64,000 nt of DNA from Raillietiella orientalis (Eukaryota). A model generated the notes under the pieces. It was given only the letters and a program-made list of their open reading frames with translations. It was not told the DNA's origin and did not search any database. Of the stretch, positions 1 through 64,000 are shown in pieces. Position 1 is the stretch's first letter. The number at the start of each line of letters is the position of its first letter. The position numbers and the translations under genes are program-made. The stretch lies in contig JAYWIR010000001.1 of NCBI GenBank assembly GCA_036172245.1, positions 8,122,001 to 8,186,000 on the forward strand, read 5' to 3'.

Positions 1-1619
1 AACTGGAAAAATTCTTCAAGAAGCAGGTTTCTGAATGCGATCATCTAAATGGAAAACACGCGTTTCTTTTGTTGGGATCGCACGCTTGCTGAGCACAGGA
101 AGAGTTCGTCAGCAAAACGGCCGAGCGGCAAAGGGTGCGTTGTTCGCCACTAGTCAAGTTCCAGTGGCCGAAAGATGCATGAGGAGAGACTTGGCGGCAA
201 GTGCTGTGAGCAACCCAAAGGTTCGAAGCTCGATGTAGTGAATCATTCTCAAATGACCACTACGTGGGAATATCCGATTTAGCACAGGTGATGGAATCAT
301 CTTACGCGCAGCCTGATCACAGAAAATCCATGTGAGAATGGCACGCAATCCAAGAAGGACAGCAGCGACTTGCCAGCATGCAACTGCATTATCCCGAGCA
401 AAACTGTTGAAGAGATGCTGCTGAGATCGGCGGCATTGCTCCGCATCCCAGGTGGTAGACCACTGCCCAGCTTACATGACACTCATATTCAAAGACCGAA
501 TGTACGCGCTCCCTTCTAGACGAATGTGCAGGCTTCTTACCTAACCCGCTTGCTCCTTGAGGAACTCAGTCGGTAATAAGAATGGCACCGACCGCTGACA
601 GAGGCGACAACGGTGTGCGGGTGATGCAGGCTGCGAATTGATCTACATCACTTGGAGCCCGGACGCCTCAGCTCTCACGTCCTTTCGGAAACCCCTTCTC
701 CTTTCTCATTTGTTTTACCCACGGGAGAGCCACATTCAGAAAAAGCAACAAGGCGACGAATATTTTTCTGCATTTTTCCAGAGGGAACTATTTCCTTTAG
801 GAATCCCCGATCCCACCTGTTGGGACGGATTCTTCTCCTGGAATTGGGACCACTCGAAGGACTCCTGGAATGAGACGGAGATGAGTACTAGGAGTGCTCT
901 GTTTTCACGGTTGCGTACTACCGTGAAGGACGTTGACTCTACAGAAACACTGAGTGCAGAAGGAAGCACGAGGACAAAGCTGCTAGAGAGCGCGCAGGAA
1001 GGCAGCAACTGTTCCTCTACAAATCTCGTCTGAGGAAGCAAGAGGAAGCCGCGACTGTCCTGTCGCCCTTGGCGACACTTGGGGGACCCGTTTCCTGAAC
1101 CTCTTTCCGCTCAAACAACCGGAATAACCTCGAGCATGATGCGATGAAGTCCTGGTTAGGAGCCCTAAAAGTGCGACCAGAGTGCCTCTGTCGGCGGCCT
1201 TTTCTCCTCTTTTATCATCTGGAAGAAGTGGCGCGCATGACCCATCCATGTGGCGCAACCTGGCCGCCACACCGTTTGTTACAGCTGAGGCTGCTACCGT
1301 TGACGACACTTGCCTACAGAAACAGTTGCCGATCGGTTGGTTCGCATTTACCCACATCATATTTACGCACATTGTCCTAACCCTGTGCAGCCTGCAAACG
1401 ACATCTGCTTTTCAATGACCCCTGGGCGCAGAGAAATTCGTTCCAATTTTTGAAAGTCTACGAACAGGCGTCCTGAGGTTCGAGTGATCCTGTTGTCTGA
1501 GGTTGTAGATATACCACTGGAAAACATCCTCTCCGGTTTGGAAGAGCTCTGTCCACATTTTCGTCAGCCACTTGGAGTCGGTGCTCGGGAGGGATTGGCT
1601 TTGCGGGTGGGATTGGCTT

Positions 1620-1980
1620 ACCACATTCGGTTGGTCGATTATCGCTTCATCCACCCCGCAAGGCTAAAGTCCTACTAATAAGAGGGGCAGCAAGAAGATT
1701 ACCAGCCGACTGCATACGCCGAAGATGCAACTATCAGATGGGACATTACTGCACACACTGAATCACTGCGTAATGCTCTTCCCGATGTACATCTCTCGAC
1801 ACCATACACTCATGCTCAAGCTGCAAGATGTTGCCACGAAGGTAGGAGGATGAAAGCTATTATTAGTGGTCCAGAAGGTACCTGGAGTCGACTGCCTGTT
1901 GAGGACGGATCACATACTAGAAAAACATGGAAAGTGGATCATTGCCGACGTTAATTGCCCATTGCTGCATGGTAATTGAC
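1620..1980 (+). mobile_element. Possible retropepsin (LTR element protease) relic
   Basis: MQLSDGT and LLVVQKVPGVDCLLRTDHILEKHG resemble retropepsin C-terminal VV....D.LLG.D.L.K.G; in-frame stop; no intact D(S/T)G. Confidence 0.33.
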
Positions 1981-2384
1981 GTCTCGAAAAGTGCTCTCTT
2001 CACAGCGTTTGTTTTCAAAGCCGGAAAAAAGAAAAGAAGCGTCATGTGCTCTCCCTGACTCTGCGAACATGGATGTTATGAGCAAGTCCAATCGTTCGAG
2101 GATCTGAGGATCTCGCTCTGTTTTCATTTGGGAGTGATGAGCTGACCTTCCTTTTCACAACGCATGGACGCGCAGCAAACTTTCTTTCTTCATAAGTAAT
2201 ACCAATGCATGCACAATTAGGGGCACAAGTTCCTACTTAAGGAACCTACTCCTGAGGTGAGGTGCGCTTTGCGCGGCGAGGACGCGGCCAACGAACTGCG
2301 CGCGACGACGCGCGCGCGCAACTTGCTCAGAAACAACCAAGAATGGAGGACAGCGTCTATCACCTCTTCCTCGACTACGTGGAT

Positions 2385-3150
2385 GATGGGAAATCCTTCT
2401 TTTCTGTCTTCGCAGTTCTTTGACACGATTCCACATCATCCGAGGGTGGGTAATTCTTCGAGATAGGGGGTACCCCGGGAGGGGTCCGCCCTATGAATCC
2501 AGGAAAGACTCGGAGTCCGTTCTTCCCACGCCTGGGGAAGGAATCCCGGAAATCGAGATCACCTCCACCTTGGTTGTCTCCGAAGGGAAATCCAGAAGGG
2601 AATCTCCTTCCTTATTCTCTCCGGAGGGCCCCTGGGGGGTTCCGCTCCGTTCTTTCTTTTCTGAAGGGAACCCGGAAAAAATCCGATCCAAGAATTTCTT
2701 CTCCAGAGGGATCCCCCACAAGGGATCCGCTCCTGTTTACTCCTCTGAAGAGAACTCAGAAGGGACTCTTCCGAAATTCAGGACGCAGCTTCCCCGAAGG
2801 GATCTGCTCGCTTCTCTGTTCTCTCTGGGGAGGCAGTGGCGACACATCTACTCCATCAGTAAGACGCAGAGGGTCTCTTGGAATGGGGGTTCCCGCTCCT
2901 TCACAACCGGAAGGGAGCTCCCACTCCGCGATTCCTGGAAGGACCCGGTGGTCAACTCCCATTTGTTCCAGCCCTCATCGGGAGGCATCCGGTTCTAACC
3001 GCTACCGGTGCCGCACCCGGATGAATGTAGGCCAACCAGCATCATCTATTGGGGTGAACGCGGAATCCACGACCCACTGCGTCGATTCCTTCGGAGTATT
3101 CGAACCCATGACGCATGGTGCCACTGTAACCACACGGCCTCCGACTCGAG
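2385..3150 (-). mobile_element. tRNA-derived SINE-like element copy
   Basis: Colinear with 49300-49994; B-box at 3096-3107; same 3' terminus (plus-strand gatgggaaatcctt). Confidence 0.8.
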
Positions 3151-3159
3151 AAAAAGGAA

Positions 3160-4100
3160 CTGTGTACAAAAGAGGTAAATCCAGGTAGAGTGGGAAGGAC
3201 CGTTTCCGTCTGGAATTTGAGCTCTGCCTGCGCGACCAGAAACTTCCATCCAAGGCGTGAAGTCTCTCGGAAAACATATCGACCCTCCCAGGAGTAGCGA
3301 AACACATCCGCAGATTCCTGAGAGGTTTAATCGTCGAGAACCTCGCGGACTGCGATCGTTTCCAACGCTAGGTCCGCGGTTCTGTGATCGGTTTCCTCTG
3401 GACACCCTCCCTACGGGATTCGGGGGACGGGGATCCGTAACGAGAGGACACCATTCCACGCCCTACGTTACGCGAAGACCTCCAAGGTCCGTCGTCTCGC
3501 CGTACGAAGCCGGGACCGAGCGACAATCGCAGCAGTTCGAGTCGCCCAGTTTCCTCGACGACCAGGGCGGGACATACTCGCCCCCGGGTACGATAATGTA
3601 CTTGTTCTTCGCCAGCACATGGTTTCATGTTCGAAAAGAAAAAGGAAAAAATTATCGATTTGAAGACGTCCGCTGGACAGGGAGGGGACAGCCGGGCTGA
3701 AAAGGAAGCCCTAGCGACCACAGTCGTTCTGAATGAAGCGTTCGACCGCGTGGATCAGGAGCTTCTTCTAAAGCTCCTGAAACGCATGGACTTTCCGGCC
3801 TCCTTATGGCTTACATGCGCTTCTGCTGAGGCGACGCGTCGATCAATGTCCTTTTCAGGGGACAAAACGTGTACGGCATGCCGTTGAGGAGCGGCATCAG
3901 GCAGAGCGACAGCCTGGACTGCGTGCTCTTCAGCACCTATGTTGAGTTGGCGCAGAGGGCAGACGGGGCGACTCTGGCAGCCCTGCTGAGCTCGTGCGTC
4001 GGTTCGCCTGCCGTGTTGGCACATGCCGACGATGTTTTGCTTCCACTACCCATGCCCACTTTGTCGTCAGCACTCGAGGGCTTTTTCAGCTGTTAAACCG
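3160..4100 (+). mobile_element. L1/Tx1 RT fragment
   Basis: EAFDRVDQELLLKLLKRMDFP, SGIRQSDSL, AHADDVLL. The 5' boundary is approximate. Confidence 0.82.
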
Positions 4101-4239
4101 CAGGACAGGACTGAGTTTTCCTCCAGGTGCGTCGAGTCGTTTATTTTAATAAGAACGAACACTTACTAAAGATTGTGGTTGCACAGTTGATCCAAACACG
4201 TGCGTTTGAGTGAAGGTCTACTGACTCATCGGTTCGCAG

Positions 4240-5100
4240 AAAGGTGAGGTCTTCCAAGGCAGCAGATGGAAGGGAGAAAGAAAAAAAAAGCACAGAAAAA
4301 AATAAATACACAAACAACTTTGAGAACTGTCGAAATGGATCACTTACTGCTAACGGCGGCCCTCTGCATCCTATTCAGGATACCGGCAAGCTTTTCTGTA
4401 AGCTTTTGTTCAGGTGGGGTTTTCTCGTTGCCATCTTTATGAATCGAGTGTTAAAGTGGTTGGCATCTCCGTCGCTGTGCCTTCCGCTTGAGTGGTTCCA
4501 GGTAGCGACGATCCCGAGTAAGCAGCAGAGAGCTGCTAGCGTGGCTGCCGGCAGATATGAGTCGGGAATGAGGAGCAGTTTAAAGTGTCCATGCAGCTGC
4601 CGCCGGAGGATCTCAGGGTCTCAGCGAAGCGCCTCTAGAGAAATCGGAGAGCAATACAACCCGCAAGTAGCTTTGGGAAGGATTCGCGTTGCCCACACCT
4701 GCCACAGGTGAGGTCAGCATCCTCCCGCGTCCAATGATGCCCACGGACGTTGCGAGGGAGGCTCCACCACAAAAGCAGCGGCACAGATTCCCGCCAATTC
4801 GAGGGAAGAGGGTGAATGTCCATAAGCACTGTGGGACACTCCAGATCTTCCACCGGAAGTTCCCGAACTCGCTACAGCGCAAAAGTCCAGGTGAGGGAAC
4901 GTTTGGGGTCGCAGTGTCCGTGAGCCGCCGTCCACTTGCCCAGTCCTTTTCGCCTTTCAAAGATGCCCACAGTAACCTTTCATTTCGCCGTAATGCTGCT
5001 GAACAACAGCTCCCTGAGGGAGTATAGCGCCGCGGCGAGTGAGGTTCTTCCTGCCCACGCACTCTTCATGAGATTTTCTAGGATCTTCCGAAGCGCTCAC
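4240..5100 (-). mobile_element. L1/Tx1 3' fragment, old
   Basis: Minus-strand LTDTATP..GLLR..VPQCLWTFTLFP parallels the family ORF2 C-terminus (compare 11680-11830); T-rich tail on the minus strand at 4270-4320. Confidence 0.6.
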
Positions 5101-5224
5101 TTGCTGTGAAAACAGAACAGCAAGCGCAGCGCTTCTTTTAGGAAAAGCGTGTTCTGTTGAGTGATGCCTTTCGGAGGATTCATTTCTTCGCACCTACCTG
5201 CATGAATTTGTTTCGAATGCATAC

Positions 5225-5620
5225 ACAGATAGAAAGCAATAGGAACCTGAAGAAGAGAAAAAAAAGATAGGAAGACGAGAAGAAAAAAGGAAAAGCTTCG
5301 TGTGTGACATGAGTGAAAGAAGAGGAGATGAAAGAGAGAGCAAACAGCAAATCGGATGAGAAAAAAGCTTGAGCGACACAAAGGTGGAACACTGGGCTGA
5401 TTAGGGGTGAAAGAGTAGGTAGACCGAGGAAAAAGCAAAAAACTTAGTGGGAACGGTCTCGGGGCTAACATCTCGGTAGAAAACGGAAATGAAGCCGAAG
5501 AAAATCCAGGGAGCAAAGAAAGACAAGGATGGCAAGGAGGAACGAAGAAGGAGGACACAGGGAACAGCAGGAATCGAAGAAATAGAAGGCAGGAAACGGG
5601 TGTGTATTTCCGATGTAGGT
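5225..5620. repeat. Purine-rich (GA) low-complexity tract
   Basis: Strong A/G skew that produces F/S/L-rich spurious minus-strand ORFs. Confidence 0.6.
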
Positions 5621-6239
5621 GCAGAAGGCATGAACAAGGTAAGAGTAAAGGGGATGCACGCGCACGAAGATGCGAGGCATGCGTTTTCGATGCCCGCCAG
5701 AGTGAAGCTGTAGATTTTCGTGTGAACATGAAGAGTAGCGTACATCCAGAGGAAACTAAAATGAAGGTACGTGCACTGCGTGTAGCTTGACGGATACCTG
5801 ACTGTACATTAGTATGCCAGTCTCTTCTTACACGCCTCTCCGGAGTAACTTAGCATCTTGCACACTCCTTCCCCACTTCACAGTGCATTCGCCGCGTACA
5901 AAAAAAATTGCTTGCACGTAGTTATGGGAATGCACATCGAAGAGATTGTCCAGAGGCAAACACGCAAGGTACTCGTGGATGTTCACGAAATTAGGAGTGC
6001 CCGGCCAACCAGAGTTCCTGCTTCCAATCGGAGATACAAGAAAAACTCTCAAGACGTGCTGTGGTTTCTTCTGTTGCCATGAATCCTGAGGTTTTTTACG
6101 GAGAAACAGATTGGATTCCAAAAACGGAGGTGCGTATTGCGAGCACCCCGAAAGGAAAACGTGCGAGCCGTATGTTTGCATTCATCCCCATGGCATCGTT
6201 GGTAATAACGTCTGAACGAGTTTTCGGACTGACGGATTC

Positions 6240-7450
6240 CCACTCAAATTGACGAATACGTGCCAATGTTTTCCGTGAAGAAAGGAACAGCCAAGGGAAA
6301 GATGTGAAGACGCCAGCACACGCAGGTACGCTGGATGCAATCGCATGCATTTGGGGACACCATCATCAGAAAACACGCGAAGACAGAAATCCTCAAACGA
6401 GGTCGGCTGCAAATCCTTCGAACCCTTCCCAGCCCTGAAAAAACATTCCGTAAGAGCGTTCCATTTGCTGATGGCAGGCCAAGGCACCGATGGGAAGGTG
6501 GAGGACGAGGACCACGTCGAGGTGCCAAAACGGGAAGAAGCAGGAAGAAAGGAAGGGATGAACGAAAGAAGCAAACAGAGGCGAAGAAACGTAGTAAGGG
6601 GACATGGAAGGGAGCATGACAGGAGCATGCAAAGACGTTTGTCATGCTAGGAGGACGACGGTGTGGAAGAGTTCTTGGTGGAAAAAATTCCGCGTGCAGA
6701 AAAAAAAAGACGACCGTATAAACACAAAAGGAAATCAAGGAGGGGTAAAAGAAGACGACTAAAAGACCAGAGGACAATCGCAGAGGATTGCATTGCCAGG
6801 AGCTGTTGCTTCTGTGGCCGTTCTTGTGTTTCCTCCTGGGAACGCTTCGGCTTCTTCAGCAAATTCGGTCTTGAGCAAGGGTCACGCTCCGAGTCTGCAA
6901 GGCGTCACCTGGCTACTGTGGTTCTTAGGATGCAATCAAAGTTTCCTTGGTTACCTTTGATAACAAACAAACAGGAAGAGAATTTTCTTTCCGTGTTAGT
7001 TGCATCATTCAACGCGTCTCTCTATCCTCCCGTGACACGGGAGATAGAGAGATGGCATCGCGGCGAGCGTTATTTCTCTGCGGGGTGGGAGTGGCGACCG
7101 CCGCCTGGATCTGGCGCGAGGAGGTAAGTGGTTCCTGAGGTTAAACCGATGCGTTTCATGAATCAATTTTCCATTCGAGATCGGGATCACTGTCTCTGCG
7201 TTCTTGAGAAGAATGCGGCCGGAGGACAGTGCAACGGAGGAGGAGCATGGCTGCATGCTGTGGGGGGCAGCAGCAGCTGGAGCTCTATCCTTCTGGACCA
7301 ACTAGATTGTCTGCAGAGGTCTACAGAGCCTCCGTTCCGGCTCATCAAGGCTGTCAAGAAGACAGCTTGGAAAACGGAAGGTACGGTTGTTTTTTTCAGA
7401 GGAAGACAGACCGACAGGAGACGTTGAAGCGATAGGAGTTTCCAGCAGGG
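6240..7450 (-). mobile_element. Second copy of the same diverged repeat
   Basis: LHAVGGSSSWSSILLDQL..TEPPFRL versus LHAVGGSSSRSSILPDQL..TEPPFRL; CIQRTC shared; same order of blocks. Confidence 0.55.
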
Positions 7451-8039
7451 GCGGAAGGGCAGCCGTTCCGAAGGAATAAATAAAGATTTCCTGCTACTTC
7501 TGGTCTCTTTGGGAAGTTGCTGGAGGGGAAAGCGGGACGAGGAGGAGGAAGGCAGCTTGTACCTTTGCAGCGAGCGATGTTCCCGCACAAGACCCCAGAT
7601 GGTATGCAGTGTCGTACTGTGGTAAGGGATCGCGCGGGAAGCACCGAATCACTCGGGCAGGGAGGACGAAGCGGACGAACAAAATGGGCAGTGAACGGAA
7701 ATACTGTAGGACGGCTGGAGGCAGAAGAGCTGAAGATGGCGGTATGTGAGGAGGAGGGTGAGGGAGAAAGGAAAAAGGAAAAAAAAAGGGAGGAAAACGA
7801 GGAAAGGAGCAGTTGCCGGTGAACGGCAGATGGGAAGCACTGGGGAAGCAAAAAGCAGTGTGAATGAAAGAAAGAGAGGAAGATCGTCCCAGCTAGGGCC
7901 TTTTCTTGCCGGAATGAAATCCCAAAAATTCGGGAACAAAAGGAAAAACTTCAGAAAGAACGAGATTATCTTTACATCTTTATTATTTCGATGTTTGGCA
8001 CAATGTGTGTCTGAATTTTTTTCTTTTCTACTGTAATTC

Positions 8040-8520
8040 TAATATGTATGTATGTATTGATATTAATATCTATGAATTCTTTGACAACGGTACCTTTTTC
8101 TTCACATCTAAAGATCAATATTTCTATGTAAGAAGCAATATGGTAAATTTTAGCGTCAATGTATTTATGGATATTCAGACTTACACGTAGATAAACTTTT
8201 AATTATTCCTAAACATACTCAGGAGGGCGATGAAAAGAAATCCGTTGCTCGGTATTATGGAGTAGCTTCCTTGTACCGATTTACGTGAGAAATGAGGAAT
8301 TGTGACCATTTGTTTCGTTACACCGAGTCCTTGATTCTTTTCATCATTTCTGTTTTGTTATGAGGACTTCAACGTGCATAAGAATCAAGATCATGTGGAG
8401 CCCATCAATGTATCTGAACAGGCGTATCAGCATCTCGATTTGTGCTCTCTTCATCCCATAGGAACACATGTTCGTGCGCATATGCATCAGAAGACACCAT
8501 GAATCTAAAAGTGCATCTCC
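8040..8520 (+). mobile_element. Penelope-like element RT relic
   Basis: Ordered remnants FFFTSKDQYFY..VNVFMD, LHVDKLLII, YRFT*EMRN, QHLDLCSLHP parallel PLE YF.F....Y.Q..ANIFM, RYVDD..I, I.FT.E.E, YL...S.HP. AT-rich island. Confidence 0.5.
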
Positions 8521-10229
8521 ATGTTTCCTGATCTCCGAGTGGAACGTGCTTGATCCCACATCCCCAAGCATCCACCTTTGATTCATAACGAAGACAGCAG
8601 CAATTCAGTCATAGATCGATGTGTCGGTGATTCAGTTGAACGTGTTGTCACGTATGCTGACCGTGTCGCTCTGCAGGCAAAAACGCTTATTCAAAAATAC
8701 ACTCTGATGTGAATAAAGCATGAAGAATTTTGTTAGTCATGGGCTTCCTTACGCTGGAGCGGATGGAGCTTCAGCTCCAGATCAGAAGACCGAAGTGAAT
8801 CCTGTACTCCTGAAATTGACCAGGTCGATCGTGTAAAGCAACCGAAGCTGTCGCTGTTGACCAGTATACAGAGAAGGCTGAGACATCTTCAAGGGTCTTG
8901 TCGTTCTCCGTGATAAGGTATATGGGATGGGCTGTCTTATGTAGTTTTTCAACATTTCTCCTGCATGCAGCTTCCTACGTCCTTCGAGCTTTTGCTATTG
9001 ATTCTCGGTTTCTGATACCCAAGGACTGTTGCTTTTATGCACTGGGCACACTGGAGCGGCCAGCACTTGCAAAGCAGCTGCATTGCCACGCATCGGAGGT
9101 GCGCGTGCGTGGAGAGGGTGGGGTGACGCCGCGGGTGCCCCCTGCGACTTGCTGGCCGCTAGTTAGCGGGTCTTTGCTGCACGAGGCACCGCTCCGGAGT
9201 CAACTCGCTGTGGGAAATCTAATTCTCCACCTCATCCATCTCGGGTTCGCTGCCTTCCGGATATCTGAAGGTTTTTTTACTTTCCTTTTAAATAATAAGG
9301 AAGACAAGCTTGGGAGGCTGCAACCGCAGGGCCCCGTGTACAGAAGTCGGTGGAATTCCGGCGTTACTGCCAGTTCGAATGAGGGTCTTTGCCCTTCTTG
9401 GAATACAGGCTGCCCAGTGAAATCGCCAAAGCAACACTGAATTCCAACCATCGCCTTGGTCCCAAGAGCTTTGGAAATGGTTGAATCAAGCAGCGTACAG
9501 CTTTCCTGTTTCCTAAAGAGAGCTAAAACACAACCCGTGCTTGAAGAAACGGAATTTCCAAGGAGAGTGCACACGCTCCAGTCTGCACGTCGGAACTGAC
9601 AGACGATCTCCGCAACTCTCGAAAGAGAACTTCCGTATTTGTCTTCGTTTTTCTTCGATCCTTTTCCTCCATTGCCCAGGGATCCCACTGCAATGCCTCG
9701 ACCCTCCGACTCTACCACCTGCGACTGCCGCACCGCGAACCCTCACGCGACTTACGGATGCGCGCCGCACCCCCTCCATCAGCAGATGGCCAACGGCCGA
9801 CTCGCGAACCGCGGAGTGCCGCAGTCTGCCGTTACCAAAGGTGGCAGAGCTCCTTCTGGTGGGCGAGGAGCTTGGGGTAATCGGCGTGCCAATCGTGGCC
9901 ATTTGGGCGACTTCTTCAGTTGCTTAGCACGCGAGCGTAGCGAGCATGGGAAGTTAGACGAAGCGTCCATTCAGTTTGCTCAGCGATACGATAGCGAGCG
10001 CGCACGAACGAGATCGGAGCCACGCTCCCAGAGGGCAACGGAGAGGACGGGCACGGGCTCCCACTCCATCGTCCGGCACGCCGCACGTCGTTTTCACCTC
10101 TGTCTTCCCGCTCGACCACCAAGCAGCGACCGCTGGCAGGCGGCGTGCGAAGCAGGCAGGACGGCGCAGGCGCGCCCGCAGCGGCGGCAGCGGACGGCGT
10201 GACGTCACCGCCGGGCGCCACCGTCAACC

Positions 10230-12569
10230 CTTCGCTTCCCGGAGCGTCTCTTGCTCCACTTGTGCGCTTGTTGGCGCCACGCGCTAACCTGCGTCACTTT
10301 CAGGGGCTGCCATGTTTACGGTATTCCCGTGAGTAGGGGCATCCGACAAGGCGATAGCTTAAGTCCGCTGCTCTTCAGCATCATCTTCGAGTTGGTGCTG
10401 AGAGCGCACAGGCTGAAGCTGGCTCACCTGTCAATCTCCTGCCCAGTAACGCCTGCCGTGTATGCCTTCGCAGACGACCTGCTTCTTCTTTTACCCATGT
10501 CCACCCCGCCGTCCAGTCTCGAGGATTTCTTCGAACCGATTCGTCGTGGAGTGGGTGTGAGCGTAAACCAGACGAAGAGTATGGTGGTTCCGGTAAGTGC
10601 GTCGTGGGAGGGGCAGTCCGACTGGCTACGACTGGGGATCCGCACGGGAAGGTACTTCAACTACCTTATCGTTCCGTTGGGCGCATTCGGCGCAGCCGAA
10701 GCGTGGTCGGGCTGCCTTCAAAAGGCAGAGTTGGCCCTTAGTCCGTTCCCTCATGGGAAGTTCACCTTGCCGGAACGGGCAGTGATCTAGAATACCTTTA
10801 TGCCCTCCCTCCTCCGCCCCTTGTTTTTGGTTTGTCCACTTCTCTAGGAAACGAAGCGGCGCGCTCAGCGGTTGCTAATGAACGCTCTCTGGAAAGCGGC
10901 GAGGTCTAGGATTCGCCTTAAGGACTTGGCGGCTGCACATCGGGATGCTGAATTGGGCATCCTGACAATGGAACGAATGGAGCTGCAGATGCAGCTCCGA
11001 CTGCTGGCACTGTGTGCCCAGCTGTGGACATCCACGTTGTGTGCGCCCGCTCGCATCCTCCTGCACAGATGTGCCTTAAGCAAAGGACTGCTCTCGCTAG
11101 TGCCCAGCACGCGATACAGGATGCGGCGTTTCGGCTTCTCAGTGAGGCATCTCGCCTCACTAGTGGAAGCCCGCTCTTGGATCTCCTGCTGCTTAATAAC
11201 TACAACGCTTGGCCGAAGGAGAATGTTGAGTCCTTGGCTGCGTTCCAGGTGATGCGCAATGAAGTTCTTTGCCCCATGCAACATCTTCTACCACCACCTC
11301 TCGGAGAGGTTTTCCACACGGATAATCCAAGGCTTTTACTTTTAAAGTTCTACATAATTTGTTATATTAACATTTCGTCTTTTGGGCATTGCTTCTTGCA
11401 GAACACGTGGTTCTGGCAGTGTTTTTTCACTTGTCCTTACCGACCCACTGGCCGGTGTGGTACCCCCCACGGGCGAAAGAGACGGGAAAACGAAAAGGGA
11501 AAAAAAAAAGGGGAGAGGTAATGCAGGACTCCGTGGAGTTTTCAACCTTGTCCGTCACACCCCTCATCACAACGCTGCTGCCCTCAGGGCAAGAAAAGAC
11601 AGATGCCTAACGGCGAGGTGGGAGGTTTCCTGCACCACTGCGGGAAAAAGAAACCTCCTCTACGACTGGAAGACAAGCGAATTGGCGGAAACTGCTACTC
11701 CTCGTGGCAAAGGGACTCCTTCAATGGGCAAGAGACCTTAGTGTTACCCGCAAGAAACAAGTGGTCCCTGCCTATTGTGTAGACGGCTCGCTGTTCCCTC
11801 TTGCTTGGAAACAAGCCGTACCGCTCTGCCCTTACTGGGGATTCCAGTGCAACGAGCGATGGCAACGTGTTTCTGGAGGGAACTGTGGAAGATGCGGGCG
11901 ACGGAGTCGATCCCACACCTTTTCATCGACTGCAGTATACTCCAAAGACTCTGGCGAAAGCTGACAACAGCACTCTCGCATCGGACGGATAGCGCAAGGG
12001 ACTTGCCCGCGCCGGTTCTTCGTGCCGAGCGGACTGTCGAGAAGCGCAGTGATTGCATCCATGGATTGCATCCGCGCCATCTTTTCTGCCCGACAGGCGC
12101 TGATGATCAACGGTCAGCGGCAGAAGATCATCATGGAGGCTGACACCTACATCAAGGCGGCTGCCAGATGGTCTCATCTGCAGATGAGATCAAAGCGGAG
12201 ATCACCGACATCCACCCCCGGTTTACAGACGGTTTGCAACGGCGAACCCGCTGATCCTTGTCCCCACGCTCCCTATATTTATTTATTTTGTGTCTGAACA
12301 TTCGTTCCCTCAGGATCCTTGACTTTTTGGTGCTTTTTGTTTTTCCCCGTTGAAAACGAAACTCCACCAAAGATCGCTTCCCAAGGCTGCCCTCCCGTTT
12401 TCTTATAGCTTTGTGTTGCTGTCCCTTTGTCCTCCTCCAGCCCGTTTCGAACTGTTCGTTTCCACGGTCTGCATGCCGGTGGCTCTTCTTCTTTTCCGTT
12501 GTTTCGATGGTTGGCGACTTTGTCCTCGATTGGTTCACAAATGAACGCCCAAGCGTGACTGGCTGATCA
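10230..12569 (+). mobile_element. L1/Tx1-type LINE, RT to 3' end, decayed
   Basis: RT motifs GIRQGDSLSPLLF, YAFADDLLL, VNQTKS, YL(G)VPL; then RDAELGIL and ESIPHLFIDC. An unrelated insert of about 190 bp lies near 11333-11518. Confidence 0.92.
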
Positions 12570-12700
12570 TCTTGTTGAAATGCACACCTTCCAGAGCCAC
12601 AGTCTCGTGATCCACTCATTTGCCTGCATAGATAGTTCTCGTTCCCAATCATCTTGCTGAATGCCTAGTAAGAACCACATTGACTATGTTCCTCAGCTGG
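11750..12700. repeat. Inverted duplication (about 950 bp) of 31000-31950: LINE 3' end plus cathepsin L flank
   Basis: Mirror ORFs with coordinate sum 43700 (for example 12022-12297 / 31403-31678); apparently identical from 11788 to 12615, mismatched at both edges. Confidence 0.95.
12570..12700 (-). pseudogene. CTSL: Short duplicate fragment of cathepsin L pseudogene (active-site Cys region)
   Basis: Minus strand reads PAEEHSQCGSY*AFS...TVALEGVHFNK, with the same TAC-TAG lesion and the same LINE junction as 31000-31130. Confidence 0.8.
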
Positions 12701-12704
12701 CTAA

Positions 12705-13900
12705 AGGCTCTTGTCGCTTCAACGTCTCCTGTCCTCCTCTCTTCGTCTGAAAAAAAAAAAAAAATGTACCTTCCGCGTTCCAAGAGGTCCTCTCTCCTAC
12801 CTTCACGAGCCGGAACGGTGGCTCTGTAGGCCCTTGCAGACCTTCCAGTTGGTCCGGAAGGATAGAGCTCCGGCTGCTGCTACCCCCGACAGCATGAAGC
12901 CGTATTCCTCCTTGGCTTCCCCCCCCCCCCCCCGGAGGAATCCTTCCCCAGGATTCGACCATCACCATCGCTATCTGGTATGGCAAATCCACAAGCGAAA
13001 GCAACAGAGGCATCGGACAAACCATGGGAGTCACCCATCGCCTGGTGCCGCCGAATCCAGGCCGATGCTAACGTCCTCACGCCGAAGAGGAACACCGTCC
13101 TTCGCGATGGGATCATTCCACAGGCGGTTCAACAGACGAGCGAAGCGAGGACACACCGCAAGACAATTTTTTTTCTTCTGCTGTCATTTTGTATCCACAA
13201 AATCCCTGATCGCACCCAAGGACCCACGCAATCCGGGTGACGCTTTCTAGTTTCGGGACACTTGCTCAGCACCGAAATTGCTGAACAGCCCCAGCGTTCG
13301 CATGCCGGAACACAAGAGCAATCACGAAAGCAAAACAAGAACCGGCGCACTGCTCACGAAACTGCACTTTTCTGCAATTCTCTTTTCCTCTTCTACTCTT
13401 CTTTCTCTATTTCTCTTGGATTCTCTTTGGTGCTTAAACGGACGCTTTCCCTTGCCTTTCCGAGGAATTTTTCTCGTCGAGGTCCTCCTCCAGCCTCTCG
13501 TGCTCTTCGTTCGACAGCCATTCATGCTTCCATCCCACTCCTGTTCTTTTACTACGCTTCCCCTCCTCCTTTCCCTTAAACGGTTCACATCTTCCTGTTC
13601 TTCCCCTCATCTTTGTCCTCCACCTTCTTCTGCTCCTCCTTCCAATGGCTGCCTTGACCAGTCATCAACAAGTGGAAGTGAATCTCACAGAATGGGTTTT
13701 TCGGGATGCGGAGGGTCCCATCCTCTTTTGAAACTTTCCGTATTCATGTGTGCTTTGAGTATAGGCTTCCCAAGTGCGTACGGATGCATTCAACGTACGT
13801 GCATGTTCCAGCGACTGTACGTCTTTTTCTTTGCGTTTCCTTTCTCCGCTGTAAACATGGCTGCGTTCACCCGAGAATTCCCTTGCAAGTTGATCTACCT
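12705..13900 (+). mobile_element. Diverged repeat, possibly internally deleted CR1/L2-type LINE
   Basis: Colinear inverted homolog of 6240-7450. ERWLCRP..FQLVRKDR is APE-like; PWPVINKW..SF..F resembles CR1/L2 C-terminal I..WN.L. Confidence 0.5.
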
Positions 13901-16099
13901 GCAGTTTCATGGGTGTGGACAAGCACACATTGCTTCCACGTTCGTCATTCGTGATGTTCTCCACATGCACCTCCTATCATGGAAAACAAACGACTGATTT
14001 ATTCCCTGTCTCCCACGAGAATTCAGTCTGCTTTCCAAGTGCTTTACGATTCCCTCTTTATCTTCCTTCTTCCTTAGACGCAGCATGAAGAAACACTTCG
14101 TCATCCGCACCGCATTATTATTCCACTTCTTTTTGACCCGTCTCTTCTGCAATTCCATCCCATCCACACAACCCTATTCTTCATTTCCCTCTATGCAAAT
14201 TCTGTTGTCAGCAGCATCAACAGAAATCACAGTTGTCATGATAAACGCCACCTTCTCCCCCTTTCAGTCACTTTGCCCTCTTCGCACCATTCTGTCTTCC
14301 TTCATCCATCATTCTGGTCCAATCATCTCGACGTTCACGGCCCCCCTCATTGGTACCTAAAGCCGCTTTACCGTGGCTCTCGAAATCGCATCGAAGGCCC
14401 TGGACGCTCCCAGTGCAAGAAGCAGTGGTTCAAGCAGTTTTCGGTTCATCTTCATGCGAGTCGTCCATATGCAATGAAAGCCCTCCCATGAGCAAATGCC
14501 GGGGTTCGTTCCAAAGGGGAATTCCTCGCTGTTGGCTCATGAGGAAGAAAGAAAAGAGTGGTTTCTTTGCAAACAGAGGAGCGCCCGGAACTTGCTCCCC
14601 AAAGTGTTCGTGCATGCATTTCAACCATTGCGAAAGGAAGTCGGCAGCGTACAGGCGTTGGGAGAAGCCAACTCTTCACTTCCAAATGGGGACAGAGCGG
14701 GATGCTTAGATGTGGAACGGTTGGGCTTGCCAGATAACCTGCATGTTCGCAGAGAGGGAGCAGATGGTGTTTCTCTTTTTTCCAGCTTAGAAATCATAAC
14801 CATTATGAGTTGCTCACTTTGAATTCGTTGGTTGAGATACAACGTCAAACCTTCTGCGTCGTAGGTGTCTGCCGAGAGCAACTTGCAAAGAAGCTGCTTG
14901 TGAGGATCGCTGCGTACAAGAAGGAAGAAGAGCGGATACCTGGAAAGTACCAGGAGCACATTCGTGCTCAGTAGGGATGCAATGCATCCAGTGGAAGGCG
15001 ACGGACATTGGCGGCGGAACACTGCGGTCGATACGTTTCTCTGCTGCACACGGACGCTAATTGGTGCCGCATCATCATTTGTCACATTGGTGGAGACCAT
15101 CAGATTCGCATCGACATCCGACCGGACTCTGCCTGAATGTTCTTTGTTTTTTTTTCTTGGCGGCTTTGTTCTGCAGTCCGCATCCGCCGAACTGAGGGGC
15201 AGTGCTGCAGCTCAGTGGCTGCGGGTGGGAGCGTTGCACGCCATAGGGAAGGCGTGAAAGGAGGCGAAGACGGAGTTGGCCATCTCCTTGGGTAGTTGGC
15301 CATCTCCAACGAGCTCTCACTCGTCGGGACTCGTCTCACACATCGTTGTTGATTGCGTCATTTTCTTGCTCCCTCTGTGTTGTTCTGTGGTGTTGCAGCA
15401 TTACCGGAAGGACAACTTTTTCGAAATGTTTCGATTTCTTCGGAGGAAGCAATGCTGTCGGACTGATGGCTTTTGTTTTTCTTCAGCCCACTTGGTGAAG
15501 GTCACTGTAGATGAGATAGCTTTCATGTTTTCCACTCGGAGAGACCCATTGGCTCCTCTGTTTGGTGTTGTGCGCCTTCGTGAATTCAACATTTGTTTCT
15601 CTCATTCAACATTTTTTTTTGAGGCTATTCCATTTTCTTCTAAGGTTTTTTTTGGCTCCCTTATGGATGTGCTCGGTGGACATTCTGTGTTCATGCAGAG
15701 TGCACAGCTCAATTCCTTGTTTTTCTTGCTGTTACGTGAGCCCACGCTGAGGACCTATTTGATTTTGGTTACTTCGTGCTGGCGATTTCACTTTTTGGTA
15801 TGCTGCCGGACGTATGTCTGACTGCTGGTTGCGAACAACATTCTTTTTCCAATTTTTTTCTTCGCAGTTTCTTTCTGTGCCTCATCCTTTTGCCCATCTC
15901 TTTATTCCCCTTTCCTCCGTCTCACGTATGGATTTGTTTGTAGATATTTGCTTTGTCGATATTTGTCGGATATTCTCAAGACACCTGCTTTTTGCGCTGG
16001 GCATATCTTCTCTATGTAGAAAGGCGGATTTTAAGACAATTCCCGCTCGCGAAATCTTCTGAAGGCAGTACACGGTGGGTGGTGTCTTTCTTGAGGTGA

Positions 16100-17450
16100 C
16101 TTTCGGATCTCCAGCAGTGCTTCGTTCCCGAAGGACTGGTGTGTTGCGCATTCGGACGGATTAGCACGAATGCTGCAGCGGAGAAGGAGCTTGGAAAATC
16201 AGAGGAGATCGTCTGGGAAACCTTCGAATCTGACCGGTGTAACGGCGACCTTCGTCTCTGGGTACCAGAGAGGAGTGCCGAAGAGCAATTGAGAAATTGA
16301 GCATTTTGCGGAAAGTTTGATCTGAAAATCGAAACTGCTGCGTGAGAACGTGAGTCGTAAGTCACGTCCAGCATCGCAATTATTTCGACTCGAGGTGTGG
16401 TACATGGGAGAAATTTCTCTCCCGAAACCATCTTCGGAAACAGGTGCGGTGAAGTACGAGCAGCTTACCTTGGCTGCATGAAGTGGAGCGCCGTCGAAGG
16501 AAGGACAGCACGGACAGATCGCAAGTAAGGTCCGAGGACGCAGATCGGTTATTTCGTTGTCCGTCTCAATTGGTTTCGAATTTGAAAGAGAGCTGTACAC
16601 AATTCGGATGTGGAAAGCTTCTGGATCGAAGAAGCGGATAAGAGCTAAAGAGCTTGGACAGCAAGAGTCCCACTGAAAAATGCACACCATCGGAAGGGGT
16701 GTCTCCTGGTTTGCTCCGAATTGTTTCCGCCGTGCACAGTAATCTTCACACAATCAAGCAGTATCAACGCAAACTCAACTGTCGTGTTCAACCACAACTG
16801 CTGGCAGACTATCAGCGAAGTTTTCCAACAACCACCGTTTCAAATCTGCTTCTTAATCAAAGTTACAAACTATGAGCTTCATTTAACCTTTCAAAAGCTC
16901 CGCGCATGTTATGTTAGATAAATGGAAGGAACCAAATGGACTTTAGCGCTTCATCTAGACCTTTGCAAGGATTTCCGTGACAACTGCGAAAAGTGCCGTT
17001 CCCACCCCGGGGAAGAGATCACTCAAAATCCCATTTCAGCTGATTTCCTTCCTACCATCCGTGAAGCAGCACAAACTCGATGCTTGAAAAGGGGTTTGCA
17101 AGGGGTTTCTCCCTCCAGCCGTCCAGCCAGAGAGCGTCGTGTGTCCTTATATGATGATAATATGATATGGGTACTGCCGCACGTTCCATTCGTGAAGTGG
17201 ATAAGCCCTTCTTATGGGTCTTCTTTTGAGACCACTTCTTGTTGAACCGTGCAGATAACAGCGCTCCGATGATTTTTCAAGTGACAACGGTTCCTCTTCT
17301 GAACGCGGACACGAGCATGGGATTCGCCCGTGAGATGAGGGTATCTCAGATTTCCATGTTACCCGCGTGTCAGTGTCCCTTCGTCATTGCTAAAAGTCTG
17401 CACGTGTCATCTGAACAGCTGAGCTGCATGAAAAGACCACCACGGACTGC
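16100..17450 (+). mobile_element. Ty3/gypsy-like LTR retrotransposon relic (RNase H to integrase)
   Basis: CAFGRIST..AEKEL...IVW (RNase H), W..HLDLCKDFRDNCEKC (integrase zinc finger), YDDNMIWV..P, SDNG (agtgacaacggt at 17280), FAREMRV. No LTRs recognised. Confidence 0.55.
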
Positions 17451-18559
17451 TCACGCGATGGCTTCCGAACAGGCGAGATGAGCGTTGTGGTAAGAATTTT
17501 GCTGAGCGCCGAACAGCTCCAACAGAACAGACGGATTGCCGGAAGTCCTTTCGAACAGCGACTTCTGACACCAACCTACGAGGTGGAAGCGTCAACTCTG
17601 TTGCTTTCTTCAAGCACAAGGACTTCAGTAGAGGTTGAACATGTCCTTGTCTGTTCGTTCCTTACTGCGGGACGAGGCGTCCTGGCGCTCGGGCAGTTCG
17701 TGGGAAAGATCGGCTCGTGACACGCAACAAAGGGGCAGAAGGATGCTCACTGATAATCATGAGGTAATGATGGGTAATAGTCAGTAGCGGAAAGATATTA
17801 TACCCCATTTCAGAAGTATGATTGATGAAATGTTTGGAGATAGAACAGAGGGGAAGGAATGGAAAATGATACGGATGAATAGGAAAAGGATACGGACGAC
17901 GCTGCTTGAACGAGGCATTTTGTTGTAGAAAGTGTTGAAAATAGAATGGCTGGAGGTGGAATGATAGAATGTTGAAATGTTGAAACGATGGTGTGCGCGC
18001 CATCGGGCTCTTGTCGAGATCGCTCCCGCCGGTCGAAACCTTTGTCGGCATTCGTCGTAGGGTGTCGTAGGGCCGCCTCTCCACGCTCGGCACGAGCGCC
18101 AATCTGACCGTCTCCGGCGAAGCATCGCGGAATGGAGATCGGGATGCCCCCGTTCGCTGGGAGGCTGGAGGAGTCAGGTGAGGAGCGCACTGCATCGGAG
18201 ATGCCGATGAAGTATGGTTTTCGTGAGCGAAAAAGAGCGCTCGACGGACACCCCCCGCCCCCCCTCCGCCCCATCCACTCCGGCATGAAGCACTGCTCCG
18301 AGTTCGGCCGAGAGCGAGCGGCCGGAAAAGCCAACAATGTGTGGCGTGGACAGAACCGATTGGTGGAAACGTGGAAGCCGCCATGGCAACGCGGCGCCGA
18401 ATGTTCTCGCTTTGCGCTGTCTCAACGAGGAAGCTCCGCTGCAGAGAAGAGAGTGCTCGGGAGAATTTCCGGAGTGCTGTGCCTTTGGAGCCTTCAGGTC
18501 CTTTCCCAGCCCACGGGATGTCTTTCATGCTGTTTTCAAACCTCCGCAAGCGCTACTGC

Positions 18560-19000
18560 ATCTGAATACTTTCACCACTGTAGCAAGGAATTACGTGAAG
18601 GAATAAATTTACGTGAAGCAATTTTCTGTGTACAGAAAAATGTCGATAACGAGGACGGACCGCAATGTCCCATCGTTTCGAGAGCCTCCTGATCAGCTTC
18701 CTCCGATGACGTTGCTTGTTCTGTTGTCATGCCATTTTGCTCCTTGAAATGGAGTACATCACTCTTACACAGTTCCACAATGTTCGTCGTCACAACGAAG
18801 TTACCAAAAACCGTTGATAAAGTCATCGAATTCATGAATTCCCAAGGCGAGCACTCTTCCTTTGAATCTTTAAAATCAATCAACTTCGACATCGAAGAGC
18901 AAAGCTAAATAAGAAACGGGATCCATATCTTCAGAGTAAAATGTTCAAGGTCATGGACTAAGGTTCAATCGACCGCTAATGTCGCAGTTTTTCAGGCATT
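18560..19000 (-). mobile_element. Penelope-like RT relic
   Basis: LALLFDVEV and FVVTTNIV..HFKEQNGMT..S..AD resemble PLE LVSFDV and L..N.F....Y.Q..G.AMG...S..A. Confidence 0.4.
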
Positions 19001-19224
19001 GATTGCCTCTAATAGCTGTCTCGACAAATGTCTCAACAAATTACAAACTTTATGCGAGCGGATGCGAGAGTCGCTTAGTTCTAAACTCAGCTGCATGGTA
19101 GCCGAGTTTAATTTCTGACTCAGTAGTCAGTAGTGCTTTTCTGTTTCTCGAGGCTGGTGTCATCCACTAAGTTACATGCTCCAGGAAAGAAATGATATGA
19201 ATTGTGAGATTGCATTTCCAGAAG

Positions 19225-19636
19225 CCACGTGGCCACAGAGCTTCCATTTGGTGAGCACATCTCACCTGGAAGAAGAAGCCAAGGAGATCACCGGCATCCA
19301 CCGCCGCTTCATGGACGGCTTAGAACTGCGGACCCGGTGATCCCTGTCCCCTCTCTCCCTCCCTTTACTGTTTTTCTGGTTCCCCATCTCCATTCGCTCC
19401 GTAACTTTCCCGATTCTTTTTGTTTTGTTCCCGATACTCACGGAGCGATACCAAAGATCCCTTCCCACCCAGGATGTTTATTTTTGTCGTCCTCCTGTCC
19501 TTCCTCCGTTCTGGACTATGTTGTCTCGGCTTCCGTGCCGGTGGATCCTCGCTTTTAGATGTAGTCGCGAGTTGGGAACAAAAGTTCCCAACTGGCTTAT
19601 TTTCAATAAACGCCCTCGCATGATCGGGTAAAAAAA
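19225..19636 (+). mobile_element. L1/Tx1 extreme 3' end
   Basis: Homologous to 12170-12570; ends aataaacgccctcgcatgatcgggtaaaaaaa. Confidence 0.75.
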
Positions 19637-19789
19637 TTTTAATCGCCGTCTGATGGAACAGAATTCCTCTATTCCAAGGCGGACCATGGATGAGAACCTG
19701 CTTTTCGTGTGCACCTGAATGCAGTTGCAGAAATGTGTAGCGCAGCGAAGCCGGGCAGCGGAAAAGCTAGCTGCTGCAGGCAAGCTTAA

Positions 19790-21950
19790 CAGACGTAGAC
19801 GACAAGAGAGAGCGCTGGGTGCCTTGGCAATCGCGGTCGATCTCCACAAGTCGTTCGACTGAGTCGACCAGCACGTACTTTTGCGATTGTTTGGAACGCC
19901 TTGTTCTCCAGGCGCAACTCTTAGCCTACCTGCTCCTCTTGCTGGCTCCACGCGCTGATCTACATTTTTTTAAATGGCTGTCACGTGTAAGGTATTCTCG
20001 TGCGCAGGGGCATCAGGCACGGCAGCGGCCTGATCCCTCTGCTCTCTAGCAACTTTTCCGAGGTGGTGCTGAGAGCGTACAGGCCGACGCAGGCTCATCT
20101 ACCCAGATCTAGCCCGAGCACGCCAGCCGTGGTCGCCATTGTGGACGGTCTGCTTCTCCTACTACTCATGTCCACCCCGGCCTCCTGCCTCGAGAAATTC
20201 TTCGAGCTGATTTGCCGAGGAGCGGGCGTGCGCGTCAACAGGAGCAAAAGCGTGGTCGTTACCGTAGGTGCGACGTGGGAGAAGTGGTTTCACTAGATCC
20301 ACCTGGGGATCATCACGGACAAGTACTTCAAGTCCCTTGGCGTGCCGTTGGGCAACCTTGGCGCTGCCGGAGCGTGGTTGGACTGCTTTCAGAAGCAGAG
20401 TTGGTTCTGGGCCCGTTCTTCCATGGCAAGCTCAACTTGCGGAAAGGACCGCAAATCGGAACAGCTTCCTAGTCCTCCTCCTCCTCCTCCTCCTCCCGTT
20501 TTTTTGTTCGAACGTCCTCCTACGAGGCGAGGCAGCGTGTTCACCGCCTGCTCGGGAATGCTCTGTGGGGACCGGCAAGGTCTAGGATGCCCTCAAAGAC
20601 TTAGCGACTCCGCATCGGGATGCTGGCGTAGGCATCCTGACGTTGGAGCGAATCGGGCTCCAAGTGTAGTTTCCAATGCTGGTGCTCTGTGAGAAGCTGT
20701 GGACTTCCTTACTGTGTGCATCAGCACGCATTATCATGCGGAGCTTCGCCGGCGGCGAAGCAATGCTCTCGATGGTGCCTAACACCCTAAGAGCAAGCGG
20801 GAATTCGACTTTCTCCGGTGGAAACGCAGTGATAAATCTCCTGCCGCCCCCCCGGAGAACTTTATTGCCTGGGAGCAGGAGGTTGTCGAGTCCTGGGAGG
20901 TATTTCAGGAAACGTGGCCTAAGCATGTTTGCCCCCTGCGACTCTTTCACGACCTTTGGAAGTGGTGATGCAAGATAGAGTAAAGTGGTCGGCTCCGGCC
21001 GTCACAGTCTTTGCCGCAGCGCTCGCCCCGAGGACAAGAGACGATAGTAGTCCACTTGCGAGGTTGAAGTTTTTTCCTGCACCATCGCGGGAAAAAAACA
21101 AACTCCTTGGCGGCTGAGAGACACGCGGGCTGGTGGATGCTGCCACTGTGCTTCGCGTGCTTTGACGACGGGACTTCTTCGGTGGAGCGAATGTTTGCGT
21201 GCTGACTCTGAAGAAACTGTGCTCCTTCCCCATTGTTTACACACTGCAGTGTTCCCTTTTTCCTCAAAAAGGGGCCTTGCTACTTTTTCTTCACGAAGGA
21301 TTCCAATGCAGCGAGAGGCAGCACCGCGTTTCCGCAGGTACTGCATCCCCGAATTGTGCCAGATGCGGCCGGCAGAGTTGATGACGCCGAACTTGCTTTC
21401 GAACTGCGGTGTCCTCCGGGAACTGTGGCGAAGGCTGACAACAGCACTCCGTGACCCGGAGAACACCACAAAAGATGTGTTGCGACGGTTCTTCGCGGCA
21501 GGGGGACTTCCGATGGGCTTAGTCAGTGCAACCATGGGTTGCATCCGTGCCACAGTTATGGCCCACCATGTGCTCGACACGAGCACGCAGCGAAAGCAGG
21601 TCACCAGGATGCCAACCGCCTACATGAGGACAGCTTCAAGGTGGTTTCATCTGAATCAAGAAGTTGAGGAGATTGCCGGCTTCCAGAGAAACAGAAACGG
21701 CGGACACCAATGAGCCCGGTCTGCTGCCTTCCTTAATTTATTCATTTATTTTTTTCATATTCCTTATCTCTTTTCGCTCCATAACTTCCCCGGTGTTTGC
21801 GTTTTTATTCGATGAACACGGAACGAACTTCATGATCCCTGCCCAATCCCAGCGCATTGAGTTTTTTTGTTGTGTTCCGATCATCTAACCCTTTCCGGAC
21901 TTTTCGTTACCCCGGCATGCGTGTCGGTGGACCCTCCCCTTGAAGTTCTT
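19790..21950 (+). mobile_element. L1/Tx1 RT to 3' UTR, decayed
   Basis: VDLHKSFD*VD, RGIRHGSGLIPLL, AIVDGLLLLL, VNRSKS, HRDAGVGIL, NLLSNCGVLRELWRRL. Confidence 0.88.
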
Positions 21951-21959
21951 ACGTCTTCA

Positions 21960-23034
21960 GTCAAGAACTTGGTCCCCAACTGGTTTGCACAATGAACCCC
22001 CTGGCGTGACTAGGTGAAAGAATTCAACCTCCACCTGCTGCCAGGTGTGCCGACTGGAGAGCGAGACCGTATCTACGAAGTGTGCGCAGCGATGCACGAG
22101 CGCAAACTGTTGGCCGAGAACTCCGAGTCGGAGGATGGTTTCCACCACGTCTTCCTCGACCGACACCTGTGCCGACGGGTGTCTTGAAGAGGCAAGTCGA
22201 GATTCCTGTTGAACGAACACTCCCGGATCAAGCTTGAGGTTCGGCCGCGTGACAAGGGTCCCCTTTCTCATGCATGGCATCTTTCGGGAGCTTCTCACGG
22301 TCGTTGCGACCCCGAGTGTCTGACCGAAAGGAGTATTGCGCTGGGATGAGTTGCAAGGACTCCCGCAGGAGACCTTGAGTGATCCTCAGTGCTGAAGAAC
22401 AACTGGGCCCTCCACCTGAAGTGGCAGGAGTCGGCACTTCTGCTGTAGCACTGGGTCCTCCTGAGCAGCGTCCGCTGGTCTCACTGGACATGAAGGGCTG
22501 TCAACCCAAACTGCTGCAGGTGCGGGAGACAAGAATCCCCTCTGCAACTGTTCGTTGACTGTTGCTTTCGGGCCCCTGTATTTGTGATTTGCAACGGCCC
22601 TATGCGCACAAATGGACAACCCCAGAGAAGTCTTTAAGACACCGTTCGTGCTCGATGCCCTTTCATGCTGCATCCCTAGTAGCTCTTTGCTGCCTACGCA
22701 GGATTGTGACGATCTGGTGCTTTGCACAAAAACGACGGCACGATAGGGGCACCATCCGCTTCGCCCTGCGCTTCCTGAGGACTGCAGCAAGATGGCCCCA
22801 GAAGAATGTTATCCCTTCCCTAACCCCCCCTCCATTTTTCGGTATATAGTGTTTTTTGTTTTTGCTTTCATTTTTGTTTGTCTCTTTCACCTTCTCTGCC
22901 CAGTCGAACATCGCGTCCTGCGTGCCGGTAACTCGGCAAGTTGGAAACACGTTGGAAGGCTGTAAGACCGAAAGCCCTACACTTTGTACATTTATTTTTC
23001 ATAATAAATGTCCCGGCACACCCGGGTTGATAAA
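21960..23034 (+). mobile_element. L1/Tx1 3' part
   Basis: Parallels 41000-42217 (gggccctccacctgaagtggcaggagtcggc; ALRFLRTAARW); terminal aataaatgtcccggcacacccgggttgataaa. Confidence 0.85.
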
Positions 23035-23099
23035 CTACGGAGCGATCCTCCGTCGCAGGGAACGTCTTGCGGCCTTACACCGTAATAAAGGTATTCAGC

Positions 23100-23780
23100 A
23101 AGCGTTGGGCTAGCACTGCATTCTTGCGGGTCAGCTCAACGTGCGGGCCCCAGGATCGCATGGGAAGGTCTTCATGGTCTTCTTTCGAGAATCTAAAATT
23201 GCTCAGCACCCTGGCGAAGCAGCGGGCATTGCATCCCACAGTCACACCACCTACAGGGAGAACTTGTTGCCCTGGGCCCGTTGAGCATTCGATTCGGCCA
23301 TGGCTGCCGCTGATGGTGCTGCAGTCACGGTGCTCCATTCTCTTGCTCCCGCATAGGATGATTTCGTAGGGGCTGATGCCCCCCACTTCCATTGCATCGG
23401 GACGCATCTCTTTTTTTCGACTTTGATCCTCCACGATAGGGATTCGAACCTTCAGCGCTTGACCAGACGCGCGAACACTGCGGTCGCACGGCCGCCAACC
23501 AAGGGTGTACCACGTGCCTTGCCTGCCCTGAGAACTGCCATTTGCAAGCTGTTGTCGTGCCTTGTGTTCTTGCTGATGCAGCCGCGGATGAGAATCCTGT
23601 TCTTCGAAACCGCTGCCTCTCCTACGGCGTTCCTCCGAGGAGCCAAAAAGCGGCGTCCTCCTGGGCGAGTCGCAATCCAGAATCTCCATCAGGCAGCGAA
23701 CCCGGGTTCGTTCCTTATGCTGAGATGTGCGCTTCAATGCTCGCAACAGATTATCGTTCCACCGGTGCCAAAATTATTTT
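23100..23780 (+). mobile_element. Old LINE RT N-terminal relic
   Basis: RALPALRTAICKLLSCLVFLLMQPRMRIL..PTAFLRG resembles RPI.LLN.DYKIL...L..RL...Q.GF..GR. Confidence 0.5.
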
Positions 23781-24329
23781 GGGAAATCGCCGACGCAGAT
23801 TCCAAAGAGTGGTAGAGGCAAGACAAAGAATGGGGAAAAAACAAACAAACGCACTTCTCGTTTCTCGGACTTGCCTTCCAGCCAGGCAGCGAACACCGCG
23901 AACATCCCGATCGAACGTTACTCCGCGTTTGTTTTTCGGACGATGAACAGGAGCTTTCTTCTTGAACCTTTTCTCGAATTAACAACTCCAGCAGTCGCCC
24001 TGTGGATTTCGCAGTCCATGTGCAGGAAGCGAGCGATTCTGCAATCTTGCTAAGGTAAGTGTCTGCAATGATGCAGGCAAAGTTGTATTTTTCCTTTTAG
24101 GGGGCTCTCTGAATGTCCAAAATGAAAGTGGAAACACGCCGAAACTTTTGCCATCGGCCCGCACATTCTGTTAGACGGATGAAGCAATCCCTTACCTGCC
24201 GACGTCGCGCGCGCCCGGGTTCAAGTCAGCTTGACAACACGTAAGAAAACAACTCAGTTATGTGACTCTGCAGGAGTCACATGACTGAGACTGAGACTGA
24301 GACTCTCGGATTTTCATCCAGCTGTCTCG

Positions 24330-24720
24330 GGATGTTTATTTGACAAAAAGAAAAAGGGGAGACACTGGAGACACTATTCCGGAAAGAGAAGCAAAACAAG
24401 CGAGCAAACAAACAATTTTCAAGGGGATGCGGGTAAAGCAGCATGCAGGTCCGGGGCTGTCCGAAGCGAAAGAAACGAAAGATAAATCGATAAAGAGAGG
24501 ATAGATACAGGGTTCGGAATGCTGCTCATATCCAACTTCTTGTTTAAGGTGAGACCAACTCGCAACCGTCCTCGTGGAGGAGGCTGCCGCGCGGGTCACC
24601 TCCCGATGCTGCGCCCGAGGCACCAAAACAAACGGCGGGCTGCGACGATGGCAGGAACACAACACGCGGCTGCAATCACGGCGTTTTCCTGGAGCTGTTC
24701 ACGGAGCGAGGAATCACGTC
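24330..24720 (-). mobile_element. L1/Tx1 3' end fragment
   Basis: AQHREVTRAAASSTRTVASWSHLKQEV parallels the 21590-21670 ORF2 end; T-rich UTR follows. Confidence 0.7.
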
Positions 24721-24949
24721 AGCAGATCCCTAGAGGCGTCCTTGGGTGGAGGGGCGCTCCAGCCATTCAGCACCAAAGTTTCTGGAAGACACTGCAGCTC
24801 ATCAACAGGCGCGAGAACGTGTCGGTGGAAGCATTTCTTAAACCGGGTGCCTATGCAGTTGCACTGGACACCCGAGTGCACAAACCGCAGGGCATCCTGT
24901 TTCCGCCTCAAGAGGAACGCAGATTGTTCAGACGAGGTTAATCGGAAGC

Positions 24950-25775
24950 AGCACCAGGAGGTTCCCTCCATCTCGAAGCAGTCTCTTGTGTTTTTAGGTA
25001 AAACAGTGACAACAACGCACCGCCAGGAGTCAAACTTGCAGAAATGAAGGAGTCGAGAAACTCCTTGTCGGCTGCAAGAAGAACGCGTCGGTGGTCGACC
25101 CCACTGCTCGTTCCTGGGCGAAACGACTCCTTTGGCGAAGCGTCCTTTTCTTTGCGTCTCCCGAAGAACTTGTGCTGGCCTGTTTGGAAGCACCTGCATG
25201 CTCCTATTTTGTTGGAAACTGAAGATCGCCGTGGCAACCAGCACAGACACCTGGTTTCCGGGGGAGTTGTCTCCCTGAACTGTTCCAGGTGCAGGGCGGC
25301 GATATCGTTCCCTCGCCTCTGGCTGGACTGCAGCGGTTTCGAGGGCATGTGGAGGCGACTCCCTTCGACGCTCCTTCACGCAGAGTGCACAGCTTCGGAC
25401 TTGCTGCGCCGCTTCTTCACGTGAGGCGGGATGACGTCAGGCGCCATGCCTGCGCGCCATCGTCGCATCCTGCTCAGCGATGGAATTTCGTTCGCAGCGA
25501 AAGCATCCTGTCAGCATGGTAGCCGTCCTAATTAGGAAGGCTGTAGGATGGGCTCACCTGCCCGAAGAATACCTCAGCGAGAACTCCACAATCCACAGCC
25601 ACATTTAGATAGAAGGAAGCTTTGAAATCAAAGACCACAATACCCCCTTTGTTTTGATTGTATTGTCCTCTCCTCCCTGATTTGCAGTTAATCTCTATTC
25701 CAACAAACGACCAAGCGTGTCCGCATGCAAACCTAAGGGATCCCTTTCCTTCATGACGCGCGGTGACCGTAACAA
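24950..25775 (+). mobile_element. L1/Tx1 3' part
   Basis: GVVSLNCSRCRAAISFPRLWLDCSGFEGMWRRL..DLLRRFF, a decayed zinc motif of the family. Confidence 0.78.
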
Positions 25776-25979
25776 TTCTGCGCGTTCAAGTCACCTAGAA
25801 GTTTGTTCGCCAGTGCAGTACTCTACCTTCCCTCTCTCCACAGCGATTAGCACCTGTCGTTTCTTGCCCTGAGGGCTCAAAACGCCGCGGCTAGGGGTGT
25901 GGCAGCTAGACGAGCCCACCTCATGCAGTCCTGAAGGACCTTTCCCAATGTAAGTTTGTGGAAAGAACGCAAAGCACAA

Positions 25980-26400
25980 AGTGCTTCTGGGATAATTCAA
26001 AAGGAGGAAGCCCGGTTAGGCTACATCGTTCCTTCTGTTGATTCAATCGAAGCTCTTCGCGTGACAGGGGGTGGGTCAGCGGGCTTCCAGGAGCGAGGCG
26101 AGTCGCCTTGGGGGATTACAGGATGTCCGGCAGCAGCAAGAGCAGTCCTTTTCTGCTGGCGCACTTCGCAGGTTAATGCGTGCAGGTGCACACATCGGAA
26201 AATTCCACAGCTTGGAACCGAGTGGCAGCATTCGGAACTGCATTCGCAGCACGTTTCGCTTCATGGTCGAAATGCTCAAGTCCGTTTAACGACGCGGAGA
26301 TATAAAGTCTTTCCGAAAGATCCACGATCGTACAGCAGCGCTCAGCAAGGTCCGCTAACGTCAGGAATTCAGGCATCAGATTGAACTTAACTGTGCAGAA
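25980..26400 (-). mobile_element. L1/Tx1 ORF2 fragment
   Basis: STMKRNVLRMQFRMLPLGSKLW..CAPARI matches the family LTMERMELQMQLRLLALCAQLW..CAPARI. Confidence 0.7.
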
Positions 26401-26589
26401 CTCAATTGTGCAGAGTGCGGAGAGGAAGAATCTCAGAGTCGTTACTAAGCCCAGAGAAGACGCACGCTGTTCCAGGGACGTCGACGGATGTAAACTCCTT
26501 TTCGCGCGCATCGGATTCCATCTTGAAGATCGCGTTGCGCTCGAAGGTCGCGCAGCAGCGAGAGTTATAGCCGACGGCCAGGTCACGTG

Positions 26590-27150
26590 TCAACGCCCGG
26601 AGGAAACGCTGGTAGGCTTGGCGTTCGCGGTCATCCCCACAAGGCATTCGACTGTGCCAATGAAGATGTCCCTGTGCACCTCCTCGAACGCCTCGGACTA
26701 CCGACATTACTGCTGTGCTACTTGCGCTCGTGTGAGCGGCATGAATTCACCAGCACTTTTTCCAGAGTCCGCCACGTTTACGGAGTTTCCGTTTGCAGCG
26801 TCATCAGGACAGCAGGGAAACAACTTATGCGTCTGGTCGTCAGCATCTTTGAGTTGGTGCTGATGGCCTGAAGGCAGACCTTGGTCGACCTCCCTGCTCC
26901 TGCTTGAGCACGCAGGCCGTGGCCGCCTATGTGGTCGATCTGCTACTCCTGCTGCCCATGTCTATCCCTGTGGCTAGGCTTGAGGGCTTCCTTAGGTTGA
27001 TCCGTCTCAGGAACTCACCAGTTCCAAGTCCACGATAGTGTCATTTGGTGCGTTGTAAGGGGAAGGTGCATTCCGAATGGATCCGCGTGGGGTTCCCTAC
27101 AAGCAGGTACATCAAGTATATTGGCGCTTCCTTAAGAGACTTCTGCGTTG
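26590..27150 (+). mobile_element. L1/Tx1 RT core fragment
   Basis: HKAFDCANEDVPVHLLERLGLP, HVYGVSV, SIFELVL, AYVVDLLLLLP, YIKYIG. Confidence 0.8.
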
Positions 27151-27159
27151 CACAAGCGT

Positions 27160-28150
27160 AATTTCTCATCAGGATTGGCCGAGGATTTAATCATAACAAT
27201 AAATATAAAAGAACAAACGAAAATAGTATTTTGTAGTAGTACACTTGAATTTACAACGTGCTTTGGGTCTGCCAAGACCTGCGATGTTCACTTCGGCAGG
27301 GGAGGGGGAAGAAAATCAGGAAAAACAAATAAACAAAGCAAAAAGGAAAGGGTTTTCTCGGGACGAGGAGAGGAACCGCGGAAAAAACCCCTCTGCTGCG
27401 TGGCGTCCCTTGAATTCTGTCCAGGATGCTCACAAGTTCGGTCGGTACGTCGCCCAGGTAAAGCCATCTCGTGGTCCCATTTCCTCAAAACAATTGTCCA
27501 TTGGATGGTGTCCTTTCCACGCAGGCCTCTGCTCCCTGTAGTTCAGGCCGTTACTATTGCTCAAAGTCTCGAGAGAGATGCGAAGGACGCGGCTTACGGC
27601 AGTGCGGCTCCACTCGCGAAGAAGCGTTTCATGACGCCAATGGAGCCGCTCGACGGAATTCTTAGGGTCGTCTATTGACCATCCCAAAGGAGTGAAAGGG
27701 CGGCACAGCCCACCAGGAGGTGCGAAAGAGTCTTTTCCCCTGCACTCCCTACATCTAGCATCCACAATTCTTCTGTCAAGTGGTGAAGGCGTGCATTGCA
27801 GGGGATTCCCCGATGCATCTCTAGCAATTCCAGCCAACTGAGAGGGAAGGTGCCACTGTTTCCGCACGCTAAAGGCCATTTCGCCTCCTCTGGAGAGATT
27901 GCGATGAGTTTGTCCGTGCGTAGAAGCCCTTTAGGCGAGACACTCGCAGTCGCAGCGCTCGTGACATCCACGCACCCGGAAGTATCTTTGTTGCTGCAAT
28001 GCAGCAAAACACCTCCCGCCTTACTGGAAGGTCACTGTCCCTTAGGGAAGCAGCACTGGAGTGATGAGGATGAGCAAAGCCCTCAGCATCTTGTTCCGAG
28101 TAGATCACGATCTCCCGCAGAGAATGACGAGCGTTCCTGCCTCGTCGCAG
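27160..28150 (-). mobile_element. L1/Tx1 3' part
   Basis: VDARCREC..KTLSHLLVGCAAL; T-rich UTR; decayed terminal motif near 27165-27195. Confidence 0.72.
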
Positions 28151-30947
28151 GCAGACGAAGCCCTCCCGCTCGCGCCGTAGGTCTTTCCCCATGTCCCAAC
28201 AAACCCCTGCATTCAGACGGAGTTGTTCTCGAGGAGTCGGGAAATCCAGGCGTTCTCCTCCACCAAGGCAACGATTCGAGGAAGTTGATGACCACAGTGC
28301 CTCAAACTTGGTTGATTCCGTAATCTGCCGCGGCGATTCTTCGTGCCCGACGGAACTCTCGATTGGCTCAGCGGTCTGAACGACGCGCTGCTGTCACTGC
28401 CCGCCACGTATTGCAGACTCGCGCGCGCAGCGAAGGGAGGTCACTTGCACGGCAGCCGCCTGCATGTGGACGGCTGCGAGGTGGCCTCTCCTGGAGAAAG
28501 AAATCCAGGCGTAGATTGCCGACAACGAGCCTATTTCGATTCGTGCTTTCTGCATGGAGACATCATGTACCGAAGCACCCGTAGCAACCTCAACGACCAA
28601 AGGAAGTAAATGCGTCTTTCCTCGCATTCCGTGGGTTCATTCCTGCCTCTGCGCGAGAGAGGGAAAAACCACGAACTTTTCCCTTATACTACATGAATCT
28701 TGTACTACTAGGCAGTATAGCAAACCCACTACGAAGATAAAGCCCACTGCGAATAAGAGGCAACCAGCTGCTGTCAAGAGAGTTACCACAAAAGCAGAAG
28801 GCAATCCGCAAAGGTGGCAAAACACCGATCACGACTGCATCGAGTGGAACAGAGAAGAACTGGAAGGCGCGGATCGACGATCACTTGCCCGGTTAACAAG
28901 GCAGACAAGCCGAAAGCATTCACAAGCAGAGAATAACCTCGACGCCCAAAGTCCCAGAGTCAGTGAAAAGCCTTGTGAAATCTCAATCCACACGCTCGAG
29001 AGCAAAAACCTGGAATCATTCCTCGAGCCTGAAGAACGCATCTGGGAAGCAGTGTGGAAAGTACGGCTCTTCTGCCTGCTCACGTGAGTACATCAAGGAA
29101 TCAATGCATCCTACCGCTGAATTTCCCCGTAGGGTGGATGCAGGTGCCAGAAACCTTCCTGTTTCCTTGCCCACCTTTCCAGTGCACTCTCCAGAGTGTG
29201 CATTTTGCATTTCGCTTCGTCCAAAGGCCTCGCGTGATCTCCCACGAAGGTCAGTAGATATTTGCAGCGAGGAGGTTATCGCATCAGCAGCAGAATGATG
29301 GAGAATTCAGGTCCTGTTCGGTTGCATCTCCTATTAGGAACTGTCCAAGAGCTCCCCGCTTCGAACATACCCACGAATTCTCGTCTCGGATGGCAAACTT
29401 TCTCTGTTGCCGCCCTTCGGGAACGCTGCTCCCTGAAGAACTCGCGCCGCCACGCGGGCGCCAGAAAGATTGCAGCAAGCCAAGGAGATGGGAATGCATC
29501 AACCCTGCACGAGAAATGGCATCAGGTGAATGCGCCACGAAGCATCCCTTTTATCGTGCATTTCTGGCGTGAAAGCCGTGACTCGGATTCCGACAGTTTT
29601 GGGCATCAACTCCTTTCAAATTTGGAAATAATGCTCTCGCAGGGAACCCTTCGCACTGATGGGCGTGTGTCTCCGACATCGGAAATGATATCAATGAGCA
29701 GAAACTGCAGACCAATTCAGAAGAAAGGTCTCCCTGCAGCCAGGGCTTCCTTGGGAAAGTGATATACTCTGCCGCCATGTTGCTGGAGTCTCCCCTCCAT
29801 TGGCAACCATTGCATTCGCTTCCCGAGTTCAGTGGTTGTGCTTTAAGGTGAGCGAGCCTCTCACCGAGTGCTGGGCAATGCGGTCACTTCAACTTGAGAA
29901 TGTCAAGAGCGGTCAACTACCCATGCGGACGGACTAGACGAATGGAAAACGACCGTCCGAGAGTGAGACTGTCGGATTGTCGTTTCCATGAGGATGCATC
30001 AGTTCACGGAACGCATGCTGCGAAGAAAGCTCAATGGCAACCGCACGCATTCACGTATAGAAGAGCGCGCTGCCTCTGAAGCCGATACCATTCTCTATGA
30101 CGGGCGGAACAGTAACATTTCTGTCTCTTCCATATTCGGGAACCCATTCGGCGGTCGGACTGCGCATGGGAGACGTTGCTGCCGCAAGAGGAGAGGCAAA
30201 GAAGCAAACAGTGGAGAGCCGAGCTCCCGCACCCAGCTTAGGGACGTGGTAAGGATTAGGGGACGATCGTCAGCGTTCGTACCGGTGAGGACGGATGCCC
30301 CTCTAACAAGCCGGGTGGAACCGCCGTAGGCCTGCCGTTTGACAATAGGGTACGGATGGATGGTACTTTCCGAGCGTCCTCGCTTCCCAGAGGGCTGTGA
30401 AATGCAACGTCTGTTTTCTGGTTTCCGCACACGCACCAAAAATCGTACCACAATTCTGCCAGAGAACGGCAAAGGCGATCCGTGTTTCTGAACAACCAGC
30501 GTTACTCGACGAACGCAACGACGGAAGCAAAGTCAGTTTCCGGATGTCTGTCAGCAATTTCGCGGGAATCGTGAGTCCTAAACTGAGGGGACCCTTAGGA
30601 CGGGAAGAACGATGCCTTTGGAATGCACGGATGCGGCGAATGAGCGTACATCTGGACATATGGATCTGTATTTTTCTCAGTACTTCCATCTCAGAAAATA
30701 AGGGTAATCCCAGAAAATGCACCCTGTCGCGGCAGTGTTTTTTCCATTTACTGTGGCAGGGCTGCCATGCTCTGCACCGCATTCTCACGACAGCCTTTGC
30801 GATTGTGAACGGCACCGTGGAGCCACCCAGGATTTCCTTTCGTGCGGATTCTTTTTTGCAGAAAACCCATGGAAGAAATGTCATCTTGAGCAGTCTTCGA
30901 ACAACGGAAGAACGTTCCGGAGAGGAATCACCGACATACCTAAGTGT

Positions 30948-31130
30948 TGACGACCTACCTGGATCTGTGGATTGGAGGGAGCAGGGTGACGTGCTGACTC
31001 CAGCTGAGGAACAAGGTGAATGTGGATCTTACTAGGCATTCAGCGAGATAATTGGGAACGAGAACTATCTATGCAGGCAAATGCGTGGATCACGAGACTG
31101 TGGCTCTGGAAGGTGTGCATTTCAACAAGA
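30948..31130 (+). pseudogene. CTSL: Cathepsin L-like (papain C1A) pseudogene, 5' part of mature domain, interrupted by LINE at 31131
   Basis: Reads DDLPGSVDWREQGDVLTPAEEQGECGSY*AFS, then a decayed short intron, then TVALEGVHFNK. Matches C1A consensus LP.SVDWR..G.VTPVK.QG.CGSCWAFS.TGALEG. Catalytic Cys codon is TAC (31030-31032) and the next Trp codon is TAG. Confidence 0.9.
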
Positions 31131-34100
31131 TGATCAGCCAGTCACGCTTGGGCGTTCATTTGTGAACCAATCGAGGACAAAGTCGCCAACCATCGAAACA
31201 ACGGAAAAGAAGAAGAGCCACCGGCATGCAGACCGTGGAAACGAACAGTTCGAAACGGGCTGGAGGAGGACAAAGGGACAGCAACACAAAGCTATAAGAA
31301 AACGGGAGGGCAGCCTTGGGAAGCGATCTTTGGTGGAGTTTCGTTTTCAACGGGGAAAAACAAAAAGCACCAAAAAGTCAAGGATCCTGAGGGAACGAAT
31401 GTTCAGACACAAAATAAATAAATATAGGGAGCGTGGGGACAAGGATCAGCGGGTTCGCCGTTGCAAACCGTCTGTAAACCGGGGGTGGATGTCGGTGATC
31501 TCCGCTTTGATCTCATCTGCAGATGAGACCATCTGGCAGCCGCCTTGATGTAGGTGTCAGCCTCCATGATGATCTTCTGCCGCTGACCGTTGATCATCAG
31601 CGCCTGTCGGGCAGAAAAGATGGCGCGGATGCAATCCATGGATGCAATCACTGCGCTTCTCGACAGTCCGCTCGGCACGAAGAACCGGCGCGGGCAAGTC
31701 CCTTGCGCTATCCGTCCGATGCGAGAGTGCTGTTGTCAGCTTTCGCCAGAGTCTTTGGAGTATACTGCAGTCGATGAAAAGGTGTGGGATCGACTCCGTC
31801 GCCCGCATCTTCCACAGTTCCCTCCAGAAACACGTTGCCATCGCTCGTTGCACTGGAATCCCCAGTAAGGGCAGAGCGGTACGGCTTGTTTCCAAGCAAG
31901 AGGGAACAGCGAACCGTCCACACAATAGGAAGGCACCACTAGTTTCTCGGGGTTCTTGTCGAGGAAGAAGTGATGGAGCGATTTTTCTAGCCCAGGAACG
32001 TCGACCGTCAAGTTGGCAGCACGCACTGACGCACACATCTCGACGGCCAGCGAGCGCTCCCTCCGGCAGCTCCATTGGTCCGAAAGCATGCGGACGTTGA
32101 AGTCCCTGGCGACGAGGTCCCCTGCGCCAACAGGGGCCCGAAGATGCTGAGTCCGTGGCTCTTCACGTCGCCAAAAAAATTCTGTTCCCTGGGCGAGGTA
32201 GTGAGAGCCACTCGGCGCGTTCGTGACGCTTCGTGACGACGAGATCGATGGACTCGACCAGTTGACAACAAGTTCGCCCACCCGTCCGTCGTTGAAGAAA
32301 CGAACGCTACGCACCGCTTCTGCCAATTTTGCTCTTGCGAGGAACGCGACTCCGCACGAACGTGCGTCGCCGCCGAGCCAAAGTGACGCTCCGCCAGCGC
32401 GTTCTTCGATTTCGGTTGCCTGCTCGTCGCAGATTTTGCATATCTCCTGCAGGAGAGCGAGGTCGAGCGGGCGCAGGGCGTTGGCTACTAATCGCCACTT
32501 CACGTCGTTCTGCAGACCGTTCACGTTCCCACACGCGACCGACAGACGACGAGAAGACGCGATTCCCCGCATCACGGCAGCGAAGATGGCGGCTTCTTGC
32601 TCGCTTTCTCCGGTGAGCTGACGGCAAGCAGCACAAGTGGCTGGAGGGCGCGGTCGTGCCACCGGCCTCCACCGTGCTGCAAGAAGGCCAGCGTTCCTAC
32701 TTCGGACAACTGCCCGAGCTCTTTAGCGCAGTGCGTATCGCGCCTATACGCTTTCGCGCGCCGAGCATTCGCTTCCGACCGGGTGATACGCCTCTCGGCG
32801 GCAGAGTCGTATTCCGTGTCGCAATCGGACCGGCGTGGGATGGACAAGCGCTTGACCGGCCTCGTGGCATCCTGAGGGCTAGCGGATTTCTGCTTGCCCT
32901 TTCGTTGGGCAGTTTTCGCACTACGCGCAGTGTCGACGGCGGCTTTCGCCACTGCAAGTGGAGGCTTCCAGCATGTGTTTTGCCTGATGCGTCGTTTCCT
33001 TGCTCTGCAGAGCGTGACGGACGGACTTTGTGGAGAATTTTTTGGAATTTTGTTCTTCCTTCTTACCACAACCGTCCATCCCTCGCCGCATTCCTCGGAA
33101 ACTTCCGCGCCTTTCGGCTCGGGAATTTCCTTAGTTTTCATCACCACCGCGCGAGGCGCTGCATGCGCGACTAGGAAGCGTGGGGACAAGGTCTTTGAAG
33201 CTGTCGCCGCCTGTTCCTCGGGTCGTCCCCTGTTCCCCAGCAGTCGGGGTAGGGCAGCGGTCGTCGAGGGTGCGTTGGCACGGCTGATTGCTTCCCTTGG
33301 CGGGGCAGCTCGCGACGGATCGCCGTTTCCCGGCCTTCGTCGCCCGGGCGTATGCACCCTTCTTTTCTGGCGTGGTGACCATCGGAAGAGAGGGCGCAGT
33401 AGGGGCAGCGGTTTTCCCGTCACTTCGATGCTGCTCCTACATCTACTACCCCGGAGGCCGAGGGTCCATCGGCTTTTGTCTTGTTCGGCCGTTGCACCGC
33501 GCTTCCGCGTGTGTCTTCCGCGACAGTTGCTGGGCCTTCTCTGGGACGCGCGTCGTTTCGGGGCGGGAGAGGACGGTGGCTCTTTCCTCGTTTCTGCTTC
33601 CGCTTTCTTGCCAAACTTCTTCCGAATGTCTTTTATTTTGTTCGCGACGTTCTTTTTTTCTTCCGCGATTTCTTTTCCGCGTTTTAGATTTGCGGATGCC
33701 TTCTTCCTCGCAAGTTTAGGACAATTTTTGAAATCGTGTCCCTTGTCCTTGCAATACCGGCATTTCCCTGAGGGGCATTTTTTGGGACAATGCCCCTGTT
33801 CACCGCATCCCTCGCACGCGCGAGGCTTGCCAGCGTACCAAAGGTGAACGACCGTGTTGTTCACCCTTAGCCTCGCGGGTAGCGATCGGCGGTTCGCCAT
33901 AGTGACCCGAACCGCCGCGATACCTCTGTGTAGGGAGCGAAAGTCCTTGAGGGTGCTCCGAACCCAACCCTCCACAGCGCGTGGATCGTCCTGGGGACCC
34001 GCACGGTCAGGTACTTCAAATAGCTTGGCGTTCCGTTGGGCGACTTCTGCTCTTCAGAGGCGTGGTCGGCCTGTCTTCAAAAGGCAGAGATGGCTCTCGG

Positions 34101-36219
34101 CCCGTTCTTGGAAAGCAAGTTCGTCTTGCCGGAAAGGGCATGCATATGGTACTCTTTTCTTGCCCCCTCCTCCCCCCCTTGTTTTTCGTTTGCCCGCCTC
34201 CCTATTTGGTGAAACTCCGGGCGCAGCGTCTCCTACGCAAAGTCCTGTGGTGCGCTGCACGCTCCCGGGTTCGCCTCAAAAATTTGGTGGCGCCACGCCA
34301 GGACTCTGGCTTGGGCATCCTGACCATCCAGAAGACTGAACTTCTCTCCCTATGTAAGAAATTGTGATCTACTCACTGGTGTGCTCCGGCTCGCCATATC
34401 CTCCAGCGATGTGTCGGCAGTGCAGGACTGCTTTCTTTGCTGCCGCGCAACCTTCTCCGGAGAACTGGATTTGGCTACCCTCTCAGGCATCTGTCCTCGT
34501 TGTTGTTAGCCCATTCCTGGATTTCCTACAGACCCTCGAACTGGAATGCTTGGCTGCAGGAGGCTCTGGAGCACTGGACTTCCACTTTGGATGTGCGTCC
34601 AGAGCAACTGCTACGTATAAAGGGCCTCCTACGCAGACCGATAAGAGTTATCCTACAGGACTGGTCGCTTTGGTCCCGAGTAGCCCTCTCACCCCTCGCC
34701 GCAGCGTTGCCTGCTCTCAGGGCAAACAGCAACAACAGCCTACCGGCGAAGTGGGAGTTCTTCTTCTGCAGCATTGCAGGAGAAGAAAGTGTGCTCAGCG
34801 GCTGCAAAACGAGCGTGTTGGTAGAGGCTGCCACTCCTCGCTACCGGGCAAAGGGACTCCTTCGGTGGAGTGAGCTTCTTGGTTTACTCCCCAAAGAACT
34901 CGTGGTCCCTTAATTGTGTGTAAACACCTCCGTGTTCCCTCTTCGATGGAAACAGGATGTTCTGCTATTCCTGAACTGATGATTTCAGTGCAATAAGCGC
35001 AGACACTTGCTTTCCGGGGGAGTTGCCTCCCCGGACTGCCTCAGATGCGGGGCGATAGAATCGCTTCCGCACCTGCTGCTGGACTGCAGTGACTTGCGGG
35101 AGTTATGGCGGAGGCTCGTTTCGGCACTTCGTCGTCCTCAGGATACTGCCATGGACCTACTGCGACGCTTCTTCAGCGAAGACGGACTGAAAAAAGGCGC
35201 TGTCATCGCAACAATCTGTTGCATACGCGCCATCGTGGCGGCACGTCGTAAGCTACAAGGAAGCTCGCAGGGAATGGACGCCACCAGGATAGCCTCCAAC
35301 CTTAACAAGGCAGCTGTCAGGTGGCTTTATCTGCCCAGAAAAGTCTCCAGAGAAGTCGCCATCGTCAAACGGTGCTTCTAGAAAGATGATGAACGTTTGA
35401 AAACAAAGATCCCTCTCCCCACCCTCCCCTGGTTTTTTGTTTGTTTTGTTCCCCTCTCCCACCTTTTCCTTCTTTTTAAAGCCGGCCTGCGTGCCGGTGG
35501 TCCTTCCGGGTTGAACTTTCTGTATGGGCGTCTCTTGCATCTTGAGGGGATGCAGATCCCTTCAAGTTTGTGGTTTGTTTTTTCAGATAAACCTCCCGGC
35601 GTGACCGGATTCAAACCAGAGCGCCTGGACGGTGGCGAACTTCGCCAGCGCGTCCCTTAGTTGGCGGTCTAAGATGTCCGACTGTACGTCGCACATCTCC
35701 ACGACGAATGAATCATCCATGGGGGGCGAGAAGACCTTCCTTCCACGGATGGACTATGGGGTGCGTAGCAAGCGCTGCACAAGTTCCGCGTCCTTGCATC
35801 GCACCTTGAAGTATCCCAAGCCTTTAACGGGCACGATGGCGAGAAGGCCTTCCTCCCGCACGCCTATACGGGTCAGTTCGTGATCGAATTGAACCCGTAG
35901 CGAGCAGAAAGAAGCCCACTCACCTGATAGCGGAAAGCGGGCTTGTAGCTTTTTGCTACGTAAGCGCGCAACTCCGCTTCATCGGGGGGTCCCCCTTTGA
36001 CGGCTGCAGCTGCAGCAACTTCAGCAAAACTCCTCTCTGACGGCGAGGAACACGAAGTGCAGGCGGTCGTCGGTTCCGCCACTGCAGATCCGGACGCTGG
36101 TCCTCCAACTTCCGTTGCTTCTATAGGCGTTCCCATCTTTTTTCAGAAGCACAAGATAGTGGAAACGTCAGGAGTGACGGAAAAACACGCCCGCACACAT
36201 CAAAGAGGTTTCAATGGAG
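31131..36219 (-). mobile_element. L1/Tx1-type LINE with both ends, RT region internally deleted, carrying a nested insertion
   Basis: 16-bp TSD gtgcatttcaacaaga (31115-31130) / gtgcatttcaataaga (36220-36235). ORF1 from ATG 36136 (frameshifted; RRM-like ..VVEMCDVQSDILDRQLRDALAKF..) with two CX2CX4HX4C knuckles CEGCGEQGHCPKKC and CRYCKDKGHDFKNC. APE endonuclease motifs (VACGNVNGL, DLALLQE, CGVAFL, DGRV, RDFNV) at about 32560-32080 join directly to the ORF2 C-terminal ESIPHLFIDC region at about 31950. Confidence 0.92.
33981..35615 (+). mobile_element. 5'-truncated L1/Tx1-type LINE nested antisense in ORF1 of the 31131-36219 element
   Basis: 9-bp TSD ccacagcgc (33972-33980) / ccagagcgc (35616-35624). 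ORF2 C-terminal motifs APRQDSGLGIL and CLRCGAIESLPHLLLDC; T-rich 3' UTR and family terminal hairpin. Confidence 0.9.
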
Positions 36220-36845
36220 GTGCATTTCAATAAGACTTGACAGTTAGAGTGTTCCATAGCGAACAGAATCTCGTGGACTGCTCATGTGATCAGGTGAACT
36301 CTAAATGGAGGATGGAGGATCCGTGGAAAATAGCTTAGCCTACGGCACGCACTACAACAGCATCGACATTCAGGATAGGTATCCCTACAGGGCCGAAATA
36401 GGCAATTACTAGAAGGAATGCTCCGTGCTCGCTCTTGGACGGAAGATGCCGATTCCCTACCAAGTGCATCGGTGCATCTTCGTGGTGATTCAGAATCCTG
36501 CCGGAAGGTGATGCAGAGCAGCTGGATGTGGTCGTGACCTCAGTAGGACCCGTGTGTGTTCCAATAAATGCCAGTCATGCCCCTTTTTCACTTTTACCAT
36601 TCTGGTAACACAGCAGGATTTTAAAATGAAGAAACATTTTTTTTCTACGAACCACTCTGCGCTGAAGATGATCAAGACCAGGGAGTTCTCGTCGTCGGTT
36701 ACGGAAGGGGAAAGGTTTTTGACTACTGGATAGCAGAAAATTCCTGTGGAGTGTACTGGGGGGAACAGGGCAGCACTAGGATAGCCCCGAACAGGGATAA
36801 CCACTGCGGAATCGCAAGCGATCCGGGTTACCCTACCTTTCTTAG
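36220..36845 (+). pseudogene. CTSL: Cathepsin L-like pseudogene, 3' part (continues after LINE insertion)
   Basis: Frames give VHFNKT*, SEQNLVDCS, GGSVENSLAY..IDIQDRYPYRAE, DGRCRF..ILPEGDAEQL..VGPVCVPINASH, FYEPLCAEDDQDQGVLVVGYG..DYWIAENSCGVYWGEQG..NRDNHCGIAS..YP. Stops, frameshifts and decayed splice sites; catalytic His position is Gln (CAG 36679-36681). Confidence 0.92.
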
Positions 36846-37299
36846 TTTTTCAAAAAAACGCAGTGGTGTTGTGCTGAAAGGGTGATGTTGGTTTGGCGCA
36901 CTGGTGATACGGGAGGAAGGACGCGTCGAAATGAGTTTGCTGCAAGGGGAAGGGCAGAAGGTATGGGTTGCTCGCCTCTTCGGCTCGATTCGTTGGATCT
37001 CGGGATGACGTAAACGCAGTTGCGATGTTCCCAAGCATAGCTGCTTACCATCCTGTTTTCTTTGGTCCTCCTTCTTTTGTTCCAAGGCAGCATTCGTAGC
37101 CATGCAGTACCTCGGGATCATTCTGCATGAGTTAGAGGCTAAGAAACAACTCAGTTAATTCACAGGTGCATTGCAAGCAAGATTGCTTCCAAAAAAGCGG
37201 CATAGACGATCCTTGTTTCTGAACCACAAGCGCCTAATCGACGAACACAACGAGGAACACGCTTGTGGCTCAGCGGTTGGTATGATCATTCCCGCGGAC

Positions 37300-38765
37300 C
37301 GCTGTGTCACGTGTGCATCAAGTGAGAACAGTGTAGTATGCATTGCTGTCGCTTAAGGAAGGGAATTGCATTCGTGCTGACGGGCGGAATTTCCAGTTCG
37401 TGCTGAAGGACACCGAAGGATCGGTGTCTCTCTTCTTGAGAGCCATTGCTCGCGCTTGTAACGTGGTGGTTGGTGACGGGCGTTTGATGCGCCGCGCAAC
37501 TGTCTTTGCGCTTGTCCTTGCAACGGATATCAGGTTAGTCGAGTCTTGGACCAGCATACTGCCACGGCAGAGACGGAAAACAATCTCAAAGAGAATGAAG
37601 GTACCTGGAAGAATTTGGGTTCTTCTAAACAGGCAGAGGAAATCCATGTTGCGACCTACGTGCTACGTCTCCAACGCAAGGAAAGTATCCTGACTGGTAG
37701 TGGGACTGAAGTCTTGAAGTGAGTGGCGGCGTGGTAAGGCCAGTACAGAAGAATGAGCGTACACATTCAGCTGAACCTACCCCCGGCGTGCTTTCCATGC
37801 TTCCGTGTAAGTCAAGAGAGGAACGGGTGAGTAGAATTTATTTGCTCGGAGTGCTTTAAAGTCAGCCTCTGATGTCACAAGTCCTGAGATGAGGAGATGG
37901 AGAAATTTCCTTCCCGTTAGCGTGCAGGCGATCGCGTTCGCAGACGACTCTCCGGGGCTGAGGTCTATTTTGGCGGTTACTGTAGGTCGTTCCTGTTGGG
38001 GATTCTCCAGGAAGGAGGCATCCCATGAGCTTGAGCAGGTAACCAGAGAACAACTCCCGAGAACAAGCGTCATGGAAGTGGAGAATCCTAGCGATACGAC
38101 TCCATTTATTACTCGTTCGTTCGCTTACGCACAGCACGTGCCGATGTGGTTCTTCTAGTTTTCCGTGGGGGCACCAATCAGACGCCTCCTGATCTGGTGC
38201 CTTATGAGATCCATCTTTGGAGTAAGGGGGTGCTGTGCAGCGGAGAGACGAAGTGAATGAGACATGGAAGAAGGTGTCAACCACGGATTTAGAGCTAGGG
38301 GTGCTGCGCATCCCACCGCGGAAGATGCCGACAAATCCCATCTACCACTGCGGATCTTTCGCCAACGCTTAAGAGTAAGCCCGTTTGCCAATCGGAGCCT
38401 CTTCCGTCGAGTGGTAATCTGCATGAGCCGAAAGTTCGGCTTCAATGCTGCAGGAGCATCAGCTTCATTTTCATCTTTCTGATGTAAAAGGTGTCTCGGA
38501 TGGTCACACGCTGTGCTCTTAAAAAAGCTAAAGCTTTCCCGAATAGGTCGCTCCAGTAGAAGCTGTTAGGGGTCTGGCAGCAGTCTCTGGATATGCTGGA
38601 ACCTCTGTGTCCGGGAATTCCTGGCGGCAGATGGCATGCGAGTAGGGTCGAATGCCCCCCACTTCGAAGCATTCTCCTTGTATTTGGATCCACAGGGAAT
38701 GCCGTTTCTTGTTACAATCTTGTATGAGTTTTCTATAAATAAATGCCAGGAGCAACCGGGAGAGA
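37300..38765 (+). mobile_element. Old non-LTR retrotransposon relic (RT-like, family-type 3' end)
   Basis: LVLATDI..W..MKVP and QAIAFADD resemble RT motifs; ends ataaatgccaggagcaaccggg, like the LINE terminal motif. Partly duplicated at 57872-59200 (-). Confidence 0.45.
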
Positions 38766-39899
38766 AGCCTTCTGTAAGCAGTCTACCACTCTTTAGCGAT
38801 CGTTTAGTCGCTCAGCGGAATGAGGAGGTTCTTGAGTAGCTTCACGTGGGGAACCCCTGGCGGAACCAGCCAGTCCGTCCTTGCACGACGCACCCACTGA
38901 GTTGTCCAGGCACCTCGTCTCGACGTCCGCGACTGCTCTTCGTTCCCTGAAGAAGGTCGCATTCAGCGTCTCGCAGCTCAATGTAGCTTAAGCGGGGGCC
39001 GATGCCGCGAGGAGTCACGATGGTGATGGAGCCCAGGCTAGCAGAGACCCCCATTCCGTCAGTGATCTCCTTCTCTAGCATGATTACGAGGTGATTGCAT
39101 CTTATACGTCAGGAGGAGGAACTTGCTGGCATCATGGAAAGTTTGCAGGAGACTCCAGAGTGGTATCTTTCATACTTTCTCTTGCTCCGCCAACATTCTG
39201 AACCCTCTGAAGTTGGAGCTTTATGTATTGATTTGTTTTTAGCTCATTGCCCTTTCTCTTCACTTTTTCCTGTGGAAGCTCCTGGCAAACTGCCCTCGAG
39301 AAGTGACTTCCTCTGTTTGTTCAATTCGGCTGTCTTATTAGCATTAATTGAACAACAAATGTGCGAGCGTGACCGTGTGATGGCATGTTCGTTTTTTGTC
39401 CCACCTGAGGACGAGAGCGGGTATTCAGCGTGCGCCCTCCGTCTCCAGGGGTGCGCCAGCTGCCTGAGCGTGGAAGCCACGTTAGGCTTTGCACATTTTC
39501 TCTACTTGTTTCCTCTCTCTGGAAGACGTGGCTTCAAGTGCTCTCTGGAATGAGTTCGGTTTGGCACCTGGCTTGCACATGTGCCGCTGCTGATTGCTTG
39601 CAGCACGTGCAACCGATTTCCTAGCACAAAACAGGGTCCAGAGATCCACTTCATAGCAACGCAAAATGACAATTTCCGTGCAGGCATTACGAAAGGCTTA
39701 AGTCGTACGTGTTTATGCAAGAACTCGGTGATTTTCATGTGCATGGGCTCCTTAAAACTTCACTGTTCCATACTTTTCATGGGAGGTGCTCGTTTCTGAC
39801 TAGTTTTTTTGTTGCTTCTATCATCATGAATGCAACGAGATGCACGCAATACTTCTGTTTCTCTTGTTCTTTGTATCCGATTGCCCTTGGCTTCCCAGA

Positions 39900-40420
39900 T
39901 GTGTATCGTAGATCACGATATCAGGTTGCTTTCCCTTTTCAATTTGAATTACTTCAAACCTAATAAAGTGGTTTCTATGGCAAACGCAAACAAGCACGGA
40001 ATCGACCGATACTCGAAATTTCAAGAGGAAACCGTGGGCTTACTCAACACTGCGTGGGGACAGAGAGTCAGGCAAGATTTTGCTTCAGATTCCTTGATGC
40101 TGAGCACAAATCTCTGTCAAACCACAGCAAGGATACACCTCCGCTTCCTGCTTCCTCTAGAAGTCCGGCAAGAGACAACAAGTGGCCTGTCCGCGGAATG
40201 GCCCCTAAAAACGTGGCGTTCATCCTAAATCGGATGATGACTGGGCAGCAGTGCTTGGGATGTTTTTCCGCTTCATCAATACGTCTTTGTATTTGATCCA
40301 TTTGATGGAGAAGCATGTACATGTGTTTCCAAACTACAAACAGTCTCGAAATGGAAAATTTGAACGCTGCGTTAGGACGACGCTGTATATTGGCATGTCC
40401 GGAAGAAAAAACTCTTATAC
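39900..40420 (+). mobile_element. Penelope-like thumb/GIY-YIG relic
   Basis: YFKPNKVVSM..HGIDRYSKFQEETVGLLN, then KFERCVRTTLYIGMSGRK (YIG motif). Confidence 0.45.
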
Positions 40421-40551
40421 TACATACACTACATCTTATTTACTCGACAGCAGTAGATCGGATTATCTTAACTTCTATTGTTTTTTTTTTTTGTTTTTTT
40501 TAAAGGCCAGTAGCGACCCTCACGAGGAGATCGTTACTATTGGCCTAGGAC

Positions 40552-42916
40552 GATGGAAATCCTTGGGTTCATCTTTTTTCTTCTGTATGCTGTTTTTCTT
40601 TCAGCTTTTTTTTTAAGAGTTTTCTTTTTTTTGGTTCTCTAAGTACCTCAGAGCCGGTCGCGTGCCTCGCGGTGCACGTGGCTCTTTTTGAACATTAAAC
40701 ACACTGTTTTGTTTCCATGCCTCTCCGCCCGCGGCAACCCGTAGGGGGACGTGTAATTCTTCAGAATAGGGGGCACCCCGGGATTGGGGCCCGCCCTATG
40801 AATCCAGGAAGCCCTTTGGGGCAGAGGTAGGCCCCGAGTCCGTTTGAAGGACTTGTGTGCCCCTCGTCGCGATGGAGGACTCGGCCTCCTCACTCTGGAG
40901 CGCCTCGAACTGCAGCTGCAGTTCAGGACTCTAGCTCTAGTAGCGAAGCTATGGAGCACCAGCTGGTGCGAGCCTGCACGACGCCTGGTTCAGCGAGCTA
41001 GCGGCTGCGCGGGACTGTCTACCTTCCTAGCGCGCCGCAAACGCCGGTACCTGTTCCACTGCGGACTGGCACTTCGGCAAGTGGCGAAGCTGACCAGAAC
41101 GAACACCTGGATCTCCTGCCGGCCCGCGAACGGTACGTCCTGGCTGCAGGAAAGCCTTCGCACGTGGGCCCAGATCGAGGAAGCGAGCCCGGAGTTGCGG
41201 CAGCGAATGCTGCTCTCCTATCACAAGAACCGCTCGCTGCAGGACATCATCGTGCAGCCCACCTTGAGTGCGTGGGCTGAGAGGACCTCCCTTGTCGCGG
41301 CTCTGTCCCACCTCAGGGAGCACCTGGGCAGTAGCCAGCCGGCGAAATGGGAAGTCCAGTATCTCTGGAAGAGAGAAAGAGCAAGGTGGTTGGACCACGG
41401 GCCAGTTGACAGACGCTGCGACCCCAAGTGCCCCACCGAAAGGACTATTGCGCTGAGGCGTGCTGCTGAGCATCCCCATGGATGTACTCGAGTGGCCCCC
41501 GGTGCTGAAGACTACCCGGGCCCTCCCCCTGAAGTGGCAGGAGTCGGCGTTCCTGGTGTTGCACTGGGGACTCCCCAGCAACGCCCGCCGTTCTCACTGG
41601 ACGAGGGGGGCTGTAGACCCAAATTGTGTCAGGTGCGGGGAACGAGAAACCCTTTCACACCTGCTTCTTGACTGTGTTGCCCTCCGGCCCCTGTGGTTGC
41701 GTTTCGCAACGGCCCTAGGGGCACCCACGATCAACCTTAGAGACGTTCTGACGCGCCTCTTTGTGCGTGACGCCCTTCCGCCTGCCGCAGCCCTTGTAGC
41801 CCTCTGCTTCCTACGAGGGACTGTGGCGGCCTGGAGCACCGCCACTGGTGGACCGAACGACAGAGACATCATCTGCTCCGCCCTGCGCTTCCTGAGGACG
41901 GCAGCCAGATGGTCCCATTTGGGACGTATGCGGACTGAACTTGCCGGCATCCTGGTAAGGATGTAGAGGACGACCCCAGAGGAACGTGATCCCTTCCCCA
42001 ACCCCTCCCTGCTTTTGTAAATAGTGTTTTCTCTTTGTTTTTATTTGTCCTTTTCCTTTCCGCTGCCGAGTCGAACTCGCCAGCCTGCATGCTGGCTACT
42101 CGGCAAGTTCAGATTCTTCATTAGAACATTTTTTAGGACGCTGTAGGGGCAATAGCCCTACACTTGCTTGTTTGTTTTTACTAGAAAAATAAACGCCCCG
42201 GCGCACCCGGGTGTAAAAGGAAGGGCTCGGAGTCCGTTCCTCTCACGCACCTCCCACCCTGGTTGTCTCCGAAGGAGAACCCCGAAGGGAATCTCCTGCC
42301 TCATTCGCTCCGGAGGGATACCCTCCGTAATGGGGGTGGTCCTCTCCATTTCAACTTCTCCGAAGGGAACCCGGAAAGGATCCACTTGTAGGAATTTCTT
42401 CTCCGGAGGGAACCCGCAAGGGAACCGCTCCTGTTCACTCCTCTGAAGAGAATCCCGAAGGGGCGCTGCAGCTTCCCACAGGGGAATCGCTCTCGCTTGC
42501 TTCCTTGTGCACTCTGTGAAGGGGTGACGACTCGGAGGGTCCTCCCCGCAACAGGGAGGGTCTGCTCCTTTGAACAACTGGAGAGGTGCCCGTGAGGGCT
42601 TCTGCTCCATCTTGAAACCGGAGGGGTCCCCCAGTGGGGGCTCCGCTCTCCGTTGTACGACCGGAGGGGGAACTCCCCACTCCTTTATTCCTTGGAAGAC
42701 CCGAAGGTCAATTTCCCATTGTTGCGGCGTTCATCGGGGGCCTCCGGCTTAATCCACCGTCGGTGCCACGCCCGAATGATTAGGCCAACCAGCGCCGCTG
42801 CAGGAGAAACTCGGAATCCGACGACGCAGTGGCGTCAGAGTTTCTGCCGAAGTATTCGAACCCGCGACGCATGGTGTCACACGCGGAAGCCTTAACCACA
42901 AGGCCTGCGACGCGGG
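40552..42916 (-). mobile_element. tRNA-derived SINE-like element copy split by LINE 40812-42217
   Basis: 40552-40811 matches 49082-49370 and 42218-42916 matches 49365-49994; B-box at 42852-42863. Confidence 0.82.
40812..42217 (+). mobile_element. 5'-truncated L1/Tx1 LINE inserted into a SINE copy
   Basis: TSD aggaag (40806-40811 / 42218-42223); the uninterrupted SINE site atccaggaagggctcgg is seen at 49361. CAPRRDGGLGL, CVRCGERETLSHLLLDC; least decayed copy. Confidence 0.93.
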
Positions 42917-43759
42917 CCTTCTATTAGTTTTGATGCTGCTACCAAGCGTGCATGACATTCAGGAGAAGGTGACACTGATGTCTCGTTCTTATCTGAATGA
43001 ATTCCATGGACGAATCACTAAAGCACTAGCAGCCAGTCCTGTTTCCCGGAAATATCCAGGTGGCAGTATAACAGCACGTATCTGTGACATCAGTGGCGTA
43101 GATGCTTGCTTCTCGGGGCAGAAAAAGGAGTCAGTGTGTTGATATCCTTGAAACAGACCTTTGGTTTTTCGAGCACTGTTCATCACAACCTGCCAGATGG
43201 GACGGCGATTCGAGCAGCGATCACAGCACATCATCGAAGAAAAACTACGGGTGCGCTGTGATTCAGTGGGACCCACAAATTTTGGGTCTGCGCAAGTTCC
43301 ACGAATTAACGATTTCGTCGTCCTCATGCGGGTTTCGTGGTTTGGCGGACCCTTTTGGTCACGTGCTGAGCGCCAAGGCACCAACGCGGAACGCCTGGAG
43401 AGAGAGGAACGGAAACATCTTGAACCACACTCCCAGTGATGAACCGCCCTGGACAGATCGGTAGCGATCCACCTCAGATGCACGTCTATCGATTTGTCCT
43501 CGGCTGGAGGAAGCGAATCCCTTCTATTCACTCCTTTTTTTCATTGATGGCTTGAGTAGACGGAAGACCAAGGCTGCATTCGTCAATTACAATTCCACCT
43601 TTCTGTCGCCACCGAGCACCATCAGCTCCAGGAGGTTGCCAGGGCACACTAGGAGTCGTTAAAGTTTTTTAACGACCGTATTGGGCGGCTTTTACCATCC
43701 TACCTTAGTTGTATCTGAGGGTAACTTCATACCCTTTTGCGACAACTGCAGTGCCTGTA

Positions 43760-44800
43760 AACAAGAAATGGTTTAGGTGTGGGCAGAAAGGCCCGAGCGA
43801 TCCCGATGCTGGCGATTCTAGAACTAAGTTCGCTGTCCGTTGCAGGAAATCGTGGATTACACAAAGAAGACTACTCGGGCCCTCAACACCCCTTTGGAGA
43901 CACGCTGAACACATTTGAACAATGTGGACATAACGATGTCCTTGCAGGATGGGAAGCATCCTGCGAGATTGTCAGAAAGAAGCAGCTGGGATGCTTGACG
44001 GCGCGTCACCTGGCCAGATGCATGTATCCTGGCCGTCCTTCTCGAAGGAACTTTTCTCCGGACAAAACTCGTGGACATCCTTCTTACAAAAGCACCGAGG
44101 TGACAGCTCCACTCTTCCCCTGGAGCGACAGGCCTCGTCTTTGGAGTTGTTGCTTTGGACGATCGTATGCATTGCACGAGTCCACCATTGGACGAGAAGG
44201 AGTGCAGCCCGAGACTGTGGAAGGTGCAAGGAACGGCAAAGCTTCCCGCAACTGTTGTCGGATTGTGTTGCCCTCCTGAAAGTCTGGGAGCGCTGACCTT
44301 CCCATTCCCGATGGGCGAGACACAGAGGTCTTGCCGGCACCTTTTCGGAACGATTCGATGCAGCTTTGTGCTGTCTTCGTGGGATCGACGCAGCAGAAAG
44401 CCACGCCGAAAGAGGCCATTCGAACGGTGGGTCATCCAATCGTCTTCTCTTTCGTGAGAAAGGCGACAAGATGGCCACATCTCTGCCCACAAGAGGGAGA
44501 AGTTGCCTACTACTCCAGAGGATGCTGAGGACGCCAGGAAATCCCTTCCCTTTCCTTCCCAACACATTTTTAAACTGAACTTTTCTTTTTTCTTCCCCTC
44601 TAGTTTACTCCTTGCCCCACTATTATTGCGCGAACTTCATTGGGGGAGCTGCTCACGAGAGGCAGCACCCCTGAGGCACTTTTCTCCGCAGTGCTGATGT
44701 AAAGCCACCACGAAGGAAAACATTTTTATACACAATAAGTAAGTTTTTTTGTAACTTTTTTTTTAAAAAAAAATAAACGCTCTTTTGTGGCAGGATAAAA
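43760..44800 (+). mobile_element. L1/Tx1 3' part, decayed
   Basis: RDCGRCKERQSFPQLLSDCVALLKVW; VRKATRWPHL; ends aataaacgctcttttgtggcaggataaaa. Confidence 0.75.
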
Positions 44801-47064
44801 ATCTCCTCCCGATCCACTCAAAGGAACCTTGGAGCGATGTCTCTGTTCCAGGGTGGACAAGAACGACAGAAACAGGAGGTACTTGTCGTAGCCCGGCGCG
44901 ACAAACGTGCTGAGCACGAAATCTGCAAGGCCTCAAGATTCCCTCCGTATGCCCTCAGCCCAGATCTGAAGTACGTGCTGGAGTGCAGGGGGATCCTACT
45001 GTCTTTTGTGTTCTGCTCTCCCTCTCTTGCCGCTGACAGTCGCACACGTGCTCGCGGATGCAAAAGAAAACGTTTGGGTACGCATGGCACAGGCGCAAAT
45101 GCTTTCGGTACAGGAAGACTCTTGATGCGGGGAACCAGGTAAAAATGCCCTTATGCGACACAGACCCTGGTCCTCGTATCTGCCACGCCGTTTTCGCAGA
45201 ACTCAGGAAGGTAAACACCTAAGCATAGCACCTTTCCACTGCGAGTTTCGCCTCGGGGAGCGCCGCTGCCCTAATCAATGTCCTGCATCAGGGGTTCGGC
45301 GCGAAAGGAGTCAGTGATGTCCCTCACTACTAGGAACGTGGAGAAATGCCAAATCAGGATGCAGACGATGATTAAGGAGAAGCCACTGCACTACCACGAA
45401 GAAAAAAAATCCATTCCTCGAGAAAAGCATCCTCACTGCTCCGACTTGAGCTCTCGCTGGACGGAAGCCACTCCCACTGGTCTTCCTCCTTCCCCTAGCG
45501 CTGGCTTTCCAGTGTTCAGTGTGGCAGCTGGAGATACACATCTTCGAGGGCTCTTTGAGAAACCTCTGCAACTTCCCAATTTTACCTCCCGCACTTGCTC
45601 GTGGTGACTGTCCTTCCGTGCTACATGAGGAAGACGTGACGCGACGTAGTGGAAACACCGGGTCTTCCGCAAAGGACTTCCTGCTGGTTTCCTGGCTTCC
45701 GGTGTGGTCATTGTGCTACTCGTGAGTCCACTCTTTGGAGGTGGCCTTAGTCCGCCGCTTGTTGAACAGTTCCTCCTTGTTTAGAAATTGATCACGTCGG
45801 AACGTTTGCTCGAACGCACACTGACGCGCCTTGGGGTCACGATGACTCGAGGAGCGCAGACATGAAGCCCGGTAGCAAGAGAAAGACGCTCTGGAGATAA
45901 ATAAGCAAAGAGCGACAGAGGGAGATGCGAATGAGGAAGCACACGATACGAAGGGACGTCAGGCGCGAATGTTCCTTGTCTGTGGGAAGTGACGACAGCA
46001 AGGTCACCGGGTGTCCAAGCTTGAGCGTTTGCAATTACCTTCCCACGTTCCGCGTCACGTCCTTTTCAATTCCAGGACGAAGAAAAGTGCTGGTTGCTAC
46101 CCACCATGTCGTGGACGGGGCAAAGTGTTTCTCCGCCGCGCGACGACTCAAACGGGACAGCCTTATGCGTCTCAGCACCGCCAGCGGTTTGGTGCTCCGG
46201 ACCCCAAGCGGCGCAAAGAACTCCTCAGAAGTCCCCTTCAGATGTAGATCTGTTGCCACTCGCTGCGGAGCAAATGCCAACATCGAAGCAAGTACGCATG
46301 GACGATTCTGTCTAGAGAACAGAACTCGCGGAAGCGTTCCCTCCCATCGTTGGAGTTGCAGTGGGCTGTCTGGAAGACTTTGGCGCGAAAGGTGTGGAGC
46401 AGTGGGTTTTCACTACAAGGAAGAGCTCTGCATTTCCCAGGAGGGTGTTGAAGAAATCACTAGTACCACAAATGTGGTATCCCGGGAAATATCGAAATTT
46501 TATGCGTAACAGCGCGGTTTGTGAGCGCGAACACCTGGCGTCGTGGGCTCAAGTTCTCGCACCCTCCGTCCACTTATCGATTCACCAGGAGCTGCCATGC
46601 AGCGGGAAACCACCCATCCAATCGGATACTGCCTTTGCGCTCCCGTATGGTGAAGCAGGGAAGAAAGGGAAGCAACGGAGGGTCGGGTCCACTTCTCGGA
46701 GTTCTGTCGCACCTCCAGGAGGGCACAATTCCACCGGGACCGAGCAGAACGAGGATGTTTTGCTTGACACGTGTACAGGCATCCACCACTGCCTGTCGCC
46801 GCCACACATCCCATGTTGCTCCGTAGCTTGACGGCGCGTCGAAACAGGCAACTATCTGGAACACCTTTGTCGCCTGTGCTCTTGCTCCTGCTCCTCGTTC
46901 TTCGCTTGCCCGCACCCTCACTCGGTGAGGATCCGGGGCACAATGCCTCCTTCGGAAATGCCGCCCCGTGGGGAGCTGCAGAGTAGCAGATCCTCCCGGA
47001 AGATTCGGTGACGTCACACTAGAATGCCGTTGGCCTGCACTTTTTTCCAGTGAATACCACGTTT

Positions 47065-47260
47065 GCAACGTCCTTGTGCTCGCACTGGTGGAGGTGCATC
47101 TGCGGACTCCGTTGGTGGTACCAAAGAGTTGCAGGTTCGAATCCTCACGTGGAGGATCGACGCCAGTGAAATGGATGAGCAGTGGGTTTCGAGTCCCACT
47201 GCAGGATGACGCTGGTTGGCTTGTAGGCTAAGGGTGAGGCACTGGTTGACTCCCGGTCAC
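47065..47260 (+). mobile_element. Diverged SINE head fragment
   Basis: gtggtacc..ggttcgaatcc (47134-47144)..gacgccagtg..caggatgacgctggttggc..ggcactgg, colinear with the other heads. Confidence 0.65.
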
Positions 47261-47859
47261 GACGAGGCATTTATTTTTAAAATAAACACATATCTGTGTA
47301 AAAATGCTTGATCCTGCCACGTTAGTCATAACTACGAGGAGGAAGCTGTCGGGAACTGGCACGCAGGTCAGCAGGGTTCTCCGCGGCAGCAGAGGGGCGG
47401 AAAGAAGATCGAAAAGAAAAAGAACATAAAAAAAAAACATGCAGTCAAAAAAAATGGGAGGAAGGGAGCGTTCCGAAAGAGATCACTGTATACTGGAGGA
47501 TGCCCTTTGTATCCTATGCAGGATGTCGGTAAGTTCCGGTTTCGAGACTCTCAAGTGGGGTCATCTTGACGATGTTTTTCATTGAGAGGAGAGCAAAATA
47601 GATGGCGCCCTATCGTTCTTGACTCTTCTGGAGTTGCTACATGCAGCTGCAGTCCCACGCGGGCAGCAAAGTGGTGCTGGGGGTGCGTCCGGCATGAGGG
47701 CGTCGTGCAGGAAGAGGCGCTTTCAAACGTCCCTGGGGATGCCGCCGCGGGTTCCAAGGGCCGCGATAAAGCCTAATCAAAGGGGTCTGAAGGCCACACA
47801 GTTCATTAGGAGGTGCGGAAGGGATTCCAACTCCACTCACCTTGCACTGTTCGGGTCCA

Positions 47860-48690
47860 TTCCTTTCACTCAGTGTCCGCAGATGCCGGAGTTGCACGGG
47901 AGTCTCCAGAGCAGCAGCAGCAGCACAGACTCGTGCTACTTCAAGGAGAGGGTGCAGCACTGGCAGAGATCGAAAACCGGATTACCTTGTTGACTGGCCA
48001 GGATTGGAAGTTGACCTCCTGGATCCTTCCAGGACATTACGGAGTCCCAATTTCCTACTGTGTTCCCCTCGGGTTGCGCAAATAGAACCGATCCCCTCCC
48101 TCGGTTGTTACTATCCATGGTGCACCATGGAGCTGGTGGATCTATCCTCTTTAGAGCGTTAGGAAGCGTGCTCCACCTTCGGAGAGCGATCCTTGAGAGA
48201 AAACAGGGAGTCTCTCTTAGAGGGTCTTTTCAAAGGAGACAACAGCAGCGATTCTCTTGCGGGTCTTCTCTGGAGAAGTCACGAGGAGTAGTTCTCTCCA
48301 GAATCCCTCCGATCACAATCAGGAAGAGGTTTCCTTCGAAGCAGCCGTGGGGGAGGGTTCCCTTCGGGGCTCCCTCCCAAGCGTGGAAGGTACGTACTCC
48401 TCCCTTTGGACCCGCTCCTGGATTCCTGATGTGACCCACTCCCGAGGCACTTACCAACTTGTTAAGTTAACACTCCTCCCCTGGTTGGCATGGAACCGTG
48501 TCCAGGGGCATCAAGTAGGGCCACATTTTAAACCCTCTGCTATTCAGCATCTTCGAGTTGGTGCTCAGGATGTACAGGCTGATGCTGGCCTACCTGCCTT
48601 GCACCTACCCGGGCACCCGCCAGCGCGGTCACCTACCCTGACGACTTGTTTCTTTTGACGCCCATGTCCACCCCGGCATCCAGGAAGTGC
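47860..48690 (+). mobile_element. L1/Tx1 RT relic interrupted by SINE-body-like sequence
   Basis: RLVLLQGEG..IENRITLLTGQDWKL, then RGIK*GHILNPLLFSIFELVLR; 48180-48430 carries the SINE-type gaag/ggga motifs. Confidence 0.65.
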
Positions 48691-49081
48691 CGTTCTTGCC
48701 GAGGCGGCAGCTGACTTACCAACGGCTAGTCAGAAAGGAGAAGAAGGACAAAAGGGTGGCGATGGGTTGGAACTTTAGGAAACGAAGGCCTTCTAAAAAA
48801 AGAAAAAAAGGATGAAGCTGCAGCCTGATAACACAACAAAGGAATGAAGAGATCACTCGTCCCACGAGCACCCTCGGAACCCGTCTTTAGCGTCCCTCCC
48901 GAGGGCTGCGGCGTTCCCGCGCACTTGACTGGTCAGTGCGCGACTTCGGGAACGAACCCATGGCAGCTGGGTTAACGGCCTCCTTCCCCAGACGGCTGCT
49001 GCTCTTCACGACTCTGCACTCGCGGCGCTGCCACCAGACCCCGTCCAGAGAACTGTTCTTTTTTTTTTTTTTTCAATTTTA

Positions 49082-49994
49082 GATGGAAATCCTTGGGTTC
49101 TTCTTTTTCTTCTGTCTTTGCTGTTTTCCTTCCAGCTTTTTTTTTTTTTTTTCAAGAGTTTTCTTTTTTTTTCGGTTTGCTAAGTACCTCAGAGCCGGTC
49201 GCGTGCCTCGCGGTGCACGTGGCTCTTTTTTTTTAAACATTAACACACTGTTTTGTTTCCACGCCTCTCCGCCCGCGGCAACCCGCAGAGGGGGAGGGTG
49301 TAATTCTTCAGTGTAATTCTTCAGGATAGGGGGCACCCCGGGATGGGGTCCGCCCTATGAATCCAGGAAGGGCTCGGAGTTCGTTCCTCTCACGCTTGGG
49401 GAAGGATCCCCCCATAGGGGGGGAGGGAAGGATCGCACCTTCCATCCTGGTTCTCTCCGGAGGGACACCCCTCGTTATGGGGTGGTCCTCTCCATTGCAA
49501 CGTCTCCGAAGGGAACCCGGAAAGGATCCGCTTGTAGGAATTTCTTCTCCGGAGGTAACCCGCGAGGGAACCGCTCCTGTTGACGCCTCTGAAGAGAACC
49601 CCGAAGGGACGCTTCGGAAACTCAGAATGGGCGTTGCAGTTTCTCGCAGGGAATCGCTCTCGCTTGCTTCCTTGCACTCCGTAAAGAGGCGACGACTCAG
49701 AGGGTGCCACCGGTGAGGGGAGTCCATTCTCCGTTGTACGACCGCAGGGGGAACTCCCCACTCCTTGGATTCCTGGAAGGACCCGAAGGTCGACTCCCAT
49801 TGTTCCGGCCTTCATCAGGGACCTCCTGGCTTAATCCACCATCGGTGCCACGCCCACTGTCTCAGCCGACCAGCGCCATCTTGCAGGAGAACTTTGGAAC
49901 CCAACGACGCAGTGGCGTCAGTTTCTGCCGTATTCGAACTCCCGACGCATGGTACCACATGCGGAAATCTTAACCACAAGGCCTCCAACGCGGG
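49082..49994 (-). mobile_element. tRNA-derived SINE-like element, most complete copy
   Basis: Minus-strand head ggccttgtggttaag (A-box-like) ...gagttcgaatac (B-box-like), conserved domain of about 200 nt, repetitive body, A-rich tail ending aaggatttccatc. Confidence 0.8.
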
Positions 49995-51579
49995 TCTCGT
50001 GGTTGCTTGCTGCCACTCAACAAGTGTCCCGAACCATGCGTCCAGAACCTCCGCGCCAGGACTCCAGCAACGAAAAGCACTTGGAGGTTCCGGTGGCTTC
50101 CTGACGAACAGGAGCGTCTTGGAGGAGCGAACGTTCTTTCTGCGCTGCATGGCATGCGGGAAGAATCCTCGGTTTCCTAGCTTCATGTATTTGGAGGCTA
50201 CCGCGCGGACGGGACATGACGAAAAGGTCATCGGAGACTTCATGCAGTGGCTCTCAGGCTAAGGTAGCACAGAAAAAGGGTGCCCCGTCCTTCATTGACA
50301 CCGTGGAGCGCTGCATTGGCCCCGAGCTACCTCCGAACCATAGTGCATGGCGACGCTACAGAAAGGTGCTGGCGACTCTATATGCACGAAGGGAGCCAGT
50401 GATGGAGCCGAAACGGAAGTGCCCAAGTGCAGCGACCAGCCGTGACGACGGCGTTCGGCACCCAGGTACCTCCTGGATTACGAGCGGTTATGGTCGTAGA
50501 AGGACGGCAGGGAGGTGGTGAAATTGCTACCTGCTCATGCCCTCCAGGCCGTCAGAGGCGCGTCCAACGTGGACGCCGGGAATCGCACTTTTCTATCCTA
50601 CCTGCAAGAACAATGGAGAAAAAGGAAGCGAGGCGACTTCCAAGGGAAAGAAACGGGCACGAGTCCCCACTCCTCCTTTCCTTTCCAAGAACAATCGCCG
50701 TCGTGCGGCTGACAGAAGAGGACATCAATCACTCAAAAAAGAGGTTTCCTGACAGCTGCACTAATTGAAATTCCCTCTGAAGCGTAAAGGAATGCTCTGG
50801 ATTGCAGCCGCCTACACACACTAATCTATCACAGCTTGCGGAAAAATTAAAAAACCGAAAAATGGAAATTCTAGCCTGAATCCTAGATTTTCCATCTGCC
50901 TCACTCGAGCTCGCATCAGAGGGAAAGTCCACCAACCCATAAAACAGCCAGCGTCCCGCGGGAGGCGCAGTTTCCCTTGCTTCTCTCGCAGCCCCAAGAT
51001 CAACGGAGAGCAGGTAGCTTCCAGAAGTGGCGCAACTTTTTGTTTCGTTCTACGGAGGGCAGTCAGCACTGTCCCTGGCGCTCCAGGCGCTTCCGGCTCC
51101 TCGCTGTCGGTTTCCAGAGCTGAAACGCCAGAATGGGTCGCTTCTTGCGTTGCGCGGCGAAGGCGCAGGGGTCCTGATGCGTTGCGCGCGCCAGGGGCAC
51201 AGTCGCCTCATTCCGCTTCTTCCATGCGGTCCCACCGCTGCAGCGAAACGGATGCCATCTGTGCGCGCGCCTTGGGACCGCACTTTTCCGTGGATCACCG
51301 GGAAAAAAACGTAGCAGCTGGTCGTTGGAATTCTGGAAAATGTCCGACCCGTTCGTCGCGCATCCTCGGTCTGCGGTACGCAGTATTGCGCGCATTGCTC
51401 GACTTGGCAGCGCTCCCTGTTTCCGTAGATGGACCCAACCCGTGGCTAGCCGACTTAAGCGGCGCGCGCTCTTGCGCACCCTCCATTGTCGCTGCGCTCC
51501 GCAGCGCCACCGATCGTTTATTCGTTTTCTAGCGAACCCCTTCCCGACTACGGCAGATATCATCCCAGGATCACGAACG

Positions 51580-54500
51580 ATGGAGGCACTCTCGGTAACA
51601 CCCTGTCTACTGGTATGGGTGCTCAGCTCCGTCTGCATGTTGGAGATGCACAGCAGGTAAGTAAGGACACTTACAGAGACGGTTCCACCTTTGGGATCGT
51701 CGACCTCTGCAGCGCGCTTCAAAAGCTGGCGCTCCCTGGTGTTTGGATTTGCGCTTCCTCCCTTCCGAACGCAACCTACTCCGCCTCCGACAGCCTCCCT
51801 TTCCCGGCACTGCAATCTTCGGCAGCTCCTGTGTTCACAAGCGTGCGCTGAAAAAGTGTGCGCAGTGAGAGTTTTGGAAGAAAGGAGCAAAACCGCCGTC
51901 GACAGCCCGACCCGCCCCTTTCGGCATCCCAAAGAGGCAGCTCGTGCTCTGCTGATCGGAAAGCGCGTGCGCCAGCAATGCACCGTCTCGTGTCCGTGCG
52001 GTCGACATGTGGCGCCACGTGGAACCATGTACCACGATGGTAGCCTCCCGCTTCCAGCGCACGGCAATTTGATCACTCTCACAAGGACACGCTACTCCGC
52101 ACACGGATCCAAGAAGTGATGGACCGTGGGGCGGAAGGGAGCTCACGGTCACACTGTAGATGCAGAGAACAAACACTCCTGAGGCGTCGCATTCTCTTCG
52201 TGCGCGTTCGTGCAAGGAGCGTCTCCGGTTGTGCTTCATCTGGTCGCCACGAGGTGCATCTTCAAGCCAGGATCGCATAGTCAGAACGAGGTCGGATGCC
52301 TAACGGGACGTTCGCGTTGCGGTCACATGCTGATTCCTTCGCGCTCGGCGCTCTTCGCATCGGCTGCGGCATTCGAAGGTTTCCGAAAAGAGCAGGCGAA
52401 CACGGGACTCGTGACGCTATCAGTTGGCGTTCGCATGCAGCAAACGCCGCCTCACAGCATATGTCAAAGCGTCATAGGGGTCATCTAGTGCAGCCGGGTT
52501 AGCGCGGCGGCTGGGGTGTAGCTCGTTTCCGCGTTTCTTGCTGGAGGTATCGATGGTGACTGTTTCTTGTTTCAGAGGTTGTCTTGCGCTTGCTGGTTCC
52601 ACGGTGACGATGAAGGATAGAAATCTCGTGACCATGGATATCCACCAAAACTTAGGTGGGGTAAGTGAAAAGTTCCTGGACGGCTGTCTATCTTACATCA
52701 CGAAGACTCCATCAGGGATCACTCGCATTTCTCCACTCCAACCCCAATTCGCGCACATAATTTCGCGGTTGCGTGTCCACATCCCCCCACCTAGTAGTGG
52801 TGAGTCTCCCAGTAAAGTTGCTGATTTGGGGTTCGGCAAGTTGCTGCAACCGAACTCTTCAGCTCACTGAAGCTGGGGCTGGTGGACAGAAACGCCGCTG
52901 GGTGTTGTCAACAAAAATATTCTTCCGCGCTTTCATATGCTTGAACGCTGTTCGACTTCCGCGCAATCGAAAAGGGCCAGTTCGTGTTTAGGATTTCCTT
53001 TGGGTTGATTTCTTTTCACTGCTCCTCTTCCATCATCCTCTTGTTTTTGGGTTCGTCAAGTGCTAAAGAACCGTTCGCCTCCTCAAGGAGCACTCACGAA
53101 GCACATAGAGACACCGCCGACGTCATCGACGGGTGCGTGTGACTCCAACCTAGTGGTGGCAACCTCGCAAACTTCATCGTATGAATCCAGCAAAGCTACT
53201 CAGCATGGGGTCCGTTCCGCTTACGCTTAAGAGAGAATTATGAAAAGGTTTCTCGGGTCGGATGTGTCTGAGGGGAACCCCAGAAGGAACCACCTCTTCT
53301 TTCTTCCCTTCCGAAGGCTTCTCCGAAGGAGGAAAGGCACTCCTTGTTTCTTATTTAAAGAAAACTCAGCAATGATCCAGTCTAACAGCTTCCCCTCCTT
53401 CGGAGGGAACCCGCAGAGGAATGGCTCCTTGTCTTGCCCTTCTGTAAAGAACCCCGAAAACGCGCCACCAAACTTCTCGAAAGGACGCTTCCCGAAGGAA
53501 TCATTCATTTTGTTCAGACTCTCTAGAACTGTTGTCTCTCCAGAAGACACGCCCGAGTGCAGCAAACGCCTCTGCAGCAGAGGATATTCACCGAATCCAT
53601 GGTTCGCGATGGAGGGTTGCCCCAGGGAATGGAGGAAGACCTCATTTTTACAACTAGGAAGGGAATTGACTTTTTGATCCCAGCACGCACCCCAGAAGAT
53701 TCTAATTCATGCCAGACAACGTTTTCCAATCCCACCAGTGCCGCTGCGCCTGGATGGGCCGACCGAGGTCATCCTGCGCAGGGAACACGAAACCCACGAC
53801 GCACCTATTTTCAGCGACGTGGGGATTCGAACCCCCAACGTTGGGTGCCACGCGTGAAGACTTCGGTCGCATGGCCGCCAACACGAGCGATTTCCTTGGA
53901 CGTGCCCTCTGCCGCCAGCCTCGCGCGGGATTCTTCGTTTGCACGACTTGCGCCTCTCTCTTGGGCGTGCATCAGGCGCGCGTTGGTACTGCAGTCCTCG
54001 CACCAGTACAGGGAAGAAAGGATGCGCTGTCCCGACGCGTTCGCTGCACTTCGCTAGACACCAGAGTGCGCTCGTGAATCGTATTTTCCCGGTGAGCCCG
54101 CGACTTGGGCAGGCTCTGCTTGGAGTTCCCTCGGCAGTCCGAATCGCGCAGCGGCACGGAAACCGTTTGCGGTCGATCGCGGTTCCTTCCGGAAGCAGCG
54201 CGCAGTCCTCAGCCTGATGACTTCGCCCGGGGAGCCTTCGCGTGAGCCGTATGGCTTCTGCGTGACCGCATATCCTTCTGCACGATCGGGGGGCTTCCGG
54301 GAAACGAATCCAGCAACCGCGCAGCCTCCCAGCCCCGTTCCAACAAAGCAAGTCATGACGTTTTTCCAGGTCCTGTTCGTGTCGATGGAACTCGGGGAAC
54401 CTCAGCAGTTGATGCTGCCGTCAGTAAACAGTTACAAGAACGAAGTGTGGTTCCTCTCGAGTTCATACATCATTGGGAAAAATAGTGAGTTCCCCGTAAA

Positions 54501-56361
54501 AATTGTGGGGGAGAGCAAAAACTACGTTCTTCGTTCCAGAGAACCGTCGTCAGTATAATCCCAAACTGTCCAAGGGAAGCAAGGTCACCAAAACAGAATT
54601 CAATTACAAAGACGACATGGTTTCTGTATCAAGATCTTCGATATATGGATTCAAGGCTGTCGACAAACTGAAGGTAAGGAAAGAGCGCGCGAGCGCTTGA
54701 AACACGGGGTCGGTGACGATAAGGAGCACTGATGGATGGCCTGCGGCGGCTGTGTCTTAGCTGAATTTCGTAAAGCATCCACGAAATTTGCGTGGAATGG
54801 CTCTCCTTCACGGACAAGCACCGTGGGAGGCAGGCACGGGCGGCACAGTGCTGCGCAGTCTTCGCGACGGAGTTTCCCCGCTTCCGCAGTCCTCTTGTCC
54901 TCACGTCCTCTTTCTCGCCGCTCTTTTCTCTGGGCATGGAAGGAAAACACGCACATCTTCCGCCTAGCCACCTCCTGGCGTTGGTTGGGTGCCGCTCCTT
55001 CCGTTTACGTCACGCACGCTCTCCTTTCCCACCGTCGTCCTTACCCACCCAACTCCACAGTGGGTTGCGGGGCATCCTCGTTCGAGGCTTCGGCTGGAAC
55101 ACTCAGAGATCGAAGAAAACCAGCTCTTCCTCACTGCCTTGCGAAGTGTTTCGTGCTGGAAACCCCTGCTCCCAACCAAATGCGCTGCACTGACCCATAA
55201 CGCTCCGAAGAGGAACGAAATGTAGCTGCTACCCACCCTCCAGGCTCTCGAGTGTATGCGCAATTTACCCCTACAGCCGGATGTGCTGTAGGAGTGGTCG
55301 GGAGTGAAGAAGTTCCCTGGAATGAGACAAACGCTTCTAAGCTCCTTCTTTCCAGATCGCGAATATCTCCGTTCCGAATGTGGAATTTGGGATGGTCACC
55401 AGCATATCCCCCCCTTTTTCGGTTCCTGCCGACGGTATGCTTGGACTGGGCTTTCCCGTTCCTGGCAATTATTCGCTGCTTAAACGCATCATCGAAGCAG
55501 GAAAGCTCCAGCCTGAATATTCTTTTTGCCTGCCAAGGTACGATGCAGTTATGTAGGGGCAGGCTGAACTGCCATCAACCCTGCTTCTCGATCCTTTTCG
55601 ACACCATGAATGCCATCTCTCTCAAACTGAGTTGACAATTTAAGAACGAAAGTGTGCTCGAAGATTTGCTGCTGCATTTCTGCAAACAGGATAAGGAGAG
55701 CGTTCTATTCCGCAGGAACCCTTCCTCTAAAGGATGGCTTCACTTCGGCAAAAGCAACCCTGATCTGGGTCAAGGAAATTTCATCTACCACCAGTTGACC
55801 GATACATTGGACTTCCATTGGAAGGTCGGCATCAATAAGTAAGTCCGGAATTTCCCTGGTTCCACTCACCTCCTCCAGGGTACAATTCGAGAAGTTGACT
55901 CTGTGTGAGAAAGGTTGCGTGGGAAAAGTGGTTATGGGACGTCCGCTTGGTGGTCCTCAAAGCCAGGTTTCAGCGATTCTAAAGCATCTGGGAACAAACC
56001 TGGAAGAACAAGGATATTTTTCCACACAGGTGAGCTCACAGCTTTTGCGACGCTCTTCCGCAAATTCTTCTGAAGGTGCCATGTCAGTCTGCGTTCCCTC
56101 CGCTGACGTTCTCAATTGACAGTTCCGTCTACACACTGGAGGAGAGGCACTACATTAAAAAAGTGAGTTGACCTGACTAGTGTTCCCGTATCTCCCAAGC
56201 TTGCGCTTGTTATGAAGACCGGCGGCGTCTGCACTGTGGAAATCAGGATGTTGCCAGAGAACGAGAATGTGTGGCACTTGGGAGGTGGATTCCTCTCGAG
56301 GTACTGCGCCTCCTTAGACTACGGAAGAAATAGGATTGGTTTCGCGGAACAGAAAGAATAG
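51580..56361 (+). CDS. Pepsin-family (peptidase A1, cathepsin D/E-like fold) protein, 365 aa, 9 exons, probably secreted, both catalytic aspartates lost (probable pseudo-protease)
   Basis: Manual splice model with all GT-AG introns and matching phases: 51580-51656, 52576-52660, 54370-54484, 54540-54673, 55356-55537, 55716-55838, 55879-56029, 56076-56162, 56218-56361 (1098 nt, no internal stop, ends TAG). Hydrophobic N-terminus MEALSVTPCLLVWVLSSVC. A1 landmarks: MELGEPQQ..VWFLS, VEFG..DGMLGLGFP, YSFCLPRNP..GWLHFG, HWKV, LTLCEKGC, PPLTFSI..YTL, VWHLGGGFLSRY..LDYGRNRIGFA. Exons 3-9 are strongly supported by homology; exons 1-2 by splice signals, phase and signal-peptide character only. Confidence 0.88.
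53230..53890 (-). mobile_element. Diverged SINE-like copy in intron 2 of the pepsin-like gene
   Basis: Minus-strand gggggttcgaatcccc T-arm, then gcgtcgtgggtttc..caggatgacctcggtcggcc..ggcactggtgg and a gaag/gggaaccc body. Confidence 0.68.
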
Positions 56362-59300
56362 CAGCTTGGAAAAGGGACTGAATTTCCTGCGTGGACCACG
56401 GGAACCGCAAATGCACTGTACGCGTGCGTCCATCGCGAGAAATAAAGACTGCACATCTCTAGACTTCTCGTTACACGATGTTCCCGCCAACTAGCCGGAA
56501 GGGGTGTTTCGGTGTGCAAGAAGAGTGCGGCTTAGTGGCAACGGTCTCCTCGCATGATATGAAGCAATGGGGGATCCATTCCCACCCGGGAAAGAGTCTA
56601 TGCCGTGTGCTTGGGTCGTTGCTTCTGAGTCCTCGGTTCAATGTGACTCTGCGTAGCCCACAAGCTTTCAATGCGGCGTTTGTGGGATTCGGAAAGCAGA
56701 TGACCTCCAGGGGTGCCAGGATTCCTTCCAGGAGCCAAGAACGTGGTTCGATGCGTGGTCACCTTCAAGAACAGGCGCTCCATAGTGTACCACGCAGGGG
56801 ACAGATATCGTTTATCTTAAAAGTGTCAGAAGAGCGTTGCTTTCTTCGAGGGGCGGATTATTCAGATAAGCTTTCCTTCGGCGTTCCCTTCAGAGGAGAT
56901 AACGGAATGCGGTATTCATGCGGGTTCTCTTCTCATGGGACATTCGAGAAGTGGAATCTTTGATGCTTTCCTCTCTACAAAAGACAAGGGATGGCCTCTC
57001 CTTAGGAACCCTTTTGGAGAGAAGAGAGACGTTTCTCCAGGTGTTCCGTTTGGAGACAGTTACGACGATGGTTCTCTTCAGAAGTCTCTCCCAAGGGTAA
57101 AAGGAGCAAAGAGGACCTTTGCCCACTTCCAATAGCAAAATTGCAGCCATCTCATTCACAGAGGATCTCTCATGGTGTGTGGAAGGAGTGTTGTGCCTCG
57201 AGAAACATCTGAAGGGACGTTCCAGGTGCGGAAAGAACGGGTAGACGACTGACTGAAAGACGTGCTGTCCAACTGCATCTTGAGGCTAAGTCCTCTGTGG
57301 ACAGTTACTTGATAGGTAACGTGTGGCTGGGTCGCCTCACGTTCTGCGGCTTCACAACTTCTGGAACGAGATGGATATTTCTGAGTTTCTGTGGTGCTCA
57401 GAGCCTTCCTATTGATGGACGGGGCGCGACTGTGCCATTTTGCCTGTAACGCTAAGTCCTCCCTCTCCGAATCATTCGGTACTTCCTTCACGGACCCTGA
57501 GAGTAGCATGCAACTGCAGTCGCCTCGAAGACTTTTGCAACCACACCTCTTGCAGCAGTGGCATAACCTGTTTTCCTCGTTTTCGTCCAGATCTCCATCC
57601 TGCCAACCTCCAAAAAGGATGTCAGTAGCGAAAGAAGCTCTTTTTATCCCTCCCTTCCCCTTCAGTTTGGAGCCATCATGGCGTCAACGACTGTTGCTGT
57701 CTCGCATCCGCCTTCTGAAAAGAAACGGTTGAACTTTTTTTTTCCAGCTGGTTTCTTGTCAATGAAGGGTATCCAGGGACTCGTTCATCGCACCCTAGGA
57801 ACCACGAAATCCGCGTGACGCTTTCTACATTCGGGGCATAGCACTTCCTCAGCATTGAAACTGCTGAACGAATCTGCCTCCAGGAATTCTCGGACACAGA
57901 GGTTCCAGCATATCCAGAGACTGCTGCCAGACCCCTAACAGCTTCTACTGGAGCGACCTATTCGGGAAAGCTTTAGCTTTTTTAAGAGCACAGCGTGTGA
58001 CCATCCGAGACACCTTTTACATCAGAAAGATGAAAATGAAGCTGATGCTCCTGCAGCATTGAAGCCGAACTTTCGGCTCATGCAGATTACCACTCGACGG
58101 AAGAGGCTCCGATTGGCAAACGGGCTTACTCTTAAGCGTTGGCGAAAGATCCGCAGTGGTAGATGGGATTTGTCGGCATCTTCCGCGGTGGGATGCGCAG
58201 CACCCCTAGCTCTAAATCCGTGGTTGACACCTTCTTCCATGTCTCATTCACTTCGTCTCTCCGCTGCACAGCACCCCCTTACTCCAAAGATGGATCTCAT
58301 AAGGCACCAGATCAGGAGGCGTCTGATTGGTGCCCCCACGGAAAACTAGAAGAACCACATCGGCACGTGCTGTGCGTAAGCGAACGAACGAGTAATAAAT
58401 GGAGTCGTATCGCTAGGATTCTCCACTTCCATGACGCTTGTTCTCGGGAGTTGTTCTCTGGTTACCTGCTCAAGCTCATGGGATGCCTCCTTCCTGGAGA
58501 ATCCCCAACAGGAACGACCTACAGTAACCGCCAAAATAGACCTCAGCCCCGGAGAGTCGTCTGCGAACGCGATCGCCTGCACGCTAACGGGAAGGAAATT
58601 TCTCCATCTCCTCATCTCAGGACTTGTGACATCAGAGGCTGACTTTAAAGCACTCCGAGCAAATAAATTCTACTCACCCGTTCCTCTCTTGACTTACACG
58701 GAAGCATGGAAAGCACGCCGGGGGTAGGTTCAGCTGAATGTGTACGCTCATTCTTCTGTACTGGCCTTACCACGCCGCCACTCACTTCAAGACTTCAGTC
58801 CCACTACCAGTCAGGATACTTTCCTTGCGTTGGAGACGTAGCACGTAGGTCGCAACATGGATTTCCTCTGCCTGTTTAGAAGAACCCAAATTCTTCCAGG
58901 TACCTTCATTCTCTTTGAGATTGTTTTCCGTCTCTGCCGTGGCAGTATGCTGGTCCAAGACTCGACTAACCTGATATCCGTTGCAAGGACAAGCGCAAAG
59001 ACAGTTGCGCGGCGCATCAAACGCCCGTCACCAACCACCACGTTACAAGCGCGAGCAATGGCTCTCAAGAAGAGAGACACCGATCCTTCGGTGTCCTTCA
59101 GCACGAACTGGAAATTCCGCCCGTCAGCACGAATGCAATTCCCTTCCTTAAGCGACAGCAATGCATACTACACTGTTCTCACTTGATGCACACGTGACAC
59201 AGCGGTCCGCGGGAATGATCATACCAACCGCTGAGCCACAAGCGTGTTCCTCGTTGTGTTCGTCGATTAGGCGCTTGTGGTTCAGAAACAAGGATCGTCT

Positions 59301-59658
59301 ATGCCGCTTTTTTGGAAGCAATCTTGCTTGCAATGCACCTGTGAATTAACTGAGTTGTTTCTTAGCCTCTAACTCATGCAGAATGATCCCGAGGTACTGC
59401 ATGGCTACGAATGCTGCCTTGGAACAAAAGAAGGAGGACCAAAGAAAACAGGATGGTAAGCAGCTATGCTTGGGAACATCGCAACTGCGTTTACGTCATC
59501 CCGAGATCCAACGAATCGAGCCGAAGAGGCGAGCAACCCATACCTTCTGCCCTTCCCCTTGCAGCAAACTCATTTCGACGCGTCCTTCCTCCCGTATCAC
59601 CAGTGCGCCAAACCAACATCACCCTTTCAGCACAACACCACTGCGTTTTTTTGAAAAA

Positions 59659-60284
59659 CTAAGAAAGGTAGGGTAACCCGGATCGCTTGCGATTCCGCAG
59701 TGGTTATCCCTGTTCGGGGCTATCCTAGTGCTGCCCTGTTCCCCCCAGTACACTCCACAGGAATTTTCTGCTATCCAGTAGTCAAAAACCTTTCCCCTTC
59801 CGTAACCGACGACGAGAACTCCCTGGTCTTGATCATCTTCAGCGCAGAGTGGTTCGTAGAAAAAAAATGTTTCTTCATTTTAAAATCCTGCTGTGTTACC
59901 AGAATGGTAAAAGTGAAAAAGGGGCATGACTGGCATTTATTGGAACACACACGGGTCCTACTGAGGTCACGACCACATCCAGCTGCTCTGCATCACCTTC
60001 CGGCAGGATTCTGAATCACCACGAAGATGCACCGATGCACTTGGTAGGGAATCGGCATCTTCCGTCCAAGAGCGAGCACGGAGCATTCCTTCTAGTAATT
60101 GCCTATTTCGGCCCTGTAGGGATACCTATCCTGAATGTCGATGCTGTTGTAGTGCGTGCCGTAGGCTAAGCTATTTTCCACGGATCCTCCATCCTCCATT
60201 TAGAGTTCACCTGATCACATGAGCAGTCCACGAGATTCTGTTCGCTATGGAACACTCTAACTGTCAAGTCTTATTGAAATGCAC
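59659..60284 (-). pseudogene. CTSL: Duplicate of cathepsin L pseudogene 3' part within inverted repeat arm
   Basis: Reverse complement of 36220-36845 (mirror relation x + x' = 96504). Confidence 0.9.
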
Positions 60285-63200
60285 CTCCATTGAAACCTCT
60301 TTGATGTGTGCGGGCGTGTTTTTCCGTCACTCCTGACGTTTCCACTATCTTGTGCTTCTGAAAAAAGATGGGAACGCCTATAGAAGCAACGGAAGTTGGA
60401 GGACCAGCGTCCGGATCTGCAGTGGCGGAACCGACGACCGCCTGCACTTCGTGTTCCTCGCCGTCAGAGAGGAGTTTTGCTGAAGTTGCTGCAGCTGCAG
60501 CCGTCAAAGGGGGACCCCCCGATGAAGCGGAGTTGCGCGCTTACGTAGCAAAAAGCTACAAGCCCGCTTTCCGCTATCAGGTGAGTGGGCTTCTTTCTGC
60601 TCGCTACGGGTTCAATTCGATCACGAACTGACCCGTATAGGCGTGCGGGAGGAAGGCCTTCTCGCCATCGTGCCCGTTAAAGGCTTGGGATACTTCAAGG
60701 TGCGATGCAAGGACGCGGAACTTGTGCAGCGCTTGCTACGCACCCCATAGTCCATCCGTGGAAGGAAGGTCTTCTCGCCCCCCATGGATGATTCATTCGT
60801 CGTGGAGATGTGCGACGTACAGTCGGACATCTTAGACCGCCAACTAAGGGACGCGCTGGCGAAGTTCGCCACCGTCCAGGCGCTCTGGTTTGAATCCGGT
60901 CACGCCGGGAGGTTTATCTGAAAAAACAAACCACAAACTTGAAGGGATCTGCATCCCCTCAAGATGCAAGAGACGCCCATACAGAAAGTTCAACCCGGAA
61001 GGACCACCGGCACGCAGGCCGGCTTTAAAAAGAAGGAAAAGGTGGGAGAGGGGAACAAAACAAACAAAAAACCAGGGGAGGGTGGGGAGAGGGATCTTTG
61101 TTTTCAAACGTTCATCATCTTTCTAGAAGCACCGTTTGACGATGGCGACTTCTCTGGAGACTTTTCTGGGCAGATAAAGCCACCTGACAGCTGCCTTGTT
61201 AAGGTTGGAGGCTATCCTGGTGGCGTCCATTCCCTGCGAGCTTCCTTGTAGCTTACGACGTGCCGCCACGATGGCGCGTATGCAACAGATTGTTGCGATG
61301 ACAGCGCCTTTTTTCAGTCCGTCTTCGCTGAAGAAGCGTCGCAGTAGGTCCATGGCAGTATCCTGAGGACGACGAAGTGCCGAAACGAGCCTCCGCCATA
61401 ACTCCCGCAAGTCACTGCAGTCCAGCAGCAGGTGCGGAAGCGATTCTATCGCCCCGCATCTGAGGCAGTCCGGGGAGGCAACTCCCCCGGAAAGCAAGTG
61501 TCTGCGCTTATTGCACTGAAATCATCAGTTCAGGAATAGCAGAACATCCTGTTTCCATCGAAGAGGGAACACGGAGGTGTTTACACACAATTAAGGGACC
61601 ACGAGTTCTTTGGGGAGTAAACCAAGAAGCTCACTCCACCGAAGGAGTCCCTTTGCCCGGTAGCGAGGAGTGGCAGCCTCTACCAACACGCTCGTTTTGC
61701 AGCCGCTGAGCACACTTTCTTCTCCTGCAATGCTGCAGAAGAAGAACTCCCACTTCGCCGGTAGGCTGTTGTTGCTGTTTGCCCTGAGAGCAGGCAACGC
61801 TGCGGCGAGGGGTGAGAGGGCTACTCGGGACCAAAGCGACCAGTCCTGTAGGATAACTCTTATCGGTCTGCGTAGGAGGCCCTTTATACGTAGCAGTTGC
61901 TCTGGACGCACATCCAAAGTGGAAGTCCAGTGCTCCAGAGCCTCCTGCAGCCAAGCATTCCAGTTCGAGGGTCTGTAGGAAATCCAGGAATGGGCTAACA
62001 ACAACGAGGACAGATGCCTGAGAGGGTAGCCAAATCCAGTTCTCCGGAGAAGGTTGCGCGGCAGCAAAGAAAGCAGTCCTGCACTGCCGACACATCGCTG
62101 GAGGATATGGCGAGCCGGAGCACACCAGTGAGTAGATCACAATTTCTTACATAGGGAGAGAAGTTCAGTCTTCTGGATGGTCAGGATGCCCAAGCCAGAG
62201 TCCTGGCGTGGCGCCACCAAATTTTTGAGGCGAACCCGGGAGCGTGCAGCGCACCACAGGACTTTGCGTAGGAGACGCTGCGCCCGGAGTTTCACCAAAT
62301 AGGGAGGCGGGCAAACGAAAAACAAGGGGGGGAGGAGGGGGCAAGAAAAGAGTACCATATGCATGCCCTTTCCGGCAAGACGAACTTGCTTTCCAAGAAC
62401 GGGCCGAGAGCCATCTCTGCCTTTTGAAGACAGGCCGACCACGCCTCTGAAGAGCAGAAGTCGCCCAACGGAACGCCAAGCTATTTGAAGTACCTGACCG
62501 TGCGGGTCCCCAGGACGATCCACGCGCTGTGGAGGGTTGGGTTCGGAGCACCCTCAAGGACTTTCGCTCCCTACACAGAGGTATCGCGGCGGTTCGGGTC
62601 ACTATGGCGAACCGCCGATCGCTACCCGCGAGGCTAAGGGTGAACAACACGGTCGTTCACCTTTGGTACGCTGGCAAGCCTCGCGCGTGCGAGGGATGCG
62701 GTGAACAGGGGCATTGTCCCAAAAAATGCCCCTCAGGGAAATGCCGGTATTGCAAGGACAAGGGACACGATTTCAAAAATTGTCCTAAACTTGCGAGGAA
62801 GAAGGCATCCGCAAATCTAAAACGCGGAAAAGAAATCGCGGAAGAAAAAAAGAACGTCGCGAACAAAATAAAAGACATTCGGAAGAAGTTTGGCAAGAAA
62901 GCGGAAGCAGAAACGAGGAAAGAGCCACCGTCCTCTCCCGCCCCGAAACGACGCGCGTCCCAGAGAAGGCCCAGCAACTGTCGCGGAAGACACACGCGGA
63001 AGCGCGGTGCAACGGCCGAACAAGACAAAAGCCGATGGACCCTCGGCCTCCGGGGTAGTAGATGTAGGAGCAGCATCGAAGTGACGGGAAAACCGCTGCC
63101 CCTACTGCGCCCTCTCTTCCGATGGTCACCACGCCAGAAAAGAAGGGTGCATACGCCCGGGCGACGAAGGCCGGGAAACGGCGATCCGTCGCGAGCTGCC

Positions 63201-64000
63201 CCGCCAAGGGAAGCAATCAGCCGTGCCAACGCACCCTCGACGACCGCTGCCCTACCCCGACTGCTGGGGAACAGGGGACGACCCGAGGAACAGGCGGCGA
63301 CAGCTTCAAAGACCTTGTCCCCACGCTTCCTAGTCGCGCATGCAGCGCCTCGCGCGGTGGTGATGAAAACTAAGGAAATTCCCGAGCCGAAAGGCGCGGA
63401 AGTTTCCGAGGAATGCGGCGAGGGATGGACGGTTGTGGTAAGAAGGAAGAACAAAATTCCAAAAAATTCTCCACAAAGTCCGTCCGTCACGCTCTGCAGA
63501 GCAAGGAAACGACGCATCAGGCAAAACACATGCTGGAAGCCTCCACTTGCAGTGGCGAAAGCCGCCGTCGACACTGCGCGTAGTGCGAAAACTGCCCAAC
63601 GAAAGGGCAAGCAGAAATCCGCTAGCCCTCAGGATGCCACGAGGCCGGTCAAGCGCTTGTCCATCCCACGCCGGTCCGATTGCGACACGGAATACGACTC
63701 TGCCGCCGAGAGGCGTATCACCCGGTCGGAAGCGAATGCTCGGCGCGCGAAAGCGTATAGGCGCGATACGCACTGCGCTAAAGAGCTCGGGCAGTTGTCC
63801 GAAGTAGGAACGCTGGCCTTCTTGCAGCACGGTGGAGGCCGGTGGCACGACCGCGCCCTCCAGCCACTTGTGCTGCTTGCCGTCAGCTCACCGGAGAAAG
63901 CGAGCAAGAAGCCGCCATCTTCGCTGCCGTGATGCGGGGAATCGCGTCTTCTCGTCGTCTGTCGGTCGCGTGTGGGAACGTGAACGGTCTGCAGAACGAC
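60285..64000 (+). mobile_element. Duplicate of LINE 5' half (5' UTR, zinc-knuckle ORF1, start of APE), cut by window edge
   Basis: Mirror of 32504-36219; ORF 62529-63932 is identical in translation to 32572-33975. Confidence 0.9.
60889..62523 (-). mobile_element. Duplicate of nested 5'-truncated LINE
   Basis: Mirror of 33981-35615; ORF 61123-61497 is identical to 35007-35381. Confidence 0.9.

Follow-up and report, generated by a model that had tools for sequence, protein, structure and literature searches.

An intact nine-exon pepsin-fold gene with both catalytic aspartates replaced: a candidate secreted pseudo-protease

Is a pepsin-fold (MEROPS A1) gene whose catalytic residues have been replaced a dying copy, or a gene kept by selection for a non-catalytic role? 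This question is raised by a + strand gene at positions 51580-56361 of the 64,000-nucleotide stretch of DNA that was analysed (the window), in which nine exons were joined in phase across eight introns. The features of the locus are listed in Table 1.

Table 1. Features of the pepsin-fold gene (positions in the window)
Feature	Positions	Strand	Description
Exon 1	51580-51656	+	ATG and hydrophobic N-terminus, candidate signal peptide; donor CAG/gtaagt, in phase with exon 2
Exon 2	52576-52660	+	Short pro-like segment, start of A1 N-lobe; acceptor tttcag, donor GGG/gtaagt
Exon 3	54370-54484	+	N-lobe psi-loop; NSY (54427-54435) in place of first DTG
Exon 4	54540-54673	+	Flap region; 5-residue insertion, without flap Tyr
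Exon 5	55356-55537	+	Core strand region with conserved DG-x-LGLG
Exon 6	55716-55838	+	C-lobe start; acceptor ttccgcag; alignment gap-free over junction
Exon 7	55879-56029	+	C-lobe psi-loop; VMG (55931-55939) in place of second DTG/DSG; Cys248-x3-Cys252 pair
Exon 8	56076-56162	+	C-lobe with Cys292; in phase, AG and GT sites
Exon 9	56200-56361	+	C-terminal A1 signature, WHLGG for WILGD, final G-F-A strand, then stop TAG
Candidate polyadenylation signal AATAAA	56441-56446	+	Pattern scan, consensus match only; 80 nt 3' of stop codon

The spliced coding sequence consisted of 1116 nt and encoded 371 aa with no internal stops, and the other five frames of the same sequence contained 9-15 stops each. 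At the window-wide stop frequency of 0.0273, the probability of 371 open codons was about 3.5e-5. All eight introns were of the GT..AG type, with GTAAG or GTGAG as the donor in seven. The GC content at codon positions 1, 2 and 3 was 0.495, 0.384 and 0.573, which is a coding-type periodicity. The theoretical pI of the product was 8.9. The nine in-phase GT-AG exons and the stop-free ORF claimed in a first-pass annotation of this DNA were borne out by the spliced sequence; the length of 365 aa that it gave without exon coordinates was not reproduced. The acceptor of exon 6 was placed as in Table 1 because no other acceptor restored the frame. An acceptor at 55690 was rejected, being out of phase and giving a coding sequence of 1142 nt with 6 stops.

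Three ordinary A1 proteins with four A1 domains, chosen by way of exon 9, were used for comparison, and the spliced model was aligned to them by local phmmer and MAFFT. In phmmer, the model scored 80.2 bits against P0001, 66.9 bits over residues 49-370 against P0004, and 62.5 and 40.3 bits against the two domains of P0002. Without exon 9, exons 1-8 scored 27-53 bits against the A1 proteins, whereas none of 100 shuffles exceeded 2.5 bits. The alignment was gap-free at every junction of exons 3-9. Judged from these alignments, the 371-aa product is a true A1 homologue across both lobes (~320 residues). By the same comparison it is a long branch relative to the A1 domains: its identity to the A1 proteins was 23-28%, compared with 30-46% among those proteins, and phmmer scores were 43-84 bits between the model and the A1 domains, compared with 144-295 bits among the domains themselves. 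The product was colinear over the mature domain with ordinary cathepsin D/E-like A1 proteins (P0001 and P0004; gastricsin 1avf, cathepsin D and renin in the PDB), and disulfide columns 2 and 3 and the C-terminal signature were common to both. In the ordinary proteins, however, each lobe has its DTG/DSG and the flap bears its Tyr, and these are absent in the present protein.

Single exons were also compared with Pfam and the PDB. Against the Pfam Asp profile (PF00026), which the first-pass annotation had proposed as a check, exon 9 scored 20.9 bits (cut-off, 19.9), matching positions 273-314 of the 315 in the profile, and exon 5 scored 15.8 bits at positions 80-115, short of the cut-off; six of the eight exons scanned had no A1 match in Pfam. 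In the PDB, exon 9 matched 43 sequences at E<=10 (best, gastricsin 1avf, E=0.0011), each C-terminally, and 42 of the 43 were named as A1 peptidases or zymogens of these. Exon 7 gave a weak PDB match to renin 5mlg_A (E=1.4), in which VVMG was paired with VDTG. Neither exon 3 nor exon 6 alone matched any PDB entry, and exon 4 alone matched only two homoserine dehydrogenases, which were taken as chance. The A1 assignment of exons 3, 4 and 6 rests on local alignment to the three proteins chosen by exon 9.

Database queries for relatives were made with exons 5 and 9. A word-indexed protein search with these two exons gave no matches. The exhaustive search with exon 9 gave 4 matches at E<=0.001, namely three unnamed ordinary A1 proteins (40-44% identity over exon 9) and one repeat protein. 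These protein searches with exons 5 and 9 turned up no orthologue or paralogue, and nothing closer than generic A1.

Exon 1, for which no homology support was found, is the least certain of the nine exons. Its Kyte-Doolittle 11-residue mean reached 2.4 over residues 4-11. The A1 homology started at residue 49, in exon 2 (phmmer alignment to P0004), and exon 2 alone had no match in Pfam, A1_Propeptide (PF07966) included. Homology support being slight or absent for exons 1 and 2, the signal peptide at the N-terminus is a guess. An in-frame ATG at about 52554, within the exon-2 ORF, is a possible other start. The zymogen form of A1 peptidases has a signal peptide followed by a propeptide of about 40-50 residues (PF07966). 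Here, the distance from the hydrophobic N-terminus to the start of A1 homology was about 20 residues, in agreement with the very short propeptide described earlier, and no propeptide-like piece was found near the gene by tblastn with three A1 proteins. These features of the 5' end, the disagreement between 365 and 371 aa, and the fact that the exon-6 acceptor at 55690 was at first preferred and proved wrong would suit a real gene with a partly wrong model, in which the start near 52554, an unseen upstream exon or other exon borders might make the product non-secreted or give it a longer pro-part. We consider this quite unlikely: exons 3-9 are fixed by the gap-free alignment over every junction, and an altered 5' end would restore neither catalytic Asp.

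In pepsin numbering, the catalytic residues are Asp32 in the N-lobe and Asp215 in the C-lobe, and the flap Tyr is Tyr75. In the phmmer and MAFFT alignments to the four A1 domains, N74 of NSY lay on the Asp column of the first DTG, and V257 of VMG lay on the Asp column of the second DTG/DSG; both motifs had been located exactly, and opposite the catalytic aspartates, in the first-pass annotation. No D[TS]G pattern was present in the whole 371-aa product. Neither catalytic column carried Asp or Glu, the nearest acidic residue being Glu79, at the Asn column of the motif. Also replaced were most of the active-site loop of the N-lobe and the second Thr of the fireman's grip; the Gly34 column was occupied by Tyr and the Thr218 column by Arg. 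In MAFFT, Val122 fell on the invariant flap Tyr column after the 5-residue insertion, a placement that is alignment-dependent. The first Cys pair was missing, and Cys248/252 and Cys292/329 lay on the columns of the other two canonical disulfide pairs in the sequence alignment, Cys292 on an invariant Cys column. The replaced and longer flap, the missing Cys pair and the change of WILGD to WHLGG had all been described before and were seen again here. Residues retained included Trp81 and Ser84 in exon 3 and D163, G164 and G167 in exon 5. With both Asp replaced, by Asn and Val, the product probably cannot function as an aspartic peptidase. On these sequence features, the gene fits the class of pseudo-aspartic peptidases (A1 fold, disabled centre, intact gene), which is a functional class and no clade.

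That the protein has remained a peptidase by means of an unconventional catalytic centre, like the histo-aspartic protease (HAP) or tick BYC, is very improbable. HAP and BYC are described as cutting substrates without one of the two Asp (PMC6345952, PMC11313796), but here both Asp are gone with no acidic residue in their columns, the flap Tyr is absent too, and the proteins without the C-lobe Asp that are described in PMC11313796 lost activity.

Among the 56 columns invariant in the four A1 domains, 33 were kept by the product. The psi-loop and flap kept 3 of 14 and the rest kept 30 of 42 (Fisher test, p=0.0015, with zones defined post hoc, after the alignment was seen). By zone, the N-lobe psi-loop kept 2 of 10, the flap 1 of 4, and the columns outside the four active-site zones 25 of 35. 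In this alignment, the losses of invariant residues are concentrated in the active-site loops. Glycines, cysteines and the C-terminal strand were retained.

The window also contains a cathepsin L relic, the last (best) exon of which was about 50-60% identical to active enzymes. The lesions of the relic were a stop within the Cys25 motif, more in-frame stops, a frameshift, and a change of the catalytic His to Gln. LINE RT/endonuclease pieces in the window were decayed, and a LINE ORF1-like frame of 493 aa remained open. The earlier statement that all other coding sequence of the window is decayed therefore holds for the cathepsin L relic and the LINE RT/endonuclease pieces but not for the 493-aa frame. 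The surroundings of the gene are TE-rich and gene-poor, with LINE debris, duplications and the dead protease gene adjacent. Such a TE-rich site by a dead protease is also where a birth-and-death family would be expected to leave its dying members.

The gene could accordingly be a silent pseudogene, a member of a decaying protease cluster that has lost its function but in which no stop or frameshift has arisen so far. Every catalytic element has been lost, the neighbour is dead and lies among LINE debris and duplications, and the protein collections searched yielded neither a relative nor an annotated copy. A decaying gene, however, would have had to diverge to 23-28% identity with A1 proteins with no stops, no frameshifts and eight of eight canonical introns, whereas the relic, at 50-60% identity in its best exon, carries several lesions. 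The non-uniform, active-site-biased loss of invariant residues, the retained glycines, cysteines and C-terminal strand, and the coding-type GC periodicity also argue against decay, and we regard the silent pseudogene as unlikely. Since the cathepsin L relic is less diverged and yet broken, the pepsin-fold ORF is argued to be maintained. Of the earlier description of the gene as maintained and non-catalytic, the A1 homology, the loss of both Asp and the intact gene were found directly; maintenance by selection is indirectly supported, by the contrast with the relic and by the pattern of loss.

Pseudo-proteases of this kind have been described before, from ticks, cockroaches, ruminants and plants, and the present gene is probably one more. 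The pregnancy-associated glycoproteins (PAGs) of ruminants are reportedly secreted, inactive members of the A1 family, and PAG genes have nine exons. PAGs are close pepsin relatives in mammals, whereas the present gene, with introns of 37-55 nt, stands beside a cathepsin L relic whose closest named matches were from nematodes and insects. Bla g 2 retains both Asp, with altered triads. Bla g 2, Per a 2 and Lma-p54 are described in PMC9541408 as inactive A1 proteins of insects (cockroaches); that account proposes a binding role for Lma-p54 and assigns no function to Bla g 2 and Per a 2. Compared by description, these are secreted arthropod A1 homologues without protease activity (PMC9541408), and in this the present protein may resemble them.

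TAXI-I, carrot EDGP and soybean basic 7S globulin are described as having lost the C-lobe Asp, the pepsin fold being re-used for inhibition or binding after catalytic loss (PMC11313796). The best Pfam score of exon 5 was 21.2 bits, against TAXi_N (PF14543). This was below the cut-off of 30 and was obtained with exon 5 only, and TAXi_C (PF14541) gave no match, so that membership in the TAXI/EDGP family was not found. These are plant proteins, whereas the window of the present gene looks animal.

RmPAP of the tick Rhipicephalus microplus may be the best model, by analogy, of how the present protein works. According to PMC6345952, RmPAP lacks only the second catalytic Asp, is inactive, binds haemoglobin with a KD of 3.35e-8 M but does not cleave it, and is similar to other tick aspartic peptidases; it has 361 aa with an N-terminal signal peptide, and its mature part is given as following directly. 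Compared by description, the two proteins share the pepsin family, a similar length (361 and 371 aa) and a missing catalytic Asp (PMC6345952). RmPAP loses one Asp, whereas the present protein loses both and, in addition, most of the loop in the N-lobe and the Tyr of the flap; the pI of RmPAP is given as 5.76, compared with 8.9 here, and the searches with exons 5 and 9 found no close relative of the present protein.

The explanation that we favour, and hold to be the probable one on the sequence features described, is an intact gene for a secreted, non-catalytic pepsin-fold binding protein kept by selection. Its most likely origin is the duplication of a cathepsin D/E-like gene in the genome of an invertebrate animal; the duplicate would have lost catalysis at a distant time and been retained since then for a non-catalytic role. 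The product would still have the bilobal scaffold and the C-terminal signature, and of the three canonical disulfides it would have two. Once secreted, it may bind a peptide, protein or small ligand via a remodelled cleft or a new surface and serve as a carrier or blocker, in the way that haemoglobin is bound by tick RmPAP and xylanase is blocked by plant TAXI. A cleft-binding role is not assured, because the cleft could be filled by the Tyr and Arg that stand at the Gly34 and Thr218 columns.

More tentatively, and with low confidence, a fast-evolving family of secreted pepsin-fold proteins, restricted to one animal lineage, might be seen here for the first time, with the present gene as its first member. 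In this family the whole catalytic apparatus (the flap Tyr, both Asp and one Thr of the fireman's grip) would have been replaced, and a new binding or inhibitor function would have been gained via a filled cleft (Tyr/Arg) or a new basic surface (pI 8.9). If true, the protein would be to animals what the TAXI/EDGP inhibitors are to plants, unlike the one-residue knock-out RmPAP.

Few of the known pepsin-fold pseudo-proteases have been characterised. Among the examples described in PMC11313796 and PMC6345952, those that were solved or tested lost one Asp only, in the C-lobe where the lobe is named. The candidate gene opens no long-standing question, and its dead cathepsin L neighbour offers a ready internal control for selection studies. 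With both Asp and the flap Tyr replaced and the scaffold kept, it would be a more extreme case, and such a case could show which parts of the fold a non-catalytic role needs.

The region 51400-56600 was translated in three frames and the exons were then joined by coordinates. The spliced model of the A1-like gene, a pepsin-fold gene with both catalytic aspartates replaced, had a coding sequence of 1116 nt that encoded 371 aa followed by one terminal TAG; the 365 aa of the first-pass annotation were not reproduced. All eight introns (919, 1709, 55, 682, 178, 40, 46, and 37 nt) were GT..AG. For exon 6, an acceptor at 55690 lost the phase (1142 nt, 6 stops) and was replaced by that at 55716, which closed the frame. 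No stop was present in the coding frame of the spliced sequence, versus 9-15 in each of the other five frames, and the chance probability of 371 open codons was about 3.5e-5 at the stop-codon frequency of the window (0.0273). The GC content at codon positions 1, 2, and 3 was 0.495, 0.384, and 0.573, and an AATAAA was located 80 nt 3' of the stop codon. A nine-exon structure, in which exons 3 and 7 encode the two active-site motifs, is typical of animal A1 genes and was also seen in the A1-like gene. The N-terminus of the model was hydrophobic (Kyte-Doolittle mean up to 2.4); that the 5' end of the model is materially wrong was judged improbable. The only array detected by TRF in the window was small and lay outside the gene, and the idea of recognisable copies of window repeats in the long introns was not supported by blastn, in which 51000-57000 had a single 61-nt match (77%) to the window.

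Exons of the A1-like gene and other features of the window
Feature	Position	Strand	Remark
Exon 1	51580-51656	+	spliced model
Exon 2	52576-52660	+	spliced model
Exon 3	54370-54484	+	spliced model
Exon 4	54540-54673	+	spliced model
Exon 5	55356-55537	+	spliced model
Exon 6	55716-55838	+	spliced model; acceptor ttccgcag before G
Exon 7	55879-56029	+	spliced model
Exon 8	56076-56162	+	spliced model
Exon 9	56200-56361	+	spliced model
Cathepsin L-like pseudogene	30952-31044 and 36243-36837	+	copy at 59670-60261 (-), right repeat arm
RVT_1	10203-10790		LINE fragment
Exo_endo_phos-like frame	31736-32722	-	Pfam, under cut-off
zf-RVT	41457-41966		Pfam, under cut-off
Open 493-aa frame	62451-63932	+	two CCHC knuckles
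Open 493-aa frame	32572-34053	-	two CCHC knuckles

Pfam analysis of single exons showed that exon 9 matched positions 273-314 of the 315-position Asp profile with 20.9 bits, above the cut-off of 19.9. Exon 5 reached 15.8 bits with Asp and 21.2 bits with TAXi_N (cut-off 30), both under the cut-off, and the remaining six exons scanned singly had no relevant match. Comparison of exon 9 with the PDB revealed 43 matching sequences, of which 42 were named A1 peptidases or zymogens, all matched at their C-terminus, with gastricsin 1avf as the best match (E = 0.0011). Exon 7 found only renin 5mlg_A at E = 1.4, with VVMG opposite VDTG, and the seven matches of exon 5 were five designed armadillo-repeat proteins, DegQ, and one A1 pepsinogen (E = 0.56). 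Exon 4 matched only two homoserine dehydrogenases and no A1 peptidase in the PDB, while exons 3 and 6 had no match there. The A1 case cannot be made from individual exons, given their short length.

The spliced model was compared locally with three full-length A1 proteins (P0001, P0002, and P0004), all chosen via exon 9. The phmmer scores were 80.2 bits with P0001, a cathepsin D/E-like protein in the Atlas (residues 95-368), 66.9 bits with P0004 (residues 49-370), and 62.5 and 40.3 bits with the two domains of P0002, and no gap fell at an exon junction. Because the three proteins were chosen via exon 9, the comparison was repeated with exons 1-8 alone, which scored 27-53 bits (none of 100 shuffles exceeded 2.5 bits); the homology therefore spans the whole model. 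The model shared 23-28% identity with the four A1 domains of these proteins (43-84 bits), versus 30-46% among the domains themselves (144-295 bits). P0002, which lies outside the window, carried two tandem pepsin domains; in the first, the column of the second catalytic Asp is occupied by Ala, so this domain is half-disabled by nature.

Alignment to the A1 domains placed N74-S-Y on the N-lobe D-T-G and V257-M-G on the C-lobe D-T/S-G; the first-pass coordinates of both motifs (NSY, 54427-54435; VMG, 55931-55939) were exact. No acidic residue stood at either catalytic column of the alignment, and D[TS]G was absent from the entire 371-aa model. The invariant flap Tyr was replaced by Val122, with a 5-residue insertion ahead of it, Arg replaced Thr at the column following the Gly of the second motif, and the WILGD stretch read WHLGG. 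The first Cys pair was absent, and the columns of the second and third pairs still held Cys in the alignment. The gene derives from an A1 peptidase and is unable to use the A1 mechanism; residual catalysis of an unconventional kind was considered highly improbable.

Among the 56 columns invariant in the four A1 domains, the model retained 33. Retention was 2/10 in the N-lobe psi-loop, 1/4 in the flap, 2/3 in the C-lobe psi-loop, 3/4 in the WILGD stretch, and 25/35 outside these four zones. In Fisher tests with zones set post hoc, after the alignment had been viewed, psi-loop and flap differed from the rest with p = 0.0015, and all four zones differed from the other columns with p = 0.024.

Two extra cysteines were observed in place of aromatic residues: Cys195 (window ~55528-55530), whose column is Tyr in two of the four A1 domains, and Cys354 (~56308-56310), whose column is Tyr in all four. 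In pepsins, the two columns belong to adjacent strands of the central sheet, so Cys195 and Cys354 might pair as a new disulfide.

The window consisted for the most part of LINE debris. Its LINE pieces were fragmentary except for the 493-aa frame, the sole long intact one, which had no Pfam match and is probably a LINE ORF1; in the Atlas, the LINE ORF1 gave weak leads to arthropod clusters (0.83-0.88, under the 0.9 mark). A long inverted repeat (32504-38632 versus 57872-64000, at least 6129 nt, 99.97% identity), whose right arm was truncated by the window end, contained LINE frames as well as the 3' portion of the cathepsin L relic. It may have arisen by recent inverted duplication or may reflect an assembly artefact. 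The 19-kb spacer between its arms contained the A1-like gene, at a distance of 1.5 kb from the right arm. A second inverted repeat of 955 nt (11746-12700 versus 31000-31953, 98.5% identity) started inside the cathepsin exon fragment, so the junction occurs a third time, as a partial copy, near 12700. Neither Rfam nor tRNA scanning of the window gave a hit. The window held 374 frames of 70-129 aa; Pfam analysis of the 148 located at 25-31, 38.4-51.5, and 56.2-61.2 kb revealed one match, Peptidase_C1 at 59622-59879 (-) with 51.8 bits, which is part of the cathepsin L relic.

The cathepsin L relic, a decayed protease gene, served as an internal control. Its two pieces lay about 5 kb apart with LINE frames in between. 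In the protein search, 28 of 42 candidates had E<=0.001, and the best named relatives were animal cathepsins L of nematodes and insects with 48-60% identity (Ascaris 60%, Steinernema 55%, termite 53%, Lepidoptera about 50%). The relic had Tyr and then a stop at the Cys25 motif, three more in-frame stops (approximate positions 36336, 36399, and 36486), a frameshift near 36590, and Gln at the catalytic His. These cathepsin matches, the weak arthropod leads for the LINE ORF1, and the very short introns suggest that the DNA probably comes from an invertebrate animal.

The A1-like gene was far more diverged than this relic, yet it showed no lesion in 1113 coding nt and none at the 16 splice-site dinucleotides, which favours maintenance. 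Maintenance is also favoured because the losses cluster in the catalytic loops and spare glycines, cysteines, and core strands, the pattern of a fold retained for another use, and because coding-type base periodicity is present. A silent pseudogene would suit the setting, which also fits a dying gene family, but the greater divergence without stop, frameshift, or splice lesion, the concentration of losses in the catalytic loops with scaffold residues kept, and the codon-type periodicity all argue against it, and we regard it as rather unlikely. A live non-catalytic gene is the reading we consider probable.

Word-indexed searches of longer proteins yielded 37 candidates for exon 5, none at E<=0.01, and 18 for exon 9, none at E<=10; the gene's own protein was absent from both. 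An exhaustive HMMER search with exon 9 against 1.84 billion representatives revealed four matches at E<=0.001. Three (P0001, P0002, and P0004) were ordinary A1 proteins with 40-44% identity to exon 9, and the fourth, P0003, was a repeat protein and was taken as a chance match. The first-pass annotation had proposed a comparison with orthologues and paralogues; this search yielded no orthologue. The representatives, which stand for about 15 billion proteins, included no relative at least 50% identical to exon 9, so the protein sets searched do not contain this gene. Within the window, tblastn with the model found no second A1 copy (next best E = 0.43), and tblastn with the three A1 proteins found no spare A1 exons, as every match at E<0.1 fell in exon 5, 7, or 9.

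In a narrow search of the open-access literature, no description of an A1 homologue devoid of both catalytic Asp was encountered. RmPAP is inactive and binds haemoglobin with a KD of 3.35e-8 M (PMC6345952), ligand binding is supposed for Lma-p54 (PMC9541408), and TAXI, EDGP, and basic 7S globulin are non-enzymes with the pepsin fold (PMC11313796). The examples of pseudo-aspartic peptidases described in PMC11313796 and PMC6345952 have lost one Asp only, whereas the A1-like gene lacks both Asp and the flap Tyr. Pseudo-aspartic peptidases are already a known class, which the A1-like gene would join. Given the hydrophobic N-terminus and these precedents, its product may be secreted, as the first-pass annotation had suggested, and would have a binding or carrier role.
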